From positions 467,901 through 531,900 of the forward strand of contig JBBTQS010000001.1 in NCBI GenBank assembly GCA_038065555.1: a stretch of 64,000 nucleotides of DNA, read 5' to 3'. Source of the DNA: Patescibacteria group bacterium (GTDB lineage: Bacteria; Patescibacteriota; Patescibacteriia; Magasanikbacterales; JBBTQS01). The translations under genes were made by a program, and so were the position numbers. Of the stretch, positions 1 through 64,000 are shown piece after piece. Under the pieces are notes generated by a model. It did not search any database and was not told the origin of the DNA. It saw nothing but the letters and a program-made list of their open reading frames with translations. Each line of letters opens with the position of its first letter. The first letter of the stretch is position 1.

Positions 1-835
1 CCTTATATGTCACGCGTGGAAATGGTTTTTGCTTGATCGTGTAGCCGAGTTTCTCCATGACGAGAATAGTCATCTCTTCGAGGGTCTGCATGACGTCCTC
101 GCGGTTCACAAAGCTCATTTCCAAGTCGAGCTGCGTGAACTCAAATCCACGATCTGCTCGAGGATCTTCGTCGCGGAAGCAGCGTGCAATCTGGAAATAC
201 CGCTCAATACCACCCACCATCAAGAGCTGCTTGTACTGCTGCGGACTCTGTGGGAGCGCGAAGAACTTACCAGGCTGGAGGCGTGATGGAATGATGAAGT
301 CGCGCGATCCCTCAGGCGTCGACTGTGTGAGATACGGCGTCTCGACTTCCACGAAATCCTTCGCGAAGAAATACTCGCGCATGAGCCGAACCATTTCGCT
401 GCGCAAACGCACGTTGCGCTGCACACGCTCACTGCGCATATCGAGATAGCGATGCTTGAGACGCAATTCTTCGGTAACAGGCGAGGTGTCTCGGTCAATT
501 TCGAACGGAAGCGCTGGACAGGTCGCGAGTACTGCTACGCGCTTCGCAAGTACCTCAACAGTACCAGTCTTCATGTCCGGATTAATCTGCTTCGCGCCAC
601 GCGCCTGCACCACACCATGGATTTCCAGCACAAATTCACCACGAATCGTGTCGAGCGTTGCAGCAGACTCTGCATCGAGCTCAGCAGGAACGCACACAAC
701 TTGCACAATGCCTGAGCGATCGCGCACATCAAGAAAAACAATCTTGCCCATGTTGCGGCGGGCCAACACCCATCCTTTGAGGAGCACCTCGGATCCTTCG
801 CGTCCAACGGTTTCTACTGCAGTGCTTCGTTCCAT
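1..835 (-). CDS. aspS: Aspartyl-tRNA synthetase, bacterial type. This is the N-terminal part; the gene runs off the left edge of the window.
   Basis: Reverse-strand translation from an ATG at about 835 reads MERSTAVETVGREGSEVLLKGWVLARRNMGKIVFLDVRDRSGIVQVV...FFALPQSPQQYKQLLMVGGIERYFQIARCFRDEDPRADRGFEFTQLDLEMSF, which is the class II AspRS OB-fold plus motif 1/2 region. The frame stays open to nt 1. It is absent from the ORF track because no stop lies inside the window. Confidence 0.85.
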   Translation of the reverse strand, partial: MERSTAVETVGREGSEVLLKGWVLARRNMGKIVFLDVRDRSGIVQVVCVPAELDAESAATLDTIRGEFVLEIHGVVQARGAKQINPDMKTGTVEVLAKRVAVLATCPALPFEIDRDTSPVTEELRLKHRYLDMRSERVQRNVRLRSEMVRLMREYFFAKDFVEVETPYLTQSTPEGSRDFIIPSRLQPGKFFALPQSPQQYKQLLMVGGIERYFQIARCFRDEDPRADRGFEFTQLDLEMSFVNREDVMQTLEEMTILVMEKLGYTIKQKPFPRVTYK

Positions 836-839
836 AGTC

Positions 840-2135
840 TTACGGATAAATTCTTGAAATCGTTCGTGGGAACGGAATCGTCTCACGAATGTGATGTACA
901 CCTGTCATCCACGCAACCATACGCTCGAGACCAATGCCAAATCCTGCATGAGGAACCGAGCCATACTTGCGCAAATCGAGATACCACTGGAATGCCTCAA
1001 GCGACAATCCTTCATACTCAATCTTGGACTTGAGTGTCTCGTAATCATCTTCACGCTGCGAGCCACCAATAATCTCGCCATACCCATCTGGTGCAACGAG
1101 ATCGGCACACAACACCGTCCCAGGATTGGTTGGGTCTGGCTTCATATAGAACGCCTTGATGTGCGCTGGCCAGTTGGTGACAAATACCGGCTGACCGAAC
1201 TCCTTCGTGAGCAACGTCTCATCGTCATTGCCGAGATCCTCGTCTTCCTTGATATCAGATCCATGCGCCTGGAGATATTTCACAGCTTCTGCATGTGTCA
1301 TGCGCACAAATCCAGTCTTGATGCGCTCAAGCGCCGTCACATCGCGCTCAAGAATTGCCAGCTCTGGTCGGTTGAGCTCGAGCACGCGCGTAATAATGTG
1401 CATGACCATCGCCTCCTGCACCTCCATGTTCATTTTTTGATCATGAAACGCCATTTCTGCGTCCATCATCCAGAATTCTGTGAGATGTCGACGTGTTTTG
1501 CTCTTCTCCGCACGAAATACTGGACCAAAGTCGAACACCTTGCCCAGCGACATGATCGCCGCCTCAATATAGAGCTGCCCCGACTGCGACAAATACGCGG
1601 TGCCTTCTTCGAAGTACGGCACCTCGAAGAGCGTCGTCGTCCCTTCGCACGCATTAGGCGTCAAAATCGGCGAATCAATCTTCGTGAACCCATTACTGTT
1701 GAAATATTCGTAAATCGCGTTGATCACTGTGTTGCGCACACGCTGAATCGCCCACTGCGATGGCGCACGCAACCAAAGATGACGATTCTCCATCAAGAAA
1801 TCCGGACCATGTTCCTTTTTGCCAATCGGATACTCCTGCGCAACCGATACGATCTCCAATCCCCGCACCTGCAACTCGTACTCCTCTTTCTTTGGATGCT
1901 TCGCGACTACGCCTGTGACGTAGACAGATGTTTCGAGCGTGATTGTCTGTGCTGCTTCCCAGACTGCATCATCAGCATCCTGCTTGTTCAGGATTGCTTG
2001 GACAAACCCTGACCCATCGCGAATTTGGAGGAACATGATGCTCCCCGACGAGCGAAAATTGTATACCCACCCCCCGAGCGTGACCTCAGACCCTACAAAT
2101 TCGCCTAATTTTGCAACCGGAGTAAGTGTTTTCAT
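840..2135 (-). CDS. asnS: Asparaginyl-tRNA synthetase
   Basis: The 431-aa product carries class IIb signatures: FGPVFRAEKSKTRRHLTEFWMMDAEMAF, GGSQREDDYE and HAGFGIGLERMVAWMTGVHHIRETIPFPR. The length is typical of AsnRS. Confidence 0.85.
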   Translation of the reverse strand: MKTLTPVAKLGEFVGSEVTLGGWVYNFRSSGSIMFLQIRDGSGFVQAILNKQDADDAVWEAAQTITLETSVYVTGVVAKHPKKEEYELQVRGLEIVSVAQEYPIGKKEHGPDFLMENRHLWLRAPSQWAIQRVRNTVINAIYEYFNSNGFTKIDSPILTPNACEGTTTLFEVPYFEEGTAYLSQSGQLYIEAAIMSLGKVFDFGPVFRAEKSKTRRHLTEFWMMDAEMAFHDQKMNMEVQEAMVMHIITRVLELNRPELAILERDVTALERIKTGFVRMTHAEAVKYLQAHGSDIKEDEDLGNDDETLLTKEFGQPVFVTNWPAHIKAFYMKPDPTNPGTVLCADLVAPDGYGEIIGGSQREDDYETLKSKIEYEGLSLEAFQWYLDLRKYGSVPHAGFGIGLERMVAWMTGVHHIRETIPFPRTISRIYP

Positions 2136-2143
2136 ATGGAATA

Positions 2144-2173
2144 ACTCTACCAGAGAGTGGACCCCCTTGACAA
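2144..2173 (-). promoter_or_regulatory. Sigma-70-like promoter for asnS: TTGTCA, 18-nt spacer, TAGAGT. The -10 ends about 8 nt before the ATG, so the mRNA is leaderless or nearly so.
   Basis: Read on the reverse strand directly upstream of the asnS start codon. The same region also reads TTGACA-16-TAGTAT on the plus strand. Confidence 0.4.
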
Positions 2174-2663
2174 ATTTCTAGAATCTGGTAGTATTGGAAC
2201 CAATCGACGCCCTGAGATCGCTAATCGTGAGTGACGAAAGTCTCTCAAACGACAGCGACTCTGGAACGCCGGCTCGCCCATTTTGGTATACTATTCGCTG
2301 AAAAAGGGAAAACAGTGCCACTGTGCACCAAGGACTCACCTTTTCGACCATGCGATTGCGTTCACACCACTTGAACCAGGTGTAACACGAATTGCAAGGC
2401 CGGGCCTCTCATTGAATGAGTTGCCGCAGCGCTGGCGAAGAAATGTCGCCGATGGAATGGTGGAGAGCGTGTCGCTCCCTCCCCTAGCCGAGTCCAACGG
2501 CTAGTAGAACAGACAGTTCACAGAGCATCGACACGTGCAATGTGATAATGTGTGTGGCAAACGCGCCAAGAATCGGCCACCCAAGGTTCGTGGGTGGAAT
2601 AACAAGGGGCATGTAAGATGCTCAAGCCACACACCTAGGGACCGAAGAAAACGCGGAGTTTCG

Positions 2664-2701
2664 CGGTCCGCTCTGCGTCGCAAGACAAAGAGCGGACCGC
2701 A
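2664..2701 (-). terminator. Probable intrinsic terminator downstream of recO. It has a 12-bp perfect stem (GCGGTCCGCTCT/AGAGCGGACCGC) and a 14-nt loop, and on the minus strand it is followed by a TTTTCTT run.
   Basis: Inverted repeat read directly from the sequence, about 50 nt past the recO stop. Confidence 0.5.
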
Positions 2702-2753
2702 CCTATAACCAACACCCTCTTCCAAAGTAACTGCGGAAGGGGGTGTTTATTTA

Positions 2754-3293
2754 CTACAACTCCAAAATCGCCCAGGCGCGCAACGGCCGCTCGAAATACG
2801 TCTCCATCGTCGTTCGTACATGATGCGCTGGTGCTGCAAATCCAGCTGCCTCGAGAATGCGTCGGCCCAGCTGCTGTGACCACGCATCCACAAGTCCCGG
2901 AGTGAGTGTTTGCTCCTCCAAATACATTCTTGCAACCAGCAACACATCCCACAGCCCATGCTGCATATCTGCTTGTCGCTGTGTTTCCAAAATAATTGCA
3001 CACAAAAATTGTAAACCTTGCATCCCAAGAAGCGTCTCTCGCAACGCCGTTGGCACACGCACTGGCTCAGAAGAAATCACCCGATCAAATTGTTTTCCTT
3101 GCGCTGTAGTAAGGAATGTCACCGTCCCCGGCTCCAGACGCATGCGCTGCTTACTCGTGGATTTGCGTGCACCAATAGCAATCGCATCACACAACCCATG
3201 CGTGCGGGAATACCAACTAATACGGAGATCGTTTTCTTTGTGCGGACGCGCGGCAAGGACAATGGCATCGTGCGTGGTGAGGATCGTTGCCAT
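2754..3293 (-). CDS. recO: DNA repair protein RecO, short form (179 aa). Only the N-terminal OB-fold region is recognisable.
   Basis: The N-terminal pattern AIVLAARPHKENDLRISWYSRTHGLCDAIAIGARKSTSK resembles the RecO OB-fold. It sits beside ruvX/map, as in many genomes. There is no C-terminal zinc-finger region. Confidence 0.5.
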   Translation of the reverse strand: MATILTTHDAIVLAARPHKENDLRISWYSRTHGLCDAIAIGARKSTSKQRMRLEPGTVTFLTTAQGKQFDRVISSEPVRVPTALRETLLGMQGLQFLCAIILETQRQADMQHGLWDVLLVARMYLEEQTLTPGLVDAWSQQLGRRILEAAGFAAPAHHVRTTMETYFERPLRAWAILEL

Positions 3294-3302
3294 AGCGCAC
3301 CA

Positions 3303-3695
3303 TTACTCGTGATGCATTTCCAACCAGTCTTCGAGGAGCACCATGGCAGAACGCTCGTGAATACTCGATCCTGATCCACCGCGAGACGCAGCCTCACTAC
3401 TGGTGTGTGCTTCGGAATATGTCCGGACTTCACATGTCACCGCAGGGCGCAAAAGGTCTACAAATGTTTTGGTTCGTTTGGACTGTGCACTCTCATCACC
3501 TGAGAGCATGAGTGGCATACCCACAACGATCAGTCCGACTGATTCGCGCGCAACGTGCGCAGCAATCTGCGCGACGACTTGTGCATCATCAGTGCGTGCT
3601 ATGGTGCCATGCGGCAATGCAATACTCGTGCCGGCAGGCGCATACGCAAGTCCGACCCATTTGCTGCCGTAGTCTACGGCAAGGATATTTTTCAT
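3303..3695 (-). CDS. ruvX: Holliday-junction resolvase-like protein RuvX/YqgF
   Basis: The N-terminus MKNILAVDYGSKWVGLAYA matches the YqgF family. It is 130 aa and overlaps the end of map by 4 nt. Confidence 0.8.
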   Translation of the reverse strand: MKNILAVDYGSKWVGLAYAPAGTSIALPHGTIARTDDAQVVAQIAAHVARESVGLIVVGMPLMLSGDESAQSKRTKTFVDLLRPAVTCEVRTYSEAHTSSEAASRGGSGSSIHERSAMVLLEDWLEMHHE

Positions 3696-4489
3696 AGTTC
3701 ATCAGGTCGACGCGTTGCAACCACAGCTCCATCCTCAGTGATAATCACCGTGTGTTCGAAATGCGCAGAGTTCTTGCCGTCACGCGTCAGAATTGCCCAG
3801 CCATCACGCGCAATATCTACCTCATACGTACCTGCATTAATCATCGGCTCAATCGCAATGACCATGCCAGGAACCAACTTCTCAGTCGCAAACCGCTTGA
3901 GCCACACATTGGGAATATTTGGTTCTTCGTGTACTTCATGTCCCACACCATGTCCCACAAGCGCAACGACAATGCCATACCCAAATGGACGAATATATTC
4001 CTCCACCGCGCGACCAATATCAGCAATTGCAGATCCAGGTCCAACTGTTGCAATGGCGCGATACAACGACTGTTGCGTGCGTGTAAGGAGCTGCTGCGCT
4101 GATTGTGCAATAACACCCACGGGAACAGTGATAGCAGTATCTGTGAAAAGTCCTTTCTCTTTGCTCCCCTTCTTGTACGGCCACTCCATACCAATATCCA
4201 GACCAATAATGTCACCAGACTTGAGTGCGGTGTCGTTAGGAATACCATGCACAACCACCTCATTTACCGAGGTACACAATGTCGCTGGAAACCCTTTCTT
4301 GCCACCTGCCTTGTACCCCTTGAACGCTGGCTTGCCACCCACTTCAAGAATGCGACGCTCTGCAAGCGCGTCGAGCTCACGAGTCGTCACGCCAGGTGCA
4401 ACTGCTGCAGCAACTTCAGCCAGAATTTGGCCGAGCAATAGCCCACCTTCTTTAATTTTTGCAATTTCCTCGAGAGATTTGAGACGCAT
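3692..4489 (-). CDS. map: Methionine aminopeptidase type I
   Basis: Conserved MAP blocks: FKGYKAGGKKGFPATLCTSVNEVVVHGIP, HGVGHEVHEEP and IEPMINAG. I placed the start at the internal Met of MRLKSLEEIAK, 132 nt inside the track ORF 3692..4621. The longer ORF would overlap the next gene. Confidence 0.85.
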   Translation of the reverse strand: MRLKSLEEIAKIKEGGLLLGQILAEVAAAVAPGVTTRELDALAERRILEVGGKPAFKGYKAGGKKGFPATLCTSVNEVVVHGIPNDTALKSGDIIGLDIGMEWPYKKGSKEKGLFTDTAITVPVGVIAQSAQQLLTRTQQSLYRAIATVGPGSAIADIGRAVEEYIRPFGYGIVVALVGHGVGHEVHEEPNIPNVWLKRFATEKLVPGMVIAIEPMINAGTYEVDIARDGWAILTRDGKNSAHFEHTVIITEDGAVVATRRPDEL

Positions 4490-4500
4490 ACAAAGACAGC

Positions 4501-6267
4501 CTACCGCACCAGAGTGCTCGTGTCCATGGGCGTACTGTAGACTCGTACTTGCGCATCTTCGCGCACCAATTCCAGCCCTGCAACACGCGCCTCCAGATCG
4601 ATCTGCGCCGCGCGATACCAATACAAATGCACCACCACAAAGACTGGTCCTTCGATGCCTGCAATAGCCTCAGCAACCGACTGATGCAACAACACTTCTG
4701 ACCGAAGCGCGCTATCCCCCGTCGCATCCACAGGAAATCGAGATGGAAACCCATGTACTTTGAGCCCCGCTTGTGCGAAGACCTGATCACACAACACTGT
4801 GCCAGTAGTAATCCATTGCGCGCTGCGAATATCTGCACCCGAAACCACCCGCACCGTCGAACCTGCTGATGGATACATTGCGTACCAGCTCAACGTCATA
4901 GCAACTGCCAGAACAACAACCAGTGCGGCAGACTGCGTGCGTGCGGTGTATCTCGCTGCAGCGACTGCAATCGCCGGAACAATGACAACCAACGCGACGA
5001 GCAACAGGCGCCACGCATATTCATACTGATCAATCGCAGCAACATTCGGCGCCGGAACAAACATCCACAACAACACCGCGCTGATCCCAACACCAGCAAC
5101 AAGCCCACTCGCAACACGTCGATACATCTCAGGAACAAAAGAACGCGACTTCATGAGAATATATATTCCTGCAACCAAGAATCCCAATCGAACACCATAC
5201 GTGTTCATCACGAATTGCGCACCACTAACCCACGAATTCGCCTGTTCGAAAAATGGAACACCGCTGCGCATACGCATCCACCCAAACAATCCAACAAGTG
5301 CAAGCACAATCATGAACACACTACTTACCACGCTGACTCGTCCACGCACTCGCCACAACGCAATTGCTCCACTCAACGCTACAGGAATACCAATGAGCGG
5401 ATGAAGGAGACCCGTAGCGAGGATAAGTACTCCAAAAAACACTAAGACAGGGATCGTGTGCCTCGCTGCCAGCGGCGCAAGCAGCAGCAACACGACAGTC
5501 AACAATACTCCCGCACTCCACGGAGTAGACAGCACAAAAATCGGCACACTTACCACTCCCAGCAATACTGCAGCACGACGCGCTGTCAGCGCCTGCATCC
5601 CCCACAACACTTCAAATGCCCACGGAGCAACCCACGCCTGCATCATCGCCGCAGCTACCGGCACAATCCAAGTACTCAACAACGCAATGGGAATCGTAGT
5701 AACAAAATGTACTCCCGCCAACGCGGCGTAGTAGCTGCTATACAAGAACTGCAATGGCAACACCTGCCCATGCGCTACCACCTCACGTAGTGCTGCTTCA
5801 TGCACCACCGGATCAAATCCATACCCATGCACAAATACAAACTGCGCCAATCCGAATGTAACAAGCCCATGCAAGGCCAAAAGCATTCGACTCTCTTGAT
5901 TCCCGCGCATCAGGAGATACCACGTACCTAATCCGTACATCGCACAGACTACACCCGTAAGCCACGAACCGTACCACCACGGAGTAACCACTGCTGCATC
6001 AGTTCGCAACACCCACACTGGCGCAAGTACTATCGCAGCCACCAGTGCCTTGAGATACCACGCAACTGCGCCACCTTCACTTGAAGACACAACAGGAGCA
6101 GGTGCAGACTCGACGGAAACCCTTCGTGCCAACACCAACGCCAGCCCACCACTGATCACCAACACCACCACACTTGTAGCCAACGCAATCCCAAACAAAA
6201 AATATTGCGCTGTACACAGCGCAATACCCAACGAAATCCAGCTGATCGCAAAAATTACCAAGTTCAC
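4501..6267 (-). CDS. Polytopic integral membrane protein of 588 aa with at least 12 predicted TM helices and a ~120-aa C-terminal soluble domain. Function unknown; a GT-C-like glycosyltransferase is possible.
   Basis: Highly hydrophobic repetitive TM segments. A hydrophilic segment HGYGFDPVVHEAALREV follows the early helices. No confident family match. It is inserted between adk and map. Confidence 0.6.
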   Translation of the reverse strand: MNLVIFAISWISLGIALCTAQYFLFGIALATSVVVLVISGGLALVLARRVSVESAPAPVVSSSEGGAVAWYLKALVAAIVLAPVWVLRTDAAVVTPWWYGSWLTGVVCAMYGLGTWYLLMRGNQESRMLLALHGLVTFGLAQFVFVHGYGFDPVVHEAALREVVAHGQVLPLQFLYSSYYAALAGVHFVTTIPIALLSTWIVPVAAAMMQAWVAPWAFEVLWGMQALTARRAAVLLGVVSVPIFVLSTPWSAGVLLTVVLLLLAPLAARHTIPVLVFFGVLILATGLLHPLIGIPVALSGAIALWRVRGRVSVVSSVFMIVLALVGLFGWMRMRSGVPFFEQANSWVSGAQFVMNTYGVRLGFLVAGIYILMKSRSFVPEMYRRVASGLVAGVGISAVLLWMFVPAPNVAAIDQYEYAWRLLLVALVVIVPAIAVAAARYTARTQSAALVVVLAVAMTLSWYAMYPSAGSTVRVVSGADIRSAQWITTGTVLCDQVFAQAGLKVHGFPSRFPVDATGDSALRSEVLLHQSVAEAIAGIEGPVFVVVHLYWYRAAQIDLEARVAGLELVREDAQVRVYSTPMDTSTLVR

Positions 6268-6911
6268 AAACCCACGGCTGCAAAAACATCCTTCTGCACC
6301 GCTTCAATACTCTGCTGCCCATTAATGCGATGCACCAATCCCCGATCCGCATACACCGCAATAAGCGGCTGCGTCATTGCATGAAAAATTTCCAAACGCT
6401 TGCGGACTGCTTCCTCCACATCGTCCGCACGCTGTACGAGTTCCTCACCACACACGTCACACACACCTGCAACCTTCGAAGGATTGAAGTCCACGTGATA
6501 AATATGATTCTGTGTGCACTGCCGACGTCCTGTAATTCGACGAACTGCCTCGTCGTCGTCAATCTCAATCGCAATCACATGCGTAACAGTAGCAAATGTG
6601 TCGAGATCCTTCACCTGCTGCAGGTTACGAGGATACCCATCGAGAATCCAACCACCAACTGCGTCAGGCTCCTGCAATCTTGCAGCCACCAACGCGCCAC
6701 TTACTGAATCTGGAACCAAATTACCACCTTCAATAATAGCCTGGATCTGGACACCAATCTCTGTCTTACGCTTGATGTTGTCGCGCAACAACACCCCTGT
6801 TGAAATCGTGGGGATACACAAAGCCGCAGAGAGTCGTTCTCCCTGCGTGCCTTTGCCTGAGCCTTGGATACCCATGAGCAAGATGTGCTTTGGTCCCCCT
6901 AGTTCACCCAT
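6264..6911 (-). CDS. adk: Adenylate kinase
   Basis: P-loop GIQGSGKGTQ, ILDGYPRNLQQ, and a LID region with a Cys/His pattern (CTQNHIYH...VCDVCGEEL). 215 aa. Confidence 0.9.
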   Translation of the reverse strand: MGELGGPKHILLMGIQGSGKGTQGERLSAALCIPTISTGVLLRDNIKRKTEIGVQIQAIIEGGNLVPDSVSGALVAARLQEPDAVGGWILDGYPRNLQQVKDLDTFATVTHVIAIEIDDDEAVRRITGRRQCTQNHIYHVDFNPSKVAGVCDVCGEELVQRADDVEEAVRKRLEIFHAMTQPLIAVYADRGLVHRINGQQSIEAVQKDVFAAVGL

Positions 6912-6920
6912 ATCACCTAC

Positions 6921-7289
6921 CTATTTCTTGTGCTTCCAAACAATTGGGATAATACGTTTGCCAGCGATATCGTACGCTTGCTTCTCCGTGAAGTGGAACT
7001 TGTGCATCAACTTCGAAACCAGCGCGCGTTTGATATTCTCTGCATTCTCTTTTCCCTGATATTCCCAGCCATCACGATCTCCACCTTGCAGATCTCTCAC
7101 CACGTCATCAGCGATCGCATGTGCTGTCTCGTGATTCTTCAGATGATCGTACTTCTGCCCAATGAGCGGCTTCAGACTGTGATACACCTGTGATGCAACC
7201 TCGCGTCGTTCTCTGCCAGGACCTTTTTCACCGTGCTTGTTCTCACGGCGACCAGTAAATTGTCCGAGAATTCTATCAAGGAGTCCCAT
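6921..7289 (-). CDS. Hypothetical charged protein of 122 aa, tightly packed between secY and adk
   Basis: A clean ORF with K/E/R/H-rich, protein-like composition (...HETAHAIADDVVRDLQGGDRDGWEYQGKENAENIKRALVSKLMHKF...). The gaps to its neighbours are 9 nt and 26 nt. No recognisable family. Confidence 0.45.
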   Translation of the reverse strand: MGLLDRILGQFTGRRENKHGEKGPGRERREVASQVYHSLKPLIGQKYDHLKNHETAHAIADDVVRDLQGGDRDGWEYQGKENAENIKRALVSKLMHKFHFTEKQAYDIAGKRIIPIVWKHKK

Positions 7290-7315
7290 AGAGTGCGTTG
7301 GTTACGATGCGTGTA

Positions 7316-8599
7316 TTATACACCATCGTAACTGCGCATGCTCAATTGACCGTCGATTTGTTTCCAGGTTTCGATTGCTACACTTACAACGATGAGGATG
7401 CTGGTACCACCAATGCTCAACGCATTCGTACCGAGGAATCCCTGCACAACAAGTGGCAACACAGCGATAATCGAGAGGAAGAGTGCGCCAGCGAGTGTGA
7501 TGCGCATGATGACATTCGTGAGGTAGGTCGCTGTCTGAGAACCTGGACGAATACCTGGCACAAATGCACCTTGCTTTTGCAAATTCTCTGCCATGCGATC
7601 TGGGTGCACCACCACCGACGTGTAGAAGAAGGTGAAGGCGAAAACCAGAATGAAGTAGATAATGCCGTAGAAGGTCTGGTTCTGGAACATGCTCACAACC
7701 CAGTTAGCCGACGACGCAATCCAATCTGTCTGCGCGCGCACGAAGAACTGCGCGATAAGCGGTGGGAATGTCACCATCGAAATGGCGAAGATAATTGGAA
7801 TCACACCAGCCATGTTGACGCGAAGTGGCAATGACGTTGTCATACCAGATCCCACACGTGTCCCCTGCACTTGGCGTGCGTAAGACACTGGAATATTGCG
7901 CTGACCTTCGGTGATAAATACTACACCTACGATCGTAATAAGCACCAACACCACAATAGCGATCAAGAGTGGCAACTGTGATGGATCGTATGCGCCGATC
8001 AGGTTACCAATCGATGTTGGGAGCGAAGCAACGATACCTGCAAAAATGAGAAGTGAAATACCGTTACCCACCTTCTTCTCCGTGATCAACTCACCAATCC
8101 ACATGAGGAACGTCGTACCTGCAGTCGCCACCACCATAATAGTAAGGGTGTCGAACCAGGTCATATCAAGTGGCAAAATGTGCAACGATGAGCTGCGCAA
8201 CAACACAACGAGGCTATACGCCTGGATAAGTGCCAATGGAACAGAGAGATAACGAGTATACTGGTTGATCTTCTTCTGACCGAATTCACCATCCTTGGAC
8301 AATTCTTCGAGTCGTGGCACCACCATGGTGAGGAGCTGGAAGATAATTGACGAAGTGATGTACGGACCAACACCCAACATCAAGATGGAGAAGTTCTGCA
8401 ACGTACCACCAGAGAAAATGTTGAGGAGTCCGAGGAACTGGTTCCCTTCGAGGAAGAGACGCAAGTTATCTGTATTGATGCCTGGAACCGGGATGCTCGC
8501 GAGGAGTCGGAAGAGCACCAGCATTCCCAATACGTACAAGATGCTGTTGCGCAATTCCGGAATCGAGAAGATTTTTCGGAGGGTGTTCATAAACGGCAC
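7316..8599 (-). CDS. secY: Preprotein translocase subunit SecY
   Basis: 427-aa polytopic protein with SecY signatures (LGMLVLFRLLASIPVPGIN, GTTFLMWIGELITEKKVGNGISLLIF). It sits in the canonical position after rplO. Confidence 0.95.
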   Translation of the reverse strand: MPFMNTLRKIFSIPELRNSILYVLGMLVLFRLLASIPVPGINTDNLRLFLEGNQFLGLLNIFSGGTLQNFSILMLGVGPYITSSIIFQLLTMVVPRLEELSKDGEFGQKKINQYTRYLSVPLALIQAYSLVVLLRSSSLHILPLDMTWFDTLTIMVVATAGTTFLMWIGELITEKKVGNGISLLIFAGIVASLPTSIGNLIGAYDPSQLPLLIAIVVLVLITIVGVVFITEGQRNIPVSYARQVQGTRVGSGMTTSLPLRVNMAGVIPIIFAISMVTFPPLIAQFFVRAQTDWIASSANWVVSMFQNQTFYGIIYFILVFAFTFFYTSVVVHPDRMAENLQKQGAFVPGIRPGSQTATYLTNVIMRITLAGALFLSIIAVLPLVVQGFLGTNALSIGGTSILIVVSVAIETWKQIDGQLSMRSYDGV

Positions 8600-8646
8600 A
8601 TGAATGTTCGGCTAGCCACAACGGCCGGCCAAAAGACAGGCGTGGA

Positions 8647-9090
8647 TTACGCCTTCACCGAACCGCCAGCTTTTTCGATAGCTTCCTTAGCACTTGGGCT
8701 AACGGCGCAGCCAGCAACAGAGACTTTGCTTCGCATCTCACCGCCACCAACAATCTTCACCGCACCATACTGGGCAATGAGACCGAGCTTGAGGAGAGAG
8801 TGTGGAGTTACACGTCCTTCTGCCTTGCCTGCAAAAGCAGACGAGAGCATAGCGAGCGTAACAGTGTATGCCTTTGGAGCGAGACTCTTGAAGCCACGGT
8901 TCTTCGGCAAGTTGCGCAAGTTCATCATGAGTGAGCGACGGCTGATGCGATTGCTACCACCAGTACGTGCGCGCTGACCCTTGATACCACGACCACAGTA
9001 GTTGCCGTGTTTGCTGTCGCCACGACCAACACGCGTGCGGTTGCGGCGGCTCAGGGTATTCTTTTTGAGTGCGTGTGCAAGCGTTGACAT
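8647..9090 (-). CDS. rplO: 50S ribosomal protein L15
   Basis: RGDSKHGNYCGRGIKGQRARTGG... is typical of L15. 147 aa. Confidence 0.9.
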   Translation of the reverse strand: MSTLAHALKKNTLSRRNRTRVGRGDSKHGNYCGRGIKGQRARTGGSNRISRRSLMMNLRNLPKNRGFKSLAPKAYTVTLAMLSSAFAGKAEGRVTPHSLLKLGLIAQYGAVKIVGGGEMRSKVSVAGCAVSPSAKEAIEKAGGSVKA

Positions 9091-9094
9091 ACGG

Positions 9095-9721
9095 TTAGTT
9101 CTTGGAGCGCTGCAAACGCGTCAATTGCTCGAGTGCGTTGAATGCAGCCTTGATATTATTGATCTTGCTCTTGGATCCGAGAATCTTGCTCGAGATGTTC
9201 GGAATACCTGCGAATTCAAGTACGGTTCGGAGAGACCCACCAGCGATAACACCAGATCCTTTTGGTGCTGGCATGAGCTTCACGATCGCTGCGCCGAACT
9301 TCGCGTCTACTTCGTACGGGATTGTGTCCTTCACGAGTGGAACGCGAATGAGACGCTTCTTTGCCTGACGAACGGCTTTGTTCACTGCAGCCTGCACGTC
9401 TCCAGCCTTTGCAACGCCGAATCCAACGCGCAATTTGCGATCGCCGATAACAACGGTTGCGCGGAAACGCATGCGCTTACCACCCTTGGTCACACGCGTA
9501 ACACGTGCGAGCTCTACAATGGTCTGGTCGAACTCTGGTACTTCGCGCTCTTCGCGATTGCCACCACGTCCGCCATCGCGACGTCCGCCACCCTGACCGT
9601 CACGGCGAGGACCGCCTTGACCCTGACGTCCACCACCCATGCCACCCTGACGTGGACCATTCTGTGGAGCGACGGCACCAGGTGCCTGCTGCTTCGTTGG
9701 TTGTGTCGATGTGTCTGTCAT
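9095..9721 (-). CDS. rpsE: 30S ribosomal protein S5 with a Gly/Arg/Gln-rich low-complexity N-terminal extension
   Basis: S5 core VTRVTKGGKRMRFRATVVIGDRKLRVGFGVAKAGDV...GSGVIAGGSLRTVLEFAGI. I set the start at MTDTSTQ, 39 nt inside the track ORF, because that leaves an 8-nt gap to rplR. Confidence 0.9.
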   Translation of the reverse strand: MTDTSTQPTKQQAPGAVAPQNGPRQGGMGGGRQGQGGPRRDGQGGGRRDGGRGGNREEREVPEFDQTIVELARVTRVTKGGKRMRFRATVVIGDRKLRVGFGVAKAGDVQAAVNKAVRQAKKRLIRVPLVKDTIPYEVDAKFGAAIVKLMPAPKGSGVIAGGSLRTVLEFAGIPNISSKILGSKSKINNIKAAFNALEQLTRLQRSKN

Positions 9722-9728
9722 ACAATTT

Positions 9729-10100
9729 CTAGAAAATAAGGCCAGCCTCGCGTGCACCATCGGCTACCGCGCGTACACGACCATGATAGCGGAAACCACC
9801 ACGATCGAATACTACTGTGGTAATCCCCTTTGCTTTTGCTGCTTCTGCGATGGCCTTGCCTACGGCAAATGCGAGGGCAACCTTTGCGCTGCGCTCACCT
9901 GCTGCATCTACCTTCACTGCGCCGCTGTGTACCGCCACAATTGTGGTGCCTGCGGTGTCATCAATAAGCTGCGCATACATGCTGCGCGCGCCACGAAACA
10001 CGCTCAAGCGAGGACGCTCTGCGGTTCCACTAATCTTTGCACGAATGCGACCATGTCGGCGCATGCGCGTCACTGCTTTGTGCTGTGTAAACACTTTCAT
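9729..10100 (-). CDS. rplR: 50S ribosomal protein L18
   Basis: RPRLSVFRGARSMYAQLIDD...GKAIAEAAKAKGITTVVFDRGGFRYHGRVRAVADGAREAGLIF. Confidence 0.95.
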   Translation of the reverse strand: MKVFTQHKAVTRMRRHGRIRAKISGTAERPRLSVFRGARSMYAQLIDDTAGTTIVAVHSGAVKVDAAGERSAKVALAFAVGKAIAEAAKAKGITTVVFDRGGFRYHGRVRAVADGAREAGLIF

Positions 10101-10684
10101 AGTACCGTCGGTTTAATGAGATGGAGTAAAAATTCGAGATTCCCTCCTTTGGCTCCGGTGATGGGCGATGCAATCACGTCGACAATGGGCATGCCATCGG
10201 CGATCAGTGCTGCAACTACGCGATCCTTCTCAGCGATACACTCTTCGAGCGAGAGCATGCCATGGCTTTTGCCACGAGCATGTCCCACGCGTTCGTAGTG
10301 CGGCTTGAGAAGACTCACGATGTGCCCGCCTTCGCGGAGTATGGAGAGAGCGTGTGGGAGAATCCGGCTCTGTGGTGTCCAACCGACATCGATGGAGACC
10401 ACGTCTACTTGTTCCGGAATGACAACGGTCTGTGCGTCAGTGCGTTCGAGCACTACGACGCGCGGATCATTGCGCAACTTCCAGTCGAGTACGCCGTATC
10501 CTTTGTCCACTGCATAGACGCGCGAGGCGCCATGCGACAACCAGACTTCCGTAAATCCTCCTGCGTGACAGCCGAGATCTGCTGCAACCGCACCTTGGAT
10601 TGGGAGGTCTTTCCATGCATCACATGCATGTGCGAGCTTCGCACCTGCTCGGCTCACACCTGCATGCGATGCAGCAGACGACAT
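10097..10684 (-). CDS. tlyA: TlyA-like FtsJ-fold rRNA 2'-O-methyltransferase of 195 aa, lacking the N-terminal S4 RNA-binding domain. It is embedded in the spc ribosomal operon.
   Basis: Motifs SRAGAKLAHA, DLGCHAGGFTEVWLSHGASRVYAVDKGYGVLDWKLRNDPRVVVLERTD and LLKPHYE match TlyA/hemolysin-A-family methyltransferases. The start lies 7 nt after the rplF stop, and its stop overlaps the rplR start by 4 nt (ATGA). Confidence 0.75.
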   Translation of the reverse strand: MSSAASHAGVSRAGAKLAHACDAWKDLPIQGAVAADLGCHAGGFTEVWLSHGASRVYAVDKGYGVLDWKLRNDPRVVVLERTDAQTVVIPEQVDVVSIDVGWTPQSRILPHALSILREGGHIVSLLKPHYERVGHARGKSHGMLSLEECIAEKDRVVAALIADGMPIVDVIASPITGAKGGNLEFLLHLIKPTVL

Positions 10685-10691
10685 AGACGTA

Positions 10692-11231
10692 TTACGCCTT
10701 TGCGGTCTTACCTGCCTTGCGGCGAATCACTTCTTCTGCGTACTTGATACCCTTACCCTTGTATGGTTCAGGCTTGCGTACTTTGCGGATATTGCTTGCA
10801 ACCTGACCAACCGCCTGCTTGCTTGCGCCGCTGAGCGTGATCACGTTCTTCTCCACCACAGCAGTCACTCCTTCTGGGAGATCGTACTGTACAGAGTGCG
10901 AGTAGCCAACATCGAGCTTGATGCCCTTACCTGCTAGTGCAACCTTGTATCCGACACCATTGAGCTCGAGCTTGCGCTCAAATCCCTTGGTTACGCCATC
11001 AACCATGTTCTGAAGAAGACTTGCGTAGAGACCCCAAAGTGAGCGGTCTGCTTTCTTTTCTTCATCCTTCACTGCTACGTGGAGACCTTCGTCATCCTTC
11101 GTGATGGTGACGTGTGGGTGGATGCGCTCAAGAAGCGTACCCTTAGGTCCCTTTACTTTTACCTCAGCTGCAGTGAGTGTGACCTCAACGCCTGCTGGGA
11201 TTACGATGATTTGTTTGCCGATACGAGACAT
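10692..11231 (-). CDS. rplF: 50S ribosomal protein L6
   Basis: MSRIGKQIIVIPAGVEVTL... and the two-domain L6 pattern. The start is taken at MSRIGK, inside the track ORF. Confidence 0.95.
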   Translation of the reverse strand: MSRIGKQIIVIPAGVEVTLTAAEVKVKGPKGTLLERIHPHVTITKDDEGLHVAVKDEEKKADRSLWGLYASLLQNMVDGVTKGFERKLELNGVGYKVALAGKGIKLDVGYSHSVQYDLPEGVTAVVEKNVITLSGASKQAVGQVASNIRKVRKPEPYKGKGIKYAEEVIRRKAGKTAKA

Positions 11232-11241
11232 AGTCTTGCGA

Positions 11242-11631
11242 TTAGTACACGGTGCAAACCACTTCACCGCCGATGCCCGCTGTCTTTGCTTCCTTATTTG
11301 TCATAAGGCCGCGAGACGTGGACAAGATAGCAATACCGTAGTTGTTGCGAACCGTTGGCACATGGTCCTTGCCGACGTAGCGGCGGTGTCCTGGTGTGCT
11401 CACGCGCTGCACATCTGTGATCGCGCTCATGGAGCCACGATACTTGAGACGTACGCGAATGGTTGGACGAGGGTCTTCGACACGCACTGCCGACACAACA
11501 TAGCCTTCACGTACGAGGATTTCAGCAATAGCCATCTTCATTCCTGAAAGTGGGATATCTACCGATTCCTTGCGAACGCGTGCGGCGTTGCGAATGCGGG
11601 TGAGCATGTCTGCGATTGGATCTGTGAACAT
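11242..11631 (-). CDS. rpsH: 30S ribosomal protein S8
   Basis: MFTDPIADMLTRIRNA... is the canonical S8 N-terminus. The start is taken at the internal Met. Confidence 0.95.
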   Translation of the reverse strand: MFTDPIADMLTRIRNAARVRKESVDIPLSGMKMAIAEILVREGYVVSAVRVEDPRPTIRVRLKYRGSMSAITDVQRVSTPGHRRYVGKDHVPTVRNNYGIAILSTSRGLMTNKEAKTAGIGGEVVCTVY

Positions 11632-11635
11632 ACAA

Positions 11636-11821
11636 TTACCAGCTAGATTTACGAACGCCAGGGAGAAGTCCCTTGTTAGCCATTTCGCGGAAACAAATGC
11701 GGCAAAGATCGAAGTCACGCATGTAGCTGCGGAACCGACCACATGCAAAGCAACGACGTACTTTGCGTGTAGAGAACTTCGGTTCGGCCGCAGATTTTGC
11801 TCGGTGTGCTGCTGATGCCAT
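11636..11821 (-). CDS. rpsZ: 30S ribosomal protein S14 type Z (zinc-binding, 61 aa)
   Basis: [38 protein letters not shown] with a CxxC...CxxC motif. The start is set at [10 protein letters not shown]. Confidence 0.9.
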
Positions 11822-11831
11822 ACGTGTTCGA

Positions 11832-12365
11832 TTATTTCTTGAATGGGAAGCCGAGCTCCTCAAGGAGCACGCGCGATTCCTTCGCGTCAGTAGCCGACGT
11901 CACAAAGGTGATTTCGAGACCATGGACACGGGACGCATCTTCAGCAGTAACTTCTGGGAATGCGAGCTGTTCCTTGAATCCGATCGTGTAGTTGCCGTTC
12001 TTGTCGAATCCCTTGGTAGAAATACCGTGGAAATCGCGCACACGTGGGAACGTAATGCGGAGCAACTTCTCTGTGAAATCGTACATACGAGCGCCGCGAA
12101 GCGTCACCTTGAGACCGACCACCTGACCTTCGCGAACTTTGAAGTTCGAGATGGAAATGCGAGCAGTTGTGCGGATTGGCTTCTGACCTGTGATCTTAAC
12201 GATCGTCTTTTCTACGAAATCAACGTAGCCTTCGTCCTTGAGGTGCTTACCGACGCCTACGTTAATGACGACCTTCTGCAACTTCGGGAGTGAGAGGAGA
12301 TTGGTGCGACCGAGGCGCTCCTTGAGCTTCGGTACAACGGTTTTGAGGTAGTGTTCCTTAAGCAT
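11832..12365 (-). CDS. rplE: 50S ribosomal protein L5
   Basis: [19 protein letters not shown]...[12 protein letters not shown]...; the start is taken at the internal Met of the L5 N-terminus. Confidence 0.95.
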
Positions 12366-12369
12366 AGTA

Positions 12370-12669
12370 TTACTTCTTTGCCGTTGCCTTCTTCGTAGCC
12401 TTTGGCTTTGCAACCTTCTTCTCTTCCGAAGCAACTGCAGCTTCCTTCTCAACAAGTACTACATTGGAAGCGTGCAATGGCGCTGCAAATTCAACGCGCT
12501 GTCCAGGCTGACCCTGCTTCATCGAGCGCACGTGCTTCTTGAGCATGTTTGCACCCTCAACAACCACACGGTTTTCCTTTGGGAACACCTGAATGATCTT
12601 GCCTGTCTTACCTTTGTCTTTGCCAGCGATGATTTTCACTTGATCGCCGGTTTTGATTTTCATCTTCAT
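12370..12669 (-). CDS. rplX: 50S ribosomal protein L24 with a Lys-rich C-terminal tail
   Basis: MKMKIKTGDQVKIIAGKDKGKTGKI... is the KOW motif. The start is at 12669 (or at 12663). Confidence 0.9.
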   Translation of the reverse strand: MKMKIKTGDQVKIIAGKDKGKTGKIIQVFPKENRVVVEGANMLKKHVRSMKQGQPGQRVEFAAPLHASNVVLVEKEAAVASEEKKVAKPKATKKATAKK

Positions 12670-12679
12670 ACGGTTGGTA

Positions 12680-13051
12680 TTAGAGAACTTCCGGCGCAAG
12701 AGAAACAATCTTCTGGTAGCCAGCGTTGCGCAATTCGCGTGCTACTGGTCCAAAGATACGAGAACCCTTCGGCTCTTTGCTCTTTCGGTCGATAATAACT
12801 GCTGCGTTGTCGTCAAAACGAATGTACGTTCCGTCAGCGCGGCGGATCTCCTTGTGCTGTCGAACAATCACAGCGTGCACAACTTCAGACTTCTTGATAA
12901 GTCCGCGAGGCGCAGCCTGCTTCACAGCGCAGGTGATAATGTCGCCGATCTGTGCGTAACGCTTTTTGTAGCCGCCGAGTACACGGATACACTGGAGCTG
13001 CTTAGCTCCGGTGTTGTCCGCGACGACGAGCATGGAACGATGTTGAATCAT
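12680..13051 (-). CDS. rplN: 50S ribosomal protein L14
   Basis: [27 protein letters not shown]... Confidence 0.95.
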
Positions 13052-13063
13052 ACGGGTATCGTT

Positions 13064-13450
13064 TTATGCCTTGGATACAATGCGCCAGCGCTTCGTCTTG
13101 CTCATTGGGCGAGTTTCTTCCATCACCACAATATCGCCATCAACGAACTGGTCGTTCTCATTGTGTGCGTGGAACTTCTTGCTCACGCGGTAGCGCTTGC
13201 CATAGATCGGGTGAGCCTTCATGCGGTCCACACGAACAACGGCAGTTTGCTGCATTTTGGTGCTGACCACGACGCCAGTGATACGGCGGCGCTGACCATC
13301 ACGAACAACCGCCGGAGCTCCAGCACGTGGTGCGCGAGGCGCCTTTGGTGCTTTTGGTGCGGCTGCTGTCTTTGGTTTTGGAGCTGCCTTGGCTGCAGCG
13401 GGCTTCTTGCCAGCTGTCGCCTTGGAGCTTGCGGTTGTTTTCTTTTCCAT
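13064..13450 (-). CDS. rpsQ: 30S ribosomal protein S17 with a Lys/Ala/Pro-rich N-terminal extension
   Basis: S17 core RRRITGVVVSTKMQQTAVVRVDRMKAHPIYGKRYRVSKKFHAHNE, preceded by an AKAAPKPKTAAAPKAPKAPRAPRA repeat. Confidence 0.9.
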   Translation of the reverse strand: MEKKTTASSKATAGKKPAAAKAAPKPKTAAAPKAPKAPRAPRAGAPAVVRDGQRRRITGVVVSTKMQQTAVVRVDRMKAHPIYGKRYRVSKKFHAHNENDQFVDGDIVVMEETRPMSKTKRWRIVSKA

Positions 13451-13459
13451 AGACTGAAA

Positions 13460-13660
13460 TTATTTTGTGGCTGTTTGCCCCATCTGTGTGAGGCACGTTT
13501 CCACACGGGCGACGTCACGCTTGAGGTTGCGCAACTTGCGCACATTGCGTTCCTGCCCGGCGAACAATGCGAATTCGATCTGCAAGCGCTCTGCCTTCAA
13601 CTCGCGGAGCATCTTGAGAAGCTCTGCGTGTGGTTTGGTGCGAAGATCTTTGATCGTCAT
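13460..13660 (-). CDS. rpmC: 50S ribosomal protein L29
   Basis: MTIKDLRTKPHAELLKMLRELKAERLQIEFALFAGQ...; the start is at the internal Met, placing it immediately after the rplP stop. Confidence 0.9.
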   Translation of the reverse strand: MTIKDLRTKPHAELLKMLRELKAERLQIEFALFAGQERNVRKLRNLKRDVARVETCLTQMGQTATK

Positions 13661-13661
13661 A

Positions 13662-14072
13662 TTACTTGCGAACAAATCGAGTAAGGCATGGAAGCTTGTA
13701 TGCTGCGAGATCCATTGCCTCGCGAGCTGTAGCTTCTGGAACACCATCGATCTCGAACATTACTGTACCTGGACGAACCACACATACGTAGTGGTCTACC
13801 GAACCCTTACCAGATCCCATCGGTACCTCAGCACCCTTCTTGGTGATTGGTTTGTCTGGGAAGATACGGATCCAAATCTTACCGCCACGTGCCACAAAAC
13901 GTGTCATAGCACGACGTGCAGCTTCGATCTGTCGGCTCGTAACCCATGCATGGGTTGTCGCCTTGAGGCCATAGCTACCGAACGCCACGGTCAACTTCGT
14001 GGTCGCGATGCCTTTCATGCGTCGGCGACCCTTCATCCACTTGCGGTGTTTTACTTTTTTTGGAAGCAACAT
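13662..14072 (-). CDS. rplP: 50S ribosomal protein L16
   Basis: [38 protein letters not shown]... Confidence 0.95.
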
Positions 14073-14082
14073 AGACGTTCAG

Positions 14083-14760
14083 TTAGGCGTTTTTCTCTTG
14101 AGCGAACTTGTCCTGCTTGCCGCCGAACACGAGACCACGGTTGATCCACACCTTGATACCAATCTTGCCGTACATGGTGTGCGCTTCGGTGTGTGCGTAA
14201 TCAATGTCAGCGCGAAGTGTCTGGAGAGGAATCTTGCCCTGTGCAAGTGTTTCGGTACGAGCAATTTCTGCGCCGTTGAGACGTCCAGACATTGTGCACT
14301 TCACACCCTCAGCTCCTGCCTTCATCACACGTTCAATCGCGGACTTCATCACACGGCGAAATGCCATGCGCTTCTTCGTGTCGTCAACAATCTGCTCAGC
14401 CACAATCGCGGACGAAAGAGATGGCTGCTTCACTTCGAACACCTGTACCTTGACCTTCGAATCCTTCGCAAAGTACTTGGTCTGGAGTTCTTTCTTGAGA
14501 TCTTCGATACCAGCGCCGCCGCGACCGATAATCACACCTGGCTTTGCAACGAGTGCCGAAACCGTCACTTCATTCGCATTGCGTGCGATAGAGAGTGAGT
14601 CAAGACCTGCCTCGCGCAATTTCTTCGTAAGGAATTTGCGCACTGCAACTTCCTCTTTGAGGAGCGCGGTGTATGGCTTGCCGTGACGTCCGAACCAGCG
14701 GGAATCCCACGGATAGAGAATGGTCAAGCGGTGTGCTTTTGGATGTACGTTGTGACCCAT
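14083..14760 (-). CDS. rpsC: 30S ribosomal protein S3
   Basis: MGHNVHPKAHRLTILYPWDSRWFG... with a KH domain plus the S3 C-terminal domain. 225 aa. Confidence 0.95.
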   Translation of the reverse strand: MGHNVHPKAHRLTILYPWDSRWFGRHGKPYTALLKEEVAVRKFLTKKLREAGLDSLSIARNANEVTVSALVAKPGVIIGRGGAGIEDLKKELQTKYFAKDSKVKVQVFEVKQPSLSSAIVAEQIVDDTKKRMAFRRVMKSAIERVMKAGAEGVKCTMSGRLNGAEIARTETLAQGKIPLQTLRADIDYAHTEAHTMYGKIGIKVWINRGLVFGGKQDKFAQEKNA

Positions 14761-14771
14761 AGTGTTGTGTG

Positions 14772-15164
14772 TTACTCAGCCTTTGCTTCAACCACTGCTT
14801 CACTGGAAGCTGGCTGTGCATCTGGTGCCGTGCCCTGGAGTGTTACCCACACGTGGCAGCTGTGGCGACGAATCGGCGCAGCGGTACCACGAGCGCGAGG
14901 CATCGAGCGATACTGCATCGAACCCTTGTTCACCTGAATGGTGTGGATAACAAGCGTCGAAGCATCTGCTTTGCTGTTGTGTACGGCGTTCGCTTCTGCG
15001 CTCTTGATGAGCTTCATGACTGGCTTGCGAGCTGCCTTGTTCATTGCGGAGAGCTGCGCATATGCCTGTTCGATCGGAAGACCACGAACGAGGTCGACTA
15101 CAAGACGCACCTTCTTGTCAGAAATGTGCAGGCCGTTGAGTCGTGCTTCTGCTTGAATCGTCAT
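14772..15164 (-). CDS. rplV: 50S ribosomal protein L22
   Basis: AEARLNGLHISDKKVRLVVDLVRGLPIEQAYAQL... Confidence 0.9.
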   Translation of the reverse strand: MTIQAEARLNGLHISDKKVRLVVDLVRGLPIEQAYAQLSAMNKAARKPVMKLIKSAEANAVHNSKADASTLVIHTIQVNKGSMQYRSMPRARGTAAPIRRHSCHVWVTLQGTAPDAQPASSEAVVEAKAE

Positions 15165-15173
15165 ATGCGGAAA

Positions 15174-15494
15174 TTATTTCTTTGGTGCTGGCTTTGCCGC
15201 TGCTGGCTTGGCGCCTGGGGCGTCAGTCTTGAGCATCTTACCGCCATGGCGGAAGAATTTGCGGGTTGGTGAGAATTCACCAAGCTTGTGTCCAACCATA
15301 TCTTCAATGACAAGTACTTCAATGAAGTCCTTACCATTGTGCACCGCGAACTTGAGACCAACCATTTCTGGCGTGATCGTGCTGCGGCGGGACCAGGTCT
15401 TGATAGGCAGCGTCGAGCGAACTGCGCGTGCTGCATCTACCTTCTTCTGGAGTTTTTCGTCTACGAATGGGCCTTTTTTGAGACTGCGAGACAT
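15174..15494 (-). CDS. rpsS: 30S ribosomal protein S19 with an Ala/Lys/Pro-rich C-terminal tail
   Basis: [20 protein letters not shown]...[29 protein letters not shown]. Confidence 0.95.
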
Positions 15495-15496
15495 AC

Positions 15497-16345
15497 TTAC
15501 TTGGTGTTACCACGACGTGGACGACGTGACACAATAAATCTGTCACTCGCTTTCTTCGGCTTGCGGGTCTTAACACCCAACGCCTTCTTACCCCATGGGG
15601 TCTTCGGTGCCTTGAGACCGATAGAGTTCTTACCTTCACCACCACCGTGTGGGTGATCTACTGGGTTCATAACCTTACCACGAACCGACGGACGGATACC
15701 GCGATGGCGTGAGCGACCTGCCTTACCGAGGCGCACGAGACGATGGTCAGGGTTGCTCACCATGCCAACGCTTGCTGATGCTTCCTTCGGAATGAGGCGA
15801 ACTTCGCCTGATGGCATCTTCACGTGAGCGAATTTGCCTTCGATAGCCATGAGCTGCACCTGTACACCTGCACTGCGAGCCACCTTTGCGCCAGTACCTG
15901 GAGCCAACTCGATGTTGTGCAAGAAGGTACCAACTGGGATGAACTCAAGTGGCATGCGTGTGCCAAGCTTTGCATCAATCGCTTTTTGCGAAGAGATCAC
16001 GGTTGCGCCTACTGCAAGTGTATCTGGGGCAACAATATATGCGCGTTCCTTGTCTGCAGTGTACTCAATGAGTGCAATGCGAGAGTTGCGGTTCGGATCG
16101 TACTCGATCGCGATAACCGTTGCAGGAATGTCGTAGCGCTTCTGATAGAAATCAACAAGACGAATGTAGCGCTTGTGGCCACCGCCCTGATGACGCACAG
16201 TGATTGTACCATTGGTACGACCAGAATGCTTCTTACGAATAATGATGAGCTTTTTTTCTGGCTCCCACTTCGTAATATCCTGATACGCATCGACGCTCGC
16301 GATGCGTCGACCACTGTTATTTGCGTTGTACTTCTTAATCGGCAT
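15497..16345 (-). CDS. rplB: 50S ribosomal protein L2
   Basis: 282 aa; ...[11 protein letters not shown]... is the L2 signature. Confidence 0.95.
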
Positions 16346-16355
16346 AGAGGTTCAG

Positions 16356-16766
16356 TTAGACGCCGGTGTGGACACTGATTGTGTCGCCTTCCTTGAGCAC
16401 TACGCGTGCGATCTTGCGATCACTGCGTACACCAACCGAGCGACCGTAGCGTACTACCTTGCCAGCGCGGTTCAAGATGCGAACCGACGCAGGCTTCACT
16501 CCGAAGAGCTGGAACACTGCCGTTGCAACCATGAACTTGTTGGCAAAATTTGCTACTACGAAGGTGTACACGCGGTGTGCCTCGTCTGTTGTAGCCTTCT
16601 CCGTAACATGCGCACGCAAAATTACTTCCTGTGGATGGAGTCCTGTTGCTGGTGTAGACGAGCTAACCTTTGCAGCAGATGCTGCAGTGGTCATGATCGT
16701 TTCTTCGGTCTTTACTGCGTCTTCCGAAGTCGTTTCGTTTTTTGGCTTTTTGCTGAAGATACCCAT
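16356..16766 (-). CDS. rplW: 50S ribosomal protein L23 with an N-terminal extension
   Basis: L23 core EVILRAHVTEKATTDEAHRVYTFVVANFANKFMVATAVFQLFGVKPASVRILN. The start is taken at MGIFSKKPK, giving an 11-nt gap to rplD. Confidence 0.85.
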   Translation of the reverse strand: MGIFSKKPKNETTSEDAVKTEETIMTTAASAAKVSSSTPATGLHPQEVILRAHVTEKATTDEAHRVYTFVVANFANKFMVATAVFQLFGVKPASVRILNRAGKVVRYGRSVGVRSDRKIARVVLKEGDTISVHTGV

Positions 16767-16776
16767 AGGATTCTGC

Positions 16777-17409
16777 TTATGCGCTGTACTTCTTCGCAAG
16801 AGCCTCTACCGCAGACTTGCTCATGATCATGTACGGGTGCTGAACCATATCGAGCACACCGAACTCACCAACGAACGTGGTCTTCACGGTCGCGATGTTG
16901 CGCGTCATCTGCAAGAGTGCTTCGTCCTTCTTGTCACTCACCACGATTGCGCGGCGGCGTGACACTGGAAGAGCAGCCTTGAGTGATGCGAAGAGCTTGG
17001 TCTTCGGTTCTGCAAATGCGAAATCGTCGACAATGAGCAACGCGCCGTTAGCAATACGATCCGAAAGGATCATGCGCATTGCCTTGGACTTTGCCTTCTT
17101 GTTGATTGCTTCCTTGAAATTGCGATCATTGCGAGGTCCGAACGTGATTCCACCGCCGCGCCATAGTGGTGAGCGGATAGAGCTGTGACGTGCACGACCT
17201 GTTCCCTTCTGGCGCCATGGTTTCTTACCACCACCACGCACTTCACCACGGGTCTTGGTGTGTGCAAGCACCTGACGCTGATTCGCAAATGACGAAACAA
17301 CGACGTCATGAACAAGAGTCGTGTTCACCTCAACACCAAATACTTCTGGTGCGAGATCAACCGTTCCTGTCTGTACTCCTAGCTTGTTGTAAACTGGTAC
17401 CTGAATCAT
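16777..17409 (-). CDS. rplD: 50S ribosomal protein L4
   Basis: MIQVPVYNKLGVQTGTVDLAPEVFG...RGGGKKPWRQKGTGRARHSSIRSPLWRGGG. Confidence 0.95.
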   Translation of the reverse strand: MIQVPVYNKLGVQTGTVDLAPEVFGVEVNTTLVHDVVVSSFANQRQVLAHTKTRGEVRGGGKKPWRQKGTGRARHSSIRSPLWRGGGITFGPRNDRNFKEAINKKAKSKAMRMILSDRIANGALLIVDDFAFAEPKTKLFASLKAALPVSRRRAIVVSDKKDEALLQMTRNIATVKTTFVGEFGVLDMVQHPYMIMSKSAVEALAKKYSA

Positions 17410-17419
17410 AGGAGTGTCG

Positions 17420-18145
17420 TTATTCGCTTACCGCTGGAGCAGCTACCTCTTCGGCTACTGCTGGCGCTGCTTGCTCTTCTACCGGAGCTGCTACTACTTC
17501 CTCAACTGGTGCTTCTGCTACTGGTGCTGTAGCTGCTGCAACAACCATTTCTCCTTCAGCCATGACCATCACAAGACCACCGCGAGCACCAGGAACTGCA
17601 CCCTTTACGAGTACTTCACCTGCTGCTTCGTCGATCGTAACGATCTCAAGGTTGTGTACCGTAACGCGGTCGTCACCCATGTGACCACCCATACGAGTAC
17701 CCTTGAACACGCGCTGTGCATTGGTAGAACCAATGGAACCTGGCATGCGCAAGTTGTCCTTGTGACCGTGGCTTGCAGGACCACCGCCGAACCCATGGCG
17801 CTTGACTACACCCTGGAACCCTTTACCCTTCGACTGTCCGACGACGCTGACGCGATCGCCTGCAGCAAAAGAAGCAAGGGCGAGAGTATCGCCACGCTTG
17901 AGTGATTGCTCGGTTGCGTATTCACGCAACTTCGCAAACGAAGGCAACCCCGAAAGGTGCCCAGCCATTGGCTTGTTGAGAGCTTTCGCCTCACCAGTTC
18001 CAATCTGCACAAGCTGTTTGCCAGCTTGCGAATAAACACGCGTAACAACACAAGGCTGCACGCGCACGCGAGTCACAGGAACCACGGTTCCGTCTTCACG
18101 AAACACCTGGGTCATGTTCAATTTTGTTCCGATTAAACATTTCAT
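17420..18145 (-). CDS. rplC: 50S ribosomal protein L3 with an Ala/Pro/Glu/Val-rich C-terminal extension
   Basis: MKCLIGTKLNMTQVF...QSKGKGFQGVVKRHGFGGGPASHGH... is the L3 core. The C-terminal 50 aa are an APVEE-type repeat. The track ORF begins two codons earlier at a TTG. Confidence 0.9.
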   Translation of the reverse strand: MKCLIGTKLNMTQVFREDGTVVPVTRVRVQPCVVTRVYSQAGKQLVQIGTGEAKALNKPMAGHLSGLPSFAKLREYATEQSLKRGDTLALASFAAGDRVSVVGQSKGKGFQGVVKRHGFGGGPASHGHKDNLRMPGSIGSTNAQRVFKGTRMGGHMGDDRVTVHNLEIVTIDEAAGEVLVKGAVPGARGGLVMVMAEGEMVVAAATAPVAEAPVEEVVAAPVEEQAAPAVAEEVAAPAVSE

Positions 18146-18395
18146 AACCAAAAGGCTAGAATCCGGTGTCGTTCGGACCTACTATGAGGTCGTGTGAACA
18201 ACGCCGAGTTCTAGCCTTCTTCTGGGGCCGGTGCTTGCGCACGCAGGAGGGAAAGAAGATAGGGCCGCCATCGCTACACAAAAAATGCGTAATTTAGGCT
18301 CATTTCTTTGCTTGATGTAGCGATGTTTTCCCTTCAACAGTCACCCAACGGATCTTATCGCGTCACAAGCAAGAAGTAGATTTGTCAATACTCTA

Positions 18396-18740
18396 TTACA
18401 TCTTCATCTCGATGTCAACACCTGCTGGCAAGTGAAGGTTCATCAAGGAGTCAATCGTCTTTGGAGTCGGGTTGACGATGTCAATGAGACGCTTGTGCAC
18501 GCGGATTTCGAACTGCTCGCGAGCTGTCTTGTGGACAAACGACGATCGGTTCACCGTGTACTTACGCTTCTCAGTCGGCAACGGAATTGGGCCAACAACA
18601 GACGCTCCGGTACGGGTAGCCGTATCCATGATCGTACGTGTTGATTCATCAATGACCGTGCTGTCATACGCACGAATCTTGATGCGGATTCGCTGCGTTA
18701 CTTCATCAGCCTTCTTCGGTTTTGTAGTTGTCTCGGTCAT
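18396..18740 (-). CDS. rpsJ: 30S ribosomal protein S10
   Basis: [72 protein letters not shown]. Confidence 0.95.
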
Positions 18741-18749
18741 AAGGACCCT

Positions 18750-18810
18750 TTACCATTTAAAGAAACCTCTAGGTCTCTATCCCCTAGCAATGCCAAGGGA
18801 TAGAGACGCG
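18750..18810 (-). terminator. Hairpin downstream of tuf: an 11-bp stem GTCTCTATCCC/GGGATAGAGAC, followed on the minus strand by GGTTTCTTTAAAT.
   Basis: Inverted repeat read from the sequence in the 73-nt tuf-rpsJ spacer. Confidence 0.45.
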
Positions 18811-18813
18811 AGC

Positions 18814-20004
18814 TTACTTCAAAATCTTTACTACTACACCTGCTCCAACGGTGCGGCCACCTTCGCGGATAGCGAAGCGCTGCTTTTCCTCGAGAGCAAC
18901 TGGAGTGATGAGCTTGACCTTCAAGTTCACTGTGTCACCAGGCATAACCATTTCCGAACCCTCTGCGAGAGTTACTTCACCAGTTACGTCAGTAGTGCGC
19001 ATGTAGAACTGAGGCTTGTAGCCATTGAAGAACGGCTTGTGACGGCCACCTTCTTCCTTCGAGAGGATGTACACTTCTGCTTCGTACTCTGTGTGAGGAG
19101 TTACCGAACCAGTCTTTGCAAGTACCTGACCGCGCTCAACATCTTCCTTCTTTGTACCGCGGAGCAAGAGACCAGCGTTGTCTCCAGCCATGCCGGATTC
19201 AAGCTGCTTGTTGAACATTTCGATACCAGTAACAGTCGTCTTCACGGTGTCCTTGATACCAACGATTTCAACTTCATCACCGATCTTGATACCACCACGC
19301 TCGATACGACCAGTAACTACTGTTCCACGACCTTCGATAGAGAAGACGTCTTCAATAGGCATGAGGAACGGCTTGTCTGTGTCGCGCTGTGGAGTTGGGA
19401 TGTACGTGTCAACCGCGTTGATAAGGTCGAGAATTGGCTTGGAAGCTGCATCGTCGCCTGGGTTCTCAAGAGCCTTGAGAGCCGAACCGCGGATAATTGG
19501 GGTGTCCTTGCCTGGGAAGTTGTACTTCGTAAGGAGGTCACGAACTTCTTCTTCTACAAGGTCAACAAGTTCTGGATCAGAAACCATGTCTACCTTGTTG
19601 AGGAACACAACAATGTATGGCACACCTACCTGACGAGCAAGAAGGATGTGTTCGCGGGTCTGAGGCATCGGACCATCTGTTGCCGAAACAACGAGAATAG
19701 CTCCGTCCATCTGTGCAGCACCCGTGATCATGTTCTTCACGTAGTCGGCGTGACCAGGACAGTCAACGTGCGCATAGTGGCGAACATTGCTCTGGTATTC
19801 TACGTGTGCCGTTGCAATGGTGATTCCTCGAGCGCGCTCTTCTGGAGCTGCGTCAATTTGGTCTACACCCTTGTCCTGTGCTTTCATGCCGTGGGCACTG
19901 AGCACTTTCAAGATGCACGCCGTGAGAGTGGTCTTGCCATGGTCAACGTGACCAATGGTACCAATGTTCACGTGCGGCTTGCTGCGGTCAAACATTTCTG
20001 CCAT
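18814..20004 (-). CDS. tuf: Elongation factor Tu
   Basis: [20 protein letters not shown] and NKVD. 396 aa. Confidence 0.97.
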
Positions 20005-20094
20005 ACGTTTTTAATTAATTGGCTAAACTTTGAATCGATTTAGTACGTTTCCTGCGGAGTATAGCACGAGGTTTTTCTCCTTGTCAACTGGGGA

Positions 20095-22170
20095 CTACTT
20101 CTTCCCCGCGACGATTTTTTCTGCAACATTACGCGGAACTTCAGCGTAGTGGAAGAACACCATCGTGGAGTTTGCTCGACCCTGAGTCATGGAGCGCAAG
20201 TTCGTCATGTAGCCGAACATTTCGGACAATGGAACGAGTGCGCGGATGACCTTCACCTGACCGCGATCTGTCATTTCCTGGATCTGACCGCGCTTGCTGT
20301 TGAGGTCACCGATAACATCACCCATGAAATCCTCAGGAGTCGTCACGTCAACCTGCATGATAGGCTCGAGAAGTACTGGACCTGCTTGCTTGCACGCTTC
20401 TTGGAACGCGTACGAACCTGCCATCTTGAACGCAGCTTCGTTGGAGTCCACATCGTGGTACGAACCATCAAATACTGTCGCCTTGATGTCGAGAATTGGA
20501 TATCCAGCAACAACACCACGGTCAAGAGACTCCTTAATACCCTTCTGGATTGCAGGAATAAATTCACGTGGAATCACACCACCCTTAACCTCGTCAACGA
20601 ATTCAAAGCCCTTACCTGCTTCAAGTGGTTCAATGCGCAACCAGCAGTGTCCATACTGACCACGACCACCAGACTGCTTGATGTACTTACCTTCAGCTTC
20701 TGCAGATTTGCGGATGGTTTCTTTGTATGCAACCTGTGGCGCACCAACGTTTGCTTCTACACCGAACTCGCGCTTCATGCGGTCGATGAGAATTTCGAGG
20801 TGCAACTCTCCCATACCGCGAAGAATGGTCTGACCAGTCTCTTCATCTGTAAATACGTGGAAGGTTGGATCTTCTTCGGACAATTTGCCCAGCGCCATGC
20901 CCATTTTTTCTTGGTCAACCTTGGTCTTCGGCTCAACAGCAACCGAGATAACTGGTTCTGGGAATACAATGTTCTCGAGAATAATTGGATGATCTTCGTC
21001 GCAAAGTGTGTCTCCTGTGTGTGTATCCTTGAGACCTACTGCTGCAGCGATTTCACCTGCGTATACTTCGTTCACGTCCTCGCGGTGATTCGCGTGCATA
21101 CGAAGGATGCGAGAGAGACGCTCCTTCTTGCCGGAGGTTGGGTTGAACAAGTAGGAACCCGCAGTGATCATACCGGAGTACACGCGGAAGAAGGTCAATT
21201 TACCCACAAATGGGTCGGTCATGATCTTGAACGCGAGTGCGGAGAATGGTTCCTTGTCATCAGCGTGACGTGCGATCTTCACTTCGGTGTCTGCAACTTC
21301 TGTTCCCTGGATAGCAGGAATATCAAGTGGCGATGGGAGGAAGTCTACAACAGCGTCGAGCATGAATGGAACGCCTTTGTTCTTGAGCGCCGAACCACAA
21401 AGTACTGGAACAAGCTTGTTTGCAATTGTTGCTTTGCGAAGTACGCGCTTGAGATCTTCTACAGAAATTTCCTTGCCATCGAAGAATGCTGCCATGAGTG
21501 TTTCGTCATGCTCAACAATCGCTTCGACGAGCTGGGTGCGGTACTTCTTTGCAAGATCAACCATGTCTGCAGGGATGTCGCGCTCGTCAATAACCTTACC
21601 CATGTCATCCATGTAGTAGAACGCGCGCATCTTGATGAGGTCAATGAGACCTGCAAATGTGTCTTCAGCGCCGATTGGAAGCTGAATAGGATGTGCGTGC
21701 TTGGTGAGACGTGTGTGGATCGATGCAAGATCTTTGTAGAAATCTGCACCAGTGCGGTCCATCTTGTTGATGAAGCAAATGCGAGGTACTTCGTACTTGT
21801 CTGCCTGGTGCCAAACAGTCTCAGACTGTGGCTCTACACCTGCAACGCCATCGAAGATCACGGCACCACCGTCAAGTACGCGCAATGAGCGCTCTACTTC
21901 TGCAGTGAAGTCAACGTGACCAGGAGTATCAATAATATTGATGCGCGCGTCGTTCCAGAAGCATGTCGTAGCAGCGCTGGTAATGGTAATACCGCGCTCG
22001 CGCTCCTGTTCCATCCAGTCCATTTCTGCTGCGCCATCGTGTACTTCACCAATCTTGTGCTTCTTACCAGTGTAGAAAAGCACACGCTCCGTAACCGTGG
22101 TCTTACCCGCATCAATGTGGGCAATAATACCGATGTTACGTGTTCGTTCAAGAGAATATTCACGAGGCAT
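20095..22170 (-). CDS. fusA: Elongation factor G
   Basis: [24 protein letters not shown] and a five-domain EF-G architecture. 691 aa. Confidence 0.97.
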
Positions 22171-22202
22171 AGAACAGTGGAATCAAAGGAAAAAACGAGA
22201 AA

Positions 22203-22673
22203 TTAGAATCGTGCGAAGTGAGCAAATGCACGGTTCGCTTCGGCCATGCGGTGTACGTCCATCTTCTTCTTCACCGCGTCACCTTCGCCAATCGATGCAA
22301 GTACCAACTCTTCGGTGAGCTTCTCTACCATTGCGCGGCCTTTCTTCTTGCGAGCTGCTTCGATGAGCCAGCGATATGCAAGAGCCATGCGGCGTTCTGG
22401 ACGAACTGGCATTGGAACCTGGTAGTTAGCACCACCCACGCGCTGGGAACGTACTTCCACCTGCGGCGTGATATTCTTCATTGCTTCTTCGAATACTTCC
22501 ATTGCTTTGCGAGTTGTCTTTGCTTCTGCTGCTTCGAGAGCGCCGTAGACGATCCCTTGTGCAATAGACTTCTTGCCAGCAACCATCACATAGTTGATAA
22601 AACGTGCAATCTCAATTGAGCCATACTTGGCGTCCGGGAGAAACGTTCGTTTTGGAGCTTGTTTACCACGCAT
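22203..22673 (-). CDS. rpsG: 30S ribosomal protein S7
   Basis: 156 aa. ...RVGGANYQVPMPVRPERRMALAYRWLIEAARKK is the S7 signature. Confidence 0.95.
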   Translation of the reverse strand: MRGKQAPKRTFLPDAKYGSIEIARFINYVMVAGKKSIAQGIVYGALEAAEAKTTRKAMEVFEEAMKNITPQVEVRSQRVGGANYQVPMPVRPERRMALAYRWLIEAARKKKGRAMVEKLTEELVLASIGEGDAVKKKMDVHRMAEANRAFAHFARF

Positions 22674-22684
22674 AGGTCAATGTA

Positions 22685-23110
22685 TTACTTCTTTTCTTTT
22701 GGACGCTTTGTACCGTAGAGCGAGCGGCTGCGGCGGCGAGAGTCGATTCCAGCGGTGTCGTATACGCCACGCACAATGTGGTAGCGAACACCAGGAAGAT
22801 CTTTTACACGTCCGCCACGGATGAGTACGATGGAGTGTTCCTGGAGGTTGTGACCTTCACCTGGAATGTATGCCGTAACTTCCATACCATTGCTGAGGCG
22901 CACACGAGCGATCTTACGAAGAGCCGAGTTAGGCTTCTTCGGAGTCATCGTCGTTACTTTGACACAAACACCGCGCTTGAATGGCGCGCCCTTAGCAAGG
23001 TACGTTCGCTTGCGTGCAATTGCATTCGTTGTGAACTGCAAAGCTGGCGACTTGGACTTCGCTTTTGGCTGTGTTCGACCCTTGCGGATGAGTTGGTTCA
23101 TCGTTGGCAT
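22685..23110 (-). CDS. rpsL: 30S ribosomal protein S12
   Basis: [12 protein letters not shown]...[10 protein letters not shown]...[18 protein letters not shown]. Confidence 0.97.
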
Positions 23111-23312
23111 AGCACTCGTATCGTATTCGCAGTATATAAAAAAAGACTGCTTGCGGGGGTATTGTACGGAAACGTCTGGTAGAAGTCAAGAGTCTGGGGT
23201 GTGTATATTTACGCAAAGTCTCTCACGAGGACAAATTGACAAAAAATATAAGAAAACATACGATCTCCCCGGTCTTCACAGCCACAGACGTGGCAATACA
23301 AGGAGAGACTCC

Positions 23313-23774
23313 ATGAGTGCACCTGATCATTCCATCGTCATTCTTCCTCCGCGTGATACCTTCACGCTGCCACCAGGCATCACGATCCAGACCAGCGGCG
23401 TACCCGGCGCGATTCCAATCGGAGGCATGGAAATCGAGCTCCGGATCGTTCCCATCACCGACAACCATCAACTGCCCCAAGCCCCCGCAGGGTTCGTGGT
23501 AGGCAGCTGGCTCATCGGCAGCCTCATGATCCTACACCCGGCGCGAATCCACACCGACTGGGACAACACCACACTGTGGCTCCCCTTCGGCGAGTACAAC
23601 AGTGAAGGCAGCGCCTGCAAGATGACCCTCGTGTGCACGAGCAAGCCCGGTACCAAGCACACAGATCCATCTGGTCGACGCTGGACAGCGGAGTACCCGA
23701 ACCTCAGCCAACTGCGCAGCGGCGCACATGCGGCAGTATTTGTCAGCGCGCGCTGTGTGGTTCCGAGCGCATAG
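23313..23774 (+). CDS. Hypothetical protein of 153 aa, GC-rich (about 62%)
   Basis: A consensus RBS AAGGAGAG lies 7 nt before the ATG. An upstream TTGACA-17-TACGAT element is present. Composition is protein-like and there is no family match. A terminator hairpin follows at about 23800-23860. Confidence 0.5.
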   Translation: MSAPDHSIVILPPRDTFTLPPGITIQTSGVPGAIPIGGMEIELRIVPITDNHQLPQAPAGFVVGSWLIGSLMILHPARIHTDWDNTTLWLPFGEYNSEGSACKMTLVCTSKPGTKHTDPSGRRWTAEYPNLSQLRSGAHAAVFVSARCVVPSA

Positions 23775-23804
23775 CACGGACTGACTAGGCGCCGCCTGGT
23801 CCCA

Positions 23805-23862
23805 ACCGAACACCCCACCCGTCACCATTGTAACTATGGTCGGCAGTGGGGTGTTTGTTTTT
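23805..23862 (+). terminator. Intrinsic terminator: 10-bp stem AACACCCCAC/GTGGGGTGTT, 26-nt loop with an inner ACCAT/ATGGT stem, then TGTTTTTTGTGG.
   Basis: Read directly. It is located between the convergent hypothetical and M50 peptidase genes. Confidence 0.6.
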
Positions 23863-23871
23863 TGTGGCAAT

Positions 23872-24486
23872 TTACCACCCTGTGAGCAACGTGGTGAGAT
23901 AATTAATGATCGGGAAGAGATATTTGAATCCAGTGATCGCAAATACAAAGACGATCAGTAATCCCCAACGCTCCAAGAACATTTCGATGTTGTGTGCCTG
24001 ACGCGGCAACAATGCGAGCAACAATTTGCTTCCATCAAGTGGTGGAATCGGCACGAGGTTGAAAATCGCCAATACAATGTTGATCTCCACGATCATCGTA
24101 CCAAGCAGAACAAAGAGAGACGGCTCCCCCATCATGTTGGCAATGCGCACAACAATCCCGAAGAGTACAGCAAGAAGCAAGTTGCCCAATGGCCCAGCGA
24201 GTCCGACAAGCACCGGTCCCCACTTCTGGTTGCGCAGGTTGTATGGGTTATATGGGACAGGCTTGGCGTACGCGAACAAGAATCCACCCCCTGATGCAAT
24301 GAAGAGCGCCAGCGGCAGGATAATCGTACCCATGAGGTCGATATGCTTGAGCGGATTCATGGTCAGGCGCCCAGCACGCTTGGCAGTATCGTCCCCCAAC
24401 ATATGCGCAGTCCAGCCATGCATATATTCATGGAAGACAGCAGATGGGACGAGAATGAGATACATGAAGAGACGGAGGAGGATCAT
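23872..24486 (-). CDS. Site-2-protease-family (M50) integral membrane zinc metalloprotease
   Basis: HEYMHGWTAH (HExxH) in the first TM region, and NLVPIPPLDGSKLL (the LDG motif). The start is taken at MILLRLFMYLIL, because the upstream track ORF extension is non-membrane junk. Confidence 0.75.
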   Translation of the reverse strand: MILLRLFMYLILVPSAVFHEYMHGWTAHMLGDDTAKRAGRLTMNPLKHIDLMGTIILPLALFIASGGGFLFAYAKPVPYNPYNLRNQKWGPVLVGLAGPLGNLLLAVLFGIVVRIANMMGEPSLFVLLGTMIVEINIVLAIFNLVPIPPLDGSKLLLALLPRQAHNIEMFLERWGLLIVFVFAITGFKYLFPIINYLTTLLTGW

Positions 24487-24497
24487 AGGTATGCTAT

Positions 24498-24526
24498 TTG
24501 ACACGTTTCTGCGTCTAGAGTAGAAT
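24498..24526 (+). promoter_or_regulatory. Sigma-70-like promoter for rpmB: TTGACA, 17-nt spacer, TAGAAT.
   Basis: Consensus hexamers read directly, about 30 nt upstream of the rpmB ATG. Confidence 0.55.
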
Positions 24527-24555
24527 AACCGTATCAAATTTTTGCTGCAAATGCT

Positions 24556-24762
24556 ATGTCCAGACTCTGTGACCTCTGCGCCCGCGGGCCAGCTCGCTCG
24601 AACAACCGAAGCCACTCCATGCGCCAGACACCGCGCCGAGTTTTCGTGAATTTGCAGTCCAAGTCCATTGGCGGCGAGAAATACCGCATCTGCACCCGCT
24701 GCATTCGCACCATTGCAAAGCCAGAACGCGTGAAGAAGGAGAAGACAGCAAAAGCAGTCTAA
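24556..24762 (+). CDS. rpmB: 50S ribosomal protein L28
   Basis: MSRLCDLCARGPARSNNRSHSMRQTPRRVFVNLQSK compares to E. coli L28 [36 protein letters not shown]. A terminator with a T-run follows at about 24795-24830. Confidence 0.85.
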   Translation: MSRLCDLCARGPARSNNRSHSMRQTPRRVFVNLQSKSIGGEKYRICTRCIRTIAKPERVKKEKTAKAV

Positions 24763-24903
24763 AGCTCACCACGCACGACACAAGAGCCCGCGACAATGCG
24801 GCGCTCTTTTGTTTTGTCCGCACAAGTTAAAAAGGTGCTCGGCAAACCAAGATCCAAGGGATCAAGATCTGCCGAGCACCAAGTTGCCAAGTTCCGAGGG
24901 CTG

Positions 24904-25686
24904 TTACTTCCCGAGGAACTCCGGCACCGCATAGGCCGGAGCCGCACGGCCGCGGTCGTAGGCATTCACGTCGAGCTTCGAGTCGCCAGCGTAGAACCAC
25001 GTGCTCGGCACGAGGCGACGCTCGTAGCCGGGAACCCTGCACTCGAGGCCGGCCATCCAGAGATATGGATGTTCCTCCGAACCGTCCATGCGCCGAGCGA
25101 CCTCCGGGTGCTGCGCGAGCATCGCGAGGATCTCACGACCAGGCATCGGTCGCTCGTCCGTGAGCACGCTTTCCGGAGACAGCCCGTAGTTGGCAGTGCG
25201 ACTGAACCGCACCCACCGCTGACGCCAACTGGGGTACTCCGTCTTGCCCCGCAGGAAGAAGTGCTCAGCGTCAGTCTTGAACTCCGGCCACCACCAGCTC
25301 TTCTGCTGCTGTCGCGCCACCCACGACCACACGATCTGCTGCTCCTGCTCCAGCGAGCCGAAGCAACGGTCGAGGATCACGACGTCACCAGGGTCGTCGG
25401 TGTAGTCGAGCGGATCGGGCGAACCCTCCCACCAGAACTTCCGGACGTCCACGTTGTTCGCGACGCATTCGGCATCGTAGATCGGAAGGATCTCCGTGTT
25501 GCGCACGTAAATCCCGTGGACGAGGCGGAACTCCGGTTCCTGCTTGAGCCTTGCCACCCACCTGGCGGTCAGGTCGTCGTTGCCGAGGAGTTTCCTCACC
25601 ATCGGTACGTCCATACCAGCACGACCGAGTCGATCGAAGTGCTCGACCATCTGTGTACCGTAGATTTGAGATGCGAGACCAGCCAT
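24904..25686 (-). CDS. Hypothetical Trp-rich protein of 261 aa, in a GC-rich island (about 64% GC)
   Basis: Protein-like composition (…FWWEGSPDPLDYTDDPGDVVILDRCFGSLEQEQQIVWSWVARQQQKSWWWPEFK…). The start is taken at MAGLASQ with an upstream AAGGCAGG. The antisense ORF 24796..25692 is Arg/Leu-rich and rejected. A 10-bp-stem hairpin lies downstream at about 24838-24883. Confidence 0.5.
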   Translation of the reverse strand: MAGLASQIYGTQMVEHFDRLGRAGMDVPMVRKLLGNDDLTARWVARLKQEPEFRLVHGIYVRNTEILPIYDAECVANNVDVRKFWWEGSPDPLDYTDDPGDVVILDRCFGSLEQEQQIVWSWVARQQQKSWWWPEFKTDAEHFFLRGKTEYPSWRQRWVRFSRTANYGLSPESVLTDERPMPGREILAMLAQHPEVARRMDGSEEHPYLWMAGLECRVPGYERRLVPSTWFYAGDSKLDVNAYDRGRAAPAYAVPEFLGK

Positions 25687-25866
25687 TTCTGACCTGCCTT
25701 TTTGCTTGCCGCTGACCCGCCAGATGCCACGCCGAGATGGCGCACCCTGACTAGCCTGTGTTAAGAACGGCGATATTAGGCCAATAATTAGCCAAATACC
25801 GCCAGGCCCAACTGACATGAGGTACGGGATAATATAGCTGATTCTGGCGTTTTTGTCAACCCCCTG

Positions 25867-25895
25867 TTGACAGTTCCACCCCCAGGTGCTATAGT
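25867..25895 (+). promoter_or_regulatory. Sigma-70 promoter for the DEAD-box helicase: TTGACA, 17-nt spacer, TATAGT. A GTCAAC/GTTGAC palindrome overlaps the -35, and a ~110-nt 5' UTR follows.
   Basis: Perfect -35 and near-consensus -10 read directly. The palindrome TTGTCAACcccctGTTGACA spans 25853-25872. Confidence 0.6.
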
Positions 25896-26006
25896 ATGCA
25901 CCTAAGTCTGGTCCGAATACGGGCCGCCGACTCGAAAACCCATCGATGCGTCCGTAGTTGCTATGTGGCCATGTAGGTAAGTTCGGGTCACTAGCAATTT
26001 TTTTGT

Positions 26007-27449
26007 ATGTCAGAAATGACACCAGGAGCAGAGGGTTTTGAATCCTTGGGTATTGATGCGCACATTCTTGAGCGCCTTACCAAACTCAAGTACACCACAC
26101 CAACGCCAATTCAGGCTGCTGCAATCCCCGTCGCCCTCACAGGCACAGACGTTGTCGGTATTGCACAAACAGGTACAGGCAAGACCCTCGCCTTTGGTGT
26201 TCCAATGTTGCAAACACTCGCAAAGTCCGAGAAAGGCCAAGGCCTCATTCTCGTACCAACACGCGAACTTGCACTGCAAGTTGAAGAAACCATGATCAAG
26301 ATCGGTTCCCATTTTGGGCTTGTCACTGCGGTACTGATCGGTGGTGCTTCTATGCAAATGCAGATTCGCAACTTGCGCCGCAATCCGCACGTGATCATCG
26401 CGACCCCAGGTCGCCTTGCAGATCACTTGCAGCAGCGCACGTGCTCATTGCAAGATATCGAAATCGTCGTTCTCGACGAAGCCGATCGCATGTTTGATAT
26501 TGGGTTCGCTCCACAAATCAAGAAAATCATGGCGCAGGTGCCGACAGAACGTCAGACGTTCCTCTTCTCCGCAACCATGCCACCAGCTATTGCTGCCATT
26601 GCTGCAGCGTATATGCGCTCCCCGAAACGTATTGAAGTAGCACCAGCTGGTACCAGTTCTTCGCAAGTAACACAGTCTCTCTACGTGGTGTCCAAAGACC
26701 ACAAGACGTCCCTCCTCGATCACCTTCTCCGCAAGCACGAGGGCACGGTGCTCGTCTTCTCTCGCACCAAACACGGCGCTCGCAAGATCGCCATGGCAAT
26801 CCGTGCGATGGGTCACACTTCTGTAGAAATTCACTCCAATCGTTCACTTGCGCAGCGCAAAGAAGCGCTTGCAGGATTCAAATCCGGTAAGTATCGCATC
26901 CTTGTCGCAACCGACATCGCCGCTCGCGGTATTGACGTAACAGGAATCACCCTCGTGGTGAACTTCGACCTCCCAGATAATAGCGAGGACTACGTACACC
27001 GCATCGGTCGAACCGGTCGCGCAGGCATGTCTGGTCTTGCAATCTCATTTGCACAGCCAGATCAGCGCAATGATGTTCGCGACATTGAACGCCTTATTCG
27101 TAAGTCGATCCATGTTGAAGAACTTCCAGACAACTTGCCCGCTCCTATTCGTCTCCCTGCAGAACCTCGCGCCGAATTCTCACGCCATGAGCGTGGTGGA
27201 TCTGGCGGCGGTTACGGCGGCGGACGCTCGGGTTCTGGTGGTCGCGGCGGTTCACGCGGTGGCTACGGTGGCGGCAACGGCGGTGGCGAACGAGAATATC
27301 GTCGCCCTACCAGTGGCAGCACCAGCCGCGCTCGCTCCAATAGCTACGGTTCGCAAGGCGGATTCGGTAGCAGCCGTGGCGGTGGCGCTGGATTTGGCGG
27401 CGGTTCTCGTCGTCCAAAGGAAGCACCGAAGTTCACGCGTCACTTCTAA
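26007..27449 (+). CDS. DEAD-box ATP-dependent RNA helicase with a Gly/Arg-rich (RGG-type) C-terminal tail
   Basis: Q-motif region, AQTGTGKT, DEAD, SAT and HRIGRTGRAG. The C-terminal ~90 aa are GGYGGGRSGSGGRGGSRGGYGGGNGG... Confidence 0.95.
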   Translation: MSEMTPGAEGFESLGIDAHILERLTKLKYTTPTPIQAAAIPVALTGTDVVGIAQTGTGKTLAFGVPMLQTLAKSEKGQGLILVPTRELALQVEETMIKIGSHFGLVTAVLIGGASMQMQIRNLRRNPHVIIATPGRLADHLQQRTCSLQDIEIVVLDEADRMFDIGFAPQIKKIMAQVPTERQTFLFSATMPPAIAAIAAAYMRSPKRIEVAPAGTSSSQVTQSLYVVSKDHKTSLLDHLLRKHEGTVLVFSRTKHGARKIAMAIRAMGHTSVEIHSNRSLAQRKEALAGFKSGKYRILVATDIAARGIDVTGITLVVNFDLPDNSEDYVHRIGRTGRAGMSGLAISFAQPDQRNDVRDIERLIRKSIHVEELPDNLPAPIRLPAEPRAEFSRHERGGSGGGYGGGRSGSGGRGGSRGGYGGGNGGGEREYRRPTSGSTSRARSNSYGSQGGFGSSRGGGAGFGGGSRRPKEAPKFTRHF

Positions 27450-27463
27450 AGTGCGCTAGCACA

Positions 27464-27540
27464 AACACCCCCAATTTATTCTTTCCAAGTCCTCCCCGTA
27501 AACTGAGGTCCGGGCTTGGAAAGAATAAATTGGGGGTGTT
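27464..27540. repeat. Long hairpin element, copy 1: a 26-bp perfect stem flanking the conserved 25-nt core TCCTCCCCGTAAACTGAGGTCCGGG, followed by TTTTTATT. It probably also serves as the bidirectional terminator for the helicase and corA.
   Basis: Arms AACACCCCCAATTTATTCTTTCCAAG / CTTGGAAAGAATAAATTGGGGGTGTT are exact reverse complements. The same core recurs at 38287 and, inverted, at 39163. Confidence 0.8.
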
Positions 27541-27554
27541 TTTATTACTGCACG

Positions 27555-28475
27555 TTAGAGCCAACGTTTGCGCGTAAAGATTGCGAGGAGGAAGATGGTG
27601 CTCACGAATGTGATCGCGATAATGAACGTGAAAGCCTGTGGATGTGATGCAAATGGTAGCGCGACGTTCATGCCGAAGAGACTGGTGACAAATGTTGGCA
27701 CCATGATGAGAATCGTGAGCGCAGTGAGCAACTTGATCACGCGATTCAATGAGTTGGTCATGATCGTTGAATACGCTTCGCGGATGTTGCGCATGTTCTG
27801 CACGTCGGCGTTGGCGTTCTCGATAATCTGACCAGCGCTCAACTCCAAGTCCTCAACAAGATCCTGGTCCTGTTCGTAGAGCGGAACATACTTGCCAGAG
27901 AGCAGTGCGTTGAGCATCGCACGACCTGGGACAAGTGCCGCAACGAAGTCGATGAGCACGCGCTCGAATGTCACGAACTGGATAATATCTCGGTCAGAGA
28001 CTGCGTGCAGATCAACACTCACAGAGCGAACCTTGCGACTAATCGATGTCAGGAATCCTGAGTAGCGCGCGAGCATTTGATTGAACAACTGCAATATGAA
28101 ATTCACCTTTTGTGTTGTAATGAGACTTGAAGCATTTGTCTGAAATGCCGTGAGCATCGGGATAGGTCGTGGTGCAATCGTGATCACGCCTTCAGCTGTG
28201 TGCACAATCAGAAGTGGCATTGTTGAGATGTGCTCCCCGTCTTGTACCGGCACACGCATGAAGAGGTAGATGTTGCCATCCTCTACTTCCAGACGCGGAA
28301 CTTCGTATGGATCGAGCGCGTCACGCAAATGACCGAGCTCGAGTTTGTGTTTTGCAACGAGCATTTCCAGCTCGTTCTCTGTAGGAGTCTCTGCGTACAA
28401 CCACGCACCAGCCTTCCAACTCGTGAGTGTACGCAAATCAGTATCCTTGATGGATTTGTAGAAGTATTTGATCAT
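27555..28475 (-). CDS. corA: CorA-family magnesium/cobalt transporter
   Basis: Two C-terminal TM helices with the GMN signature (LFGMNV). 306 aa. Confidence 0.85.
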   Translation of the reverse strand: MIKYFYKSIKDTDLRTLTSWKAGAWLYAETPTENELEMLVAKHKLELGHLRDALDPYEVPRLEVEDGNIYLFMRVPVQDGEHISTMPLLIVHTAEGVITIAPRPIPMLTAFQTNASSLITTQKVNFILQLFNQMLARYSGFLTSISRKVRSVSVDLHAVSDRDIIQFVTFERVLIDFVAALVPGRAMLNALLSGKYVPLYEQDQDLVEDLELSAGQIIENANADVQNMRNIREAYSTIMTNSLNRVIKLLTALTILIMVPTFVTSLFGMNVALPFASHPQAFTFIIAITFVSTIFLLAIFTRKRWL

Positions 28476-28496
28476 ACAGCATGCAACAGAACAATC

Positions 28497-30359
28497 TTAG
28501 CGAAGTACGCCACCCCACTCCACAACAGTGAATCCTTTGCGCTCTGGCGTCCGTATTGGCAACGGCTCTACTTCCTTGCGCTCTGTCAGCGGCTGATAAT
28601 CCATGAGAATGCGAATCGTGGTGTCAGGACGCGGTGTCACACGCAGCGGTGCGATGCGATTCATGAGCGTGTTGTCGTAGAACGTCACGAAATAGTACGG
28701 CGTTCTCTGCATGCGAGGTACCCAGAACTCCGCGAAATCTGCTCGCTCCTGCGTGTTGAGGCCGAGTTGCGTAAGTGTGCGCTCGAGGAACGCTGGCACC
28801 TCATCCTTTGCCACAACGAAACCACGTGATTCTGGCGTTCCAACTACAGACCCCTTTCCTTCCCAGAACAAATATCCCCACGTTTTGTTATCACGAACAT
28901 CTGTGAGTCGTCCTGTTGGTTCAGCGATGACATTCCACCCACCTGTCGGATAAAGCGGCTCAGTGATCGAAAATCCGTTCATTGGTTGCACTTGTACATT
29001 CACCTGTTGCGCCTTCTCTGGGTAGAGATAGATCACAGGCTTGCCACATTCTGCCACAGGCAAGAATTCAGTGCTGTGCATCTCATACGCGCGTCCAAAT
29101 TGATCCTGCCAGAAAATAATCGGATGGAGTGCTACAAATGCGTCGTAGCTGAGCGTCGTGCCTGGATGACGATACTCATAGGATGTGCGATGTGCATCAT
29201 ACATCCCCTTCAATTTCGCATGGTTAGGATCACGATATTCGTACACACGCGTATCCCCTGCGCCCTCAAATCCTGGAATCACGCGTCCAGCAATTTTGAA
29301 CTCAGCATTATTTGCAAGTGTTGTATCGGAGATCATGAGCAACGTGAACCCGCAACCACCCGCAGTATACGGTGCATAGGCGATGGTGTTGTTGGTTCCG
29401 TTGCTCCACGTTATTGCTGTCGCGTTATCAGCCTCAGGGCGCGCAACGGCAAATGGAAGATCCATCCGATATTTAACGTATGACCCGTCAGCCAACGGTG
29501 CGTAGAATAATCCAGTGCTCACCTTCTTTTCTCGGTACAACATGATCATGGTGGTGGTGCTGTTGCGCCACACAGGGACACTCACTGCTGGCTCGTAGTC
29601 AGAGGCAACGAACCAATTCATTTCTTCTGGGTACGTTGAGAATGGTGAGCCATCACCAAATACCGACCCTCCAAATTCACCGTCCATCGCAAAAGACACA
29701 CGTTCCTTCACCGAAACAATTTCCGTCGGTAACTCGAGCTCGTCAATTTTGATTGAATTATTCCAAACAGTGCCAGGCGCAACCTTCCACTCATCCATAC
29801 GGTCGCGCAGTTCATACACCTCACCTAGCCCCACGATGACTTGATCATTCGAATATGACCCGAGCACCACGTGCGCAGTACCTCGCTTGAGAACGTGCAG
29901 GAAAATAGGTTGTCCATACTCCACAAGACCATCTGCTCGAACAATGTGAATCTCCGCACCATTCCAAGCACCTTCTTCTCGCACCGTCCCTACGAACCAC
30001 TGCTTATACTTCGTTGTCGAAGTCACATTGGCAGTGAAAAACGTCACAGGAACTGACTTTGGCGCTGTTTCCCAGACAACATCCCCTGGCACAAACTGTG
30101 CGTAGATTTCATCCTGATTTTCTCCAGACGTTGGAGGTACGTTCTCTGGAGTACTTGTTGCCACTGTCTGTGGCTGCTGCTGTCGCATCGATGCATTCAC
30201 GAAGTATCCAGCAACAAACGCACCAAGAACTAACACGACAACGACCACCCAACCGAACACACGTGCGCCACTGCGCACTTCAGGCGACTGCATGTGATCC
30301 ATGGTTTCTTTTTTGAATGGAGGTTGCGATGGAGCCGCTGGCTTTTTTGGTTCTTCCAT
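28497..30359 (-). CDS. Large membrane-anchored extracellular protein of about 620 aa with a single N-terminal TM helix. Function unknown.
   Basis: TM segment VFGWVVVVVLVLGAFVAGYFV followed by a long Asn/Thr/Trp/Tyr-rich ectodomain. The start is taken at MEEPKKP, immediately after the stop of the upstream gene. The track ORF starts 54 nt earlier and would overlap. Confidence 0.6.
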   Translation of the reverse strand: MEEPKKPAAPSQPPFKKETMDHMQSPEVRSGARVFGWVVVVVLVLGAFVAGYFVNASMRQQQPQTVATSTPENVPPTSGENQDEIYAQFVPGDVVWETAPKSVPVTFFTANVTSTTKYKQWFVGTVREEGAWNGAEIHIVRADGLVEYGQPIFLHVLKRGTAHVVLGSYSNDQVIVGLGEVYELRDRMDEWKVAPGTVWNNSIKIDELELPTEIVSVKERVSFAMDGEFGGSVFGDGSPFSTYPEEMNWFVASDYEPAVSVPVWRNSTTTMIMLYREKKVSTGLFYAPLADGSYVKYRMDLPFAVARPEADNATAITWSNGTNNTIAYAPYTAGGCGFTLLMISDTTLANNAEFKIAGRVIPGFEGAGDTRVYEYRDPNHAKLKGMYDAHRTSYEYRHPGTTLSYDAFVALHPIIFWQDQFGRAYEMHSTEFLPVAECGKPVIYLYPEKAQQVNVQVQPMNGFSITEPLYPTGGWNVIAEPTGRLTDVRDNKTWGYLFWEGKGSVVGTPESRGFVVAKDEVPAFLERTLTQLGLNTQERADFAEFWVPRMQRTPYYFVTFYDNTLMNRIAPLRVTPRPDTTIRILMDYQPLTERKEVEPLPIRTPERKGFTVVEWGGVLR

Positions 30360-30360
30360 A

Positions 30361-32235
30361 TTAGCGAGGGAGAGAGAATGAACAATTGATGAGTTGCTTT
30401 TTGATTGCATCACTCACGCGCGAATGTTGTGAGAGATCTTTGCACAGTATAGCACGCTTCGATCCCAACAGGAGTTCCATCTGCATCGCATTGTTGTACA
30501 CGGGCATCAGTATGAACTGCGTTGCAGTAGGTTCGACTGAGAGTCCAACAGTGAGTCCAGTCTTCGTAGGCTCCGAGAAGAGTTGATCGAAGATGAAATT
30601 CCCCAGTGAGTAAAAAATCGCTTTTCCTTTGTACACCTCAATCGGCTGAACCACATGCGGATGTGCACCAATCACAACGTCCGCTCCTGCATCGATCATG
30701 GCGTGCGCAATAACCTCCTGACTCGAGTGCCAACCGTTCTGCTGATACTCCACTCCCCAATGCGGCATTGCAACAATATAGTCTGTCTTTGGTTCCAACT
30801 CACGAATCATTTTTGCAAGTGCTGGTACACCATTATCCCCTGTGAACTGATGAAATGCCACAAATCCAACCTTCTGCCCACGCACGTCTCGAATCGCAGT
30901 CACTGGCCGATTGAGTGGATCACCAAAGTAATCAACACTCGCCTCTGTGAGATACTTGTGCGTTTGCTTGAGCCCTGATTCACCGAAATTATGTGTGTGA
31001 TTATTACCCAGACTCACCATCGTAATACCGAGGTCATACAATGTCTTCGCATGTCGCGGCTCTGAGGTGAATGTGAGCAACCCATTTGGCTTCGCTACTG
31101 ACTTGAATGTGGTGAGCGGCGTCTCGAGGTTCGCCACCGTGATATCAGACCCGGAGATGAATCGTTCGATCTTCGCATATGGCCAACGATCCCCTTTTGC
31201 ATCGAACGTCGCACGCACTTTGCGATCGAGCATCATGTCGCCGAAGGCATGAATCGTAAATCGCGGCACCTCAACTCGACCACCTGTCACATAATATCCT
31301 GTGAAGTGTGAAGTATTCTCCGAGCTCTCCGGCTTCTTCGTGATCGAGTTACTACTTGTACGTGCAATTTGTCGCCACGCCAACGTCGCCTCGCCCTCAG
31401 CATCAATATCACGCATCATTTCTAACATGAATTGCAACCCTGGACGAGAATCAATATCGAGAGTACGCGCACCTCTTGCATCAAGAGTCTGCAACACTGT
31501 ACCTGCAGTCTGATCATGAAATAACGCCACATCCTCCGGAAGATAATGTGAGAAATCAAACGACCCAACAATGAGCACATCATCTGGCACATTCGCGTGC
31601 ACAATATCAGCCAACGCAGCAACAGTATCACTCGTAACTGAATCCCGAATCATGATCGGAACAATCGTTGCATTGGGCAGTGACGCACGGATGAACGGCA
31701 CAATACTGTAAACAGCGTGCTCCTTCGCAAAGGGAGCTTCTTCAACAGCAATTGTGGAAGTCGCAACCGTGAGCGCTGCAACAGCCGCAGCGTTGCTCTG
31801 CAGTACACCAAATGGCGTATTCCAAGGGCGAGCCGATGTAATGACTGCTGCGCGACCTTGCGTAAAATGATTCGGCGCGATCAACAGCACGGTTACTTTG
31901 CGATCACTTGCCACACCATCGAAGGCCTGCGCCACACGATCTGCAACCAACAAGTGATGCGGCACAATGAGTGCACGAGCACGCTGACCATCTCCACGTG
32001 TAGCAGTTTCGTCTGCTGCAAATTTCATCCGTGCTGCTGCGTATGCATCTTCGAACAATCGTTTGCTCAGGCCCGGAACCGTATGGCACGTGACCGCTTC
32101 ACACACGGACGGTGTGTTGAATCGCATCGTTGTCAGCACGTTCCAGGTCCGAGGCGCCGCAGCCGACACCCAGAACCCGACGCCAAAGGCTGCTGCAATA
32201 CTGAGTGCTGCAACGACTGCGATTCGATTGTTCAT
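30361..32235 (-). CDS. Fusion protein: N-terminal signal/TM segment, then a Memo/AmmeMemoRadiSam-B-like domain, then a C-terminal CapA-family (PgsA-like metallophosphatase) domain.
   Basis: The C-terminal half has CapA blocks GNNHTHNFG, MPHWGVEY, GAHPHVVQP and YSLGNFIFDQ. The N-terminal half (ALIVPHHLL...LLIAPNHF...) weakly resembles Memo-family proteins. The N-terminus MNNRIAVVAALSIAAAFGVGFW is hydrophobic. Confidence 0.7.
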   Translation of the reverse strand: MNNRIAVVAALSIAAAFGVGFWVSAAAPRTWNVLTTMRFNTPSVCEAVTCHTVPGLSKRLFEDAYAAARMKFAADETATRGDGQRARALIVPHHLLVADRVAQAFDGVASDRKVTVLLIAPNHFTQGRAAVITSARPWNTPFGVLQSNAAAVAALTVATSTIAVEEAPFAKEHAVYSIVPFIRASLPNATIVPIMIRDSVTSDTVAALADIVHANVPDDVLIVGSFDFSHYLPEDVALFHDQTAGTVLQTLDARGARTLDIDSRPGLQFMLEMMRDIDAEGEATLAWRQIARTSSNSITKKPESSENTSHFTGYYVTGGRVEVPRFTIHAFGDMMLDRKVRATFDAKGDRWPYAKIERFISGSDITVANLETPLTTFKSVAKPNGLLTFTSEPRHAKTLYDLGITMVSLGNNHTHNFGESGLKQTHKYLTEASVDYFGDPLNRPVTAIRDVRGQKVGFVAFHQFTGDNGVPALAKMIRELEPKTDYIVAMPHWGVEYQQNGWHSSQEVIAHAMIDAGADVVIGAHPHVVQPIEVYKGKAIFYSLGNFIFDQLFSEPTKTGLTVGLSVEPTATQFILMPVYNNAMQMELLLGSKRAILCKDLSQHSRVSDAIKKQLINCSFSLPR

Positions 32236-32244
32236 ACGAAATGA

Positions 32245-33429
32245 TTAGATGCGAGATTCAACCTGCAACACGTACGAAGTGAGATAGCGCGACTCTGGGA
32301 AATACACAGACTGTGGATGATCCGTGCTCTGCCCAACAACAGCGAGCACACGTACGATGACTCCAGCCTGCACCGACGCACGGCGCAACACGAACTGAAA
32401 ATCATCTTCGGTCAAGAAATGTGAGCAGCTCGACGTCACAAAGATTCCACCCGTCTTCACCAGACGTAGCGCCGCACGATTGAGGAAGTGATATGCCTTC
32501 ATTCCCTCTTCTTGGTCCTTCTGAGACTTAATCAGCGCTGGTGGATCGAGAATCACCATGTCATATTCTGGTGTACGACGATCACCGAACCACTGAAACA
32601 CATCAGACTCAACATTCTCAACTTTTTTCGATGACAACTTGTTCGCCTTGAGCATCGCCTCGCACCCTGCGAGCGCAAACGCCGAGCTATCCACATTCAC
32701 AACACTCTCTGCCCCACCCTTGAGTGCTGCAACTGCTGACGCACCTGTGTACGAAAATACGTTTGCAACTGTCTTGCCCTCTGCATAGCGTTCGATCAAA
32801 TCACGCAAATCCTTTTGGTCGAGAAATGCGCCGGTCTTTTGTCCTTGCAACACGTACGCGATCGATGCACGACCATGTTCAACGTACGCAACTGCATCCT
32901 CAGTCTCGCCGTAGATCACGCCTTCCTTTGCATCGAGTCCCTCGTCGCGTCGCACACCAATATCACTGCGCTCAACAATCGCACGTGGCGAGAAGATGTG
33001 TGTGAGTGCATCAACAATCTCCGTACGCATGTTCTCCATGGTCGTAATCGAAATCTGTAGAACAAGCACATCGTCATATCGATCAACAACCAATCCAGGG
33101 AGTCCATCAGACTCGCCGAACACCACGCGATATCCTGTTGTGTCAGTCCCCGGTCCGTAGCCGAGCAACTTGCGTCGCTCGTTGGCAGCGCGAATCTTCT
33201 TCTCGATCCATGCACTATCGATCACGGCGTCATCCCATGCCATCATGCGCACCGCGATCGACCCATGACTGGAATACGATCCAACGCCCAAGAGCGAGCC
33301 AGTGGCACTTACCACTCCCACCATGGATCCGTGGACAATTTTTTCATCCTTATTATCAATGGCGCCAGAGAAAATCCATGGATGACGGACACCTACGGTT
33401 GCCTCTTTGCCTTTTTTCAACTGAATCAT
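32245..33429 (-). CDS. rlmI: Class I SAM-dependent 23S rRNA m5C methyltransferase, RlmI/YccW family (PUA-like N-terminus plus methyltransferase domain)
   Basis: Architecture and motifs (…VANVFSYTGASAVAAL…DMVILDPPAL…GGIFVTSSCS) are typical of RlmI. The start is taken at MIQLKKGKEATVG. Confidence 0.7.
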   Translation of the reverse strand: MIQLKKGKEATVGVRHPWIFSGAIDNKDEKIVHGSMVGVVSATGSLLGVGSYSSHGSIAVRMMAWDDAVIDSAWIEKKIRAANERRKLLGYGPGTDTTGYRVVFGESDGLPGLVVDRYDDVLVLQISITTMENMRTEIVDALTHIFSPRAIVERSDIGVRRDEGLDAKEGVIYGETEDAVAYVEHGRASIAYVLQGQKTGAFLDQKDLRDLIERYAEGKTVANVFSYTGASAVAALKGGAESVVNVDSSAFALAGCEAMLKANKLSSKKVENVESDVFQWFGDRRTPEYDMVILDPPALIKSQKDQEEGMKAYHFLNRAALRLVKTGGIFVTSSCSHFLTEDDFQFVLRRASVQAGVIVRVLAVVGQSTDHPQSVYFPESRYLTSYVLQVESRI

Positions 33430-33500
33430 CGGGTACATATCGAGTAAAAAACGAATAAAGCGCTTCAAATTATCACTGGACCTATGGTACACTAGCGCAT

Positions 33501-34259
33501 ATGTTGTCACAACCCTACCTGCGCCACCTCAGAACGGTCGGACAATTCACGGTTTGGCTCGTAAATGGTGCACACGTACGAAGTGAAATCAACGAACAGT
33601 TCACCAACTTCGGCCAGCACTACCGATTCCCGTTCATTCCCAAATACGAATTCTGGATTGACCACCTCACTCACCCGCAGGAGATCCACTATTTCATCGA
33701 CCACTTGATCGCCGAGTGGCGCGCGATGGACGCAGGTGCGTCCTATGTCGATGCCATTGGTCATGCAGATCGTATTGAGCGCGCGGAGCGTCACCACAGT
33801 CGGATTTATCGTGAGTTGCACGGACACGAACGCTCACATCCCAAGGAAGTGCTCCGCCACATCCACGTGGAGCCACTACGCAAGTACAGCACTCGCGAGC
33901 TTGCCGTCTGGATTGTGCGCAGCGACGTCATCAGAGATCTTTTTTATGTCGACTTCACCGAAGGCGGGCACGGATTTGTCTATCCATTTGTTCCGATGAA
34001 CGAGGTGTGGATCGACGAAGACCTCACACCACACGAGCGACCATACGTCGTGCTCCACGAATTACACGAACGCAACCTCATGGCGCACCATCGCTACGAC
34101 TATCCACGCGCCCACCGCAGCGCAAGCGCAGTAGAAGCATTTTGTCGTCACCATCCAACAGCAATACAACGCAAAATCGCGGCCGAGGCACGTGTTGCTG
34201 CCCGACCGCGATCCATTGTCACACCTAATTACAAATGGTGGGATGTGGTGAAAGCTTAG
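33501..34259 (+). CDS. Hypothetical His-rich protein of 252 aa with an internal tandem duplication. A metal-binding role is possible.
   Basis: Two repeats share the pattern [FY]x[FY]PF[IV]PxxExWID..LT..E..Y[FV][IV].H[LE][IL].E, and the protein has 27 histidines. Its 3' end overlaps the convergent anti-sigma-like gene by 4 nt. Confidence 0.55.
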   Translation: MLSQPYLRHLRTVGQFTVWLVNGAHVRSEINEQFTNFGQHYRFPFIPKYEFWIDHLTHPQEIHYFIDHLIAEWRAMDAGASYVDAIGHADRIERAERHHSRIYRELHGHERSHPKEVLRHIHVEPLRKYSTRELAVWIVRSDVIRDLFYVDFTEGGHGFVYPFVPMNEVWIDEDLTPHERPYVVLHELHERNLMAHHRYDYPRAHRSASAVEAFCRHHPTAIQRKIAAEARVAARPRSIVTPNYKWWDVVKA

Positions 34260-34993
34260 TCTCGATCCACATTCAGACGTCGAATCCCAAACGCACGGAT
34301 ACCGTCGCCGTCTTCTTCACCAAAGATCATAATGTCATCCCCAACACGCAGCTCACGACCTTGAGCCTTTTTTGTTCCTTTGTTGGTGCGAACACGAATC
34401 CGTTTTCCCTCTCGCTCTTCGCCTGGATGTATTGCAGGTCGAGCCATTGGCGGCGCAATACGAATTTCTGGTTCACCATTATGCATCTCAACAACCCTAC
34501 CCCGCTTCACTTCATGCACAGGGAGTGACTCATAATGTTGGTACACTGGCTGCGCAATTGGCAATCGATGACTCGGCCCATGGATCGGCGTGTAATACGC
34601 AAGTGCAGCACCACCTAGCGCCACAAATACCAATCCAGCTACGACGGTATACAACAGTGGTCGTCGATACGCAAATGCATACCGACGCACCAACACCTCG
34701 AGCACCAGCACAAAGACAAATGCAATTCCGATCACAAGCCATGGCAATGAATACAAGAAGTACCCAACCCCACGCATGCCGAACTCAGGCAGAAATCCAA
34801 TATCTGTAGTGCGCGCAACAAATACTACGAAGCTCACCAAATACAACCCAACCAACAACACGAGTACCACACCCAACACTGCAAGTGCCGCGCGCAATAC
34901 AAAGTGCCATCGTGGTCGCATCGCGACACGACCCTCCTGAATCTTTTGCTCGATCAGGTCTCGAATAGATTGTGGTTCTTGTGGTGTGCTCAT
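34256..34993 (-). CDS. Putative membrane-bound anti-sigma factor of 245 aa, translationally coupled to the ECF sigma gene
   Basis: A 4-nt overlap with the upstream ECF sigma gene. Cytoplasmic N-terminus, then 3-4 TM helices. No conserved motif, so the call rests on position alone. Confidence 0.4.
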   Translation of the reverse strand: MSTPQEPQSIRDLIEQKIQEGRVAMRPRWHFVLRAALAVLGVVLVLLVGLYLVSFVVFVARTTDIGFLPEFGMRGVGYFLYSLPWLVIGIAFVFVLVLEVLVRRYAFAYRRPLLYTVVAGLVFVALGGAALAYYTPIHGPSHRLPIAQPVYQHYESLPVHEVKRGRVVEMHNGEPEIRIAPPMARPAIHPGEEREGKRIRVRTNKGTKKAQGRELRVGDDIMIFGEEDGDGIRAFGIRRLNVDRD

Positions 34994-35556
34994 ACGAGAT
35001 GCTCGGGGTTCTGAATATACGACTTCAATTTTTCGCGAGCCCGCCGCAGACGAACGCCCACAGTCGCAACAGGCAAACGCAAAATCTCGGCAATTTCCTT
35101 GTAATCCAGCTCCTGGAAGTAATACAACACAAGGGGCTCTCGATATTTCACATCGAGCTCTGCTAGATGCTTTTCGATCTGCTGCCGCACCTGCGTTCGG
35201 TGCATCGCATCCTCTGGATCCTCAATATTCCCTGCCAACTGTGGCAAAAGTGTGTCGAAATCAAGTGACACCACACGCTCGCGGCCCTTCTTCTTGATCG
35301 CATTAATGAATTCGTTGTGCGCGACGCGGTAGAGCCACGATGAGAACTTGCGATCCGGATCCACACTGCGCAAGTTCGTGTACGCCTTGATGAACACATC
35401 CTGTACACAATCCTGACACTCCTCTGCATCGAGCAAGAACTTGCGCGCATACCGCAACATCTTCGCCTCGTACCGCTCGATCAATTCGCGAAATACAAAA
35501 AGTTCACCTGCCTGCACCCGCACGACCAATTCTTCATCAGTAGGAGTCGTGGGCAT
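34990..35556 (-). CDS. ECF-type RNA polymerase sigma-70 factor
   Basis: Sigma-70 region 2 (…QDVFIKAYTNL…FSSWLYRVAHNEFINAIKKK) and region 4 (…LDYKEIAEILRLPVATVGVRLRRAREKLK). 188 aa. Confidence 0.85.
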   Translation of the reverse strand: MPTTPTDEELVVRVQAGELFVFRELIERYEAKMLRYARKFLLDAEECQDCVQDVFIKAYTNLRSVDPDRKFSSWLYRVAHNEFINAIKKKGRERVVSLDFDTLLPQLAGNIEDPEDAMHRTQVRQQIEKHLAELDVKYREPLVLYYFQELDYKEIAEILRLPVATVGVRLRRAREKLKSYIQNPEHLV

Positions 35557-35566
35557 ACGCAGTGGG

Positions 35567-35908
35567 CTACCGTGCGTCTCCTGATCCCTGGATCACGCCG
35601 CGATCTTTGCGCGAAAGCAACTTCGCAATATTCGCCTCAGCAATATCGTCGAGCGAGAGGTCGAGCTGCAGCGCGAGCTGCGCCGTGTACCACAACACAT
35701 CGCCCAACTCAGCACGCAGCTGTTCCTTGCGCTCTGCATCGACTACACCGTTGAAGTCGCGAATGATTTTCTTAATCTTGCCCGCAACCTCACCTGCTTC
35801 ACTTGCAAGCCCTAATGCCGGATACACATACCCCGCGCCAAATGCTGGATACATCGCAGTGAGTTTGCTTTTCTCCTGATATTCTTGAAATGTCATAGTA
35901 CTGATCAT
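35567..35908 (-). CDS. MazG-like nucleoside triphosphate pyrophosphohydrolase family protein (small single-domain)
   Basis: …ASEAGEVAGKIKKIIRDFNG…ELGDVLWYTAQLALQLDLSLDDIAEANIAKL is the MazG/NTP-PPase helix pattern. Confidence 0.7.
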   Translation of the reverse strand: MISTMTFQEYQEKSKLTAMYPAFGAGYVYPALGLASEAGEVAGKIKKIIRDFNGVVDAERKEQLRAELGDVLWYTAQLALQLDLSLDDIAEANIAKLLSRKDRGVIQGSGDAR

Positions 35909-35985
35909 CGTACGCTGTGTAGATCAGCCCGTCAAAACAAAGACCGACCCACACCCGTACGAGTGCAAGTCGGTCACCGCAGCAA

Positions 35986-36561
35986 TTACCTTGTTACAAA
36001 TCGAAATCCTGTTGCTGCCTCCAGAATTTGTTCCGGCGTAAATGACGTCTGTTGGAGCAAGTCCACGATGAGCCACGCCCGTTCACGCCCTGTGTTGAGC
36101 GCAGCGACACCAGCGAGCACCTCCAGACAATGCGGCGTATGGAACAACACCTCATCAATGTTGGGCGATGTCGGCACCCCCTTGTCTTGCCTCGATGGCG
36201 TGACCAGGTGGAGCAACCAATCCGTCACAAGACTCGCCGCCACCACGATCGTCGGATCACGTCGTGATTCGCCAACGAGCAAGGACGCAACGCAATCATG
36301 GTATCCACCATACGCACACCGATCTGAGAGATGGGATCGCACCGACGAACATTGTTGCGTTGGTACTGCATATGGCACACCTGCGGTGAGAAACGCATCC
36401 ACACACCGCAACACACCGAGATACCCATCAAGTGCCGTAACACTCGATGGACGAAGTATACGGAACACCTCGTCCGGAAACGGTCCATCGCGGCGGGCAA
36501 GCCCGGCCTTGACGCACAGTTCGAACGAGGTCAAGAAATCAGCACTAGTCTTTGTTCCCAT
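35986..36561 (-). CDS. Hypothetical protein of 191 aa
   Basis: A protein-like ORF. The opposing 293-aa plus-strand ORF is Ser/Thr/Arg-rich junk. No confident family. Confidence 0.4.
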   Translation of the reverse strand: MGTKTSADFLTSFELCVKAGLARRDGPFPDEVFRILRPSSVTALDGYLGVLRCVDAFLTAGVPYAVPTQQCSSVRSHLSDRCAYGGYHDCVASLLVGESRRDPTIVVAASLVTDWLLHLVTPSRQDKGVPTSPNIDEVLFHTPHCLEVLAGVAALNTGRERAWLIVDLLQQTSFTPEQILEAATGFRFVTR

Positions 36562-36585
36562 TATCTCCCTCGCAACCGTTGGTCA

Positions 36586-37152
36586 TTATTCGTTGACGCG
36601 AGCACTGTACTCACCCGTCTCCGTATTCACGAGAATTTCCTCGCCTTCCTTGATGAAGATTGGTGCCTGCACATGGAGGCCATTGTCGAGCGTAATATCC
36701 TTGGTCACGTTGCCAGCAGTGCTGTCCCCGCGAACCGCAGGAGGTGCTTCGACGACACGGTACTGAACCTTCTTCGGCAACTGGATCGTTACCACACGCT
36801 CTTCGAACATGACACCGAGTACCTCGAGGCCTTCCTTGAGATACTTCACATCATCGCCGATCGTGTCTGCCTCGATCTCCTCGGTCCCGAAGGTAACCTG
36901 GTTCATGAACGAGTAGAACGTACCGTTGTTGTAGAGATACTGGAGGTTGACGTACTGCACCTGTACATTGTCGATGCTTTCGCCTGACTTGTACGTGATG
37001 TTAGTACCCTTACCACTCGTAATACTCTTCATCTTTGTCTTCACGAACGCCGAACCCTTGCCTGGATTCACAAACTGCGCGTCAGTGATGACGTAGAGGT
37101 CGTTCTGGTGGCGAATAATGCCGCCCTTCTTAATGTCTGTTGTATCGCCCAT
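36586..37152 (-). CDS. efp: Elongation factor P
   Basis: 188 aa. The loop VNPGKGSAFVKTK carries the conserved modifiable Lys, and the three-domain length fits EF-P. Confidence 0.9.
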   Translation of the reverse strand: MGDTTDIKKGGIIRHQNDLYVITDAQFVNPGKGSAFVKTKMKSITSGKGTNITYKSGESIDNVQVQYVNLQYLYNNGTFYSFMNQVTFGTEEIEADTIGDDVKYLKEGLEVLGVMFEERVVTIQLPKKVQYRVVEAPPAVRGDSTAGNVTKDITLDNGLHVQAPIFIKEGEEILVNTETGEYSARVNE

Positions 37153-37156
37153 ACTA

Positions 37157-38215
37157 TTAATCGAAAAGAATTGACATCGGCAATGCTATCACGTCATTGA
37201 TATTCTGGCAACCAGTCATGACCTGCACCATTCGGTCAATTCCCAGAGCAATTCCAGAGGATTCTGGCATTCCAGCGCGCAGCGCGTCGATGAATTCACG
37301 ATCTACTGCAAAGACATCTTTGCCAGCAAGCCGTCGCTCCTCGCGCTCCAACTCAAGGCGTCGCAACTGCTCATGGTGATCCGTGAGTTCTCCAAACGCA
37401 TTGGCCAACTCCATCCCGCTCACATACAACTCAAACCGCTGCGCATAGCGTGGATCATTTGGCGCCAATCGCGCCAGCGCCGCCATCTCCGCAGGATATC
37501 CATACAAGAACACAGGACCAGACTCCGCAGTACCAATATTCGGTTCAATCTCATTCAAGAAAACGCGATAGAACAAATCTGCGTACGACTCAGTCTCAGC
37601 AGCAGCGTACCCCTTCTCACGACACAACACATACATCGCCTCACGCGTCAGGTACTGCTCGAGATCAACATTTGCATACTGTCGCCACACATCACGCATG
37701 TGCAATCGCGCCCAAGGCTGACGGAGAATCCGCGATTGCTCAATGGCTGGCCGAACTGCATCCGCGTGCGGCCCATCAAGTAATGCATTGGCCACAGAGA
37801 CGAAGAGTGATTCAGTATCATCCATGATCGCCCAGTAATCTGCCCCAGCACGATACCACTCAATCATCATGAACTCTGGATTGTGTGTTCCGCCGAATGA
37901 CTCATTGTCACGAAAAACTTTTTGCATGGAGAAGATGCGCTGCTCTCCTGCTGCAAGCAACTTCTTCATGGTGTACTCAGGCGAGGTATGCAAATACCCC
38001 GTGCGCTCCACATTCTTGTCATCACGCACAGCGATCCGCATCGGCGACAAATACGGCTCCTGCCCCGGAAGTTGCAAGATCGTAGGCGCATCAACTTCAA
38101 CAAATGACTGCAACCAGAAAAATGTGCGGGTCAACCGCATGATCTCCGATCGAATCTGCAAATTCTGCCGCACGCGGCGAAGGTGTTCCAGGTGGCGCAT
38201 ACGCATTGTATTCAA
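37157..38215 (-). CDS. epmA: EF-P lysine lysyltransferase EpmA (PoxA/GenX), a truncated class II LysRS paralogue
   Basis: Class II motifs (…FRDNESFGGTHNPEFMMIEWY… and …GMPESSGIALGIDRMVQVMTG) without an anticodon-binding domain. It lies immediately upstream of efp. Confidence 0.8.
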   Translation of the reverse strand: MNTMRMRHLEHLRRVRQNLQIRSEIMRLTRTFFWLQSFVEVDAPTILQLPGQEPYLSPMRIAVRDDKNVERTGYLHTSPEYTMKKLLAAGEQRIFSMQKVFRDNESFGGTHNPEFMMIEWYRAGADYWAIMDDTESLFVSVANALLDGPHADAVRPAIEQSRILRQPWARLHMRDVWRQYANVDLEQYLTREAMYVLCREKGYAAAETESYADLFYRVFLNEIEPNIGTAESGPVFLYGYPAEMAALARLAPNDPRYAQRFELYVSGMELANAFGELTDHHEQLRRLELEREERRLAGKDVFAVDREFIDALRAGMPESSGIALGIDRMVQVMTGCQNINDVIALPMSILFD

Positions 38216-38261
38216 TTACGAGGTAAGTGAACCACGGGGGTGGGAACAATGCAACACAGCG

Positions 38262-38336
38262 AAGCCAAGCAAAGCTCTTTTCCCAGTCCTCCCCGTAAAC
38301 TGAGGTCCGGGCTGGGAAAAGAGCTTTGCTTGGCTT
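38262..38336. repeat. Long hairpin element, copy 2: a 25-bp perfect stem (AAGCCAAGCAAAGCTCTTTTCCCAG / CTGGGAAAAGAGCTTTGCTTGGCTT) around the identical 25-nt core.
   Basis: It sits in the divergent intergenic region between epmA and the 38443 gene, which is not a terminator position. Confidence 0.8.
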
Positions 38337-38442
38337 TACCGTATCGTCACGTTCACACTCCATAGACACTCACCGCGCACTTTGATATAGTCCTCCCTCG
38401 CACCCATGCGAGCAACCACTAGAGAAAGGAAGCATCGAACTC

Positions 38443-39018
38443 ATGAAGCCGCTCATTCTGACAATCATGCGAGCAAGTACCAACAAGGACCCTCAGGACC
38501 CCACGAGCCACATGCGGGGCGAGGTGGTAGAGGGTTTGCCATCGCACATCGGAGATTCGTACATCATCCTCAACAATCTCCTCGAACACGAACGTGTCTG
38601 GAGCACACTCGGGTACTTCGTAACCTTCGACGCAAACCTCGGTGACAAAGACAAAGATCAATTCGTGATTCTTTTCACCGAGTGCACAGTCCTTCCTCCG
38701 ATCAACGCAGGAGAGCTCACGAAGTCGGACCACATCTGCAAGGTGTTCCAGGATATCATCATGCGTCCGTCTCCACTCCAACTTCACGACGTGCCGCTCA
38801 TCCCGGGTCCTCGTACCATATTCACCGGCGGCAAACTGGAGATGCACTTCGAACGCGAAGAATTCGGACCATGGTCAGCGCAGGCGCGGATCGAGACACA
38901 ATGCCTCCACGGTGGATATTCCAGCATCCCCAAAGAGGTGTACACGGCACTGGCACAGGAGCTCAAATGCCCTCTCCAGCTCGCCCACATACACACATTC
39001 AACCCCACAGACTCCTGA
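38443..39018 (+). CDS. Hypothetical protein of 191 aa
   Basis: RBS AAAGGAAG precedes the ATG. Its own terminator lies at about 39050-39095 (10-bp stem ACGCCATCGG/CCGATGGCGT plus a T-rich run). Confidence 0.5.
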   Translation: MKPLILTIMRASTNKDPQDPTSHMRGEVVEGLPSHIGDSYIILNNLLEHERVWSTLGYFVTFDANLGDKDKDQFVILFTECTVLPPINAGELTKSDHICKVFQDIIMRPSPLQLHDVPLIPGPRTIFTGGKLEMHFEREEFGPWSAQARIETQCLHGGYSSIPKEVYTALAQELKCPLQLAHIHTFNPTDS

Positions 39019-39132
39019 CGCGCGTCACGCGCTCTCAGGTCTCAACATGACGCCATCGGCTCCTCACGGTCCCGATGGCGTTCGTCTTTTCTGAAGGGTG
39101 TTTTGCTTTGCCGACGCACAACTAGTGATGTA

Positions 39133-39216
39133 GCCAAACCCCTCCAGTACTTCGTGAGCAAACCGGACCTCAGTTAACGGGGAGGATTTGTGAATGAAGT
39201 GCTGGAGGGGTTTGGC
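39133..39216. repeat. Long hairpin element, copy 3: 30-bp arms with 5 mismatches (3 of them G·U on the plus strand) around the core in inverted orientation, CCGGACCTCAGTTAACGGGGAGGA.
   Basis: It lies between two independent terminators of the convergent genes. The core differs from copies 1 and 2 by one A-to-T change. Confidence 0.75.
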
Positions 39217-39234
39217 GGCATCAGTGTTCGTGAA

Positions 39235-39275
39235 GTTGGGTAAAACAAAACACCGGCCGAAGCCGGTGCCCTGAA
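39235..39275 (-). terminator. Intrinsic terminator of the RRM gene: stem GCACCGGC/GCCGGTG, loop TTCG, then TTTTGTTTT.
   Basis: Read directly on the reverse strand, just after the stop codon. Confidence 0.65.
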
Positions 39276-39287
39276 TTTCGGATGAAA

Positions 39288-39602
39288 TTAGCGATCGAAT
39301 CCGCCACGGCGGAAACCACCAGTGCTTCCACCTGCTGGACGAGGACCACGATCTTCACGTGGCTGTGCAACGGATACGCGGATAGCGCGGCCGTCAACTT
39401 CCTTACCATCAAGCTGAGCAATAGCAGCTTCAGCTTCTGCGTCCGTAGAGAATTCTACGAAGCCGAAACCTTTCGAGCGTCCAGTAGCATGATCTTTCAC
39501 AACTGTAGCAGATACAACAGTACCTACCTGAGAGAATGCAGCGTGCATGCTCTCATCTGTGGTCGCCCATGCGAGTCCGCCGATAAACAACTTATTTGCC
39601 AT
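39288..39602 (-). CDS. RRM-type RNA-binding protein (RNP-1/RNP-2 motifs) with a Gly/Arg-rich tail
   Basis: MANKLFIGGLAWATTDESM… is RNP-2, and …KGFGFVEF is RNP-1. The start is taken at the internal Met. Confidence 0.85.
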   Translation of the reverse strand: MANKLFIGGLAWATTDESMHAAFSQVGTVVSATVVKDHATGRSKGFGFVEFSTDAEAEAAIAQLDGKEVDGRAIRVSVAQPREDRGPRPAGGSTGGFRRGGFDR

Positions 39603-39754
39603 AGTAACTTTTTCTATATCCTGCACGGCGACCTTTACAGCACGTACAGATAGAGCAATTCTAGCACATTTGGACCGGGTTGTCAATGGCCCAAAACGCC
39701 CGTGTTGTTGTGAGGCTTATTCTGGCGTATACTAGGGCTATATTTGTTTTTTCT

Positions 39755-40414
39755 ATGATGCGCAACAGCTCAATGTCCCGGCGCGAGCACGGGGTCACAC
39801 CCACGGACGAAACCCATATCATGACAGCGGAAGAGCGTTCGCACATCGAAGCCATGGCGTCCAATGTGCGAAAAGGGCGTGTTGCAGTGAGCCGCATAGA
39901 GACGCTCCCCCCAGCTGATGGTGTTGAATACGGATTCGAAGAGCTCGTCGACACAGTGAAAACCGAGGAGACGCTTGCAGACAGCAACCCTCACCCAGTG
40001 GATAGAACAAGCGCTGGACATCGTCGCGCGCAGAACCTCGTACACAAGCACCTGAGCTCTCCACCAGATGCGCACGAGGTGACACTTGATACGCCGACTC
40101 ACTCCAGTGCACGCCACGAAGCCCAACGCCCATTCGAGCTACGCGAGTCTACAAAGACAGAACAAGAAGTTATTATCACCGCGCTCACTAGTGCTCTGGG
40201 TACAAAACTCGACATAGCAATCGCATTCCTACTCTTGAAACGCATCAGTACCGAGTTACCAGATGGACTGTTGGATTACTGCACGATGACCAAGGAGCGA
40301 ATCCGCGAGGAAATGACATTGGTCCAAGAGGCAAACAAGGCAAACATCGACATGCCCTACACGGTTGCACAACTCCAGAAGGCACTCGACTACCTCGACG
40401 AGCAAACACGCTAA
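39755..40414 (+). CDS. Hypothetical protein of about 219 aa
   Basis: An upstream TTGTGA…TATACT promoter-like element. No family match. Confidence 0.4.
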   Translation: MMRNSSMSRREHGVTPTDETHIMTAEERSHIEAMASNVRKGRVAVSRIETLPPADGVEYGFEELVDTVKTEETLADSNPHPVDRTSAGHRRAQNLVHKHLSSPPDAHEVTLDTPTHSSARHEAQRPFELRESTKTEQEVIITALTSALGTKLDIAIAFLLLKRISTELPDGLLDYCTMTKERIREEMTLVQEANKANIDMPYTVAQLQKALDYLDEQTR

Positions 40415-41112
40415 TCCCCGACCTTCACAATCATTGCTTGTGAGCGCGAGAGCGCAATCACAGGTTCTTTTTTGTCTGCAAAAAATTCGTGGAATGCCAG
40501 ACCAGCCCCTCGGTCTGTAGTGATTGCGTCGTGCGTAATAATGATGCCACCGGGAGCGAGGCGTGGGTAGAAATATTTCAACCCTTCGAGTGTCCATTCG
40601 TAGAGATCAACATCGAGATGCACGAACGAGAATTGCGTGTCTGCAATAGGTGCGGCGGTGTCTGGGAAAAGTCCTGGGTACAGGAATACACTGTCGTAGC
40701 CTGCAACAGCCCGTTGCGCGATCTCGATCGTCGCACTGTATTGCCCTTCCTTGAACCCCTCATAATCGTGAATACCTGTTCGTGGAAGCCCAGTGAATGT
40801 GTCGAAGAGGTGGAGCGCCTTGGTCCCCTTGAATTCACAGATAAGACGCGCAGATCCGCCGCGATAGGTCCCGACTTCGGCAATGTCACCGGGGGTTTTT
40901 GCTACTGACTGGAGCAGTGCAACGAGCTGGTATGCTTCGTCGTCAGCAAGAAGTAAATCACACTGCGCCTTGATCTCGCGAACACGTTGGATGATCGCCG
41001 TCTTCTCGGGCAGATTGTAATACAGCGTAATATGAGGCCAGCGAGAAAAAAGTGCGAACAGTGTCTTGCTCACGATAGCGCGCGGTGTGCGTAGAAGTGA
41101 ACGCCATGTCAT
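40411..41112 (-). CDS. Class I SAM-dependent O-methyltransferase, TylF/MycF (macrocin-O-methyltransferase)-like family
   Basis: …DIAEVGTYRGGSARLICEF…LFDTFTGLP…HLDVDLYEWTLEGLKYFYPRLAPGGIIITHD. The start is taken at the internal Met of MTWRSLL. Confidence 0.65.
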   Translation of the reverse strand: MTWRSLLRTPRAIVSKTLFALFSRWPHITLYYNLPEKTAIIQRVREIKAQCDLLLADDEAYQLVALLQSVAKTPGDIAEVGTYRGGSARLICEFKGTKALHLFDTFTGLPRTGIHDYEGFKEGQYSATIEIAQRAVAGYDSVFLYPGLFPDTAAPIADTQFSFVHLDVDLYEWTLEGLKYFYPRLAPGGIIITHDAITTDRGAGLAFHEFFADKKEPVIALSRSQAMIVKVGD

Positions 41113-41216
41113 AGAGATTTCTAGAATACCACTAGCTCGAATACTGTGACAAATAGTTCGCCTCTCCCCGACCATTTGGTCAGAGAGAGGCGGAGTTGGA
41201 AGTCGTGCACGACGCA

Positions 41217-41855
41217 CTATTTCCAGAGGTACAGGTTGACGCGTGTGAAGAATCGCCACGAGCCTGGCACGTTGGGAGTGAGATCGAATCCCAACCACAA
41301 ACCCACGATCTTGCCACGCAGGAGCGGACCAGTCGCGAGCTCGTACACATCGTTGGTGTCAGCGACGAGTTCACTGAAGAGCGAAAGCGTCACGTCCGTT
41401 CCCACCTTGAAGTTGAGCACGACCTGACCGTAGAACGAGATGCGGTCACTGCCATCTGGCTTCTTGTTGTGCTGCGGGAAGTAGGTGTCGAACTGCAGAC
41501 ACAGACTCAGATCCTCCGCGCCCAACTGCAGGAACTCCAGCCACAAACTCGCGATGACCGACGAAGTCCCCGCAGAAGTGGCCATAGCACCCGAGTACAG
41601 TCGAATGCGGATCTCCTTGTGGAACGTCCACTCCAGTCCTACGTAGCCGAAGACCAACGCAGAGCCCGTATTCACCGTCCAGTTGACGTTGCCGAACATG
41701 GAGATCGCACCATCGACCGCAGGCGTATGTGTGTACTTCCACAACGCCTCCGATCCTTTGACACTGATCTGAACAGCACTGTCTGTTGCATGAGCAGTCA
41801 GCGACCCACAGAGAATCGCACCCCAGCATACGAATGCTGCGAGCATCTTTTGCAT
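41217..41855 (-). CDS. Secreted protein of 212 aa with an N-terminal signal peptide and a beta-rich sequence that ends in an aromatic residue
   Basis: MQKMLAAFVCWGAILCGSLTAHA is the signal peptide. The body has alternating hydrophobic residues and ends …FTRVNLYLWK. Confidence 0.55.
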   Translation of the reverse strand: MQKMLAAFVCWGAILCGSLTAHATDSAVQISVKGSEALWKYTHTPAVDGAISMFGNVNWTVNTGSALVFGYVGLEWTFHKEIRIRLYSGAMATSAGTSSVIASLWLEFLQLGAEDLSLCLQFDTYFPQHNKKPDGSDRISFYGQVVLNFKVGTDVTLSLFSELVADTNDVYELATGPLLRGKIVGLWLGFDLTPNVPGSWRFFTRVNLYLWK

Positions 41856-41999
41856 ACCCAGTCCCCCTGCGCATCAAGCGCATGTGCACGTGACTAACGA
41901 ATGATTCGTCAGTGCGAGATTCTTACCACGCGTGAGAAGGGACAGTCAACGCCAGCGTACCAATTCCAATCGCACTTGCAGTATTCAAAAATAGTTTTG

Positions 42000-42073
42000 T
42001 CGGGCTAACACGACTTGAACGTGCGACCTCATGCACCCCATGCATGCGCTCTAGCCAACTGAGCTATAGCCCG
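42000..42073 (-). tRNA. tRNA-Pro (anticodon GGG)
   Basis: Reverse strand CGGGCTA-TA-GCTC-AGTTGGCTA-GAGC-G-CATGC-ATGGGGT-GCATG-AGGTC-GCACG-TTCAAGT-CGTGT-TAGCCCG-A gives a 74-nt cloverleaf with U33, G37 and the GGG anticodon. No CCA is encoded. Confidence 0.8.
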
Positions 42074-42152
42074 TAGTAAGCGGAAAGAGGGTCCAGTCAC
42101 CAAAGGTGACGTCGACCCGAACACCAACTGTACCCACGTATCAGTTTGTACC

Positions 42153-42308
42153 GGTTTGCGGTATTTGTTTGCGAGGGGCCAACGGAGGCCGACCGGTCAG
42201 CTGTATCCGCCGCAAGGCGATACGCGTCGTCCGGTCGGCCGAGTTAGAGACGCGGTTCCACGGTTAGTGGAACCGACGTTGTACCCTCGCAAACAAATAC
42301 CGCAAACC
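42153..42308. repeat. 156-bp structured element bounded by perfect 25-bp terminal inverted repeats (GGTTTGCGGTATTTGTTTGCGAGGG), with internal nested hairpins.
   Basis: Read directly. The inner 106 nt contain GGCCGACCGG…CCGGTCGGCC and GGTTCCAC…GTGGAACC palindromes. It lies upstream of tRNA-Pro on the minus strand. Confidence 0.6.
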
Positions 42309-42451
42309 ACCATGCGATGTACCCCCGATGTATCAGGTGGGTAGCCCGTGTGTTTCGCCACGGCGATCACGATCCAGACATGAACCCGGCGGAGATAATT
42401 GTAGAGAATATCGCACAGCAGTAGCGGCTCCACCAGTATACGGATCAGTCA

Positions 42452-42482
42452 CATACAAATCAAGAACGCGCAGGAGACCTGC
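42452..42482 (-). terminator. Terminator hairpin downstream of ndk: a 14-bp perfect stem CAAGAACGCGCAGG/CCTGCGCGTTCTTG with a 3-nt loop.
   Basis: Read directly, about 20 nt after the ndk stop. On the minus strand it is followed by a T-rich ATTTGTATGT. Confidence 0.5.
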
Positions 42483-42503
42483 GCGTTCTTGGGGTGAGAG
42501 AGC

Positions 42504-42986
42504 CTAGGCTCGCTCGTCTTCGATGTATACGTGGAGATAGTCGCTCTTGTCGTAGTCGTAGATCTCTTCTTCGCGGAAGAATCGTGGCACTTCTGCCTGT
42601 GCCGCTTCGACTGAATCAGAGGTGTGGATCACGTTGCATGCTACGCTCATCGCATAGTCGCCGCGGATCGAACCTGCTTCTGCTTCGCGAGCCTTGGTAA
42701 CGCCGGTGATGAGACGCACAGCGTTGACCACGCCAAGTCCTTCCCAGCACATCACCACAACTGGCGCGCTCATCATGAAACGCTCAACACCAGGGTAGAA
42801 TGATTTGCTCGCAATGTGTGCGTAGTGCTCGCGCAATACTGCTTCATCGAGGCGCATCATTTTCGTTCCTACCAACTTGAGGCCTTTGTTCTCAAATCGC
42901 GAAGTGATCTGACCTAGAAGTCCACGCTGAATAGCGTCTGGCTTCACGATCACAAGTGTTTTTTCCTTGAGTCCTGAGAATTCCAT
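42504..42986 (-). CDS. ndk: Nucleoside diphosphate kinase
   Basis: …TLVIVKPDAIQRGLLGQITSRFENKGLKLVGTKMM…NVIHTSDS… (NDK active-site His region). The start is taken at MEFSGLKEK. Confidence 0.9.
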   Translation of the reverse strand: MEFSGLKEKTLVIVKPDAIQRGLLGQITSRFENKGLKLVGTKMMRLDEAVLREHYAHIASKSFYPGVERFMMSAPVVVMCWEGLGVVNAVRLITGVTKAREAEAGSIRGDYAMSVACNVIHTSDSVEAAQAEVPRFFREEEIYDYDKSDYLHVYIEDERA

Positions 42987-43133
42987 AGTCGTTCCGTTAA
43001 TTGGTCCGAGTATACCAAAGATAGCCACTTCGTCAAGAAATCGAATAAAAAATGAAGAGGTCCGTAGTGGTTGGATTACCACGGACCACTTCGGTGCTTC
43101 GCTCGATCGCGCGAAGCCGCGAACGAAACTAGT

Positions 43134-44180
43134 TCAGATCATGATGCGACGGTAGCAGTCGTACACTGCCCGGAAGTACTTCAACCTCGCGTTGATGTCC
43201 GCCCCCCACCCTGGAACATGCGGGAGACTCGCAACGCAGTCGACGTGAACCGTTGGACCAGTGTCCTTGCGCGGCTCGATGTCACTGATGAGCGGTTCCC
43301 CGTCCGGACCATGCACCGTCAGCATCCTGGCTTCTCGCTCCATGCCCTTGATGATGCGCTGCCAGTCGAAGATCCGATCCTCGACGAAGCAGACGATCTG
43401 GAGAATAGGCGTACTGCTGCTCGCCAGTTGCAGCTGTCCCTCGTGAAGCGCTCGGCGAACTTCGATCTCGTTGCCCAGTCCGCTCTTGAATGCGAGCTCC
43501 ATGAATGCCAGCGGCGCGTCAGGGATCGCAGACAGGTACGCTGCCTCGAAATCCTCACGCTCAGGCTGACTGCCTGCGTAGAGTCGGTAGAGCGTGTCGC
43601 TGTTGGCGATCATCCCTTCCTTCCCCGAACTGTGGTTCGTCGCCAGTGCTCGCATCGCATCACGGAGTGCTGCCCATCCGCCATTGCCCCAGAACGACTT
43701 GTTCGAGAACCAGAGCGGCGCGCGTTCCCACGGAGGCGGTGCTTCTGCGATCACATGCCACACGATCTTGGCGTGGAGTGCTCGCAGCAACGGCAAAATG
43801 CGCAGTGCGATCACCGACCCCATGGAATGCCCATGGACGACTGCCCACTTGAACCGGTTCGGATGTGCGTCGAGGTACGCACTGATCATGTGCGCGACTT
43901 CCACAGCCTGCTCGTTGAGCGTCTGGCGTGTGAGACCTGATGCTGACTCACCAGCTGCGGTCTGCCGTCGTGAGATGTAGACGATGGTTGTACCAGCGCC
44001 CACATCGTCTTGCCGCTCCTGCATGGATTGCTCGGATTCGTTGAACCCCGAGATCATGAAGCTCACCGCCTCACTGCCCAGAGATTCCCACTCACCGTTG
44101 CGAACCACCACCACACGGTCAAGGCGCTCGTGTTTGTACTTGAGCTCGACCGTGTGTCGCCTTTTATCACGCTTGTTCAT
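43134..44180 (-). CDS. Alpha/beta-fold hydrolase (lipase/esterase-type GxSxG), GC-rich
   Basis: VVHGHSMGSVIAL is the nucleophile elbow. The start is taken at MNKRDKRRH with GGGAG 7 nt upstream, and a minus-strand TTGACA-17-TATGGT promoter lies at about 44250-44279. The track ORF extends to 44222. Confidence 0.65.
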   Translation of the reverse strand: MNKRDKRRHTVELKYKHERLDRVVVVRNGEWESLGSEAVSFMISGFNESEQSMQERQDDVGAGTTIVYISRRQTAAGESASGLTRQTLNEQAVEVAHMISAYLDAHPNRFKWAVVHGHSMGSVIALRILPLLRALHAKIVWHVIAEAPPPWERAPLWFSNKSFWGNGGWAALRDAMRALATNHSSGKEGMIANSDTLYRLYAGSQPEREDFEAAYLSAIPDAPLAFMELAFKSGLGNEIEVRRALHEGQLQLASSSTPILQIVCFVEDRIFDWQRIIKGMEREARMLTVHGPDGEPLISDIEPRKDTGPTVHVDCVASLPHVPGWGADINARLKYFRAVYDCYRRIMI

Positions 44181-44439
44181 CGTATACTCCCTGCGTCTGC
44201 GTTGCAGACATCCAACAGCCATAGCTGCGCCTCGAATTGAGGACGCGATACCATAGCACCAAGAGTCGATTTTGTCAATGTTTGAAGCAAAATCGACACG
44301 TACTTGCCATTTGGAACAAACATGGTAGGCTACAAATAGCTACCTGTTGTGTGCTCCCCTGCCTGAATGGCGCCGTTACCACGGCAGCTTCCCCATCTCC
44401 CTAGGTGCGAGATACCACTCCCCCAGGGGCACACAACTC

Positions 44440-44503
44440 GAGGTCCACGAACTTCATGCCAATAACGGCGTGGCAGACAAGTTCGTGGACCTCTTTCTTT
44501 TTT
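44440..44503 (+). terminator. Plus-strand intrinsic terminator: 15-bp perfect stem GAGGTCCACGAACTT/AAGTTCGTGGACCTC, 24-nt loop, then TTTCTTTTTT. The T-run abuts the stop codon of the minus-strand helicase.
   Basis: Read directly. The canonical U-tract is on the plus strand, yet no plus-strand ORF precedes it. Confidence 0.55.
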
Positions 44504-46565
44504 AGTGACGATTGAGCAACCCCTTCGCGTCATTCCATGCGCCTGCATCTGGATCTGGCTCGTAGGAAATCTCGTCATCATCGATGTGTGGTGCGCTCGA
44601 CGCACCTGGTCGCAACACCGTGGTGACGCGACGCATTCCCGTCTGGAGATTCTCGATGAGCTCGGGAGATATTTCGTCGAGAAATTGTGATGGCTGCTCA
44701 GCAACCATATATTCCTTACCGCTCGATTGCGGATAGGTGAAGTAGAGCTGGTGACGCGCACGCGTGATTGCTACATAGAACAGTCGGCGCTCTTCCTCAA
44801 TACCATCTGGTTCCTTGAGCGCACGCTCATGTGGAAATCCTGGCATGAGCATGTGGATCACAAAAACTGCATCCCACTCGAGGCCCTTGGATTGGTGGAT
44901 CGTAGAGAGCACAAGACGTGTGTTGGGGCGATTATCTCCAAATCGATTATCCTTTTGGTTACTGAATTGTTCCTGCAAGCTCGCTTCAGCGAGGAATGAA
45001 TCGAGATCCTCGATGCGTGCTGCAAGTCGTGCCAACTCCTGGAGATCTTCATATCGATCTTGCCACTCTGCGTACTGCGCTTGCATGTACTCACGATAGT
45101 GCGGCGACTTGAGTACGGTCTCGATGAGTGCTTGTGGTGAACGCTGCGGCGCATCCAGAAGTGCTTGGATAATTTGCATGCACTGATCCCAGCCGACTTT
45201 CGCACGTCCTGTGAGATCTGCTCCCACGGCTGCGATATCTTCGAATTTCTCGACCTTGCGAATAATCTGCACAATCTTCTGTGCCGTTGCTGGCCCGATA
45301 CCATCCATCATGCCGAGCACTCGCATCCATGCGAGCTGGTCCTCCATGTTGTGCATGATACGTAACCACGCGAGCGTATCCTTCACATGTGAGCGCTCGA
45401 AGAACCGCGTTCCGCCACGCATCTCATACGGAATTCCACGCCGCGCGAGCTCGAATTCGAGTGCTTGCGCATGATGCACCGCACGAAAGAGCACACAAAT
45501 ATTTGCCGGGTTCCAGCCGCCTGCACGCAACGATTCAATACGTCGTGCAATGAAGTCAGCCTCCTCTGCTGGAGTATCTGCTGGCACAATCATCGGCTTG
45601 ATCGATGCGTCGCGCATACTGCGCAACTCCTTTTCAAACTGCTTTTTGTTGTGCTTGATCACGCTGTTGGCAACTGACACAATGTCGGGCGATGAGCGAT
45701 AATTCACCACCAGACGGTAGATCGTTGCACCCGGAAAATCTTTTTCGAAATCGAGAATGTTCTGGATGTTGGCTGCACGGAATGAATAAATACTCTGCGC
45801 ATCGTCCCCCACTACGAGTACATTCTTGTGCACGCTCGAGAGCTGCTTCACGATACTTGCTTGAATCGTATTGGTATCCTGATACTCATCGACGAGTACA
45901 TACCGGAACTGCATTGCCAATCGTGCTCGCACTTCAGTATTCGTCTCCAACAGGCGCGCGAGATTCTCGAGCAGGTCATCGAAGTCCATGACGTTCCCTT
46001 CGAGCTTCTTTGCAACGTATCGTCGTGCAATGCGCTCGAAGTCATCAGCAAAAATATCGTAGGATTCGTAGCGCTCCTCTACTACATCTACCACCGTGCG
46101 TCCTGCGTTGCGTGAGTATGAAATAATTCCCTGAATAATCGCTGGCGACGGGAATTTGCGCTTGCTATTGGTGACGCCAACACCCTCCTCGACGATACAG
46201 CGCTTGAGCAAGTTCACCGCATCGTCTGCATCGAGAATAGTGAAATTATTTTTGTAACCCAGATGTTGGGCGTAGGATTTGAGAATGCGGACAGCGATAC
46301 TGTGGAATGTGCCACTCCAGAATCCTGTGAGCTTGCGGTCGAGGAGCTTCTCAGCGCGCTCAAGCATCTCCCGTGCAGCCTTGTTGGTGAATGTGACAAG
46401 GAGGATGTTCTCCAATGGTACTCCCTGCTCCAACAAGTACGCCACACGATACGTAATCGTACGAGTTTTGCCCGAACCTGCACCGGCCAGAACGAGCACT
46501 GGACCATCTCCACTTACTACTACGCGATATTGTTCTTCGTTGAGTTCTTCTTTGTAATTGATCAC
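44502..46565 (-). CDS. pcrA: UvrD/PcrA/Rep-family ATP-dependent DNA helicase (superfamily 1)
   Basis: …LNEEQYRVVVSGDGPVLVLAGAGSGKTRTITYRVAYLL…TFTNKAAREM…VLVDEYQDTN… and the full SF1 motif set. The start is probably GTG at 46565 ((M)INYKEELNEEQ, cf. PcrA MNY…LN). The longer ATG ORF to 46676 would overlap tgt. Confidence 0.85.
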   Translation of the reverse strand: MINYKEELNEEQYRVVVSGDGPVLVLAGAGSGKTRTITYRVAYLLEQGVPLENILLVTFTNKAAREMLERAEKLLDRKLTGFWSGTFHSIAVRILKSYAQHLGYKNNFTILDADDAVNLLKRCIVEEGVGVTNSKRKFPSPAIIQGIISYSRNAGRTVVDVVEERYESYDIFADDFERIARRYVAKKLEGNVMDFDDLLENLARLLETNTEVRARLAMQFRYVLVDEYQDTNTIQASIVKQLSSVHKNVLVVGDDAQSIYSFRAANIQNILDFEKDFPGATIYRLVVNYRSSPDIVSVANSVIKHNKKQFEKELRSMRDASIKPMIVPADTPAEEADFIARRIESLRAGGWNPANICVLFRAVHHAQALEFELARRGIPYEMRGGTRFFERSHVKDTLAWLRIMHNMEDQLAWMRVLGMMDGIGPATAQKIVQIIRKVEKFEDIAAVGADLTGRAKVGWDQCMQIIQALLDAPQRSPQALIETVLKSPHYREYMQAQYAEWQDRYEDLQELARLAARIEDLDSFLAEASLQEQFSNQKDNRFGDNRPNTRLVLSTIHQSKGLEWDAVFVIHMLMPGFPHERALKEPDGIEEERRLFYVAITRARHQLYFTYPQSSGKEYMVAEQPSQFLDEISPELIENLQTGMRRVTTVLRPGASSAPHIDDDEISYEPDPDAGAWNDAKGLLNRH

Positions 46566-46614
46566 AAACTGTTGCGTTATGGAGCCGCGGGCGGTATAGT
46601 CGCCCCACAGTAGT

Positions 46615-47793
46615 ATGAACACCTTTTTTACACAGGTCAAAGTGGACAAGTCTGGCCGAGCACGCCTGGGCATCATTCACACAGATCACGGCGATATCGA
46701 AACGCCGGTTTTCATGCCCGTTGGAACACAGGCTACAGTGAAGGCGCTAGGCAATGACGATCTACTCGCTGCAGATGCTTCGATTATTCTTGGTAACACG
46801 TATCACTTGCATCTGCGTCCAGGAGAAGACCGCATCGCAGCACTTGGAGGACTCCACGCATTCATGAATTGGCAACGACCGATGCTCACTGACTCCGGTG
46901 GATTCCAGGTGTTGTCCCTCGGCGCACAGATGGCACGCAACGGTGGTGAGGATGCGAAGAATCAAATGGCGCGTATCGACGAGGACGGTGTGACATTCCG
47001 CTCACACATCGACGGATCAACACACCGATTCACCCCAGAATCCTCTATTGGTGTTCAAAAAAAACTCGGCGCAGATATTATCATGGCATTTGACGAATGC
47101 ACGCCCGATGACGCTGATCATGACTATGCGTCACGCGCCATTGGCCGTACACATCGATGGGCTGAGGAATCTGTAGCAGCATTTCAATCGATCCCGCAGG
47201 TGCATGCGCATCGACAATTTTTGTTCGGTATTATTCAGGGAGCCAACCATGCAGACTTGCGTGTGGAGTCTGCGAAGTTCATCACCGCACTCCCCTTCGA
47301 CGGCATCGCCATTGGCGGCGAATCAATTGGATACAACATGGCAGCAACGCGTGAGACACTTGATCTCCTCGCACAATATCTCCCAGAGGACAAACCACGC
47401 TACACCATGGGCGTTGGTTCCTCACCACAAGATCTCTTCGATGTTGTCGAGCGCGGTGTAGATATGTTCGACTGTGTTGCGCCAACACGACTCGCTCGCA
47501 ACGGTGCTCTCTATTCGCGCGCAGCAGGAGCCGAAAAAAAGTTTCGCATCAATATCACTAACGCGCCATTTGCCGAGGACTCGCGCCCAATCGAGGAAGG
47601 CTGCACATGCTACACCTGCCAGAATCACACACGTGCGTACCTCCACCACCTCTTTGCAGCAGACGAATTGCTCGCCATGCGTCTGGCATCAATTCACAAT
47701 GTCTTCTTCATGCTCGAGTTGATGAGAAATATCCGTGCGGCGATTGCACGAGACGAATTCCTATCATTCAAAGAGAGCTGGCAAAAATCATAG
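46615..47793 (+). CDS. tgt: Queuine tRNA-ribosyltransferase
   Basis: …GRARLGIIHTDHGDIETPVFMPVGTQATVK…LAMRLASIHN… and a C-terminal Zn-site CxCxxC…H region (CTCYTCQNHTRAYLHH). Confidence 0.93.
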   Translation: MNTFFTQVKVDKSGRARLGIIHTDHGDIETPVFMPVGTQATVKALGNDDLLAADASIILGNTYHLHLRPGEDRIAALGGLHAFMNWQRPMLTDSGGFQVLSLGAQMARNGGEDAKNQMARIDEDGVTFRSHIDGSTHRFTPESSIGVQKKLGADIIMAFDECTPDDADHDYASRAIGRTHRWAEESVAAFQSIPQVHAHRQFLFGIIQGANHADLRVESAKFITALPFDGIAIGGESIGYNMAATRETLDLLAQYLPEDKPRYTMGVGSSPQDLFDVVERGVDMFDCVAPTRLARNGALYSRAAGAEKKFRINITNAPFAEDSRPIEEGCTCYTCQNHTRAYLHHLFAADELLAMRLASIHNVFFMLELMRNIRAAIARDEFLSFKESWQKS

Positions 47794-47970
47794 GCACTAA
47801 ATCCTCGGAGCACAACGTCCCATTCCCTCACCAGGAATGGGCGTCTCGTTCTCGGGCAGCCAGATAACGCTTCACGCCTTGCGGCGCGTACTGCTGGCTG
47901 GCTACCCTCCGAAAGTCTCCGAGAATTCAGTGCCTATGATTTTTGCCAGCTGCCACTGATTGATAGGTAC

Positions 47971-47999
47971 TTGACACGTGCAATCACCCCTGGTAGAGT
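47971..47999 (+). promoter_or_regulatory. Sigma-70-like promoter for the 48022 gene: TTGACA, 17-nt spacer, TAGAGT.
   Basis: Read directly. It is followed by RBS AAGGAGGGAAG 6 nt before the ATG. Confidence 0.55.
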
Positions 48000-48021
48000 C
48001 TTCGCACAAGGAGGGAAGCCG

Positions 48022-48366
48022 ATGCCAACATCTCGTAGCATCGCGCTTGCTTGTGCAGTACTCTTGCTTGCATTAGACGTGGCTGCGCTGAGCCTGAGCT
48101 CCCTAGAGGGCCTGGTACTCGGTCGCAGACAAGCGCCACAACGGTTCTTCGGTACAGCGTCTCCAGACGTGCCGCTGCCTGTTGTGACGGTCGAGGCAAG
48201 TAGCCCATTTATCCTCGAACACGCTGTTGAAGTCTCCAGAGAGCGGGACGCAACGACAACGGCGAGCTCGAGGTGGATGCGAGAATGCACAGGCAAACGA
48301 GCCCGGTTTCGGGGTCCTCCCTTGCGATGTCCTGAACGACGTCGCGCGAGGGATCCCCCGAGGTAG
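48022..48366 (+). CDS. Small secreted protein of 115 aa with a signal peptide and an Arg-rich C-terminus. Very GC-rich.
   Basis: The strong RBS, own promoter and own terminator (hairpin plus GTTTTTCTTATTTT at about 48372-48420) support a real gene. The signal peptide is MPTSRSIALACAVLLLALDVAALS. No family match. Confidence 0.5.
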   Translation: MPTSRSIALACAVLLLALDVAALSLSSLEGLVLGRRQAPQRFFGTASPDVPLPVVTVEASSPFILEHAVEVSRERDATTTASSRWMRECTGKRARFRGPPLRCPERRRARDPPR

Positions 48367-48433
48367 GGTGTTCGGCGGTTCACACATGTGAGCCGCCGTT
48401 TTTCTTATTTTAGACAAAATTGGGGTGTTAATA

Positions 48434-48462
48434 TTGACAAAACGCATTTTTTGTGCTATATT
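48434..48462 (+). promoter_or_regulatory. Sigma-70-like promoter for the 48508 gene: TTGACA, 17-nt spacer, TATATT.
   Basis: Consensus hexamers read directly. RBS GAGGTG lies 8 nt before the ATG. Confidence 0.6.
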
Positions 48463-48507
48463 CTTGGGTCGTGTAATTTCGCACGGCCAGTTCTAGAGGT
48501 GTTTCCC

Positions 48508-49101
48508 ATGCGTCTTTCCAAGATGATTCTCGCGCTTGTCCTCATGTTCGTTGGCCTCGTGACTGACACGGCGGCGGCGGATCGGGGTCGGGGTGGATAC
48601 CGTGTCCGGACCCATTCGCATCGGACGTACCATCGTCCGGTACGGGTGCGACGTGTGCGCAGCCACAACTATATCCGCGCCCCGCGCGTGGTGTTCGTGG
48701 CTCCGGCGCCGGTCGTGTTCGTACGCCAGCGCCCGCAGTACGTGTATGAGGCTCCGGCCGAGCAGGTCGCGCAGCCTAGCAACTCCCCGCTCACGCCGGA
48801 GCAGTACGCGCCGGTGTGCGGCGCCGACGGGATGACGTACTTCAACAAGTACGTCGCTCTCAAGTGGACTGCGAGCGTGCGCCACGAAGGTGAGTGCACT
48901 GTGGGCGAGGCGCAAGCGGGTTACTACTCGCTGCGCAGCACCAAGAGCATTCGCTGGATGTTCGCGCAGGGGGCGAAGCGCACGTACGGGACAACCGGCG
49001 TATGCTTCTCGACCGCAGACTGTCTCGACACGGAGACGTGTCAGTCGGTGCCTGACGAGGCCGACCAGTACTGCAAGCACAGCAAGAACCAAAACGAGTA
49101 G
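48508..49101 (+). CDS. Secreted protein of 197 aa with a signal peptide, an Arg/His/Val-rich low-complexity region and a Kazal-like domain. About 66% GC.
   Basis: Signal peptide MRLSKMILALVLMFVGLVTDTAAA. The stretch PVCGADGMTYFNKYVALKWTASVRHEGEC resembles the Kazal protease-inhibitor core (C-G-x-D-G-x-T-Y-x-N). There are further cysteines C-terminally. A terminator follows at about 49115-49160. Confidence 0.55.
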   Translation: MRLSKMILALVLMFVGLVTDTAAADRGRGGYRVRTHSHRTYHRPVRVRRVRSHNYIRAPRVVFVAPAPVVFVRQRPQYVYEAPAEQVAQPSNSPLTPEQYAPVCGADGMTYFNKYVALKWTASVRHEGECTVGEAQAGYYSLRSTKSIRWMFAQGAKRTYGTTGVCFSTADCLDTETCQSVPDEADQYCKHSKNQNE

Positions 49102-49169
49102 TCGATCGCGCAACGCGACGACACTCGGCGGCGACCTATTTCCTGATGGAGATATGGTCGCCGTTTGTT

Positions 49170-50201
49170 TTAGAGAATCAACATCGCGTCGCCGAAGCTA
49201 TAAAAAAAGTATTCGCGTGCAATGGCATCGTCATACGCAGCACGAATGTGCTCGCGACCGGCGAAGGCGCTCACGAGTACCAGGAGTGTGGACTTGGGCA
49301 AATGAAAATTAGTGATCATGGCGTTGATCACGCGAAACGTAAACCCAGGCTTGATAAAACAATTCACGTCCCCTACGTACGAGCAGAGTTCGCCACCGTG
49401 CATTGCAGCCACACCCTCGAGTGTGCGGACAGTGGTGGTGCCTACAGCAACGACGCGCTTGCCTGCGCGGTGAGCTGCCGCAATTGCTTCAACGGTTGCG
49501 GTCGTGACTTCTACCCACTCGCTGTGCATTTCGTGCTCCTCGATGGTATCTGTCTTCATGGGTTGGAACGTGCCGATGCCGACGTGGAGTGTTACTTCGG
49601 CGAACTGTACTCCGCGCTCGCGCAGTGTCGCAATTAATTCCTCCGTGAAATGAAATCCTGCAGTAGGGGCAGCAACCGATCCTTCGGCGGTTGCATACAC
49701 TGTCTGGTACTGCGCAATTTCGGTTGGCTCAGCACCAACGTAGGGTGGCACCGGAATGTGACCATAGCGATTGCTCAACTCGCGCACTGCGGCTGGGTCG
49801 AGCTCGAATCGAACATACACCCGGCCGTCTTCCCCCTTATCAACAATCACACAGGAGAAATCCTCTGCAAATTGCACAATGTCTCCCACGTGCGCCTTGC
49901 GACCTGGACGCATGAGGGTTTGCCACACACCATCAGCGGTGTGGCGCAACAAAAAAACTTCGATCTCAGCGCCGCTCGGAAGATGCCCGAAGAGTCGAGC
50001 CTTGAACACCTTGGTGTTGTTCCACACCAGCAGGTCTCCAGGTTCTAGATATTCGACGATGTCGCGAAACACGCGATGCTCGCGCTCCCCTGTCTCACGG
50101 TTGAGCACTAAAAGTTGGCACGCGTCGCGTGGCTCCTTGAGCTGCTGCCCGATGCGTGATTCTGGGAGTTCGTAATCGTATTCACCTACCGACGTTGCCA
50201 T
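49170..50201 (-). CDS. queA: S-adenosylmethionine:tRNA ribosyltransferase-isomerase
   Basis: MATSVGEYDYELPESRIGQQLKEPRDACQLLVL… and the length (343 aa) are typical of QueA. Confidence 0.9.
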   Translation of the reverse strand: MATSVGEYDYELPESRIGQQLKEPRDACQLLVLNRETGEREHRVFRDIVEYLEPGDLLVWNNTKVFKARLFGHLPSGAEIEVFLLRHTADGVWQTLMRPGRKAHVGDIVQFAEDFSCVIVDKGEDGRVYVRFELDPAAVRELSNRYGHIPVPPYVGAEPTEIAQYQTVYATAEGSVAAPTAGFHFTEELIATLRERGVQFAEVTLHVGIGTFQPMKTDTIEEHEMHSEWVEVTTATVEAIAAAHRAGKRVVAVGTTTVRTLEGVAAMHGGELCSYVGDVNCFIKPGFTFRVINAMITNFHLPKSTLLVLVSAFAGREHIRAAYDDAIAREYFFYSFGDAMLIL

Positions 50202-50204
50202 ACA

Positions 50205-51290
50205 CTAGAGATACTTGCGGTTGGCTACATGTTCTTCGAACGTGCTTCCGTAATATACGGTTCCATCCTTGCTGGTTAGGAAAAACCATTTGTTGTTCGG
50301 AAGCGGATTGAGCACTGCGCGGATCGAATCGAGGCTCGGATTGTTGATCGGGCCTGGTGGAAGACCACGATGCTTGTACGTGTTATACGGCGATGTGTTC
50401 TTGATATCCTGCGCGCTTGCTGAAGGTGTATTCTTCTCGGTGATGTAGTTGACGCTGGAATCAACCTGCAATGGCCATTGGCCCTCGAGCCTGCGCCACA
50501 TAATGTCCGCAACTCTGCGGCGATCCTCAGTGCCACGTACTTCTGCTTCAACAATACTTGCCATGGTGAGCACCTCGAAGAACGAATAGTTCTTGTAGAA
50601 TCTGTCGCTTGTGATGTCCCCGCTCGTAACCCCTTTCACCTTGTCCTGCATCTCAACCATTGCTTTCTCAATAATTTCATCAACTGTTGCGTTGGCAAAC
50701 ACGCGATACGTGTCCGGGAAAATAAATCCTTCGGCAGAGACATTCTGTGGACGCGTCTCCAGTACACCAAGATCAGGAAGTGATCGCTCTGGCGCGCCAA
50801 CGCCTGACACATACACGCGCGCGGGAACTCCTGTGACCTTGTAGAGTTCCTCTGGACTCTCAATGACTTGCTCGCGTACCAGATAACTCGCGATATCACG
50901 CAAATCCCAACCTTCGATGAACGTGAGTGATTTCTCTTGGCTCTCATTCTGACTGGTGAACGTTGCGAGGAGCTCAATAATACTCTCATTGCGTGGCACA
51001 GTGAACAAACCTGCTCTGATCGAGCGATCTGCGTCCGTCGCCTTGGCAGCAAATTCAAAAAGCCAAATATCCTTCGAAGGCAGCGCATCAAGACGTGCTA
51101 ATTCCTCTGCAACTGATCGCACTGACGCACCCTTCTGAATGACCACACTCACTTCTCCCTCACCATCACGCAGCCATAGAGGCCATACGATCATGAAGAA
51201 GGTACACAGAACCACCACAGCAACAGCAATAATCCATTGAGACGTACGCGGACGACGAGCAGTTGCGTGCAAGCTGGTGGTAATGGGCAT
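50205..51290 (-). CDS. mltG: Endolytic murein transglycosylase MltG (YceG-like)
   Basis: N-terminal TM helix followed by a YceG domain (…NPSLDSIRAVLNP…YYGSTFEEHVANRKYL). Confidence 0.8.
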   Translation of the reverse strand: MPITTSLHATARRPRTSQWIIAVAVVVLCTFFMIVWPLWLRDGEGEVSVVIQKGASVRSVAEELARLDALPSKDIWLFEFAAKATDADRSIRAGLFTVPRNESIIELLATFTSQNESQEKSLTFIEGWDLRDIASYLVREQVIESPEELYKVTGVPARVYVSGVGAPERSLPDLGVLETRPQNVSAEGFIFPDTYRVFANATVDEIIEKAMVEMQDKVKGVTSGDITSDRFYKNYSFFEVLTMASIVEAEVRGTEDRRRVADIMWRRLEGQWPLQVDSSVNYITEKNTPSASAQDIKNTSPYNTYKHRGLPPGPINNPSLDSIRAVLNPLPNNKWFFLTSKDGTVYYGSTFEEHVANRKYL

Positions 51291-51301
51291 GAAGGAGATG
51301 A

Positions 51302-52390
51302 TTAGAGATGACGAGGACCGTCTTCGTGGTCGGAAATTTTCTTGATAAGCGCTTTGAGTTCACCTGACTTCTCTGCCGGACAGATGAGCAGTACATCCTC
51401 GGTGTCTACTACGATTGTATCGTCCATGCCAAGGATTGCAACCATCTTTCCTTCTGGTGCAAACACGAGATTACCTGCAGATTCGTGCGACACAATGTTG
51501 CCACGATGCACGTTGCCTTCTTCGTTCTTTTCCATCAAGTGCTTGATCGTCTGCCACTTGCCTACATCACTCCACTGCATGGATGTGTCGACAACAGTGG
51601 TGAGCTCGGAGACGTGCTGCATGAGCATTGTCTCGATGGTCTCAGATGGAATCTGCGCATACGCTTGGTGGACTGCTGCGCTGTCCGATTTGCCCATGGC
51701 TTCTACAGCCTGCTGTGCTGCAGCCCAGATTTCTGGCTTGTACTGTTCCCACAATCGCGCTGCAGTGCCGAGTGTCCATCCATACATTCCGATGTGCGCG
51801 AAGTAGCGACCTGTGGCGATGAGTTCGCGGCTGCGAGCTTGGTCAGGCTTCTCCACCCAATCTGCGATGAGTGTGACACTGTGACCCGGCGTCTCGTCCA
51901 CAAGTGTTCCGGTGCTCACATACGTGTAGCCATCACTTGGCACAACCGGCAATGTCGATGGAGCAACGACGTACTCGTCATGATCCTTGAGGAATTGTTC
52001 GATGTCTTGCATGAGCATGCGAAATGCTCCTTCGTCTCCAATATAATCATCAGACGGGATCGTCATGATGACGGTCTTCTCGTCCACTCCTTGGCTACGC
52101 AAGTATGCAGTCTCGAGGGCAATAGCAGCGCCGGTGTTGCGGGCTTCAGGCTCAAGAATATAATTCTTCGACGGAACCTCAGGGAGCAACTCGGCAAGTG
52201 CTTCTACATATTCTTCATTACAAGAAACATACACATCATTACAGGATGCAAGAAGGCTATACACGCGCTCAAACGCCATGCGCAAGAGCACGCGATTGCC
52301 AAAAATGGTCTGGAACTGCTTTGGTTTGTGACGACGAGAAAGTGGCCACAAACGCGTCCCGTGTCCTCCTGCGCGGATAACAATTTTCAT
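51302..52390 (-). CDS. Mannose-1-phosphate guanylyltransferase-like sugar nucleotidyltransferase
   Basis: MKIVIRAGGHGTRLWPLSRRHKPKQF is the nucleotidyltransferase G-rich loop. 362 aa with a C-terminal cupin-less beta-helix-like region. Confidence 0.75.
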   Translation of the reverse strand: MKIVIRAGGHGTRLWPLSRRHKPKQFQTIFGNRVLLRMAFERVYSLLASCNDVYVSCNEEYVEALAELLPEVPSKNYILEPEARNTGAAIALETAYLRSQGVDEKTVIMTIPSDDYIGDEGAFRMLMQDIEQFLKDHDEYVVAPSTLPVVPSDGYTYVSTGTLVDETPGHSVTLIADWVEKPDQARSRELIATGRYFAHIGMYGWTLGTAARLWEQYKPEIWAAAQQAVEAMGKSDSAAVHQAYAQIPSETIETMLMQHVSELTTVVDTSMQWSDVGKWQTIKHLMEKNEEGNVHRGNIVSHESAGNLVFAPEGKMVAILGMDDTIVVDTEDVLLICPAEKSGELKALIKKISDHEDGPRHL

Positions 52391-52399
52391 ACAGTTCTA

Positions 52400-53998
52400 C
52401 TAGATTAACGGACTGCCGGTCATGTCGTTGGGCTGCGGCACCTGGAGAATTTTTAGCACGGTTGGGGCAACGTCGGCAAGAATGCCAACAGGAGGGAGTA
52501 CACTGAGGTCTCCTTCGATCACATCCCCTGTTCCACCGCGAACACCCTCCCACTGTCGACCAATGATCACAAACGGAATTGGATTGGTACTGTGTTCCTT
52601 GTCCATCACGCCTGTCTGCACGTTGACAAGCTCTTCGCCGTTGCCATGATCTGCGGTAATGAGCAACACACCACCTTTGGCGAGTGTCACATCGACAATT
52701 TTGCCGATACATGTGTCGAGTACTTCCATGGCCTTCACCGTGGCATCGAGCTTGCCTGTGTGTGCGACCATGTCGGCGTTGGCATAATTCATCACGATGA
52801 AGTCGTACTTCTCCGATTCAATAGCACGAACTGTTGCATCAGTGACTTGATGTGCAGACATCGCAGGCTCGAGATCATACGAAGCGACCTTGGGTGATGG
52901 AATGATCTGTCGATCTTCTCCAGGAAATGGTTCTTCGCGCGTGCCGTTGAGGAAGAATGTGACGTGCGCGTATTTCTCTGTCTCTGCAATATGGAACTGC
53001 TTGAGACCAGCATCACTGATAGACTCAGCCAGTCCATTGTGTACAACCTGTGGAGGAAATGCGACGTGTGTGGGCAGTCCTTGCTCGTACTCTGCCATGG
53101 TTGCAAAAAAGAGATTCTGCACTGGCGCGCGTTCGAATTTCTCGAATGTTGGAATCACAAAGGCCTGTGCCAACTGTCGTGCTCTGTCTGGGCGAAAATT
53201 CGTGAAGATCACTGCGTCGTTGTCGCCCACCTTTGCCACAGGTGCGCCACTCTTTGTCACAACGGTTGTAGGCGCAAATTCCTCGTCATAGACTTTGTGA
53301 TCGTACGAGGCAGTCATTGCTGCGACTGGATCCTGCGCTGTTTCTTTGCTGACACCCTTCACGAGCATGTCGTACGCAAGTTGCACACGATCCCAACGAT
53401 TGTCTCGATCCATTGCGTAGTATCTGCCACAAAGTGATGCGATCTGACCTACGCCGATCTCAGCGATCTTCTGTTGTAGTCGTTCGATACTTCCCTTACC
53501 ACTATTGAATGCAGTATCGCGACCATCGAGAAATGCATGCACAAAGACACGAGTGAGTCCTTGATCCTTTGCGAGCTTGAGTACTGCGTAGATATGCTCT
53601 TCGGAACCATGGACATTGCCTGGACTTGTAATTCCTAGGATGTGGAGTGCGCTGTTATTCTGCTTTGCATGAGCAACTGCGCCCAAGAGCGCTTCGTTCT
53701 GGAAAAATTCTCCGCCAGTAATGCTCTTCTCGATGAGCGGAAGCATTTGGTAATACACACGACCCGCACCAATGTTGAGATGTCCTACTTCTGAGTTGCC
53801 CATTTCACCACGTGAGAGTCCGACGTCTACTCCAGATGCAGTGATTGTCATTGCTGGGTACGTGCGAATCAGACGCGAGAACACGGGCATTTTTGCGCGG
53901 GCAATTGCGTTGCCATCCCCTGCAGGTGCAATACCAAAACCATCACAAATCATGAGCACGACGGGTTTGGGACGATTGGATTGACCAGGAGTTGTCAT
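52400..53998 (-). CDS. gpmI: 2,3-bisphosphoglycerate-independent phosphoglycerate mutase
   Basis: …PVVLMICDGFGIAP…SEVGHLNIGAGR…ADHGN… and the length (532 aa). Confidence 0.93.
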   Translation of the reverse strand: MTTPGQSNRPKPVVLMICDGFGIAPAGDGNAIARAKMPVFSRLIRTYPAMTITASGVDVGLSRGEMGNSEVGHLNIGAGRVYYQMLPLIEKSITGGEFFQNEALLGAVAHAKQNNSALHILGITSPGNVHGSEEHIYAVLKLAKDQGLTRVFVHAFLDGRDTAFNSGKGSIERLQQKIAEIGVGQIASLCGRYYAMDRDNRWDRVQLAYDMLVKGVSKETAQDPVAAMTASYDHKVYDEEFAPTTVVTKSGAPVAKVGDNDAVIFTNFRPDRARQLAQAFVIPTFEKFERAPVQNLFFATMAEYEQGLPTHVAFPPQVVHNGLAESISDAGLKQFHIAETEKYAHVTFFLNGTREEPFPGEDRQIIPSPKVASYDLEPAMSAHQVTDATVRAIESEKYDFIVMNYANADMVAHTGKLDATVKAMEVLDTCIGKIVDVTLAKGGVLLITADHGNGEELVNVQTGVMDKEHSTNPIPFVIIGRQWEGVRGGTGDVIEGDLSVLPPVGILADVAPTVLKILQVPQPNDMTGSPLI

Positions 53999-54009
53999 AC
54001 GGACTTCCG

Positions 54010-55269
54010 TTAGCGAGCGGCGAGTTCTGCTTCGATAGCCATGACGCGATTATATTTCTCTACACGCTCGGAACGAGAAAGCGAACCAGCTTTGAGATAG
54101 TCAGCGTTCACAGCAACTGCGAGATCTGCGATGGTTGTGTCCACTGTCTCGCCACTGCGATGTGAGACAGAGACCTTGTACCCGTGCTTCTTCGCAAGCG
54201 TGATTGCGTCGAGCGTCTCTGTGAGTGTTCCAATCTGATTGACTTTGATGAGAATCGCGTTAGCTACTCCTCGATCAATGCCCATTTGCAGACGCTGTGT
54301 GTTGGTGACGAAGAGGTCGTCGCCGACAATGACGTGCTTGCTCCCGAGCGTGCTGGTGATCTTCGCCCAGTTCTCCCAATCATCTTCAGCAAGTGGATCC
54401 TCAATGGAGACAAATGGGTACTTCTTGCACCATTTGTTCACTGTCTCGATCATTTCTTCGCCAGTAAGTGTGTGATCTGCATGCAGTGCGTACTTGCCAT
54501 CTTTGTAGAATTCAGACGCAGCAATGTCGAGCGCGAGTGAAAAATCTTTGCCTGGCTTGTACCCAGATTTCTCAATAGCACGAACCAGGAATTCAAACGC
54601 CTCTTCCTCCGCCTTGAATGGCGGCGCAAATCCGCCCTCATCCCCTACAGCAACGCTATACCCAGCCTTTGCTCCCATGGATTTGAGTGTCTGAAAAACT
54701 TCTGCGCCCATGCGAACACGCTCCGCGAATTTCTTCGCAAGCGGGAGAATCATGATTTCCTGTACGTTGAGGCCCGAGTTTGCATGACGCCCACCATTGA
54801 TAACGTTCATGGTTGGCTGTGGCATTTGCCACTTCGTCTCCTTGCGATTCCAGAGCGCGCGGATGTAGCGGTACAACGGCTGTTTGCGTGATGCTGCGGC
54901 AGCGTGTGCAACAGCAAGCGAAACTCCGAGAATGGCATTAGCGCCGAGCTTCTTCTTATTAGGTGTTCCATCGAGCTGACACAACATCTCATCAATCTTG
55001 CGCTGCGCTGTTGCGTCCATGCCACGCAGTGCACGAGCAAAAAGTGTGTTCACGTTCTTCACTGCCTTCAACACACCTTTGCCTTGGTAGCGCTTGCTCG
55101 TGGTGTCGCGTAATTCCCACGCTTCGTGGATTCCAGTCGACGCACCTGATGGCACGCTTGCCCAACCATACGATCCGTCAGCGAGACGTACTTCTACTTT
55201 CACCGTAGGATTACCACGGGAGTCGAGGATTTCGGATGCGACGATAGATTTGATAGCTGACTTTTGCAT
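54010..55269 (-). CDS. eno: Enolase
   Basis: …ILDSRGNPTVEV-type N-terminus (ILDSRGNPTVKVEV), …SHRSGETVDTTIADLAVA…, 419 aa. Confidence 0.97.
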   Translation of the reverse strand: MQKSAIKSIVASEILDSRGNPTVKVEVRLADGSYGWASVPSGASTGIHEAWELRDTTSKRYQGKGVLKAVKNVNTLFARALRGMDATAQRKIDEMLCQLDGTPNKKKLGANAILGVSLAVAHAAAASRKQPLYRYIRALWNRKETKWQMPQPTMNVINGGRHANSGLNVQEIMILPLAKKFAERVRMGAEVFQTLKSMGAKAGYSVAVGDEGGFAPPFKAEEEAFEFLVRAIEKSGYKPGKDFSLALDIAASEFYKDGKYALHADHTLTGEEMIETVNKWCKKYPFVSIEDPLAEDDWENWAKITSTLGSKHVIVGDDLFVTNTQRLQMGIDRGVANAILIKVNQIGTLTETLDAITLAKKHGYKVSVSHRSGETVDTTIADLAVAVNADYLKAGSLSRSERVEKYNRVMAIEAELAAR

Positions 55270-55278
55270 ATCTTGTTG

Positions 55279-56283
55279 TTAAACGACTGCTTGAGCGAGC
55301 GCTGTCAGAAGTGCTCTGTGTTCCTTTGTTGCGCGTTCGATACGAGCATTGGTCTCCTGCTCGTGCTGATCTACTACTTCTGTTGCGCGAGCAATTGCAT
55401 CTTCAACACTCTTGCGAACAGTTGGACTCTTCATATCTTGTGCCAAAAGTGCCTCCTTATCACGAAGGAGATTCAAACGAGCAGCATCTCGTGCACGCAG
55501 CGCCTCTGCAGTCGTTCTGTCAAACATATCAACCAACAGAAGTTGCGTCTCCATTATCCTCCCTGCGAGATCTTCACGAGATTCTCTTGCATGCTCTATA
55601 AGCGCGTCAGCAGCACGACGCATATCGCCCGCCCCCTCTTGCAGTTGTTCAACGAACGCTCCAGGCTCGCGCAGCAAATCAGCAGCTCGAAGCGTGTTCA
55701 TTATGTTATCCAGCCACAAGCTCTCGTACTTGGTCCCACCAATTACTCGCTTGAGTTTTGCGCCTACACCCTGGGCATCGAGCGTACGCAATGCATGAAC
55801 TGTCATTCGATACCGCTCGATGTCCCCAGGATTTGGGAGTGAATTTTGATTTGTACCATCTTCTTGCACTGATATCACTCCTGATTCCACTTGTAACTCT
55901 ATCGCGCTTGCAGACGCATCAATCGCTGTATAAATCTCCTGCCGATCCGCTGCGTTAGGTGCGAGAATGCGCACAACATCTAGTATCGACGGAGGATTAT
56001 TCGCCCCCGATTGCGGTGCGCTCTCGGCTCGAACAAATGCATCAGCAACTTGCTGAGCACCAAATCGATCTACAAGTGTCTGCAGTCCACTTTCGGCACA
56101 CTGAAGTAGAGCGTGGCCGCGAGATGACTCTTGCTTGATCGCCCGCTGCTCAGCAATCGCATCTGCAAGAATCTCAGCATGCTCACTTTGAGGCTCCTTC
56201 CCCTCTCGTTCTCGAGATTCGACGATCGCAGCTGCAATCGCTTCCCTGTCACCAGAATGTACCTCGATGGGTTTCCTTGCCAT
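55279..56283 (-). CDS. Hypothetical alpha-helical, coiled-coil-like protein of about 335 aa inserted between pgk and eno
   Basis: Ala/Glu/Arg/Leu-rich with heptad-like stretches. No motif recognised. It abuts the pgk stop. Confidence 0.5.
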   Translation of the reverse strand: MARKPIEVHSGDREAIAAAIVESREREGKEPQSEHAEILADAIAEQRAIKQESSRGHALLQCAESGLQTLVDRFGAQQVADAFVRAESAPQSGANNPPSILDVVRILAPNAADRQEIYTAIDASASAIELQVESGVISVQEDGTNQNSLPNPGDIERYRMTVHALRTLDAQGVGAKLKRVIGGTKYESLWLDNIMNTLRAADLLREPGAFVEQLQEGAGDMRRAADALIEHARESREDLAGRIMETQLLLVDMFDRTTAEALRARDAARLNLLRDKEALLAQDMKSPTVRKSVEDAIARATEVVDQHEQETNARIERATKEHRALLTALAQAVV

Positions 56284-56292
56284 ACAAATCAA

Positions 56293-57477
56293 TTATTTAG
56301 TGAGGGCGCTGATTCCAGGTAGCGCAGTACCTGAGAGGAATTCGAGCATGGCGCCGCCGCCTGTGCTCACATGACGGATATACTGTACCATATGGTGCCG
56401 ACGAGCTGCATCCACGGTTTCGCCACCGCCTATGACCACGTGCGCGCCACGGCGCGCTGCTGCTCCTACCGCAGCCATGATCGCCAATGTGCCTAGCTGA
56501 TACTCACGTCGCTCAAACATCCCAAGCGGGCCATTCCAAACAATCGTTTGTGCGGTTTCAATAATTTCTCGGTACTGCGCAATCGTGGCTGGTCCAATAT
56601 CATTAATCGACAACGCTTCGTCGGCAAGAGTGTGCGGCCGATGCTCTACGGCAACATGACGCACATGCATCTCATGTGCTTTGCCAACCGCTACGTCTAC
56701 CGGCACGTAGACTTCCTTCTTTTTAGTGAGCGCGAGTGCCTCACGCAGGTAGTCTGTGTCGCAGACAGAATTTCCTACATCGTATTTTTGACTTGCTAAT
56801 ACTGTGTTGGCCACACCACCTCCGAGCAAAATCGCATCGAATTTGGGACCGAGCGCCTCGATAACAGGAAGTTTGGTTTCGATCTTCACGCCACCAATGA
56901 TAAGCACCGCGGGACGCTGCGGTCGGAACACCTGCGAGAGCTCTGCTACTTCACGCTCGAGCTGCAGTCCTGCATAGGACGGGAGATGACGCGTTACGGC
57001 GACTACACTTGCTGCCGCACGATGACACACGGAGAATCCATCGTTCACGTATACATCCCCAAGCGCTGCGAGCTCCTTGCCAAACGTCGCATCATTCTTG
57101 TCCTCCCCTGGATAAAATCGAATATTTTCTAGCACAACGATAGTCCCCGGCTGTTGTGCATCAAGCACGTGCGTAAGCGCGGGTGTTCCAACGCGAGCCG
57201 CAGCAAATGTTACAGAGGCCTTCACAAGCCGACTGAGATGTTCGGCAATCGGTGCAACAGAAAGCGATGTCACGCGCTTGCCCTCAGGTCTACCCAAATG
57301 TGTGAGAACACGAACACGAGCTCCTTGTGTTGTCAGCGCTGTAAGAGTCGCGAGTGCAGCAACAATGCGCGAGTCGTCAGACACGCGCCCCTTCTCCATT
57401 GGCACGTTGAGGTCGAGGCGTACGAGCACGCGGGTGCCGCGGGTAATTCGGGCCTCTTGCATGCGAGCCATTGCCAT
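56293..57477 (-). CDS. pgk: Phosphoglycerate kinase
   Basis: …RVLVRLDLNVPMEKGRVSDDSRIVAALATL…TGGGAMLEFL… The start is taken near MAMARMQEA; the exact start is uncertain within about 15 nt. Confidence 0.93.
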   Translation of the reverse strand: MAMARMQEARITRGTRVLVRLDLNVPMEKGRVSDDSRIVAALATLTALTTQGARVRVLTHLGRPEGKRVTSLSVAPIAEHLSRLVKASVTFAAARVGTPALTHVLDAQQPGTIVVLENIRFYPGEDKNDATFGKELAALGDVYVNDGFSVCHRAAASVVAVTRHLPSYAGLQLEREVAELSQVFRPQRPAVLIIGGVKIETKLPVIEALGPKFDAILLGGGVANTVLASQKYDVGNSVCDTDYLREALALTKKKEVYVPVDVAVGKAHEMHVRHVAVEHRPHTLADEALSINDIGPATIAQYREIIETAQTIVWNGPLGMFERREYQLGTLAIMAAVGAAARRGAHVVIGGGETVDAARRHHMVQYIRHVSTGGGAMLEFLSGTALPGISALTK

Positions 57478-57488
57478 AGCGCGAGAAA

Positions 57489-58982
57489 TTATGAAGCAAG
57501 TTGACGCACTAATTCGTCTTGCAACGCCGTAGCATCTACAGTGCCTGCAGCAGCGCGCATACACTGCCCAACGAAGTACCCCATGAGCGCGACTTTGCCC
57601 GCGCGATACTGCGCCACCTGAGCAGGCGACGCGGCAAGTACTCGTGCAACAATATCTGCAACAGCTCCTGTATCCTGATTTTGTGCCAAACCATTTTGCT
57701 CCATGAGCACATCAGGATCTCCCCCGTTTTCAATAAGAAGATCAAGCAACTTTTGTGCGTTGGTGTTGGTAATCTTGTTGTTGGCAATAAGCGCGAGGAA
57801 TTCTGCAAAATTCTCTGCACTGACGCGCGCAGCAAACTGCGAGATATCCTCAGCACGGTCACGCAACCGACCAATGAGTCGGCTCAATACCCATCCAGAA
57901 ATACGGCGTGCAGTCTCTGCGACTTCTTCACCTTTCACCATCGTGCAATATTCGGAGTACACTTGCTCGGCGTAGCTCCCAAGCGCTTCGTCTGCGCTGA
58001 ATTGCACCGCATCTGCTGCGGTGAATCCATACTCGGTCATGAACCTCGTTCTGCGAGCTGCTGGCAACTCTGGAAGTCGCGTCTGCGCAACGATCGCGTC
58101 GAGTGAAAACGGTGGAATATCTGGTTCGGGGAAATAGCGATAGTCGTGAGCCGCTTCCTTGGTGCGTTGCTCGCGTGTTACCTGGGCTTGGTCATCCCAT
58201 CCGCGCGTTGTCGTAACCATAGGAATAGTTCCAGCCTCCCAAAGCTGCGTCTGGCGTTCGATTTCGAATTGCACTGCACGCTCTACGGCGCGGAATGAAT
58301 TGATGTTCTTCACTTCCGTCTTGGGGTAGAACTGACGCGGACGCCCCGTAGTTGCGTCATACTCCTCTTCTGGGACCAGACTCACATTCACATCGCAGCG
58401 AAGCTGGCCATTCTCCATTTCGGCATCTGAGACATCGAGGTATGTGAGTACCAGACGCAACTCTTGCATGTACGCTTTCGCCTCAGCTGCCGAGTGCATA
58501 TCAGGTTCGCTCACAATCTCAATAAGTGGCGAGCCTGCGCGGTTGAAATCCACTACCGTCTTGTCTCCCTGGTGCCATGACTTGGCTGCATCTTCTTCAA
58601 TATGCAGACGTGTGACACCAATAACGCGCTCGTGCCACTCTTGCCCCTCACCCACCATGATACGAAGTGAGCCGTTCTCGGCGACTGGTCGATCGTATTG
58701 CGTAATTTGGTATCCCTTAGGAAGATCGGGATAAAAATAATTTTTGCGATCAAACTTGGTCGGAGAATTGAGCGTACACCCCAGAGCAAGCCCAGCTCGA
58801 ACAGCAAAAACAATCGCTTGTCGATTGGGCATGGGCAGCGCACCTGGCTGCGCCGTACAAATCGTACAAATCGTGGTGTTGATTGGAGCGTCTGTACGCT
58901 GATTGGGACACGCACAGAACATCTTGCTCGCGGTCTTGAGTTGCGCGTGTACCTCAAGGCCAATAATCGGAATCAGTCGCAT
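57489..58982 (-). CDS. gatB: Asp-tRNA(Asn)/Glu-tRNA(Gln) amidotransferase subunit B
   Basis: MRLIPIIGLEVHAQLKTASKMFCACPN… and a YqeY-like C-terminus. 497 aa. Confidence 0.95.
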   Translation of the reverse strand: MRLIPIIGLEVHAQLKTASKMFCACPNQRTDAPINTTICTICTAQPGALPMPNRQAIVFAVRAGLALGCTLNSPTKFDRKNYFYPDLPKGYQITQYDRPVAENGSLRIMVGEGQEWHERVIGVTRLHIEEDAAKSWHQGDKTVVDFNRAGSPLIEIVSEPDMHSAAEAKAYMQELRLVLTYLDVSDAEMENGQLRCDVNVSLVPEEEYDATTGRPRQFYPKTEVKNINSFRAVERAVQFEIERQTQLWEAGTIPMVTTTRGWDDQAQVTREQRTKEAAHDYRYFPEPDIPPFSLDAIVAQTRLPELPAARRTRFMTEYGFTAADAVQFSADEALGSYAEQVYSEYCTMVKGEEVAETARRISGWVLSRLIGRLRDRAEDISQFAARVSAENFAEFLALIANNKITNTNAQKLLDLLIENGGDPDVLMEQNGLAQNQDTGAVADIVARVLAASPAQVAQYRAGKVALMGYFVGQCMRAAAGTVDATALQDELVRQLAS

Positions 58983-58983
58983 A

Positions 58984-59877
58984 CTATTTCTCCATTGCGA
59001 GCGATCCAGGGGTCACACGGCGAACGGTTGTTGCACCTTCCCCCGTTGTCTCGCGTGCATTCACGTAGAGCGTGTATGCCATGCAGAGGAAAATAGGTGT
59101 CAACACAATGAGCGGAATCATGCTCACCACAATACTCACGAGCGTAACTGTTACTGCTGCGGTAGTAGAACCTTGTTCGATCGCTTCTACCCACGGACTA
59201 AATGCAAGCAACTGCAGTTGCGTGAGCAAGAAGTCTGACGCCAACGAGAACAATACCGCTGCACCAACAAGCACGACGAGTCTCCCCATCATTGCGCGTG
59301 TGCGACCAATAACGAGAGCCCGAGAACGCTTGAAAGCCTGAATACCCTTCATGTTCTCGAGTACCACGACGAATCCGACAAAAAAGAACCAGCATGCAAA
59401 AAGTACTGCAGGAAGAATGTACGCGTAATACCCCGCCTGCAGTGTGATTCCCAGCAAGAACACAACGAAGAAAAGCGATGGTACCATGGTGAACGCATCA
59501 GCGTAGATCGTACGAATATGTTGAATTTGCTCTTCTTCTGGAGTCGAGTGAACGTGCTGTACTGCACGAACCGCGCCCACGAACCAGTAGCAGAGCAATG
59601 CGAACGTCACAAAAACGCCTACAATAGACAATATCCACAAAAATGGCATTCCGAGCGCCGAACGAACGGATTCAAGGAATGGGTACAATGCTGCAAGTCG
59701 AGCACCTGCAGGTGACGCTGTCAAAATCGCAAACCACAAGACAAATACTTGTGCAGCACCTAACAAACTGATGGCAGCAAACACAAGTCCGACGCGCGTC
59801 AGTAGTCGTGCGCCTTTCACATAGAGTTCCCATCCACTTCGGATAATGTCAGGGAACGTCATGAGTCGATGGTTCAT
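58984..59877 (-). CDS. Hypothetical polytopic membrane protein of 297 aa
   Basis: Six to eight hydrophobic helices. Its start overlaps the tmk stop by 4 nt. No family recognised. Confidence 0.55.
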   Translation of the reverse strand: MNHRLMTFPDIIRSGWELYVKGARLLTRVGLVFAAISLLGAAQVFVLWFAILTASPAGARLAALYPFLESVRSALGMPFLWILSIVGVFVTFALLCYWFVGAVRAVQHVHSTPEEEQIQHIRTIYADAFTMVPSLFFVVFLLGITLQAGYYAYILPAVLFACWFFFVGFVVVLENMKGIQAFKRSRALVIGRTRAMMGRLVVLVGAAVLFSLASDFLLTQLQLLAFSPWVEAIEQGSTTAAVTVTLVSIVVSMIPLIVLTPIFLCMAYTLYVNARETTGEGATTVRRVTPGSLAMEK

Positions 59878-60599
59878 AGGTCGACAGTGAGGTATTGCGA
59901 AAGCATTGCTCGCAATTGTGGCTCAAGTATAGCAAGTTCCTGATCTGCGGGGAAGCGATTGATCACGGTGCCGCGGGATTCAAAAAGCGCAGTGAATTCT
60001 GTACTGCGATAGCACGCGTCGAGCTCCTTCTGGAATGCGAGATATTCGAAGATTGCGTTGTCATCCTTTTGTGCCGCGCGAGCTGCGAGGCGTTCCATGC
60101 ATCGCTCCGGTGTGACATCCATGAGCATGAGAACATCCGGTCGATGTGTGAGTGCAAACGCATTCCCCTCTCGCGCTGCAATCTCCGCCATCGACAACTC
60201 GTGATTGTTGTAGCAAGACTGATAGCAAAGCGAAGTGGAAACACCTCTGTCTTGAATCACATGCATCCCACGCGCCATTGCAGGAACAAGCACACGGGTG
60301 TAGAGCACAAGTCTATCGAGGGCAAACGCATCAGCCATTGCAGCTCCGGTGTATGTCCGACCGTTGCGCTGGACCATTTCTTCACGAATTGCAGCGCCAG
60401 TCCACACGTATGTCGGCTCAGCCGAAAGAATGGCAAATGTATCTGCGGGAATCTCGTGGGGCTCAGGATGACGCCCATGCTCTTTCCAAAAATCTTTGAG
60501 AGAAAATACTTGGTATTGTCGTGCTTCAAGCAAATCCTGCCATGTACGCATGATCGTGGATTTGCCCGAACCATCAATACCGTCAATCATGATGAACAT
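59874..60599 (-). CDS. tmk: Thymidylate (dTMP) kinase
   Basis: MFIMIDGIDGSGKST is the P-loop, with a DRGVSTSLCYQ-type LID region. 241 aa. Confidence 0.8.
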   Translation of the reverse strand: MFIMIDGIDGSGKSTIMRTWQDLLEARQYQVFSLKDFWKEHGRHPEPHEIPADTFAILSAEPTYVWTGAAIREEMVQRNGRTYTGAAMADAFALDRLVLYTRVLVPAMARGMHVIQDRGVSTSLCYQSCYNNHELSMAEIAAREGNAFALTHRPDVLMLMDVTPERCMERLAARAAQKDDNAIFEYLAFQKELDACYRSTEFTALFESRGTVINRFPADQELAILEPQLRAMLSQYLTVDL

Positions 60600-60606
60600 A
60601 GGGATG

Positions 60607-61158
60607 TCAGGTTCGTTCTATAAGCGCGTCTAACTGTGCAATGAGTGCTGCGTGTGCTCCATTATTATCAATCTCGATATCTGCAGATGCGGCGACCTGG
60701 CCGATGGTCTGCTCGGTGCTGCGCTCATGCTCCGCCACAAACATATCAAACGTCTTGCTGCGATCGTCCGCATTTTCGTTGCGCGCCTGGATACGTTCGT
60801 ATCGTGTCTCCATCGCTGCCGTAATATGAACGAGAGTGAATCCAGGCAGCTGGCGCAGTATCTCAATATCTTGTGGTCTGCGAATTCCATCAATACAAAT
60901 CACTGAGGCAACATGATCCTTGATCTCTTGGCGGACGACTTCTGCCATCAGATCTTCCCCGAATGCCCCACGAAGTGCCTCAGAAACTCGAATCAGATTA
61001 TCGCGGGTTTGGGGCAAATACAGGCGTGTGAGCACATCACGCAACATCGTCGAATACCGAATAGTTACTGCGCCGTGACGCTCATGCAAATACTGGCACG
61101 CCGTCCCTTTGCCGCTTGCCATCTGTCCAACAAATCCAAAAATTTTCTTGGGTGCCAT
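60607..61158 (-). CDS. P-loop nucleotide/nucleoside kinase family protein (CoaE / dNMP-kinase-like)
   Basis: GFVGQMASGKGT is a Walker A. 183 aa. It is found in a nucleotide-metabolism neighbourhood. The exact substrate cannot be assigned. Confidence 0.55.
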   Translation of the reverse strand: MAPKKIFGFVGQMASGKGTACQYLHERHGAVTIRYSTMLRDVLTRLYLPQTRDNLIRVSEALRGAFGEDLMAEVVRQEIKDHVASVICIDGIRRPQDIEILRQLPGFTLVHITAAMETRYERIQARNENADDRSKTFDMFVAEHERSTEQTIGQVAASADIEIDNNGAHAALIAQLDALIERT

Positions 61159-61189
61159 AGGATATTTTCAGAGAAATCGCACTGATCTC

Positions 61190-61903
61190 TCAAGAAGCAT
61201 ACCGTGCAACAAGGGGGTCATGCAACAGGCAGCTGAGGGCTTTGACTGTTTCGTATGGATCGATAATCGTGTGTACAGTGCCATTGATCGCAACCGTGTC
61301 GCCATCAAACGCAATAGCAACACCCGCAGGATCCTCGACAATACCAGCGAGCAGCAACCCACGACGCAAGAGTGGCCCAACCTCGGGGTGATCCCCTGTA
61401 ATACAAACCTTCGGCACTTCGTGCCAATTCGGACGTGACTGCGGGAGTACTTCGAATTTCTCTGTTGCTTCTTCCACGAGGTACACGCGACTGACTCCTG
61501 CATCAAGCATCGCTGTCCAACACGGTTTGCAGCACCACCAGTGACCATAGAGATACGCATCAGCGCCTGCCAAATCAACCCCTTGCTCCTTCGCACGCTG
61601 TACTGCTGTGGCCTCTGCATGTGGCCCGCGGCATAGTGCGCACAAATCGTATCGCTCGCCGGTTTTGCACCCAATAGCCTTACGTACACAAAAAATTGGC
61701 TGCTCTGTTATTGCTTCGTTATTGCCTGCTTGCGCGAGTACGGCGCCATCACGCACAAATACCGATCCCACACGCCACATGCATCCACGAGCAACTGTTT
61801 CGCTAACGCGACGTGCGTGTTGCATGAATGGATCACTCTCCGGAACATACGCAATACTTCCCTCTTCAGGCAAAAAAGGGAGTGGTTTTGGGGATGTGTA
61901 CAT
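61190..61903 (-). CDS. dCMP/cytidine deaminase-fold zinc enzyme (ComEB/dCMP deaminase-like) with a C-terminal extension
   Basis: HAEATAV … CKPCWTAM gives the H-A-E / C-x-x-C zinc-binding signature of the CDA superfamily. Confidence 0.7.
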   Translation of the reverse strand: MYTSPKPLPFLPEEGSIAYVPESDPFMQHARRVSETVARGCMWRVGSVFVRDGAVLAQAGNNEAITEQPIFCVRKAIGCKTGERYDLCALCRGPHAEATAVQRAKEQGVDLAGADAYLYGHWWCCKPCWTAMLDAGVSRVYLVEEATEKFEVLPQSRPNWHEVPKVCITGDHPEVGPLLRRGLLLAGIVEDPAGVAIAFDGDTVAINGTVHTIIDPYETVKALSCLLHDPLVARYAS

Positions 61904-61912
61904 ATTGTGTTC

Positions 61913-62569
61913 TTACTTCACCTGGAACTGAGATTTGAGTCCGTCGATGTTGCCTGAGCGGATGAAGTCTACTTCTTCTTTGCTATCTGTCTTCGCGCCC
62001 AGACCGTACGGCGTTGCATCCTGATATTTCGCATCTGCTGTTCCATGCTTGGTTGCGTCTTCACGAGACAGCGCGCTGCTGAGACTATGGAATACGAGCT
62101 GACACACACGCTCACCTGGGTACATCTTGATCGCGTGATTGGTACTATTGAATGCTGGAATGATCAAATGTCCGTTATAAAACGCATCAACTACTCCACC
62201 CTCAATAATCAAACCACGACGGATCACCGAACTGCGAGGCGACAACATCGCTGCGTACGTTCCATCATTGAACGTGACCTTCTCGAGTGTGGAAATAATC
62301 ACGAACTCTTTGGGCTGGATTTCGAAACACTGTCCTGGCGAGAGCTTGATCAACTGATAATACTCCTTGGGTTGGGCATACTCGAGATAATCTGCTGCCA
62401 CTCCAATGCGCCCACCAGTCGTGAGCTCTGTGGTCTTGGAAACATAAAAGCTCCACCCTACGCGCAAATCAATAGAGTTAGGCTGCAATTGGAATGAGTC
62501 GAGCGCTGGAGTGAACGCAAGTTTGCCGTCTGTAATATACTGTCGTAATTCTGTGCGGTTGAGAATCAT
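61913..62569 (-). CDS. dcd: dCTP deaminase (dUTPase-fold)
   Basis: …NSIDLRVG… and the beta-rich trimeric dUTPase-like pattern. 218 aa. Confidence 0.8.
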   Translation of the reverse strand: MILNRTELRQYITDGKLAFTPALDSFQLQPNSIDLRVGWSFYVSKTTELTTGGRIGVAADYLEYAQPKEYYQLIKLSPGQCFEIQPKEFVIISTLEKVTFNDGTYAAMLSPRSSVIRRGLIIEGGVVDAFYNGHLIIPAFNSTNHAIKMYPGERVCQLVFHSLSSALSREDATKHGTADAKYQDATPYGLGAKTDSKEEVDFIRSGNIDGLKSQFQVK

Positions 62570-63096
62570 ACGGATTTGATTACCTTGTAGTGCAATGACA
62601 CAACGGTGTCATTGAGCCGTTCGACTGAGAGGAGCTGCAAGCGCGTGTCAGCAGCAAACGGCTGATCCGCTGGCTCTGCAAAGAGCGGCAAACCAGTACC
62701 AAACACAATCGGCTCGACCGTGAGAATCATTTCGTCGATGAGACCTGCCGCGAGAAAGAGTCCATTGATCGTTGCGCCACCTGCAATAATACATTCGGTG
62801 AAACCACGCTGCTCAAGCGACGCAATGATGTCTGCGGGATTTCCTTGCACGAACTCTACTTGATCTGGAATAGATTGCTGTGTGGCTGCGTCGTAGGACA
62901 TAACTACAATCAGACGCTCTGGTAATGGGCGGCCGATTGTTGCATACGTCTTCGCACCCATGATCATGACGCGGGCGCGCTTTGTCACAGACACGAAGAG
63001 TTGCTTGTCCTCTTTGCTGGTCCAATCTGCGAGATGATCTGAGGTCTTGCCGATCTTGCCGTCGGCGGTGATGCACATGAGGAGGGTGACCTTCAT
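62566..63096 (-). CDS. Dihydrofolate reductase-family protein (RibD C-terminal/YwjB-like)
   Basis: MKVTLLMCITADGKIG…MIMGAKTY…IAGGATINGLFLAAGLIDEM. Its end overlaps the dcd start by 4 nt. Confidence 0.7.
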   Translation of the reverse strand: MKVTLLMCITADGKIGKTSDHLADWTSKEDKQLFVSVTKRARVMIMGAKTYATIGRPLPERLIVVMSYDAATQQSIPDQVEFVQGNPADIIASLEQRGFTECIIAGGATINGLFLAAGLIDEMILTVEPIVFGTGLPLFAEPADQPFAADTRLQLLSVERLNDTVVSLHYKVIKSV

Positions 63097-63143
63097 AGTA
63101 GGGGTACTATGCCAAAGAACACACAGTGTTGTAAACTACACCC

Positions 63144-64000
63144 ATGAAATACCCTGGTAAATCACTCCAATGGTCCGGATTGGTTCTCGGATGCGCTGCA
63201 GTGTTGGCTCTGGCTGCGTGGGGCGGATATTGGTACGGAACCAGGCAAACATCGAGCACACCACAATCACAACGCGGGGTATTGTTGCGCACCAACACAG
63301 GTGAGCTCCCCCATATCAATCCACTCCTCATGTGCGAGGTGGCAACGGAGGAAGTAACTGAATTGCTGCCCATCAAAGCAGTGCTCGAAGATCGCGTAGC
63401 AACACTGCGACGCAATAGAGACATCACACAAGCATCACTCTACGTGCGCACGCTCAACAGCGGACGGTGGTTCGAAATTAATCCAGACGAACAGTACACG
63501 CCGGCAAGTTTGCTCAAGACTGCGATGCTTATGGCGTACTTGCGCATTGCTGAAATGCAGCCAGAGATACTCAATGTTTCGATTCCTTTTGTGCCGAAGT
63601 CTGCGGCAACCACGGCTGTTGTTGCCCCCACTACGACGCTCACACCTCGCCAGTCATACACGATTGGTACGTACCTCAATCAACTCATTGTTGAATCTGA
63701 CAACCAAGCTCTTGAGGTTTTGCGTGCGTATCTCGCCGCTCATCATCCAGCAGCACTCGCTCAAACCTACAAAGATCTCGCGCTACCAACTGACAACGAC
63801 CCTACAGCACATTCCATCACGCCGCGGATGTACTCGCGTCTCTTCTCTTTGCTTTACAACGCAACATATCTCGGACGCGAAACATCCGAGGCTGCCATTG
63901 AACTCCTGATCGCCAGCTCATACAAAAAAGGACTCGTCGCAGGCGTTCCAGCGGGCATGAGTGTCGCACACAAATTTGGCGAACGTGCGATTGCAACGCC
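63144..64000 (+). CDS. Membrane-anchored serine hydrolase, class A beta-lactamase / penicillin-binding-like. This is the N-terminal part; the gene runs off the right edge.
   Basis: My own translation from the ATG at about 63144: TM anchor LVLGCAAVLALAAWGGYWYG, then TPASLLKTAM (SxxK), ESDNQA (SDN) and VAHKFGER (KTG-like). It is missing from the ORF track because no stop lies in the window. Confidence 0.6.
   Translation, partial: MKYPGKSLQWSGLVLGCAAVLALAAWGGYWYGTRQTSSTPQSQRGVLLRTNTGELPHINPLLMCEVATEEVTELLPIKAVLEDRVATLRRNRDITQASLYVRTLNSGRWFEINPDEQYTPASLLKTAMLMAYLRIAEMQPEILNVSIPFVPKSAATTAVVAPTTTLTPRQSYTIGTYLNQLIVESDNQALEVLRAYLAAHHPAALAQTYKDLALPTDNDPTAHSITPRMYSRLFSLLYNATYLGRETSEAAIELLIASSYKKGLVAGVPAGMSVAHKFGERAIAT

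What the first reader, a model, noticed from the sequence alone, without database searches (positions are those of the whole stretch)
10097..10684. S4-less TlyA-like rRNA 2'-O-methyltransferase translationally coupled inside the spc ribosomal-protein operon
A 195-aa FtsJ-fold methyltransferase with clear TlyA-family motifs sits between rplF and rplR, with a 7-nt gap upstream and a 4-nt ATGA overlap downstream. It is therefore co-transcribed and translationally coupled with ribosomal proteins. Canonical TlyA has an N-terminal S4 RNA-binding domain and is encoded elsewhere in the genome. Placing an rRNA-modification enzyme inside the operon implies stoichiometric co-expression with ribosome components. 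The missing S4 domain suggests it is recruited by another route.
Basis: partly seen in the sequence, partly recalled or inferred. Interest (0 to 1): 0.55.

Follow-up and report, generated by a model that had tools for sequence, protein, structure and literature searches.

The report
S4-less TlyA methyltransferase inside ribosomal operon
A real, selectively maintained RNA ribose-methyltransferase gene of the TlyA type, lacking TlyA's usual RNA-docking domain, has been inserted between two ribosomal-protein genes in one small lineage of Patescibacteria; it belongs to a large uncharacterised subfamily that repeatedly sits next to ribosome genes in several phyla.

Summary
Window 10097-10684 (-) encodes a 195-aa FtsJ-fold protein 7 nt after the rplF stop, overlapping the rplR start by ATGA. 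Its best sequence and fold matches are TlyA catalytic domains. The K-D-K-E tetrad, SAM motif and three essential RNA-contact residues are kept. The S4 domain is absent.

It is not a chimera: the same arrangement occurs in at least five independent assemblies, under purifying selection (dN/dS 0.13-0.18).

The placement is narrow. Only one small Patescibacteria clade has it. A nested relative and three outgroups have rplF directly next to rplR, which implies one gain and one loss.

The protein is not unusual in itself. S4-less TlyA-like proteins are a large subfamily (thousands of sequences in Patescibacteria, Planctomycetota and others) with diagnostic substitutions.

New here: the subfamily is repeatedly linked to translation genes. 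Examples are rpsJ-MT-rplC with a 1-nt overlap in Microgenomates/Woesebacteria and rpsT directly upstream in 23 loci.

"Stoichiometric co-expression" is not supported. Codon adaptation is enzyme-like and the start region is among the most structured in the operon, as in the trmD operon. The target nucleotide is unknown.

Verdict: a new variant of a known kind, of moderate interest.

The parts
10097..10684 (-). CDS of the 195-aa S4-less TlyA-subfamily SAM-dependent RNA 2'-O-methyltransferase. Catalytic tetrad: K16, D99, K127, E184. SAM motif I: D36-x-G38...G42-G43-F44.
   Evidence: Residue mapping. AlphaFold2 pLDDT 91.9. The six best Foldseek PDB hits are all TlyA, TM 0.79-0.83. dN/dS 0.13-0.18.
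10692..11231 (-). rplF (uL6), the upstream neighbour. Its stop codon TAA is at 10692-10694.
   Evidence: Pfam Ribosomal_L6 2e-35. The N-terminus MSRIGKQ aligns with orthologs.
10685..10691 (-). 7-nt rplF-MT spacer (TACGTCT). It has no Shine-Dalgarno and carries the same ...TCT-ATG junction style as L16, L2 and S17 in this operon.
10097..10100 (-). ATGA overlap between the MT stop codon and the rplR start codon. It is conserved in window, L001-L003 and L008.
9729..10100 (-). rplR (uL18), the downstream neighbour.
   Evidence: Pfam Ribosomal_L18p 2.3e-39.
10657..10709 (-). Predicted mRNA hairpins that enclose the MT start codon (-19.4 kcal/mol, z = -2.6). This is the most stable initiation region in the operon. 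The exact structure is not conserved in orthologs, although their initiation regions are also comparatively stable.
3692..18740 (-). The surrounding S10-spc-type r-protein super-operon: rpsJ ... rplF-MT-rplR-rpsE-rplO-secY-orf122-adk-orf588-map. Genes are mostly joined by 4-13-nt gaps or 4-nt overlaps and almost none has a Shine-Dalgarno. There is no rpmD (L30).

Best explanation
The ORF encodes a functional SAM-dependent RNA ribose 2'-O-methyltransferase. It belongs to a large, coherent, S4-less subfamily of the TlyA family and most likely acts on ribosomal RNA or the ribosome.

Shown: the TlyA catalytic domain is intact. The protein has the class I fold, the K-D-K-E tetrad and SAM motif I. 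It also keeps the three C-terminal-domain residues that are individually essential in M. tuberculosis TlyA for gripping a helical hairpin and stabilising a flipped target nucleotide: R65->R12, Y115->Y63 and F157->W102.

Inferred: the enzyme flips out and methylates the 2'-OH of a nucleotide in an H69-like rRNA hairpin. H69 C1920 is the leading candidate. The protein also lacks both elements linked to 30S recognition (the extreme N-terminus and the helix after beta7), which makes 16S C1409 less likely. Because the S4 module that reads the base of H69 is missing, site selection must come from the catalytic domain alone, from an assembly intermediate, or from a partner acting in trans.

Shown: the gene entered the spc operon once, in the ancestor of a small Patescibacteria clade. 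It was fitted to the operon's SD-less, tightly spaced junctions (7-nt gap upstream, ATGA overlap downstream). It has co-diverged with its neighbours and was later lost or moved in one descendant lineage.

Inferred: it is co-transcribed with the r-protein genes, so its mRNA supply follows ribosome synthesis. It is probably translated less efficiently than its neighbours, as in the trmD operon, and not stoichiometrically.
For: Family and fold:
- Pfam FtsJ 3.6e-22.
- NCBIfam TlyA models are the best hits, 8.7e-29 and 1.1e-24.
- PDB sequence hits at about 1e-25 are all TlyA.
- AlphaFold2 pLDDT is 91.9, and the six best Foldseek hits are all TlyA (TM 0.79-0.83, E 1e-14 to 1e-18). The next fold scores 1e-9.

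Residues (roles from PMC9168844):
- The tetrad, R12 and W102 are invariant or nearly so in 205 S4-less sequences.
- Y63 is kept in 92% of them.

Functionality:
- dN/dS is 0.13-0.18, against 0.09-0.13 for L6 and L18, with equal amino-acid divergence.

Not a chimera:
- The arrangement is identical in GCA_964627055.1, GCA_013558295.1, Logan SRR33557408, Logan SRR22216449 and the window's own 881-kb contig.

Single gain and one loss:
- The MT clade has 100% bootstrap support.
- The concatenated operon-protein tree is ((window, L001), (L008, L091)) with 90% and 98% support. L091 lacks the gene, as do L092, L093 and L094.

Co-transcription and coupling:
- No terminator-like or promoter-like site flanks the gene.
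- The junctions match those of the other operon genes.

Lower translation:
- CAI is 0.55, 0.51 and 0.67 in the three lineages.
- The initiation region is the most structured in the window and L002 operons and second in L008.
- The trmD operon provides the precedent.

Link to translation for the whole subfamily (37 of 82 other loci have translation genes nearby):
- rpsJ-MT-rplC with a 1-nt overlap in L057 and L058.
- rpsT directly upstream in 23 loci.
- prfB directly upstream in 2 loci.
- EF-G-family gene, MT, then yebC in 2 loci.
- YacP-NYN gene directly downstream in 2 loci.
Against: - There is no biochemical or modification-mapping evidence, and the target nucleotide is unknown.
- In Mtb TlyA the S4 residues R6 and R20 are individually essential for 50S methylation. 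A catalytic domain alone would therefore not be expected to work on the canonical substrate in the canonical way.
- The subfamily has lost R137 (85-90% conserved in canonical TlyA) and carries systematic changes around the active site: S-F-I to G-W-T, L to Q105, Q-F to H-Y. These may indicate a different substrate.
- In the window and L001 sublineage, the linker aromatic (Mtb W62; F or Y in most of the subfamily) is Gly.
- The protein scores below the curated NCBIfam TlyA cut-offs (100.5 against 185.8, and 87.2 against 250).
- The gene was lost or moved in L091, and 79 of 80 species-representative homolog loci have no L6 or L18 nearby. The operon position is therefore dispensable.
- CAI and folding energies are only proxies for expression. 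The specific hairpin is not conserved, and z is about 0 in L001 and L008.
- The many rpsT-linked loci are phylogenetically non-independent.
Confidence: 0.68

Rival explanations
1. The operon position has no functional meaning. A housekeeping methyltransferase gene landed between rplF and rplR by chance and stays because insertion there is tolerated and provides expression. The position says nothing about stoichiometry, timing or the substrate.
For: The arrangement is limited to one small clade. It is absent from the nested relative L091 and from L092, L093 and L094. It is also absent from 79 of 80 species-representative loci. This lineage's operon tolerates other non-ribosomal insertions, namely orf122 and orf588. 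Codon adaptation remains enzyme-like.
Against: The same subfamily was independently inserted at another r-protein junction, rpsJ-MT-rplC with a 1-nt overlap. It is also linked to rpsT, prfB, an EF-G-family gene and yebC in other phyla. This recurrence is hard to explain by chance. The junctions have been remodelled to the operon's own style.
Confidence: 0.3
2. The S4-less subfamily has a different substrate from canonical TlyA. Candidates are another rRNA position, 5S rRNA, tRNA, or an assembly intermediate. It is therefore a functionally distinct paralog, not a truncated TlyA.
For: The S4 module, described as the reader of the base of H69, is missing (PMC9168844). The subfamily differs from canonical TlyA at several positions: W102, T103, Q105, H129, Y130 and the loss of R137. 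In the NJ tree, 86 of 90 S4-less sequences fall in one clade. As far as I recall, canonical tlyA usually lies near nadK and recN, which differs from the contexts seen here; I did not test this.
Against: The three essential hairpin-binding and base-flip residues of the catalytic domain are conserved. Canonical TlyAs are still 40-46% identical, only slightly less than other S4-less members at about 50%. The bootstrap for the subfamily split is weak, 32%. Whether both forms occur in one genome could not be determined.
Confidence: 0.3
3. One reading: the enzyme is made in a 1:1 ratio with ribosomal proteins because it is translationally coupled to them. It acts as a quasi-stoichiometric ribosome component or assembly factor.
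For: The gap upstream is 7 nt and the overlap with rplR is ATGA, conserved in all orthologs. Nearly all genes in the operon lack a Shine-Dalgarno, so termination-reinitiation may be the main way internal genes are translated. If rplR translation depends on ribosomes finishing the MT gene, MT translation cannot be far below that of L18.
Against: CAI is clearly below the r-protein genes in the window and L002 and at the bottom of their range in L008. The MT start region is the most, or second most, structured in each operon. In E. coli, trmD and rimM show about 10-fold lower ribosome density than their r-protein neighbours on the same mRNA. An enzyme is not needed in stoichiometric amounts.
Confidence: 0.12
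4. The arrangement is an assembly or binning chimera, or the ORF is a chance ORF or pseudogene.
For: None was found. The source is a metagenome-assembled genome, so this had to be checked.
Against: The same gene order and junctions occur in at least 5 independent assemblies at 99%, 91% and 72% identity. GC and GC3 match the neighbouring genes. dN/dS is 0.13-0.18 and the catalytic motifs are intact.
Confidence: 0.01

Closest known systems
TlyA, the 16S/23S rRNA (cytidine-2'-O)-methyltransferase (M. tuberculosis Rv1694; PDB 7S0S, 5KS2, 5EOV; homologs 3HP7, 3OPN)
   Same: Same catalytic-domain fold, with TM 0.79-0.83 and 34-38% identity. Same K-D-K-E tetrad and SAM motif. The essential RNA-contact and base-flip residues R65, Y115 and F157 are conserved (as R, Y and W). 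The VSRxGxKL segment that follows the linker is also present.
   Different: There is no S4 N-terminal domain, so the essential R6 and R20 are absent. There is no extension after beta7. R137 is lost. The subfamily carries the signature G-W-T, Q, H-Y in place of S-F-I, L, Q-F. The linker aromatic is Gly in the window protein. The protein scores below the curated TlyA cut-offs. Its genomic context is among r-protein genes.
RlmE (FtsJ/RrmJ), the 23S U2552 2'-O-methyltransferase
   Same: It is a stand-alone FtsJ-fold domain of about 200 aa with a K-D-K-E tetrad and no accessory RNA-binding domain. This shows that a bare FtsJ domain can select an rRNA site. As far as I recall, RlmE does this on late assembly intermediates.
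   Different: Sequence similarity is negligible: TIGR00438 gives 11 bits against a cut-off of 300. No RlmE structure appears among the best fold hits.
The E. coli trmD operon (rpsP-rimM-trmD-rplS)
   Same: An RNA methyltransferase gene embedded between r-protein genes on one transcript. The enzyme genes are translated about 10-fold less than their neighbours (PMC4378010). It is the best model for how the locus here is probably expressed.
   Different: TrmD is a SPOUT-fold tRNA m1G37 methyltransferase and is unrelated in sequence. The operon and junction architecture differ. The trmD arrangement is widespread, whereas this one is confined to a small clade.
Other members of the S4-less TlyA subfamily, for example Woesebacteria UBA1430 (L058), Microgenomatus (L057) and the rpsT-linked copies in Planctomycetota
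   Same: Same domain architecture and signature residues. They are also adjacent to, or embedded among, translation genes. In L057 and L058 the gene is translationally coupled (TAATG) inside the r-protein super-operon.
   Different: The insertion point differs (rpsJ|rplC, or downstream of rpsT, instead of rplF|rplR). Identity to the window protein is only 43-53%. These are independent events in other lineages.

Membership tests
TlyA family rRNA (cytidine-2'-O)-methyltransferase | Class I (FtsJ-type) SAM-methyltransferase catalytic domain most similar to TlyA | tested here: met
   Pfam FtsJ 3.6e-22. The only PDB sequence hits below 1e-5 are TlyA entries. The six best Foldseek hits are all TlyA, TM 0.79-0.83.
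TlyA family rRNA (cytidine-2'-O)-methyltransferase | K-D-K-E catalytic tetrad (Mtb K69, D154, K182, E238) and SAM motif I | tested here: met
   The window protein has K16, D99, K127, E184 and D36-x-G38..G42-G43-F44. These are invariant or nearly invariant in 205 subfamily sequences.
TlyA family rRNA (cytidine-2'-O)-methyltransferase | N-terminal S4 RNA-binding domain, with R6 and R20 essential for 50S recognition | tested here: not met
   NCBIfam alignments start at profile position 56. Only about 9 residues precede the VSRxGxKL motif, and the upstream frame is closed by rplF. There is no S4 Pfam hit, whereas canonical representatives do hit PF01479.
TlyA family rRNA (cytidine-2'-O)-methyltransferase | Curated whole-protein score cut-offs of the NCBIfam TlyA models | tested here: not met
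   TIGR00478 scores 100.5 bits against a cut-off of 185.8. NF049952 scores 87.2 against 250.
TlyA family rRNA (cytidine-2'-O)-methyltransferase | Catalytic-domain residues essential for H69 binding and base flipping (R65, Y115, F157) | tested here: met
   These map to R12, Y63 and W102 (aromatic retained). In the subfamily R is present in 204 of 205, Y in 189 of 205 and W in 205 of 205. Roles are taken from PMC9168844.
TlyA family rRNA (cytidine-2'-O)-methyltransferase | Supporting RNA-contact residue R137 (85-90% conserved) and the interdomain-linker aromatic (W62 of RAWV) | tested here: not met
   R137 corresponds to Q85 in the window protein and to L or M in the subfamily, against R in 53 of 65 canonical sequences. 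W62 corresponds to G9 in the window and L001, although it is F or Y in most of the subfamily and Y in L008.
TlyA family rRNA (cytidine-2'-O)-methyltransferase | Catalyses Cm at 23S C1920 and/or 16S C1409 | not testable with these tools
   There is no rRNA gene in the window and no modification data. This needs biochemistry or RiboMeth-seq.
RlmE/FtsJ (23S U2552 2'-O-methyltransferase) | Match to the RlmE equivalog model | tested here: not met
   TIGR00438 scores 11.1 bits against a cut-off of 300.15.
RNA-modification gene embedded in an r-protein operon (trmD-operon type organisation) | Co-directional with r-protein genes on both sides, with no intervening terminator or promoter | tested here: met
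   Gaps are 7 nt and -4 nt. No terminator-like or promoter-like site lies on the minus strand between 9700 and 11300. The arrangement is conserved in orthologs.
RNA-modification gene embedded in an r-protein operon (trmD-operon type organisation) | Enzyme gene translated less efficiently than the flanking r-protein genes | tested here: inconclusive
   The proxies point that way. CAI is 0.51-0.67 against 0.64-0.82 for r-proteins. The start-region MFE is -12 to -19 kcal/mol against mostly -1 to -9. No expression data exist, and the hairpin itself is not conserved.

The most novel reading that the evidence does not exclude
S4-less TlyA enzymes are a distinct class of ribosome-modifying enzymes that have handed substrate recognition to something outside the protein. 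That could be a nascent assembly intermediate or a ribosomal protein or factor acting in trans. On this reading, their repeated and independent capture into r-protein operons (rplF|rplR here, rpsJ|rplC in Microgenomates, rpsT linkage in Planctomycetota) reflects a need to be produced at the site and time of ribosome assembly. They may also methylate a position other than C1920 or C1409.
Probability: 0.15. Interest if true: 0.7.

Novelty: new variant of a known kind. Interest (0 to 1): 0.42.

Why it matters
In M. tuberculosis TlyA, the S4 domain is essential for finding the enzyme's ribosomal target. Here a very large natural subfamily does without that domain yet keeps the catalytic and base-flipping residues. 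Its genes have been drawn repeatedly into ribosomal-protein operons or placed next to other translation genes.

This provides a natural experiment on how a bare FtsJ-fold domain selects an rRNA site. It also gives a concrete candidate for an uncharacterised rRNA modification in Patescibacteria and Planctomycetota, groups whose ribosomes are already known to be unusual.

For annotation, these proteins are currently labelled inconsistently. Labels seen include 'SAM-dependent methyltransferase', 'TlyA family' and a dual 16S/23S enzyme name. The dual-specificity label is probably unjustified, because the elements linked to 30S recognition are absent.

The specific rplF-MT-rplR placement is a lineage-level gene-order curiosity and not a general principle.

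Tried and rejected
1. Assembly chimera: rejected, because the arrangement is identical in at least 5 independent assemblies.

2. A canonical TlyA or paralog in the window: none found. The rest of the genome could not be reached.

3. The 244-nt non-coding gap between rpsJ and rplC (18152-18395) as a decayed remnant of a methyltransferase once located there, as in L057 and L058: rejected. hmmsearch --max with the family HMM on all six frames gave nothing, and blastn-short gave only chance 8-11-mers.

4. P0243 (S4 plus two FtsJ stretches) as evidence that canonical and S4-less forms co-occur: rejected. It is a single canonical sequence with an exact internal duplication, an artefact.

5. A conserved regulatory hairpin at the MT start: only partly upheld. 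It is strong in the window (z = -2.6), but in L001 and L008 folding is no better than in shuffled sequences.

6. Horizontal origin of the operon copy: unresolved. The nearest sister in the NJ tree is L009, which is not a CPR organism, at about 50% bootstrap.

8. First NJ bootstrap with Biopython: timed out and was redone in numpy.

9. Rfam scan of the window: no hits.

10. Literature searches for TlyA in the CPR, or for a methyltransferase between rplF and rplR: nothing relevant.
Full report

Yes. The minus strand of the window carries an ATG-initiated ORF of 195 codons at 10097..10684.

- The raw sequence shows the rplF stop codon TAA at 10692-10694 and a 7-nt spacer (TACGTCT).
- At the other end, a four-base ATGA holds both the ORF's TGA stop and the rplR ATG.
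- Pfam identifies the neighbours as Ribosomal_L6 (2e-35) and Ribosomal_L18p (2.3e-39), and the ORF as FtsJ (3.6e-22, 79.6 bits against a cut-off of 24.1).
- GC content (0.56) and GC3 (0.55) match the neighbouring genes.
- No terminator-like or promoter-like site lies on the minus strand between rplF and rplR. Across the operon, such sites are no more frequent than in shuffled sequence.

**2. What is the protein?**

- NCBIfam's best hits are the two TlyA models: TIGR00478 (8.7e-29) and NF049952 (1.1e-24). They align only from profile position 56 onward, after the S4 domain, so both scores fall below the curated cut-offs. The RlmE model scores 11 bits.
- All PDB sequence hits below 1e-5 are TlyA entries: Mtb 5KS2, 7S0S and 5EOV, plus 3OPN and 3HP7.
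- An AlphaFold2 model built from a 120-sequence alignment is confident (pLDDT 91.9, pTM 0.88). Its six best Foldseek matches in the PDB are all TlyA structures (TM 0.79-0.83, E 1e-14 to 6.5e-18). The next fold, NodS, scores 1.5e-9.

I mapped the residues that the Mtb 50S-TlyA cryo-EM study found to matter (PMC9168844) onto the window protein and onto 205 subfamily sequences:

| Mtb TlyA residue | Window protein | Subfamily |
|---|---|---|
| Tetrad K69, D154, K182, E238 | K16, D99, K127, E184 | invariant or nearly so |
| R65 (essential) | R12 | 204 of 205 |
| Y115 (essential) | Y63 | 189 of 205 |
| F157 (essential base-flip stacker) | W102 | W in 205 of 205 |
| R133 | R81 | 197 of 205 |
| R137 (85-90% conserved in TlyA) | Q85 | L or M |
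| W62 (linker aromatic) | G9 | F or Y in most; Y in L008 |

The essential NTD residues R6 and R20 have no counterpart because the whole S4 domain is absent. The model ends 5 residues after the last core strand. The helix after beta7, which the paper links to 30S recognition in TlyA-II enzymes, is therefore absent too.

**3. Is the S4-less state peculiar to this locus?**

No.

- The word-indexed search returned 7,622 hits. The best 120 are nearly all 170-215 aa and carry only the FtsJ domain. Where named, they are called 'TlyA family', 'SAM-dependent methyltransferase' or the KEGG-style dual 16S/23S name, and they come from Patescibacteria, Planctomycetota and others.
- The exhaustive HMMER search found 6,842 cluster representatives at E <= 1e-3. 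Short forms rank highest. Canonical-length forms follow closely at 40-46% identity, with the match beginning near residue 60. Pfam confirms that those canonical forms have S4+FtsJ.
- The S4-less forms carry diagnostic substitutions relative to canonical TlyA: G101-W102-T103 for S-F-I, Q105 for L, H129-Y130 for Q-F, and L/M85 for R.
- In a neighbour-joining tree 86 of 90 fall in one clade, although that exact split has only 32% bootstrap support.
- The exact window protein is deposited as MEK7647868.1, 'SAM-dependent methyltransferase [Patescibacteria group bacterium]', on an 881-kb contig.

**4. How widespread is the rplF-MT-rplR arrangement?**

- Homologs at 91% identity have it in three independent assemblies, with the ATGA overlap.
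- A 72%-identical homolog (L008) has it too. Its true start is an ATG 8 nt after the rplF stop.
- Homologs at 52-58% identity lie in unrelated contexts.
- Of 80 loci from species-representative genomes, only the one from the window's own clade has L6 or L18 within 4 kb.
- I used SecY as a ladder of relatedness. By SecY the organism is a Patescibacteria bacterium, and its nearest named relatives are Magasanikbacteria and Uhrbacteria. Relatives L091, L092, L093 and L094 have rplF directly followed by rplR, with gaps of 5-19 nt.
- A concatenated tree of 11 operon proteins (1,806 columns) gives ((window, L001), (L008, L091)), with 90% support for L008+L091 and 98% for the four-taxon clade.
- The methyltransferases of window, L001 and L008 form a clade with 100% support. 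They have diverged exactly as much as their neighbours: 72% identity for the methyltransferase against 71% for the concatenate.
- The simplest history is one insertion in the clade's ancestor followed by loss or relocation in the L091 lineage.
- dN/dS is 0.13-0.18 for the methyltransferase and 0.09-0.13 for L6 and L18. The gene is therefore functional.

**5. Does embedding imply stoichiometric production?**

Probably not.

- In this operon almost no gene has a Shine-Dalgarno. Genes are mostly joined by 4-13-nt gaps or 4-nt overlaps, and many gaps end in ...(C/G)TCT-ATG. The methyltransferase junction looks like those of L16, L2 and S17. This fits full integration into the operon's translational regime and allows termination-reinitiation coupling.
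- Codon adaptation, measured against the r-protein genes, is 0.547 for the methyltransferase. This matches Adk (0.556), Map (0.551) and the class II aminoacyl-tRNA synthetase (0.555), against 0.64-0.79 for the r-proteins.
- Its initiation region is by far the most stable in the operon: -19.4 kcal/mol against -1 to -9, with the AUG enclosed in a hairpin.
- The same two trends hold in L002 (CAI 0.511, -15.0 kcal/mol, the most stable start region in that operon).
- They also hold in L008 (CAI 0.667, below all of its r-protein genes, and -12.4 kcal/mol, the second most stable).
- The particular hairpin is not conserved, and in L001 and L008 it is no better than shuffles.
- In the E. coli rpsP-rimM-trmD-rplS operon, ribosome density on rimM and trmD is about ten-fold lower than on the flanking r-protein genes at equal mRNA level (PMC4378010). 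That is the closest precedent.

**6. A result beyond the original finding**

I screened the flanks of the 82 homolog loci outside the window clade for translation genes. 37 have at least one within 4 kb.

- In L058 (Woesebacteria UBA1430) and L057 (Microgenomatus sp.), the order is tuf-rpsJ-MT-rplC-rplD. The methyltransferase ATG overlaps the S10 stop codon as TAATG. This is a second, independent, translationally coupled insertion into the r-protein super-operon at a different junction.
- L024 has a looser version of the same arrangement.
- In 23 loci, mostly labelled Planctomycetota or Phycisphaerae, rpsT (bS20; Pfam PF01649, 5.9e-28) lies directly upstream on the same strand, within 400 nt.
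- prfB lies directly upstream in L015 and L023.
- An EF-G-family gene and yebC flank the gene in two Latescibacteria loci.
- A YacP-type NYN gene follows it in two Falkowbacteria loci.

The rpsT cases are phylogenetically non-independent. Even so, there are at least four distinct kinds of association in different phyla. This supports a ribosome- or translation-related role for the whole subfamily. It also argues that the window's arrangement is one instance of a recurrent tendency and not a pure accident.

**7. Mechanism**

- Shown: an intact TlyA-type catalytic domain under selection, with conserved hairpin-gripping and base-flip residues. It is co-directional and tightly joined within an r-protein operon.
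- Inferred: the enzyme 2'-O-methylates a nucleotide flipped out of an rRNA hairpin. H69 C1920 is the first candidate, because the 30S-associated elements are missing. The gene is co-transcribed with r-protein genes, so its mRNA supply tracks ribosome synthesis, and it is translated below r-protein level.
- Unknown: how the target is selected without the S4 module; whether canonical TlyA co-exists in the same genomes; and the actual target.

**8. Novelty**

I found no paper on S4-less TlyA in these phyla or on a methyltransferase between rplF and rplR. Embedding RNA-modification genes in r-protein operons is a known theme (trmD), and automated pipelines already annotate the subfamily. I therefore rate this a new variant of a known kind, of moderate interest. 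The subfamily-wide pattern is more interesting than the single locus.

Noticed in passing
L058:3681-5333 and L057:3681-5341 (also L024:2314-5340): In Woesebacteria UBA1430 and Microgenomatus sp., a member of the same S4-less TlyA subfamily sits between rpsJ (S10) and rplC (L3). Its ATG overlaps the S10 stop codon (TAATG). This is an independent insertion into the r-protein super-operon at a different junction.
   Followed up: yes
23 loci among L020-L090 (e.g. L040, L026, L069, L046, L071): In genomes mostly labelled Planctomycetota or Phycisphaerae, the S4-less TlyA gene lies directly downstream of rpsT (bS20) on the same strand, at a distance of 22-400 nt. Other recurrent neighbours are prfB (L015, L023), an EF-G-family gene plus yebC (L060, L074), a YacP-type NYN gene (L012, L014) and a UMP-kinase-like gene (L056).
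   Followed up: partly
window 6921-7289 (-): A 122-aa ORF with no Pfam or NCBIfam match lies between secY and adk. An ORF in the same position occurs in L001, L008, L091, L092 and L093, but identity is only 17-62%, so it evolves fast. It is absent from the Magasanikbacteria locus L094.
   Followed up: partly
window 4501-6267 (-): A 588-aa predicted multi-pass membrane protein with no Pfam hit is inserted between adk and map and overlaps the adk stop by 4 nt. It is present in L001 and L002 (581 aa). L092 has a 661-aa ORF and L093 a 377-aa ORF in the corresponding region, but their homology was not checked. It is absent in L008 and L091.
   Followed up: no
window 18152-18395 (-): A 244-nt non-coding gap lies between rpsJ and rplC in an otherwise tightly packed operon. 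A sigma-70-like site (TTGACA-17-TAGAGT, 10 of 12 matches) sits at its 5' edge. There is no Rfam hit, and it is not a remnant of a methyltransferase gene.
   Followed up: partly
window 3692-18740 (-): Nearly all genes of the S10-spc operon lack a Shine-Dalgarno (anti-SD duplex energy of 0 to -4 kcal/mol). They are mostly joined by 4-13-nt gaps or 4-nt overlaps, and many gaps end in (C/G)TCT-ATG or CGT-ATG. This suggests SD-independent or reinitiation-based translation. There is no rpmD (L30) between rpsE and rplO, which fits the known CPR trait.
   Followed up: partly
window 9095-9760 (-), 13064-13450 (-), 12370-12708 (-): Three r-proteins carry low-complexity extensions. S5 has an N-terminal Gly/Arg/Gln-rich stretch of about 70 aa (GGMGGGRQGQGGPRRDGQGGGRRDGGRGGN). 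S17 has an N-terminal Ala/Lys/Pro-rich stretch of about 40 aa. L24 has a C-terminal Lys/Ala-rich tail.
   Followed up: no
P0252, P0346, P0314; L006:5513-6561, L021: Unusual architectures occur in the family. One protein is an AAA_18 kinase-like domain fused to an S4-less FtsJ domain (P0252). Another is S4+FtsJ+NUDIX (P0346). Two Patescibacteria loci (L006, L021) have a gene overlapping the start of the S4-less MT gene by 3-4 nt; in L006 it is a NUDIX gene (Pfam record), and in L021 it looked NUDIX-like by eye but was not checked with Pfam. In P0314, roughly 200 extra residues interrupt the methyltransferase domain; part of the insert looked endonuclease-like to me, but I did not check it with any tool.
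   Followed up: no
L011, L013, L018, L023, L024, L049, L082 (record titles): Several MAG records titled 'uncultured Gammaproteobacteria' or 'Pseudomonadales' (binchicken and SRP co-assemblies) carry Patescibacteria-type loci. L011 is the same contig as L001, in the window's own clade. These taxonomic labels therefore look unreliable.
   Followed up: no

What the first reader, a model, noticed from the sequence alone, without database searches (positions are those of the whole stretch)
27464..39216. Three-copy family of very long hairpins with a conserved ~25-nt apical core and different stems
Three intergenic loci carry 25-30-bp inverted repeats enclosing the same core. Copy 1 is at 27464-27540, copy 2 at 38262-38336 and copy 3 at 39133-39216. 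The core is TCCTCCCCGTAAACTGAGGTCCGGG, with a single A-to-T change in copy 3, which is in inverted orientation. The stem sequences share nothing between copies, yet the stems are perfect in copies 1 and 2 and are held by compensatory G·U pairs in copy 3 on the plus strand. This is the reverse of typical REP or MITE families, where stems are conserved and loops vary. The core has its own inner 4-bp stem (CCTC/GAGG). On one strand it presents the SD-like GGGGAGGA, and on the other the anti-SD-like UCCUCCCC. Copy 1 sits at a convergent-terminator position. Copy 2 sits in a divergent promoter region, and copy 3 lies between two independent canonical terminators. They are therefore not simply terminators. 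The flanking genes include a DEAD-box RNA helicase, an RRM RNA-binding protein and epmA.
Basis: seen in the sequence. Interest (0 to 1): 0.75.

Follow-up and report, generated by a model that had tools for sequence, protein, structure and literature searches.

The report
Hairpin-tip repeat element in a CPR bacterium
The three long hairpins belong to a small, undescribed family of palindromic repeats in an uncultured groundwater Patescibacteria genome, each with a strictly conserved 25-nt tip, and one copy was demonstrably inserted into the loop of an ordinary transcription terminator.

Summary
The same 25-nt core sits at the apex of the three longest inverted repeats in the window. These are c1 at 27463-27541, c2 at 38262-38336 and c3 at 39133-39216.

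- c3 differs from the core at two positions, not one.
- The stems are not unrelated. The inner 12-17 bp and the outer AAACCCC/GGGGTTT ends are alignable in all copies.

The window comes from an 881-kb Hainich groundwater Patescibacteria contig that carries at least five copies. Related genomes carry copies too.

- **Insertion.** Three relatives have an empty c1 site. It is a plain bidirectional terminator with the same outer stem. The window has a 59-nt insert (17-bp arms plus core) at its tip.
- **Conservation.** Between orthologous c2 copies the core stays 96% identical. Arms and spacers drift to 57-78%, yet pairing is kept (22 of 31 pairs change on both sides).
- **Strand.** Mismatches are G·U on one strand (18 versus 2). 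That strand presumably folds as RNA or ssDNA.
- **Layout.** c2 and c3 flank an orphan, hypervariable 191-aa gene in inverted orientation in every lineage.

Best reading: a low-copy, non-autonomous palindromic element (MITE/REP-like) with a functional apex. No Rfam, Pfam or fold match identifies a partner. Transcription was not tested.

The parts
27463..27541 (-). c1: composite hairpin with a 27-bp perfect stem. The better-folding 'R' strand is the minus strand, the sense strand of corA.
   Evidence: R1 95.9 bits on the - strand, 47.6 on the +.
27473..27531 (-). The 59-nt inserted unit of c1: a 17-bp inner stem (AATTTATTCTTTCCAAG / CTTGGAAAGAATAAATT) plus the 25-nt core at 27490-27514.
   Evidence: This stretch is absent from the same DEAD/CorA junction in L008, L012 and L013. 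Each of those has a plain terminator there.
27463..27472 (.). Host terminator stem, left half (AAACACCCCC). Its partner GGGGGTGTTT lies at 27532-27541 and is followed by a T tract.
   Evidence: Aligns with AAAACACCGCC...GGCGGTGTTTT of the empty sites.
38262..38336 (-). c2: hairpin with a 25-bp perfect stem; core at 38287-38311. It lies in non-transcribed-looking spacer between a conserved candidate epmA promoter block (ATGCAA 38249-38254 / AGTGAA 38226-38231 on the + strand) and the orphan-gene promoter.
   Evidence: Orthologues are present in L006, L007, L008 and L001. Between orthologues the core is 96% identical and the arms 58-77%.
39133..39216 (+). c3: hairpin of subtype B, with three G·U pairs and a conserved tandem G·A internal loop. 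Core at 39162-39186, inverted relative to c2.
   Evidence: Orthologues are present in L007, L008 and L001; L002 is a paralogue.
38363..38391 (+). Sigma-70-like promoter TAGACA-17-TATAGT of the orphan gene, 26 nt from c2.
   Evidence: The TATAGTCC block is conserved in L006, L007 and twice in L001.
38443..39018 (+). Orphan 191-aa gene bracketed by c2 and c3 in inverted orientation. It is hypervariable between relatives.
   Evidence: No Pfam, PHROG, NCBIfam, PADLOC or PDB match.
39049..39090 (+). Conserved terminator-like hairpin of the orphan gene (GACGCCATCGG...CCGATGGCGTTCGTCTTTT).
   Evidence: It recurs twice in L001.
26007..27449 (+). DEAD-box helicase gene, convergent on c1.
27555..28475 (-). 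CorA gene, convergent on c1. The protein is 100% identical to a Hainich Patescibacteria MAG protein.
37157..38215 (-). epmA, with efp at 36586-37152; divergent from the orphan gene.
39288..39686 (-). RRM RNA-binding protein gene. Its terminator lies at about 39243-39269.

Best explanation
The hairpins are copies of a small non-coding palindromic repeat element, in the broad class of bacterial MITE/REP-like extragenic palindromes. The unit is about 55-60 nt: inverted arms of roughly 12-17 bp around an asymmetric 25-nt apex.

**Shown**
- The element has spread within one Patescibacteria lineage. There are at least five copies in the window's genome and further copies in relatives.
- At least once it landed at the tip of an existing intrinsic-terminator hairpin. 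This made a composite super-hairpin whose outer stem is host sequence.
- After insertion the stem drifts at about the neutral rate but stays paired.
- The apex is held nearly invariant.

**Inferred**
- The apex is the functional part. It is probably the recognition site of a trans-acting protein that reads it on the folded single strand (R strand: 5'-CCCGGACCUCAGUUWACGGGGAGGA-3'), either as RNA or as ssDNA.
- Perfect arms in the type-A copies are kept by DNA-level arm-to-arm copying (template switching within a quasi-palindrome) in addition to selection.
- The orphan 191-aa gene, always bracketed by two inverted copies, is the best available candidate partner, by analogy with the REP/RAYT layout. 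Nothing identifies it as a nuclease or transposase.
For: **Family and copy number**
- The identical core occurs three times in the window. Two more copies lie on the same 881-kb contig (L002, L003).
- Related genomes carry copies as well (L001, L006, L007, L008).
- Model R1 finds exactly these and no others in the window.

**Whole-element homology**
- All ten copies align over their full length.

**Insertion polymorphism**
- L008, L012 and L013 (CorA 81-87% identical) have AAAACACCGCC-loop-GGCGGTGTTTT at the DEAD/CorA junction.
- The window has the same outer stem plus a 59-nt apical insert.
- L003 lies between convergent DoxX and HAD genes, within an A-tract/stem/T-tract context.
- The two copies on the same contig, L002 and L003, sit in other gene contexts than c1-c3. 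The c2 position is empty in L019/L020.

**Pairing maintained**
- 93.5% of cells are paired, against 71.8% when shuffled.
- 22 of 31 pairs change on both sides.
- The covariation score is 0.60, against 0.18 in shuffles and at most 0.15 in slid controls.

**Apex under constraint**
- In c2 orthologues the core is 24/25 identical, while arms are 58-77% and spacers 57-78%.

**Strand asymmetry**
- G·U to A·C is 18:2.
- Stem-only free energy favours the R strand in 11 of 11 copies, by 6-12 kcal/mol in the six imperfect ones.
- The invariant inner helix CCUC:GGGG needs a U·G on that strand.

**Bracketed orphan gene**
- The c2-gene-c3 layout is seen whole in the window, L007, L008 and L001. In L006 the contig breaks off inside c3.
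Against: - Copy number is very low for a mobile repeat: five in at least 620 kb examined.
- Only one filled/empty site pair is available, and no target-site duplication can be read because the ends are palindromic.
- No transposase or parent IS was found.
- c2 and c3 have stayed at fixed positions with a conserved core across lineages. That is what a host-functional element would also do.
- c2 and c3 do not sit in obvious terminators.
- Spread could be passive, by ectopic conversion between similar terminators, rather than true transposition.
- The G·U statistic includes orthologues and paralogues that are not independent.
Confidence: 0.5

Rival explanations
1. A host cis-acting structured RNA module. 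The hairpin is transcribed on the R strand in 3' or 5' untranslated regions. Its conserved apical internal loop and heptaloop dock an RNA-binding protein or RNase, for example for 3'-end protection, RNase III processing or reinforced bidirectional termination. The repeat-like spread is secondary.
For: - R-strand G·U bias and stem-only energies favour that strand.
- An invariant U·G sits in the inner helix, and subtype B has a conserved tandem G·A.
- The core is 96% conserved where spacers are about 60%.
- The R strand is co-directional with corA (c1), DoxX (L003), the orphan gene (c3) and the genes flanking L002.
- Neighbours include DEAD-box, RRM and KH proteins.
Against: - There is no consistent position relative to genes.
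- c2 lies between two divergent promoters and upstream of both, so it is probably not part of either mRNA.
- In convergent or divergent contexts, co-directionality carries no information.
- Five type-A copies have about 130 perfect Watson-Crick pairs and no G·U inside the stem. That is unusual for purely RNA-level selection.
- The neighbour enrichment is post hoc in a genome rich in translation and RNA genes.
- No Rfam family matches.
Confidence: 0.27
2. A DNA-level recombination or cassette-boundary site. It would be read as a folded single strand, loosely like an integron attC. Crossover in the core would let the flanking variable genes be exchanged.
For: - DNA similarity between the window and L008 breaks inside c2. 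The orphan gene is only 34% identical while the flanks are about 80%.
- L001 carries two hairpin-promoter-gene-terminator modules in tandem.
- L001 c2 has arms of two different types. Its left arm is a direct repeat of the c3 left arm.
- L007 c2 has arms from two alleles.
- Synteny ends at the c2 position in L019/L020.
Against: - No recombinase lies nearby.
- The right boundary of the divergent segment is the gene's stop codon, not c3.
- L007 is a short-read contig. Other contigs break inside these palindromes, so its hybrid arms may be an assembly chimera.
- A simple inversion or integration model did not reproduce the arm combinations seen in L001.
- attC sites are conserved at the stem base, not at the tip.
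Confidence: 0.13
3. Ordinary intrinsic terminators that happen to share a loop, or hairpins whose stems act as antisense guides against other loci.
For: c1 and L003 sit at convergent gene ends with A and T tracts.
Against: - A shared 25-nt loop is not chance.
- c2 and c3 lack T tracts.
- Relatives terminate with short-loop hairpins at the same site.
- The arms have no match beyond chance 9-13-mers (the longest with one mismatch) anywhere in the 82 kb available from this genome.
Confidence: 0.03

Closest known systems
REP / REPIN elements with their RAYT transposase (REPtrons)
   Same: Extragenic palindromes that fold as single strands, mostly at gene ends. They are vertically persistent, and two inverted copies flank a single-copy gene (background: PMC3337134, PMC3116915).
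   Different: - In REPs the stem and a 5' GTAG/CGTC tag are conserved and the centre varies. Here the tip is conserved and no common 5' tag exists.
- Copy number is about 5, not tens to hundreds.
- The flanked protein has no Y1/HUH signature.
Hairpin-forming MITEs (Correia/NEMIS, ERIC/IRU) and the terminator-like SPRITE repeat
   Same: Small non-coding inverted-repeat elements in intergenic DNA. Their transcripts form long hairpins that can be RNase III substrates or terminators (review PMC10969869). Insertion polymorphism between relatives is also shared.
   Different: - This element is much shorter (about 59 nt).
- No target-site duplication or parent IS is visible.
- The element sits inside a host hairpin rather than beside it.
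- The apex, not the terminal repeats, is the constrained part.
IS1397 / ISKpn1 (insertion into loops of palindromic units; from my own knowledge, not checked here)
   Same: Target choice: the tip of a pre-existing extragenic hairpin.
   Different: Those are autonomous IS elements of about 1.4 kb with a transposase. Here the inserted unit is 59 nt and non-coding.
Integron attC sites
   Same: Imperfect palindromes recognised as a folded single strand with strand-specific asymmetry, lying next to variable genes.
   Different: attC sites are conserved at the stem base (R''/R' boxes) and variable at the apex, and they need an IntI integrase. Neither holds here.
Bidirectional intrinsic terminators
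   Same: c1 and L003 keep the A-tract/GC stem/T-tract frame of the host terminator.
   Different: The stem is extended to 27-28 bp and the loop is a structured 25-nt module. c2 and c3 have no T tract.

Membership tests
REP / REPIN-RAYT | 20-40-nt imperfect palindrome with conserved stem and a 5' GTAG or CGTC tag | tested here: not met
   The conserved part is the 25-nt apex. The outer ends differ (AAAACACCCCC, TAAAGCC, GTAGCCAAACC). GTAG precedes only c3 of the window lineage.
REP / REPIN-RAYT | Tens to hundreds of copies per genome | tested here: not met
   Five copies with the exact 21-mer in at least 620 kb of the 881-kb contig. One species among the GTDB representatives.
REP / REPIN-RAYT | Single-copy Y1/HUH transposase (RAYT) flanked by inverted repeats | tested here: not met
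   The layout is present: c2 and c3 are inverted around a gene. The protein, however, has no Pfam, NCBIfam, PHROG or PDB-profile hit, and the fold search is uninformative.
MITE | Terminal inverted repeats and a small non-coding body | tested here: met
   Inverted arms of 12-17 bp around a 25-nt centre; no ORF.
MITE | Presence/absence polymorphism at the same site between relatives | tested here: met
   c1 is filled in the window and empty in L008, L012 and L013.
MITE | Target-site duplication | tested here: inconclusive
   The ends of the insert are themselves palindromic (AATT...AATT). The ancestral loop is unknown, and only one site pair is available.
MITE | Parent IS or transposase with matching ends | not testable with these tools
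   Only 64 kb plus short loci of the genome could be read, and the collection scans were exhausted.
Intrinsic terminator | GC-rich stem, short loop, 3' U tract | tested here: not met
   c1 keeps the frame of a terminator but has a 25-nt structured loop. c2 and c3 have no T tract. The consensus scan lists none of the three hairpins as terminator-like.
Integron attC | Conserved R''/R' boxes at the stem base, a variable centre, and a nearby IntI | tested here: not met
   Conservation is highest at the centre. The neighbours are DEAD, CorA, EpmA, EF-P, RRM and an orphan gene.
Any Rfam 15 family | Score at or above the gathering threshold | tested here: not met
   No hits in the window at gathering thresholds. 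Only miRNA-precursor models, far below threshold, in 38200-39300.
Correia/ERIC-type RNA-hairpin repeats | Co-transcription with neighbouring genes and RNase III/E processing | not testable with these tools
   No expression data are available.

The most novel reading that the evidence does not exclude
The 25-nt apex is the docking module of a previously unknown system in CPR bacteria. One version is a hairpin-tip-homing miniature element mobilised by the orphan, non-HUH 191-aa protein that it brackets, a REPtron-like partnership with a new protein. The other version is a new structured RNA (or ssDNA) motif that recruits a dedicated protein to the tips of terminators.
Probability: 0.15. Interest if true: 0.7.

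Novelty: new variant of a known kind. Interest (0 to 1): 0.45.

Why it matters
Repeat elements and non-coding RNAs of Patescibacteria (CPR) are almost unexplored. I found no description of this family in Rfam or in four literature searches.

It gives a clean example of a miniature element nested in the tip of a terminator. That explains how long hairpins with 'different stems, same loop' can arise.

It also shows a short sequence held under strong constraint, with a strand-specific fold, in a reduced genome of about 1 Mb. If the apex has a protein partner, this would be a tractable new nucleic-acid recognition module.

In practice, these palindromes break or chimerise short-read assemblies of these genomes.

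Tried and rejected
- **L002 and L003 as orthologues from another genome.** I first assumed this because their stems resemble those of c3 and c1. Their gene contexts differ, and the CorA look-up showed they lie on the same 881-kb contig as the window. They are paralogues.
- **Stems as guides or antisense.** No arm matches anything else beyond chance 9-13-mers (the longest with one mismatch) in 82 kb.
- **Apex GGGGAGGA pairing with the 5' UTR UCCUCCCU of the orphan gene.** This is not conserved in L008 or L001.
- **Phage origin.** No match in IMG/VR.
- **Additional diverged copies in the window.** None were found with filters off. The hairpin at 18152-18218 scores only 15 bits.
- **Simple inversion or integration models for the hybrid arms of L001 c2.** They do not reproduce the observed arm combinations.
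- **k-turn reading of the apical GGA bulge.** The flanking bases do not fit (reasoning only).
- **Enrichment next to RNA-binding protein genes.** Judged post hoc and not significant in a CPR genome.
- **Extended palindromy beyond the perfect stems**. At c1 it is mostly stop-codon context. At c3 it is a real but weak inverted duplication of the RRM terminator tail, left unexplained.


Full report
**1. The observation**

The 25-nt core TCCTCCCCGTAAACTGAGGTCCGGG occurs at 27490-27514(+), 38287-38311(+) and, with two mismatches, at 39162-39186(-). No match appeared in 100 shuffles. The sequence around each copy is an inverted repeat, and the three are the longest inverted repeats in the window.

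Each folds far better than shuffled controls, at z = -8 to -10. c1 has a 27-bp perfect stem and c2 a 25-bp perfect stem. c3 has three G·U pairs and a tandem G·A on the + strand, where it folds at -65.7 kcal/mol against -48.9 on the other strand.

| Feature | Coordinates | Strand |
|---|---|---|
| DEAD-box helicase | 26007-27449 | + |
| c1 hairpin | 27463-27541 | |
| CorA | 27555-28475 | - |
| EF-P and EpmA | 36586-38215 | - |
| c2 hairpin | 38262-38336 | |
| Promoter TAGACA-17-TATAGT | 38363-38391 | + |
| Orphan 191-aa gene | 38443-39018 | + |
| Terminator of the orphan gene | 39049-39090 | + |
| c3 hairpin | 39133-39216 | |
| RRM protein gene | 39288-39686 | - |

Two details are wrong. c3 has two core differences, not one. 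The stems are not unrelated (section 3).

**2. Source and copy number**

The CorA protein of the window is 100% identical to a protein of a 'Patescibacteria group bacterium' MAG. It is carried on Hainich H41 groundwater contigs, one of them 881,481 bp long. The best named EpmA and CorA relatives are also CPR lineages.

A scan of public metagenome contigs for the core 21-mer found two more copies on that same 881-kb contig. These are L002 and L003, 120 kb apart. The scan also found copies in a related genome (L004 and L005, which are the same sequence as L001).

The GTDB species-representative collection holds the core in only one species, L001. Its record labels it Gammaproteobacteria. It is syntenic with the window and about 79% identical in DNA, so I think the label is wrong; this is inference. 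IMG/VR has no match.

The window's genome therefore has at least five copies in at least 620 kb. The family is confined to a narrow clade. Rfam gives nothing at gathering thresholds. Below them it gives only miRNA-precursor models, which respond to any long hairpin.

**3. The hairpin as a whole is one diverged repeat**

Ten copies align over their full length at 68% mean column identity. They are c1-c3, L002, L003, and the c2/c3 orthologues from L001, L006 and L008. The consensus, written on the better-folding strand, is:

...AAACCCC-(variable ~8)-CTTCTTTTCCAG-CCCGGACCTCAGTTWACGGGGAGGA-CTGGAAAAGAAG-(variable)-GGGGTTT...

There are two subtypes:
- **Type A** (c1, c2, L003) has perfect arms.
- **Type B** (c3, L002 and the c3 orthologues) has the inner stem CTTCGTGAGCAG / CTGCGAAGGAAG, with a conserved tandem G·A.

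Within the core, only the central heptaloop varies: AGTTTAC, AGTTAAC, AGGTTAC or AGCTTGC. GGACCTC and GGGGAGGA are fixed.

**4. Pairing is maintained**

On the RNAalifold consensus, 22 of 31 pairs show changes on both sides.
- 93.5% of cells are paired, against 71.8% in column shuffles.
- The covariation score is 0.60, against 0.18 in shuffles and at most 0.15 when partners are slid by 1-3 columns.

The sequences are related paralogues and orthologues, so these are not probabilities. The slid controls keep that relatedness and still fail.

A covariance model (R1) recovers all known copies at 64-98 bits. It finds one further degenerate copy in L001, at 1153-1234, just upstream of the epmA promoter block. 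It finds no additional copy in the window, even with filters off.

**5. c1 is an insertion at the tip of a terminator**

Three relatives have a short bidirectional terminator at the same DEAD/CorA junction. They are L008, L012 and L013, with CorA 81%, 85% and 87% identical. Their terminators are:

| Locus | Left arm | Loop | Right arm |
|---|---|---|---|
| L008 | AAAAAAACACCCCGCA | TTCG | TGCAGGGTGTTTTTTT |
| L012 | AAAAACGCCGCC | CATGCA | GGCGGCGTTTTT |
| L013 | AACAAAACACCGCC | TTTACG | GGCGGTGTTTTGTT |

The window has the same frame, AAAACACCCCC...GGGGGTGTTT. At the apex it carries 59 extra nucleotides (27473-27531), made of 17-bp arms plus the core. With three empty relatives, insertion in the window lineage is the parsimonious reading.

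L003 likewise sits between convergent DoxX and HAD genes, in an A-tract/CCCCAC...GTGGGG/T-tract frame. This explains much of the 'different stems': at c1, the one site with empty relatives, the outermost 10 bp are host terminator, and the remaining differences are drift.

c2 and c3 do not sit in obvious terminators.

**6. The apex is constrained and the arms drift**

For c2 orthologues (window against L006, L008 and L001), one search gives:

| Region | Identity |
|---|---|
| Core | 24/25 in every comparison |
| Arms | 58-77% |
| Adjacent intergenic spacers | 57-78% |

The arms therefore change about as fast as spacer DNA, including transversions. Yet they are perfectly complementary in each of the window, L006 and L008. 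Compensatory evolution under selection alone should be slower than neutral and should leave G·U intermediates. I therefore infer a DNA-level contribution, namely arm-to-arm template switching in quasi-palindromes. That mechanism is known from my own background knowledge and was not tested here.

**7. Strand asymmetry**

I aligned each left arm to the complement of its right arm.
- Transition mismatches are G·U on the strand reading CCCGGACCUC...GGGGAGGA in 18 cases. They are A·C in 2 cases.
- With the core replaced by GAAA, that strand folds better in 11 of 11 copies. The difference is 6-12 kcal/mol in the six imperfect ones.
- The invariant inner helix CCUC:GGGG also requires a U·G on that strand.

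Orthologous c3 copies are not independent. L001 c2 and the degenerate L001 copy are independent and agree.

So the functional form is a folded single strand, either RNA or ssDNA. Which one cannot be decided. c2 lies 7 nt upstream of a conserved candidate epmA promoter block (TTGCAW-17-TTCACT, present even in L019, which lacks the hairpin). It lies 26 nt upstream of the orphan-gene promoter. It is therefore probably not in either mRNA.

**8. The bracketed orphan gene**

In the window, L007, L008 and the more distant L001, c2 and c3 lie in inverted orientation around one gene, with its own promoter and a conserved terminator. L006 shows the same layout, but its contig breaks off inside c3.
- The protein family has only three clusters among 1.8 billion representatives.
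- It is 34% identical between the window and L008, although the flanks are about 80% identical in DNA.
- The similarity break starts inside c2.
- L001 has a second hairpin-promoter-gene-terminator module.
- L019/L020 have neither hairpin nor module next to epmA.

The layout recalls RAYT genes flanked by inverted REPs. However, every family, profile and fold search on the protein was negative or uninformative. The link is a lead only.

**9. Verdict**

The finding is a real, apparently undescribed, low-copy palindromic repeat family of a CPR bacterium. It works most like a miniature non-autonomous element that nests in hairpin tips and carries a functional apex (confidence about 0.5).

The rivals are:
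- a host structured RNA module (about 0.27);
- a single-strand recombination or cassette-boundary site (about 0.13).

The family fails the defining tests for REP/RAYT, attC, plain terminators and all Rfam families. It meets the inverted-repeat and insertion-polymorphism criteria of MITEs, but not the target-duplication or parent-IS criteria, which were not demonstrable here.

Caveats:
- there are no expression data;
- there is only one filled/empty site;
- short-read contigs break or go chimeric inside these palindromes;
- E-values from R1 are rough.

Noticed in passing
window 18152-18218: Another long imperfect hairpin, with 23-nt arms around GGACCTACTATGAGGTCGTGT, which has its own GACCT/AGGTC inner stem. 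It resembles the family superficially but scores only 15 bits with R1. Its mismatches are two G·U and two A·C on either strand.
   Followed up: partly
window 38443-39018: An orphan 191-aa gene with invariant motifs HM.G....GLP, EHE..W.T..YFV.F and ARIET. Only three clusters of relatives exist among 1.8 billion representatives. It is 34% identical to the L008 allele, while neighbouring genes are 80-88% identical. It behaves as a hypervariable or swapped cassette gene.
   Followed up: yes
window 39049-39090; L001 2062-2103 and 3643-3685: The orphan gene's terminator hairpin (GACGCCATCGG...CCGATGGCGTTCGTCTTTT) is unusually conserved. In L001 it recurs after a second, unrelated gene for a secreted-looking protein. 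That gene is also preceded by a degenerate hairpin and a TATAGTCC promoter. The whole looks like a repeated hairpin-promoter-gene-terminator module.
   Followed up: partly
L006 3058-3080; L016, L017 and L018 3' ends; L007 1015-1094: Short-read (Logan) contigs end inside these hairpins. In L007 they join arms of two different alleles across the core. The palindromes appear to act as assembly breakpoints or chimera points.
   Followed up: partly
L008 8866-9039; L001 about 3680-3850; window 39095-39250: c3 is embedded in a longer, weak inverted duplication. It places a copy of the T-tract half of the RRM terminator (GGCCGGTGTTTTGTTTT) on the opposite side of the hairpin.
   Followed up: no
L019 and L020 1-300: A relative with 90% identical EpmA keeps the conserved promoter-like block ATTGCAA-17-TTCACT upstream of epmA. 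It has no hairpin and a different neighbour. Synteny breaks exactly where c2 sits in the window.
   Followed up: partly
L001 record title: The MAG holding L001 is labelled 'uncultured Gammaproteobacteria'. Its contig is syntenic with the Patescibacteria window and about 79% identical to it, so the label is probably a mis-assignment.
   Followed up: no
window 1-64000: Rfam at gathering thresholds reported no RNA family in the whole 64 kb, although ARAGORN finds one tRNA-Pro(GGG) at 41999-42073(-).
   Followed up: no

What the first reader, a model, noticed from the sequence alone, without database searches (positions are those of the whole stretch)
28497..32235. Memo-like-CapA fusion protein next to a 620-aa membrane-anchored extracellular protein
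CapA/PgsA-family metallophosphatases are associated with poly-gamma-glutamate or capsule polymer biogenesis. Here the CapA domain is fused to a Memo/AmmeMemoRadiSam-B-like N-terminal domain behind a hydrophobic N-terminus. It is immediately followed (with 1-nt spacing) by a large single-pass extracellular protein rich in Asn, Thr, Trp and Tyr. This is probably a cell-surface polymer or envelope module with an unusual domain fusion.
Basis: partly seen in the sequence, partly recalled or inferred. Interest (0 to 1): 0.5.

Follow-up and report, generated by a model that had tools for sequence, protein, structure and literature searches.

The report
Conserved Memo-CapA plus orphan-protein surface module
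Two adjacent genes of an ultra-small groundwater bacterium (Patescibacteria) encode membrane-anchored surface proteins, a fused Memo-CapA metalloenzyme and a 620-residue protein unlike anything characterised, and this pairing recurs across the whole phylum, so it is a real functional unit of unknown function rather than a capsule-synthesis locus.

Summary
Window 30361-32235 (-) encodes a 624-aa protein with an N-terminal anchor, a complete Memo fold and a CapA/PGA_cap domain. One nucleotide downstream, 28497-30359 (-) encodes a single-pass 620-aa protein.

The capsule interpretation is not supported. No PgsB or PgsC lies in about 58 kb, and CapA is not the conserved part.

In 80 species genomes carrying an ORF2 homologue, 69 have a Memo-type gene directly adjacent on the same strand. 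That is 69 of 73 where both flanks can be judged. Only about half of these partners carry CapA; the rest are Memo-only or have a degenerate CapA. No third gene family recurs.

A sister clade of Memo-CapA fusions pairs in the same way with DUF3160 proteins.

Best reading: a self-contained, membrane-tethered extracytoplasmic enzyme pair with intact metal sites. It probably acts on a peptide-type surface substrate or on ORF2 itself. The chemistry is inferred, not shown.

Interest is moderate: the comparative signal is solid, but the function remains open.

The parts
30361..32235 (-). ORF1: 624-aa membrane-anchored Memo-CapA fusion protein (public id MEK7647896.1)
32155..32229 (-). ORF1 N-terminal hydrophobic signal anchor (residues 3-27)
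   Evidence: Kyte-Doolittle scan. The AF2 model has a helix at residues 2-38. 65 of 67 partner proteins have such a segment before the Memo core.
31336..32013 (-). ORF1 Memo / LigB-fold domain (about residues 75-300), with conserved H93, H94, H123, E172, H173, D227, H230 and D262
30583..31257 (-). ORF1 CapA / PGA_cap calcineurin-fold domain (Pfam residues 327-551), with D333, E371, N412, H413, N416, H492, E496, H525 and H527
30357..30363 (-). ORF1 stop TAA, 1-nt spacer, ORF2 start ATG (arrangement compatible with translational coupling)
   Evidence: sequence read
28497..30359 (-). ORF2: 620-aa single-pass protein of a large uncharacterised Patescibacteria family (public id MEK7647895.1)
30198..30260 (-). 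ORF2 transmembrane anchor (residues 34-54), with a Lys/Arg-containing N-terminal tail predicted to be cytoplasmic
   Evidence: AF2 helix at residues 30-59; 42 of 44 family members have such a segment
29235..30101 (-). ORF2 beta-rich, more variable ectodomain half (residues 87-375), containing invariant C336 in a low-confidence GGCG loop
   Evidence: AF2 secondary structure and pLDDT. Many homologues align only from about residue 280 onward. Conservation by region.
28500..29234 (-). ORF2 highly conserved alpha/beta C-terminal domain (residues 376-620), with motifs AECGKPVIYLYP, YLFWEG and EWGGV
   Evidence: alignments; no sequence or fold relative found

Best explanation
The two genes form a self-contained module that is conserved across Patescibacteria. 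Its products work together on the outer face of the cytoplasmic membrane.

Shown:
- Both proteins carry a single N-terminal hydrophobic anchor followed by a large folded domain.
- The genes are 1 nt apart.
- ORF2-family genes sit directly beside a Memo-type gene, on the same strand and on either side, in 69 of 80 species genomes. No other gene family recurs.
- The Memo metal-site residues and the CapA residues equivalent to the MslH catalytic and metal residues are conserved.
- ORF2 has 50 near-invariant positions and no recognisable relative.

Inferred:
- Topology is N-in, C-out, so all catalytic domains are extracytoplasmic. The two proteins are made in a fixed ratio and form a membrane-tethered complex.
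- ORF1 is a bifunctional metalloenzyme. Its Memo domain is the obligatory partner of ORF2.
- Its CapA domain is an optional add-on. By analogy with MslH, it would carry out metal-dependent acid/base chemistry, such as C-alpha epimerisation, at a peptide carboxylate.

Most likely mechanism (low confidence): the conserved C-terminal domain of ORF2 binds or processes a peptide-containing surface substrate. Cell-wall stem peptides are the most concrete candidate. The Memo and CapA sites then modify that substrate in sequence.

The module is neither a poly-gamma-glutamate synthase nor an AmmeMemoRadiSam system.
For: Synteny.
- At least 583 species genomes carry the ORF2 family.
- Of 80 loci, 69 have an adjacent Memo-family ORF. 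Only 4 loci with both flanks of at least 1 kb lack one.
- Gene order is about 50:50 upstream versus downstream.
- The next most frequent neighbouring family occurs in only 7 of 80 loci.

Architecture of the adjacent Memo partner.
- 33 full Memo-CapA fusions.
- 19 Memo-only proteins.
- 3 proteins of about 500 aa with an internal deletion that removes the NNH and HWG motifs.
- One split gene pair, and one locus with CapA 3.5 kb away.

Active sites.
- H93, H123, D227 and H230 are present in 65 of 65 Memo partners.
- D333, E371, N412, H413, H492, H525 and H527 are conserved in 35-37 of 37 CapA domains.
- They map onto MEMO1 H49, H81, D189 and H192 and onto MslH Asp11, Glu44, Asn87, His88, His259 and His295.

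Anchors. 65 of 67 Memo partners and 42 of 44 ORF2 members have an N-terminal hydrophobic segment.

ORF2 family.
- 7,669 clusters at 50% identity, of which 4,572 score E<=1e-30.
- 50 columns are at least 97% identical in 250 members. They include K440, E500, E538, R583, R607, E614, C336 and C438.
- Cys counts are mostly 2 or 4, as expected for extracytoplasmic disulfides.

Precedent for peptide substrates. MslH epimerises a peptide C-terminal residue, and its discoverers propose that CapA is a PGA epimerase (PMC10406935; PMC8179263).
Against: - No biochemical data exist for any member, and the substrate is unknown.
- Physical interaction between ORF1 and ORF2 was not tested; no multimer prediction was available.
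- Topology rests on hydrophobicity and charge only.
- The window's ORF1 has Asn416 where MslH has the essential Asp91. Asp is present in 30 of 37 relatives.
- The MEMO1 Cys244 equivalent could not be aligned.
- ORF2 sequences carry no imprint of whether the partner has CapA. CapA therefore need not touch ORF2 or its substrate.
- Memo-CapA fusions also pair with the unrelated DUF3160 family. That fits an enzyme-plus-client model at least as well as a shared-substrate model.
- Four loci with good flanks lack an adjacent Memo gene.
Confidence: 0.55

Rival explanations
1. Enzyme-plus-client model. ORF2 is not a co-enzyme but the substrate of ORF1. The Memo domain, optionally helped by CapA, installs a post-translational modification or cofactor in ORF2 after export. 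A candidate site is the invariant Cys336 in its flexible GGCG loop, or the invariant C-terminus. ORF2 then performs its own, still unknown, surface function.
For: - Memo-CapA fusions pair in the same tight, same-strand, either-side manner with unrelated large anchored proteins. These are the ORF2 family (15 of 45 metagenome loci), DUF3160 (13 of 18 remaining loci examined) and an alpha-2-macroglobulin-like protein in L136, whose homologues also flank the fusions in L124 and L135.
- This is the pattern expected of a maturase with different clients.
- Both characterised relatives handle peptides or proteins: MslH, and MEMO1, for which phosphopeptide binding is recalled from memory rather than checked here.
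- C336 is 99% conserved yet lies in a segment with pLDDT below 50.
Against: - The 50 near-invariant ORF2 positions cluster in a folded C-terminal domain and look like an active or binding site, not a modification motif.
- No ORF2 position tracks the presence or absence of CapA.
- C336 and C438 are most simply explained as a disulfide, since 130 of 250 members have exactly two Cys.
- No modification has been observed.
Confidence: 0.25
2. One reading: a poly-gamma-glutamate or capsule-polymer biogenesis module. ORF1 would act as the CapA/PgsA subunit of a polymer synthase, and ORF2 would be a polymer-handling surface protein.
For: - A strong PGA_cap hit (1.7e-57).
- A membrane-anchored ectodomain, as described for Bacillus CapA/PgsA (own knowledge).
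- An extracellular neighbour rich in aromatic residues.
Against: - No Mur-ligase-type PgsB/CapB or CapC family among the Pfam-annotated genes covering about 58 kb of the window.
- No such family recurs in 160 homologous loci.
- The CapA domain is missing or degenerate in about half of the modules, while ORF2 and Memo persist.
- The PGA_cap family is much wider than PGA producers. Its only structurally and biochemically characterised member is a lasso-peptide epimerase.
Confidence: 0.07
3. The database annotation: ORF1 is protein B of an AmmeMemoRadiSam system, working with AMMECR1 and a radical-SAM activase.
For: TIGR04336 scores 99.6 bits against a cut-off of 26. NCBI names the protein accordingly.
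Against: - No AMMECR1 or Radical_SAM family appears in the annotated 58 kb or as a recurrent neighbour.
- The protein is membrane-anchored with a predicted external domain. That is incompatible with a cytoplasmic radical-SAM partner.
- The match covers only profile positions 26-212 of 270.
Confidence: 0.03
4. ORF2 is a non-enzymatic structural or adhesive surface protein, for example for host attachment. The adjacency to Memo reflects only co-expression of envelope proteins.
For: ORF2 is a large single-pass ectodomain protein with a variable N-terminal half. Patescibacteria are often epibionts (own knowledge).
Against: - Adjacency is kept in 69 of 80 genomes despite otherwise unrelated neighbourhoods and flipped gene order. 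That argues for a specific functional link.
- The invariant charged residues (K440, E500, E538, R583, R607, E614) are atypical for a purely structural adhesin.
Confidence: 0.1

Closest known systems
CapA/PgsA of the Bacillus poly-gamma-glutamate synthase (PgsBCA/CapBCAE)
   Same: PGA_cap (PF09587) calcineurin-fold domain behind an N-terminal membrane anchor. The conserved GD, NLE, NNH, HWG, GAHPH and GNFxFDQ motifs are present.
   Different: No PgsB or PgsC partners. The domain is fused to a Memo domain. The conserved partner is an unrelated 600-aa orphan protein. The CapA domain is dispensable in about half of the modules.
MslH, lasso-peptide C-terminal Trp epimerase (PDB 8GQ9)
   Different: Scores 53 bits against the family cut-off of 700. 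There is no lasso-peptide cluster. The protein is predicted to be extracytoplasmic and membrane-anchored. It has Asn416 instead of Asp91, an extra His525 (full GAHPH motif), and no His at the His261 position.
MEMO1 / AmmeMemoRadiSam system protein B (Memo family, LigB superfamily)
   Different: Membrane-anchored and predicted to be external. No AMMECR1 or radical-SAM partners. The Cys244 ligand could not be aligned; an invariant Asp262 may replace it (inference). It is paired with the ORF2 family.
Memo-CapA fusion plus DUF3160 gene pairs (found here in metagenome contigs)
   Same: The same fusion architecture with an N-terminal anchor, directly adjacent on the same strand and on either side to a large anchored protein of unknown function.
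   Different: The partner is DUF3160 (PF11369, 830-950 aa), which is unrelated to ORF2 (hhalign probability 5.7%). The fusion proteins are only about 30% identical to ORF1.

Membership tests
Poly-gamma-glutamate synthase system (PgsBCA / CapBCAE) | Membrane-anchored CapA/PgsA protein with a PGA_cap domain | tested here: met
   PF09587 at 1.7e-57, residues 327-551; N-terminal hydrophobic segment at residues 3-27
Poly-gamma-glutamate synthase system (PgsBCA / CapBCAE) | Co-encoded PgsB/CapB (Mur-ligase-type amide ligase) and PgsC/CapC | tested here: not met
   No such Pfam family among the called genes across about 58 kb of the window. No recurrent third family in 80 plus 18 homologous loci. The rest of the genome could not be searched.
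Poly-gamma-glutamate synthase system (PgsBCA / CapBCAE) | Production of poly-gamma-glutamate | not testable with these tools
   Needs culture work or chemistry
AmmeMemoRadiSam system | Protein B: match to TIGR04336 above its cut-off | tested here: met
   99.6 bits against a cut-off of 26, but only profile positions 26-212 of 270 are matched
AmmeMemoRadiSam system | Co-occurrence with AMMECR1 and the radical-SAM protein AmrS | tested here: not met
   Neither family appears in the annotated 58 kb, nor as a recurrent neighbour in 80 loci. Genome-wide presence was not testable.
AmmeMemoRadiSam system | Cytoplasmic location, compatible with a radical-SAM partner | tested here: not met
   An N-terminal hydrophobic anchor precedes the Memo core in 65 of 67 partner proteins. 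Topology is predicted, not measured.
Memo family (PF01875) / MEMO1 | Memo fold | tested here: met
Memo family (PF01875) / MEMO1 | Metal-site residues H49, H81, D189, H192 and C244 of MEMO1 | tested here: inconclusive
   H93, H123, D227 and H230 align to the first four and are present in 65 of 65 relatives. The C244 region is not covered by any sequence alignment. Invariant D262 is only a candidate replacement. The role of H49, H81 and C244 as ligands comes from PMC9477392.
MslH-type peptide epimerase (NF038314) | Family-level sequence score | tested here: not met
   53.3 bits against a cut-off of 700; the local match covers only residues 508-548
MslH-type peptide epimerase (NF038314) | Calcineurin-like fold with Asp11, Glu44, Asn87, His88, Asp91, His259, His261 and His295 | tested here: inconclusive
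MslH-type peptide epimerase (NF038314) | Lasso-peptide biosynthetic gene cluster context | tested here: not met
   The neighbours are housekeeping genes
Any described family, for ORF2 | Significant sequence or fold match | tested here: not met
DUF3160 (PF11369), for ORF2 | Profile-profile similarity | tested here: not met
   hhalign probability 5.7%

The most novel reading that the evidence does not exclude
Memo-type proteins of Patescibacteria may be extracytoplasmic maturation enzymes. In this reading they install a post-translational modification or built-in cofactor in large exported client proteins such as the ORF2 family and DUF3160, sometimes assisted by a fused CapA-type epimerase. That would give the enigmatic Memo family its first defined biochemical role. 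It would also reveal ORF2 as a new-fold surface enzyme that is core to the biology of this phylum.
Probability: 0.2. Interest if true: 0.8.

Novelty: new variant of a known kind. Interest (0 to 1): 0.55.

Why it matters
Patescibacteria make up a large share of bacterial diversity, and their surface biology is almost uncharacterised. This work turns a single odd-looking fusion into a defined, testable unit. A Memo-type ectoenzyme is obligatorily paired with a very large orphan family of several thousand sequence clusters. That family has enzyme-grade conservation and no detectable relative.

Three points follow:
- The Memo family still has no agreed biochemical function. Here it gains a conserved partner and a location.
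- The CapA domain, outside any poly-gamma-glutamate context, behaves as an optional accessory to another system.
- The current annotation, 'AmmeMemoRadiSam system protein B' next to a 'hypothetical protein', is misleading.

If the pair acts on cell-wall peptides or matures a surface enzyme, it would be a phylum-specific envelope process.

Tried and rejected
Looking for relatives of ORF2.
- Pfam, NCBIfam and PHROGs on ORF2, on its two halves and on all 44 aligned members gave nothing consistent.
- PF28423, listed for one homologue, could not be reproduced with the local Pfam copy.
- The afdb50 fold library was unavailable.

Looking for Rosetta-stone Memo-ORF2 fusions.
- The long family members (740-815 aa) carry only weak PsbP-like N-terminal extensions.

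Distant Memo-CapA fusions from GC-rich organisms (P0036, P0038).
- Their neighbours are unrelated to ORF2.

Testing whether ORF2 is a divergent DUF3160.
- Rejected.

Looking for ORF2 positions that track CapA presence.
- None found, and the two classes are not phylogenetically separated.

Promoter and terminator scan of 27300-33800.
- Counts were no higher than in shuffled sequence.

Literature.
- No paper links Memo, CapA and Patescibacteria.
- The supplements of the Patescibacteria Tn-seq study contain none of 'Memo', 'AmmeMemoRadiSam', 'CapA' or 'poly-gamma-glutamate'.
- DUF3160 is mentioned once, as a 'secreted enzyme'.

Single-sequence PDB search with the Memo half.
- It failed; only the family profile reaches MEMO1.
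Full report
WHAT IS THERE

On the minus strand, window 30361-32235 encodes a 624-aa protein (ORF1). Window 28497-30359 encodes a 620-aa protein (ORF2).

Both sequences occur with identical residues in public assemblies from Hainich groundwater, on contigs of up to 881 kb. NCBI lists them under 'Patescibacteria group bacterium' as MEK7647896.1 'AmmeMemoRadiSam system protein B' and MEK7647895.1 'hypothetical protein'.

The upstream RlmI-like PUA/SAM methyltransferase and the downstream CorA gene are 9 and 21 nt away on the same strand. No promoter-like or terminator-like signal exceeds shuffled expectation in 27300-33800.

ORF1

- Pfam places Memo at residues 80-244 and PGA_cap at 327-551. NCBIfam gives TIGR04336 at 1.7e-28.
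- An AF2 model built on 26 homologues is confident (pLDDT 89.2, pTM 0.86), which suggests the two domains pack rigidly.
- A profile alignment equates H93, H123, D227 and H230 with MEMO1 H49, H81, D189 and H192. H49, H81 and C244 are the modelled metal ligands of MEMO1 (PMC9477392). The C244 region is not aligned, and an invariant Asp262 is only a candidate replacement (inference).
- In the CapA domain, D333, E371, N412, H413, H492 and H527 correspond to MslH Asp11, Glu44, Asn87, His88, His259 and His295 (PMC10406935). The Asp91 position is Asn416 in the window.
- A single hydrophobic segment (residues 3-27) precedes everything.

ORF2

- It has a Lys/Arg-containing N-terminal tail, one transmembrane helix (residues 34-54), a beta-rich half (87-375) and an alpha/beta C-terminal domain (376-620). 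The AF2 model has mean pLDDT 80.5, with 281 residues at 90 or above.
- Nothing in Pfam, NCBIfam or PHROGs matches, even when all 44 aligned members are scanned.
- A family profile finds no PDB sequence at E<=1.
- The family is nevertheless very large. It has 7,669 representatives at 50% identity with E<=1e-3 and 4,572 with E<=1e-30, and lengths are almost all 550-620 aa.
They span Parcubacteria/Paceibacteria, Doudna-, Kerfeld-, Falkow-, Uhr-, Magasanik-, Moran-, Portnoy-, Gottesman-, Gracili-, Peregrini-, Berkelbacteria and Kazan.
- Some records are labelled 'uncultured Gammaproteobacteria'. One of these is a 0.93-Mb chromosome, so I regard those labels as unreliable. I could not verify that.
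- Across 250 members, 50 positions are at least 97% identical. They include C336, C438, K440, E500, E538, R583, R607, E614, D419 and many Trp/Tyr. No His is conserved.
- Most members have exactly 2 or 4 Cys, as expected for exported, disulfide-bonded proteins.
- The N-terminal half is much more variable.

THE CONSERVED UNIT

I fetched 80 ORF2-family loci from different species genomes and searched their six-frame ORFs with HMMs of the Memo half, the CapA half and ORF2.

- A Memo-family ORF lies directly beside ORF2, on the same strand, in 69 loci.
- Seven of the remaining 11 loci lack a flank on one side. Only four loci with both flanks of at least 1 kb have no Memo gene.
- Gene order is split about evenly, 32 upstream and 31 downstream among the 63 loci scored automatically.
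- Clustering every ORF in these loci shows only two recurrent families: ORF2 (80 of 80) and Memo (69 of 80). The next family is in 7 loci. This is therefore a self-contained two-gene module in otherwise unrelated neighbourhoods.

The CapA domain is not the constant.

- 33 partners are full fusions and 19 are Memo-only proteins of about 300 aa.
- Three partners of about 500 aa (L009, L011, L060) have an internal deletion of profile positions 389-483. That deletion removes the NNH and HWG motifs.
- One locus is split into adjacent Memo and CapA ORFs (L014). Another has CapA 3.5 kb away (L017).
- Fusion and Memo-only forms are interspersed among lineages.
- ORF2 sequences do not separate by partner class. 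Mean identity is 0.32 within fusions, 0.34 within Memo-only and 0.33 between the classes, and no column discriminates them.
- Catalytic-type residues are kept. H93, H123, D227 and H230 are present in 65 of 65 Memo partners. The CapA set is present in 35-37 of 37 domains, and position 416 is Asp in 30 and Asn in 7.
- 65 of 67 partners have a hydrophobic segment before the Memo core.

THE RECIPROCAL VIEW

A metagenome scan with the fusion profile gave 45 fusions.

- Fifteen have ORF2 adjacent.
- Eleven with good flanks do not. These are about 30% identical to ORF1.
- This second group has its own conserved neighbour in 13 of the 18 no-ORF2 loci examined. It is an anchored protein of 830-950 aa belonging to DUF3160 (PF11369, E down to 1e-201), again on the same strand and on either side.
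- Three loci share a large partner of roughly 1,250 aa instead. In L136 it is alpha-2-macroglobulin-like with a Hint insert.
- ORF2 and DUF3160 are unrelated (hhalign probability 5.7%).
- Three distant Memo-CapA fusions (P0036-P0038, about 25% identical to ORF1) appear to come from GC-rich organisms. The neighbours of the two checked, P0036 and P0038, are unrelated to ORF2.

CONTEXT

Pfam-annotated gene calls cover about 58 kb of the window. They show the S10/spc ribosomal cluster, SecY, EF-G/EF-Tu, EF-P, an ECF-type sigma factor, glycolysis, nucleotide metabolism, YceG and TGT. There is no Mur-ligase-type PgsB, no CapC, no AMMECR1 and no radical-SAM gene.

INTERPRETATION

Shown:
- The two genes are a conserved module.
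- The conserved core is Memo plus the ORF2 family.
- Both proteins carry N-terminal anchors.
- Both ORF1 domains keep their metal and catalytic residues.
- ORF2 has enzyme-grade conservation and no known relative.

Inferred:
- Topology is N-in, C-out, so the chemistry happens outside the cytoplasm.
- The two proteins form a complex.
- The substrate is peptide-like.

The peptide inference rests on two precedents. The only characterised CapA-family enzyme epimerises a peptide C-terminal residue, and its discoverers propose the same role for CapA in PGA synthesis (PMC10406935; PMC8179263). MEMO1 is reported to bind peptides in its metal site, which is my own knowledge and was not checked here.

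I commit to a membrane-tethered enzyme pair acting in sequence on a peptide-containing surface substrate, with CapA as an optional extra step. I give the module-level statement about 0.8 and the specific chemistry about 0.3.

The main rival is that ORF2 is a client matured by Memo(-CapA). The promiscuous pairing with unrelated large exported proteins favours that model. I rate it about 0.25.

The capsule and AmmeMemoRadiSam readings fail their defining co-occurrence tests.

NOVELTY

- The individual ORF1 domains belong to known families, and the fusion architecture is already present in databases.
- The full-text library searched here holds no paper describing this module. The Pfam, NCBIfam and PHROG copies used contain no family matching ORF2.
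- The new points are: the Memo-ORF2 pairing, its breadth across the phylum, the accessory status of CapA, the parallel DUF3160 pairing, and the lack of any sequence or fold relative for ORF2.
- I rate the finding a new variant of known kinds of enzyme module with an orphan core component. Interest is moderate, at 0.55.

Noticed in passing
L095, L102, L107, L108, L109, L114, L115, L117, L119, L122, L151 (e.g. L109:1328-3817 next to L109:3821-5572): A sister clade of anchored Memo-CapA fusions is paired with anchored DUF3160 (PF11369) proteins of 830-950 aa, on the same strand and on either side. This is a second conserved module parallel to the one in the window.
   Followed up: partly
L136:2-3835 (homologous ORFs at L135:1-3756 and L124:1-1011): In three loci the Memo-CapA fusion lies next to the same family of very large protein. 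The one scanned (L136, about 1,278 aa) is alpha-2-macroglobulin-like and carries a Hint/intein-type insert (PF07703, PF00207, PF17973, PF07591).
   Followed up: no
L009:3679-5178, L011:3907-5412, L060:4001-5542: Memo partners of about 500 aa whose CapA domain has an internal deletion of roughly 95 residues. The deletion removes the NNH and HWG motifs, so this is probably an inactive remnant retained as a structural domain.
   Followed up: partly
L087:563-4897, upstream of L087:4982-7003: A distant Memo-CapA fusion (P0038, about 25% identical to ORF1 and apparently from a GC-rich organism) is preceded by a 1,444-aa protein with Phage_lysozyme, Trypsin_2 and Amidase_2 domains. This is a single hint of a cell-wall connection.
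   Followed up: no
window 10097-10684 (-): An FtsJ-type methyltransferase gene (PF01728, 195 aa) sits inside the ribosomal spc cluster, between the L6 and L18 genes. That is not a usual member of this operon.
   Followed up: no
window 37157-38050 (-) and 36586-37152 (-): A truncated class-II aminoacyl-tRNA-synthetase paralogue (PF00152, about 297 aa) lies 4 nt upstream of the EF-P gene. The arrangement resembles an EpmA/PoxA-type EF-P modification enzyme.
   Followed up: no
window 34256-35556 (-): An ECF-type sigma-70 gene overlaps by 4 nt a 245-aa membrane protein with no Pfam match, a likely anti-sigma factor, two genes upstream of ORF1. This arrangement is not conserved next to the module in other genomes.
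   Followed up: no
window 63144-63998 (+), cut by the window end: A class-A beta-lactamase-like gene (PF13354, 355 aa in the public call) lies next to a block of DHFR, dCTP deaminase and dCMP deaminase genes.
   Followed up: no
window 39288-39626 (-): A small RRM_1 (eukaryote-type RNA-recognition motif) protein of 112 aa.
   Followed up: no
L013:1492-2442 and L013:6755-7780: One genome carries two Memo-only paralogues flanking its ORF2-family gene.
   Followed up: no
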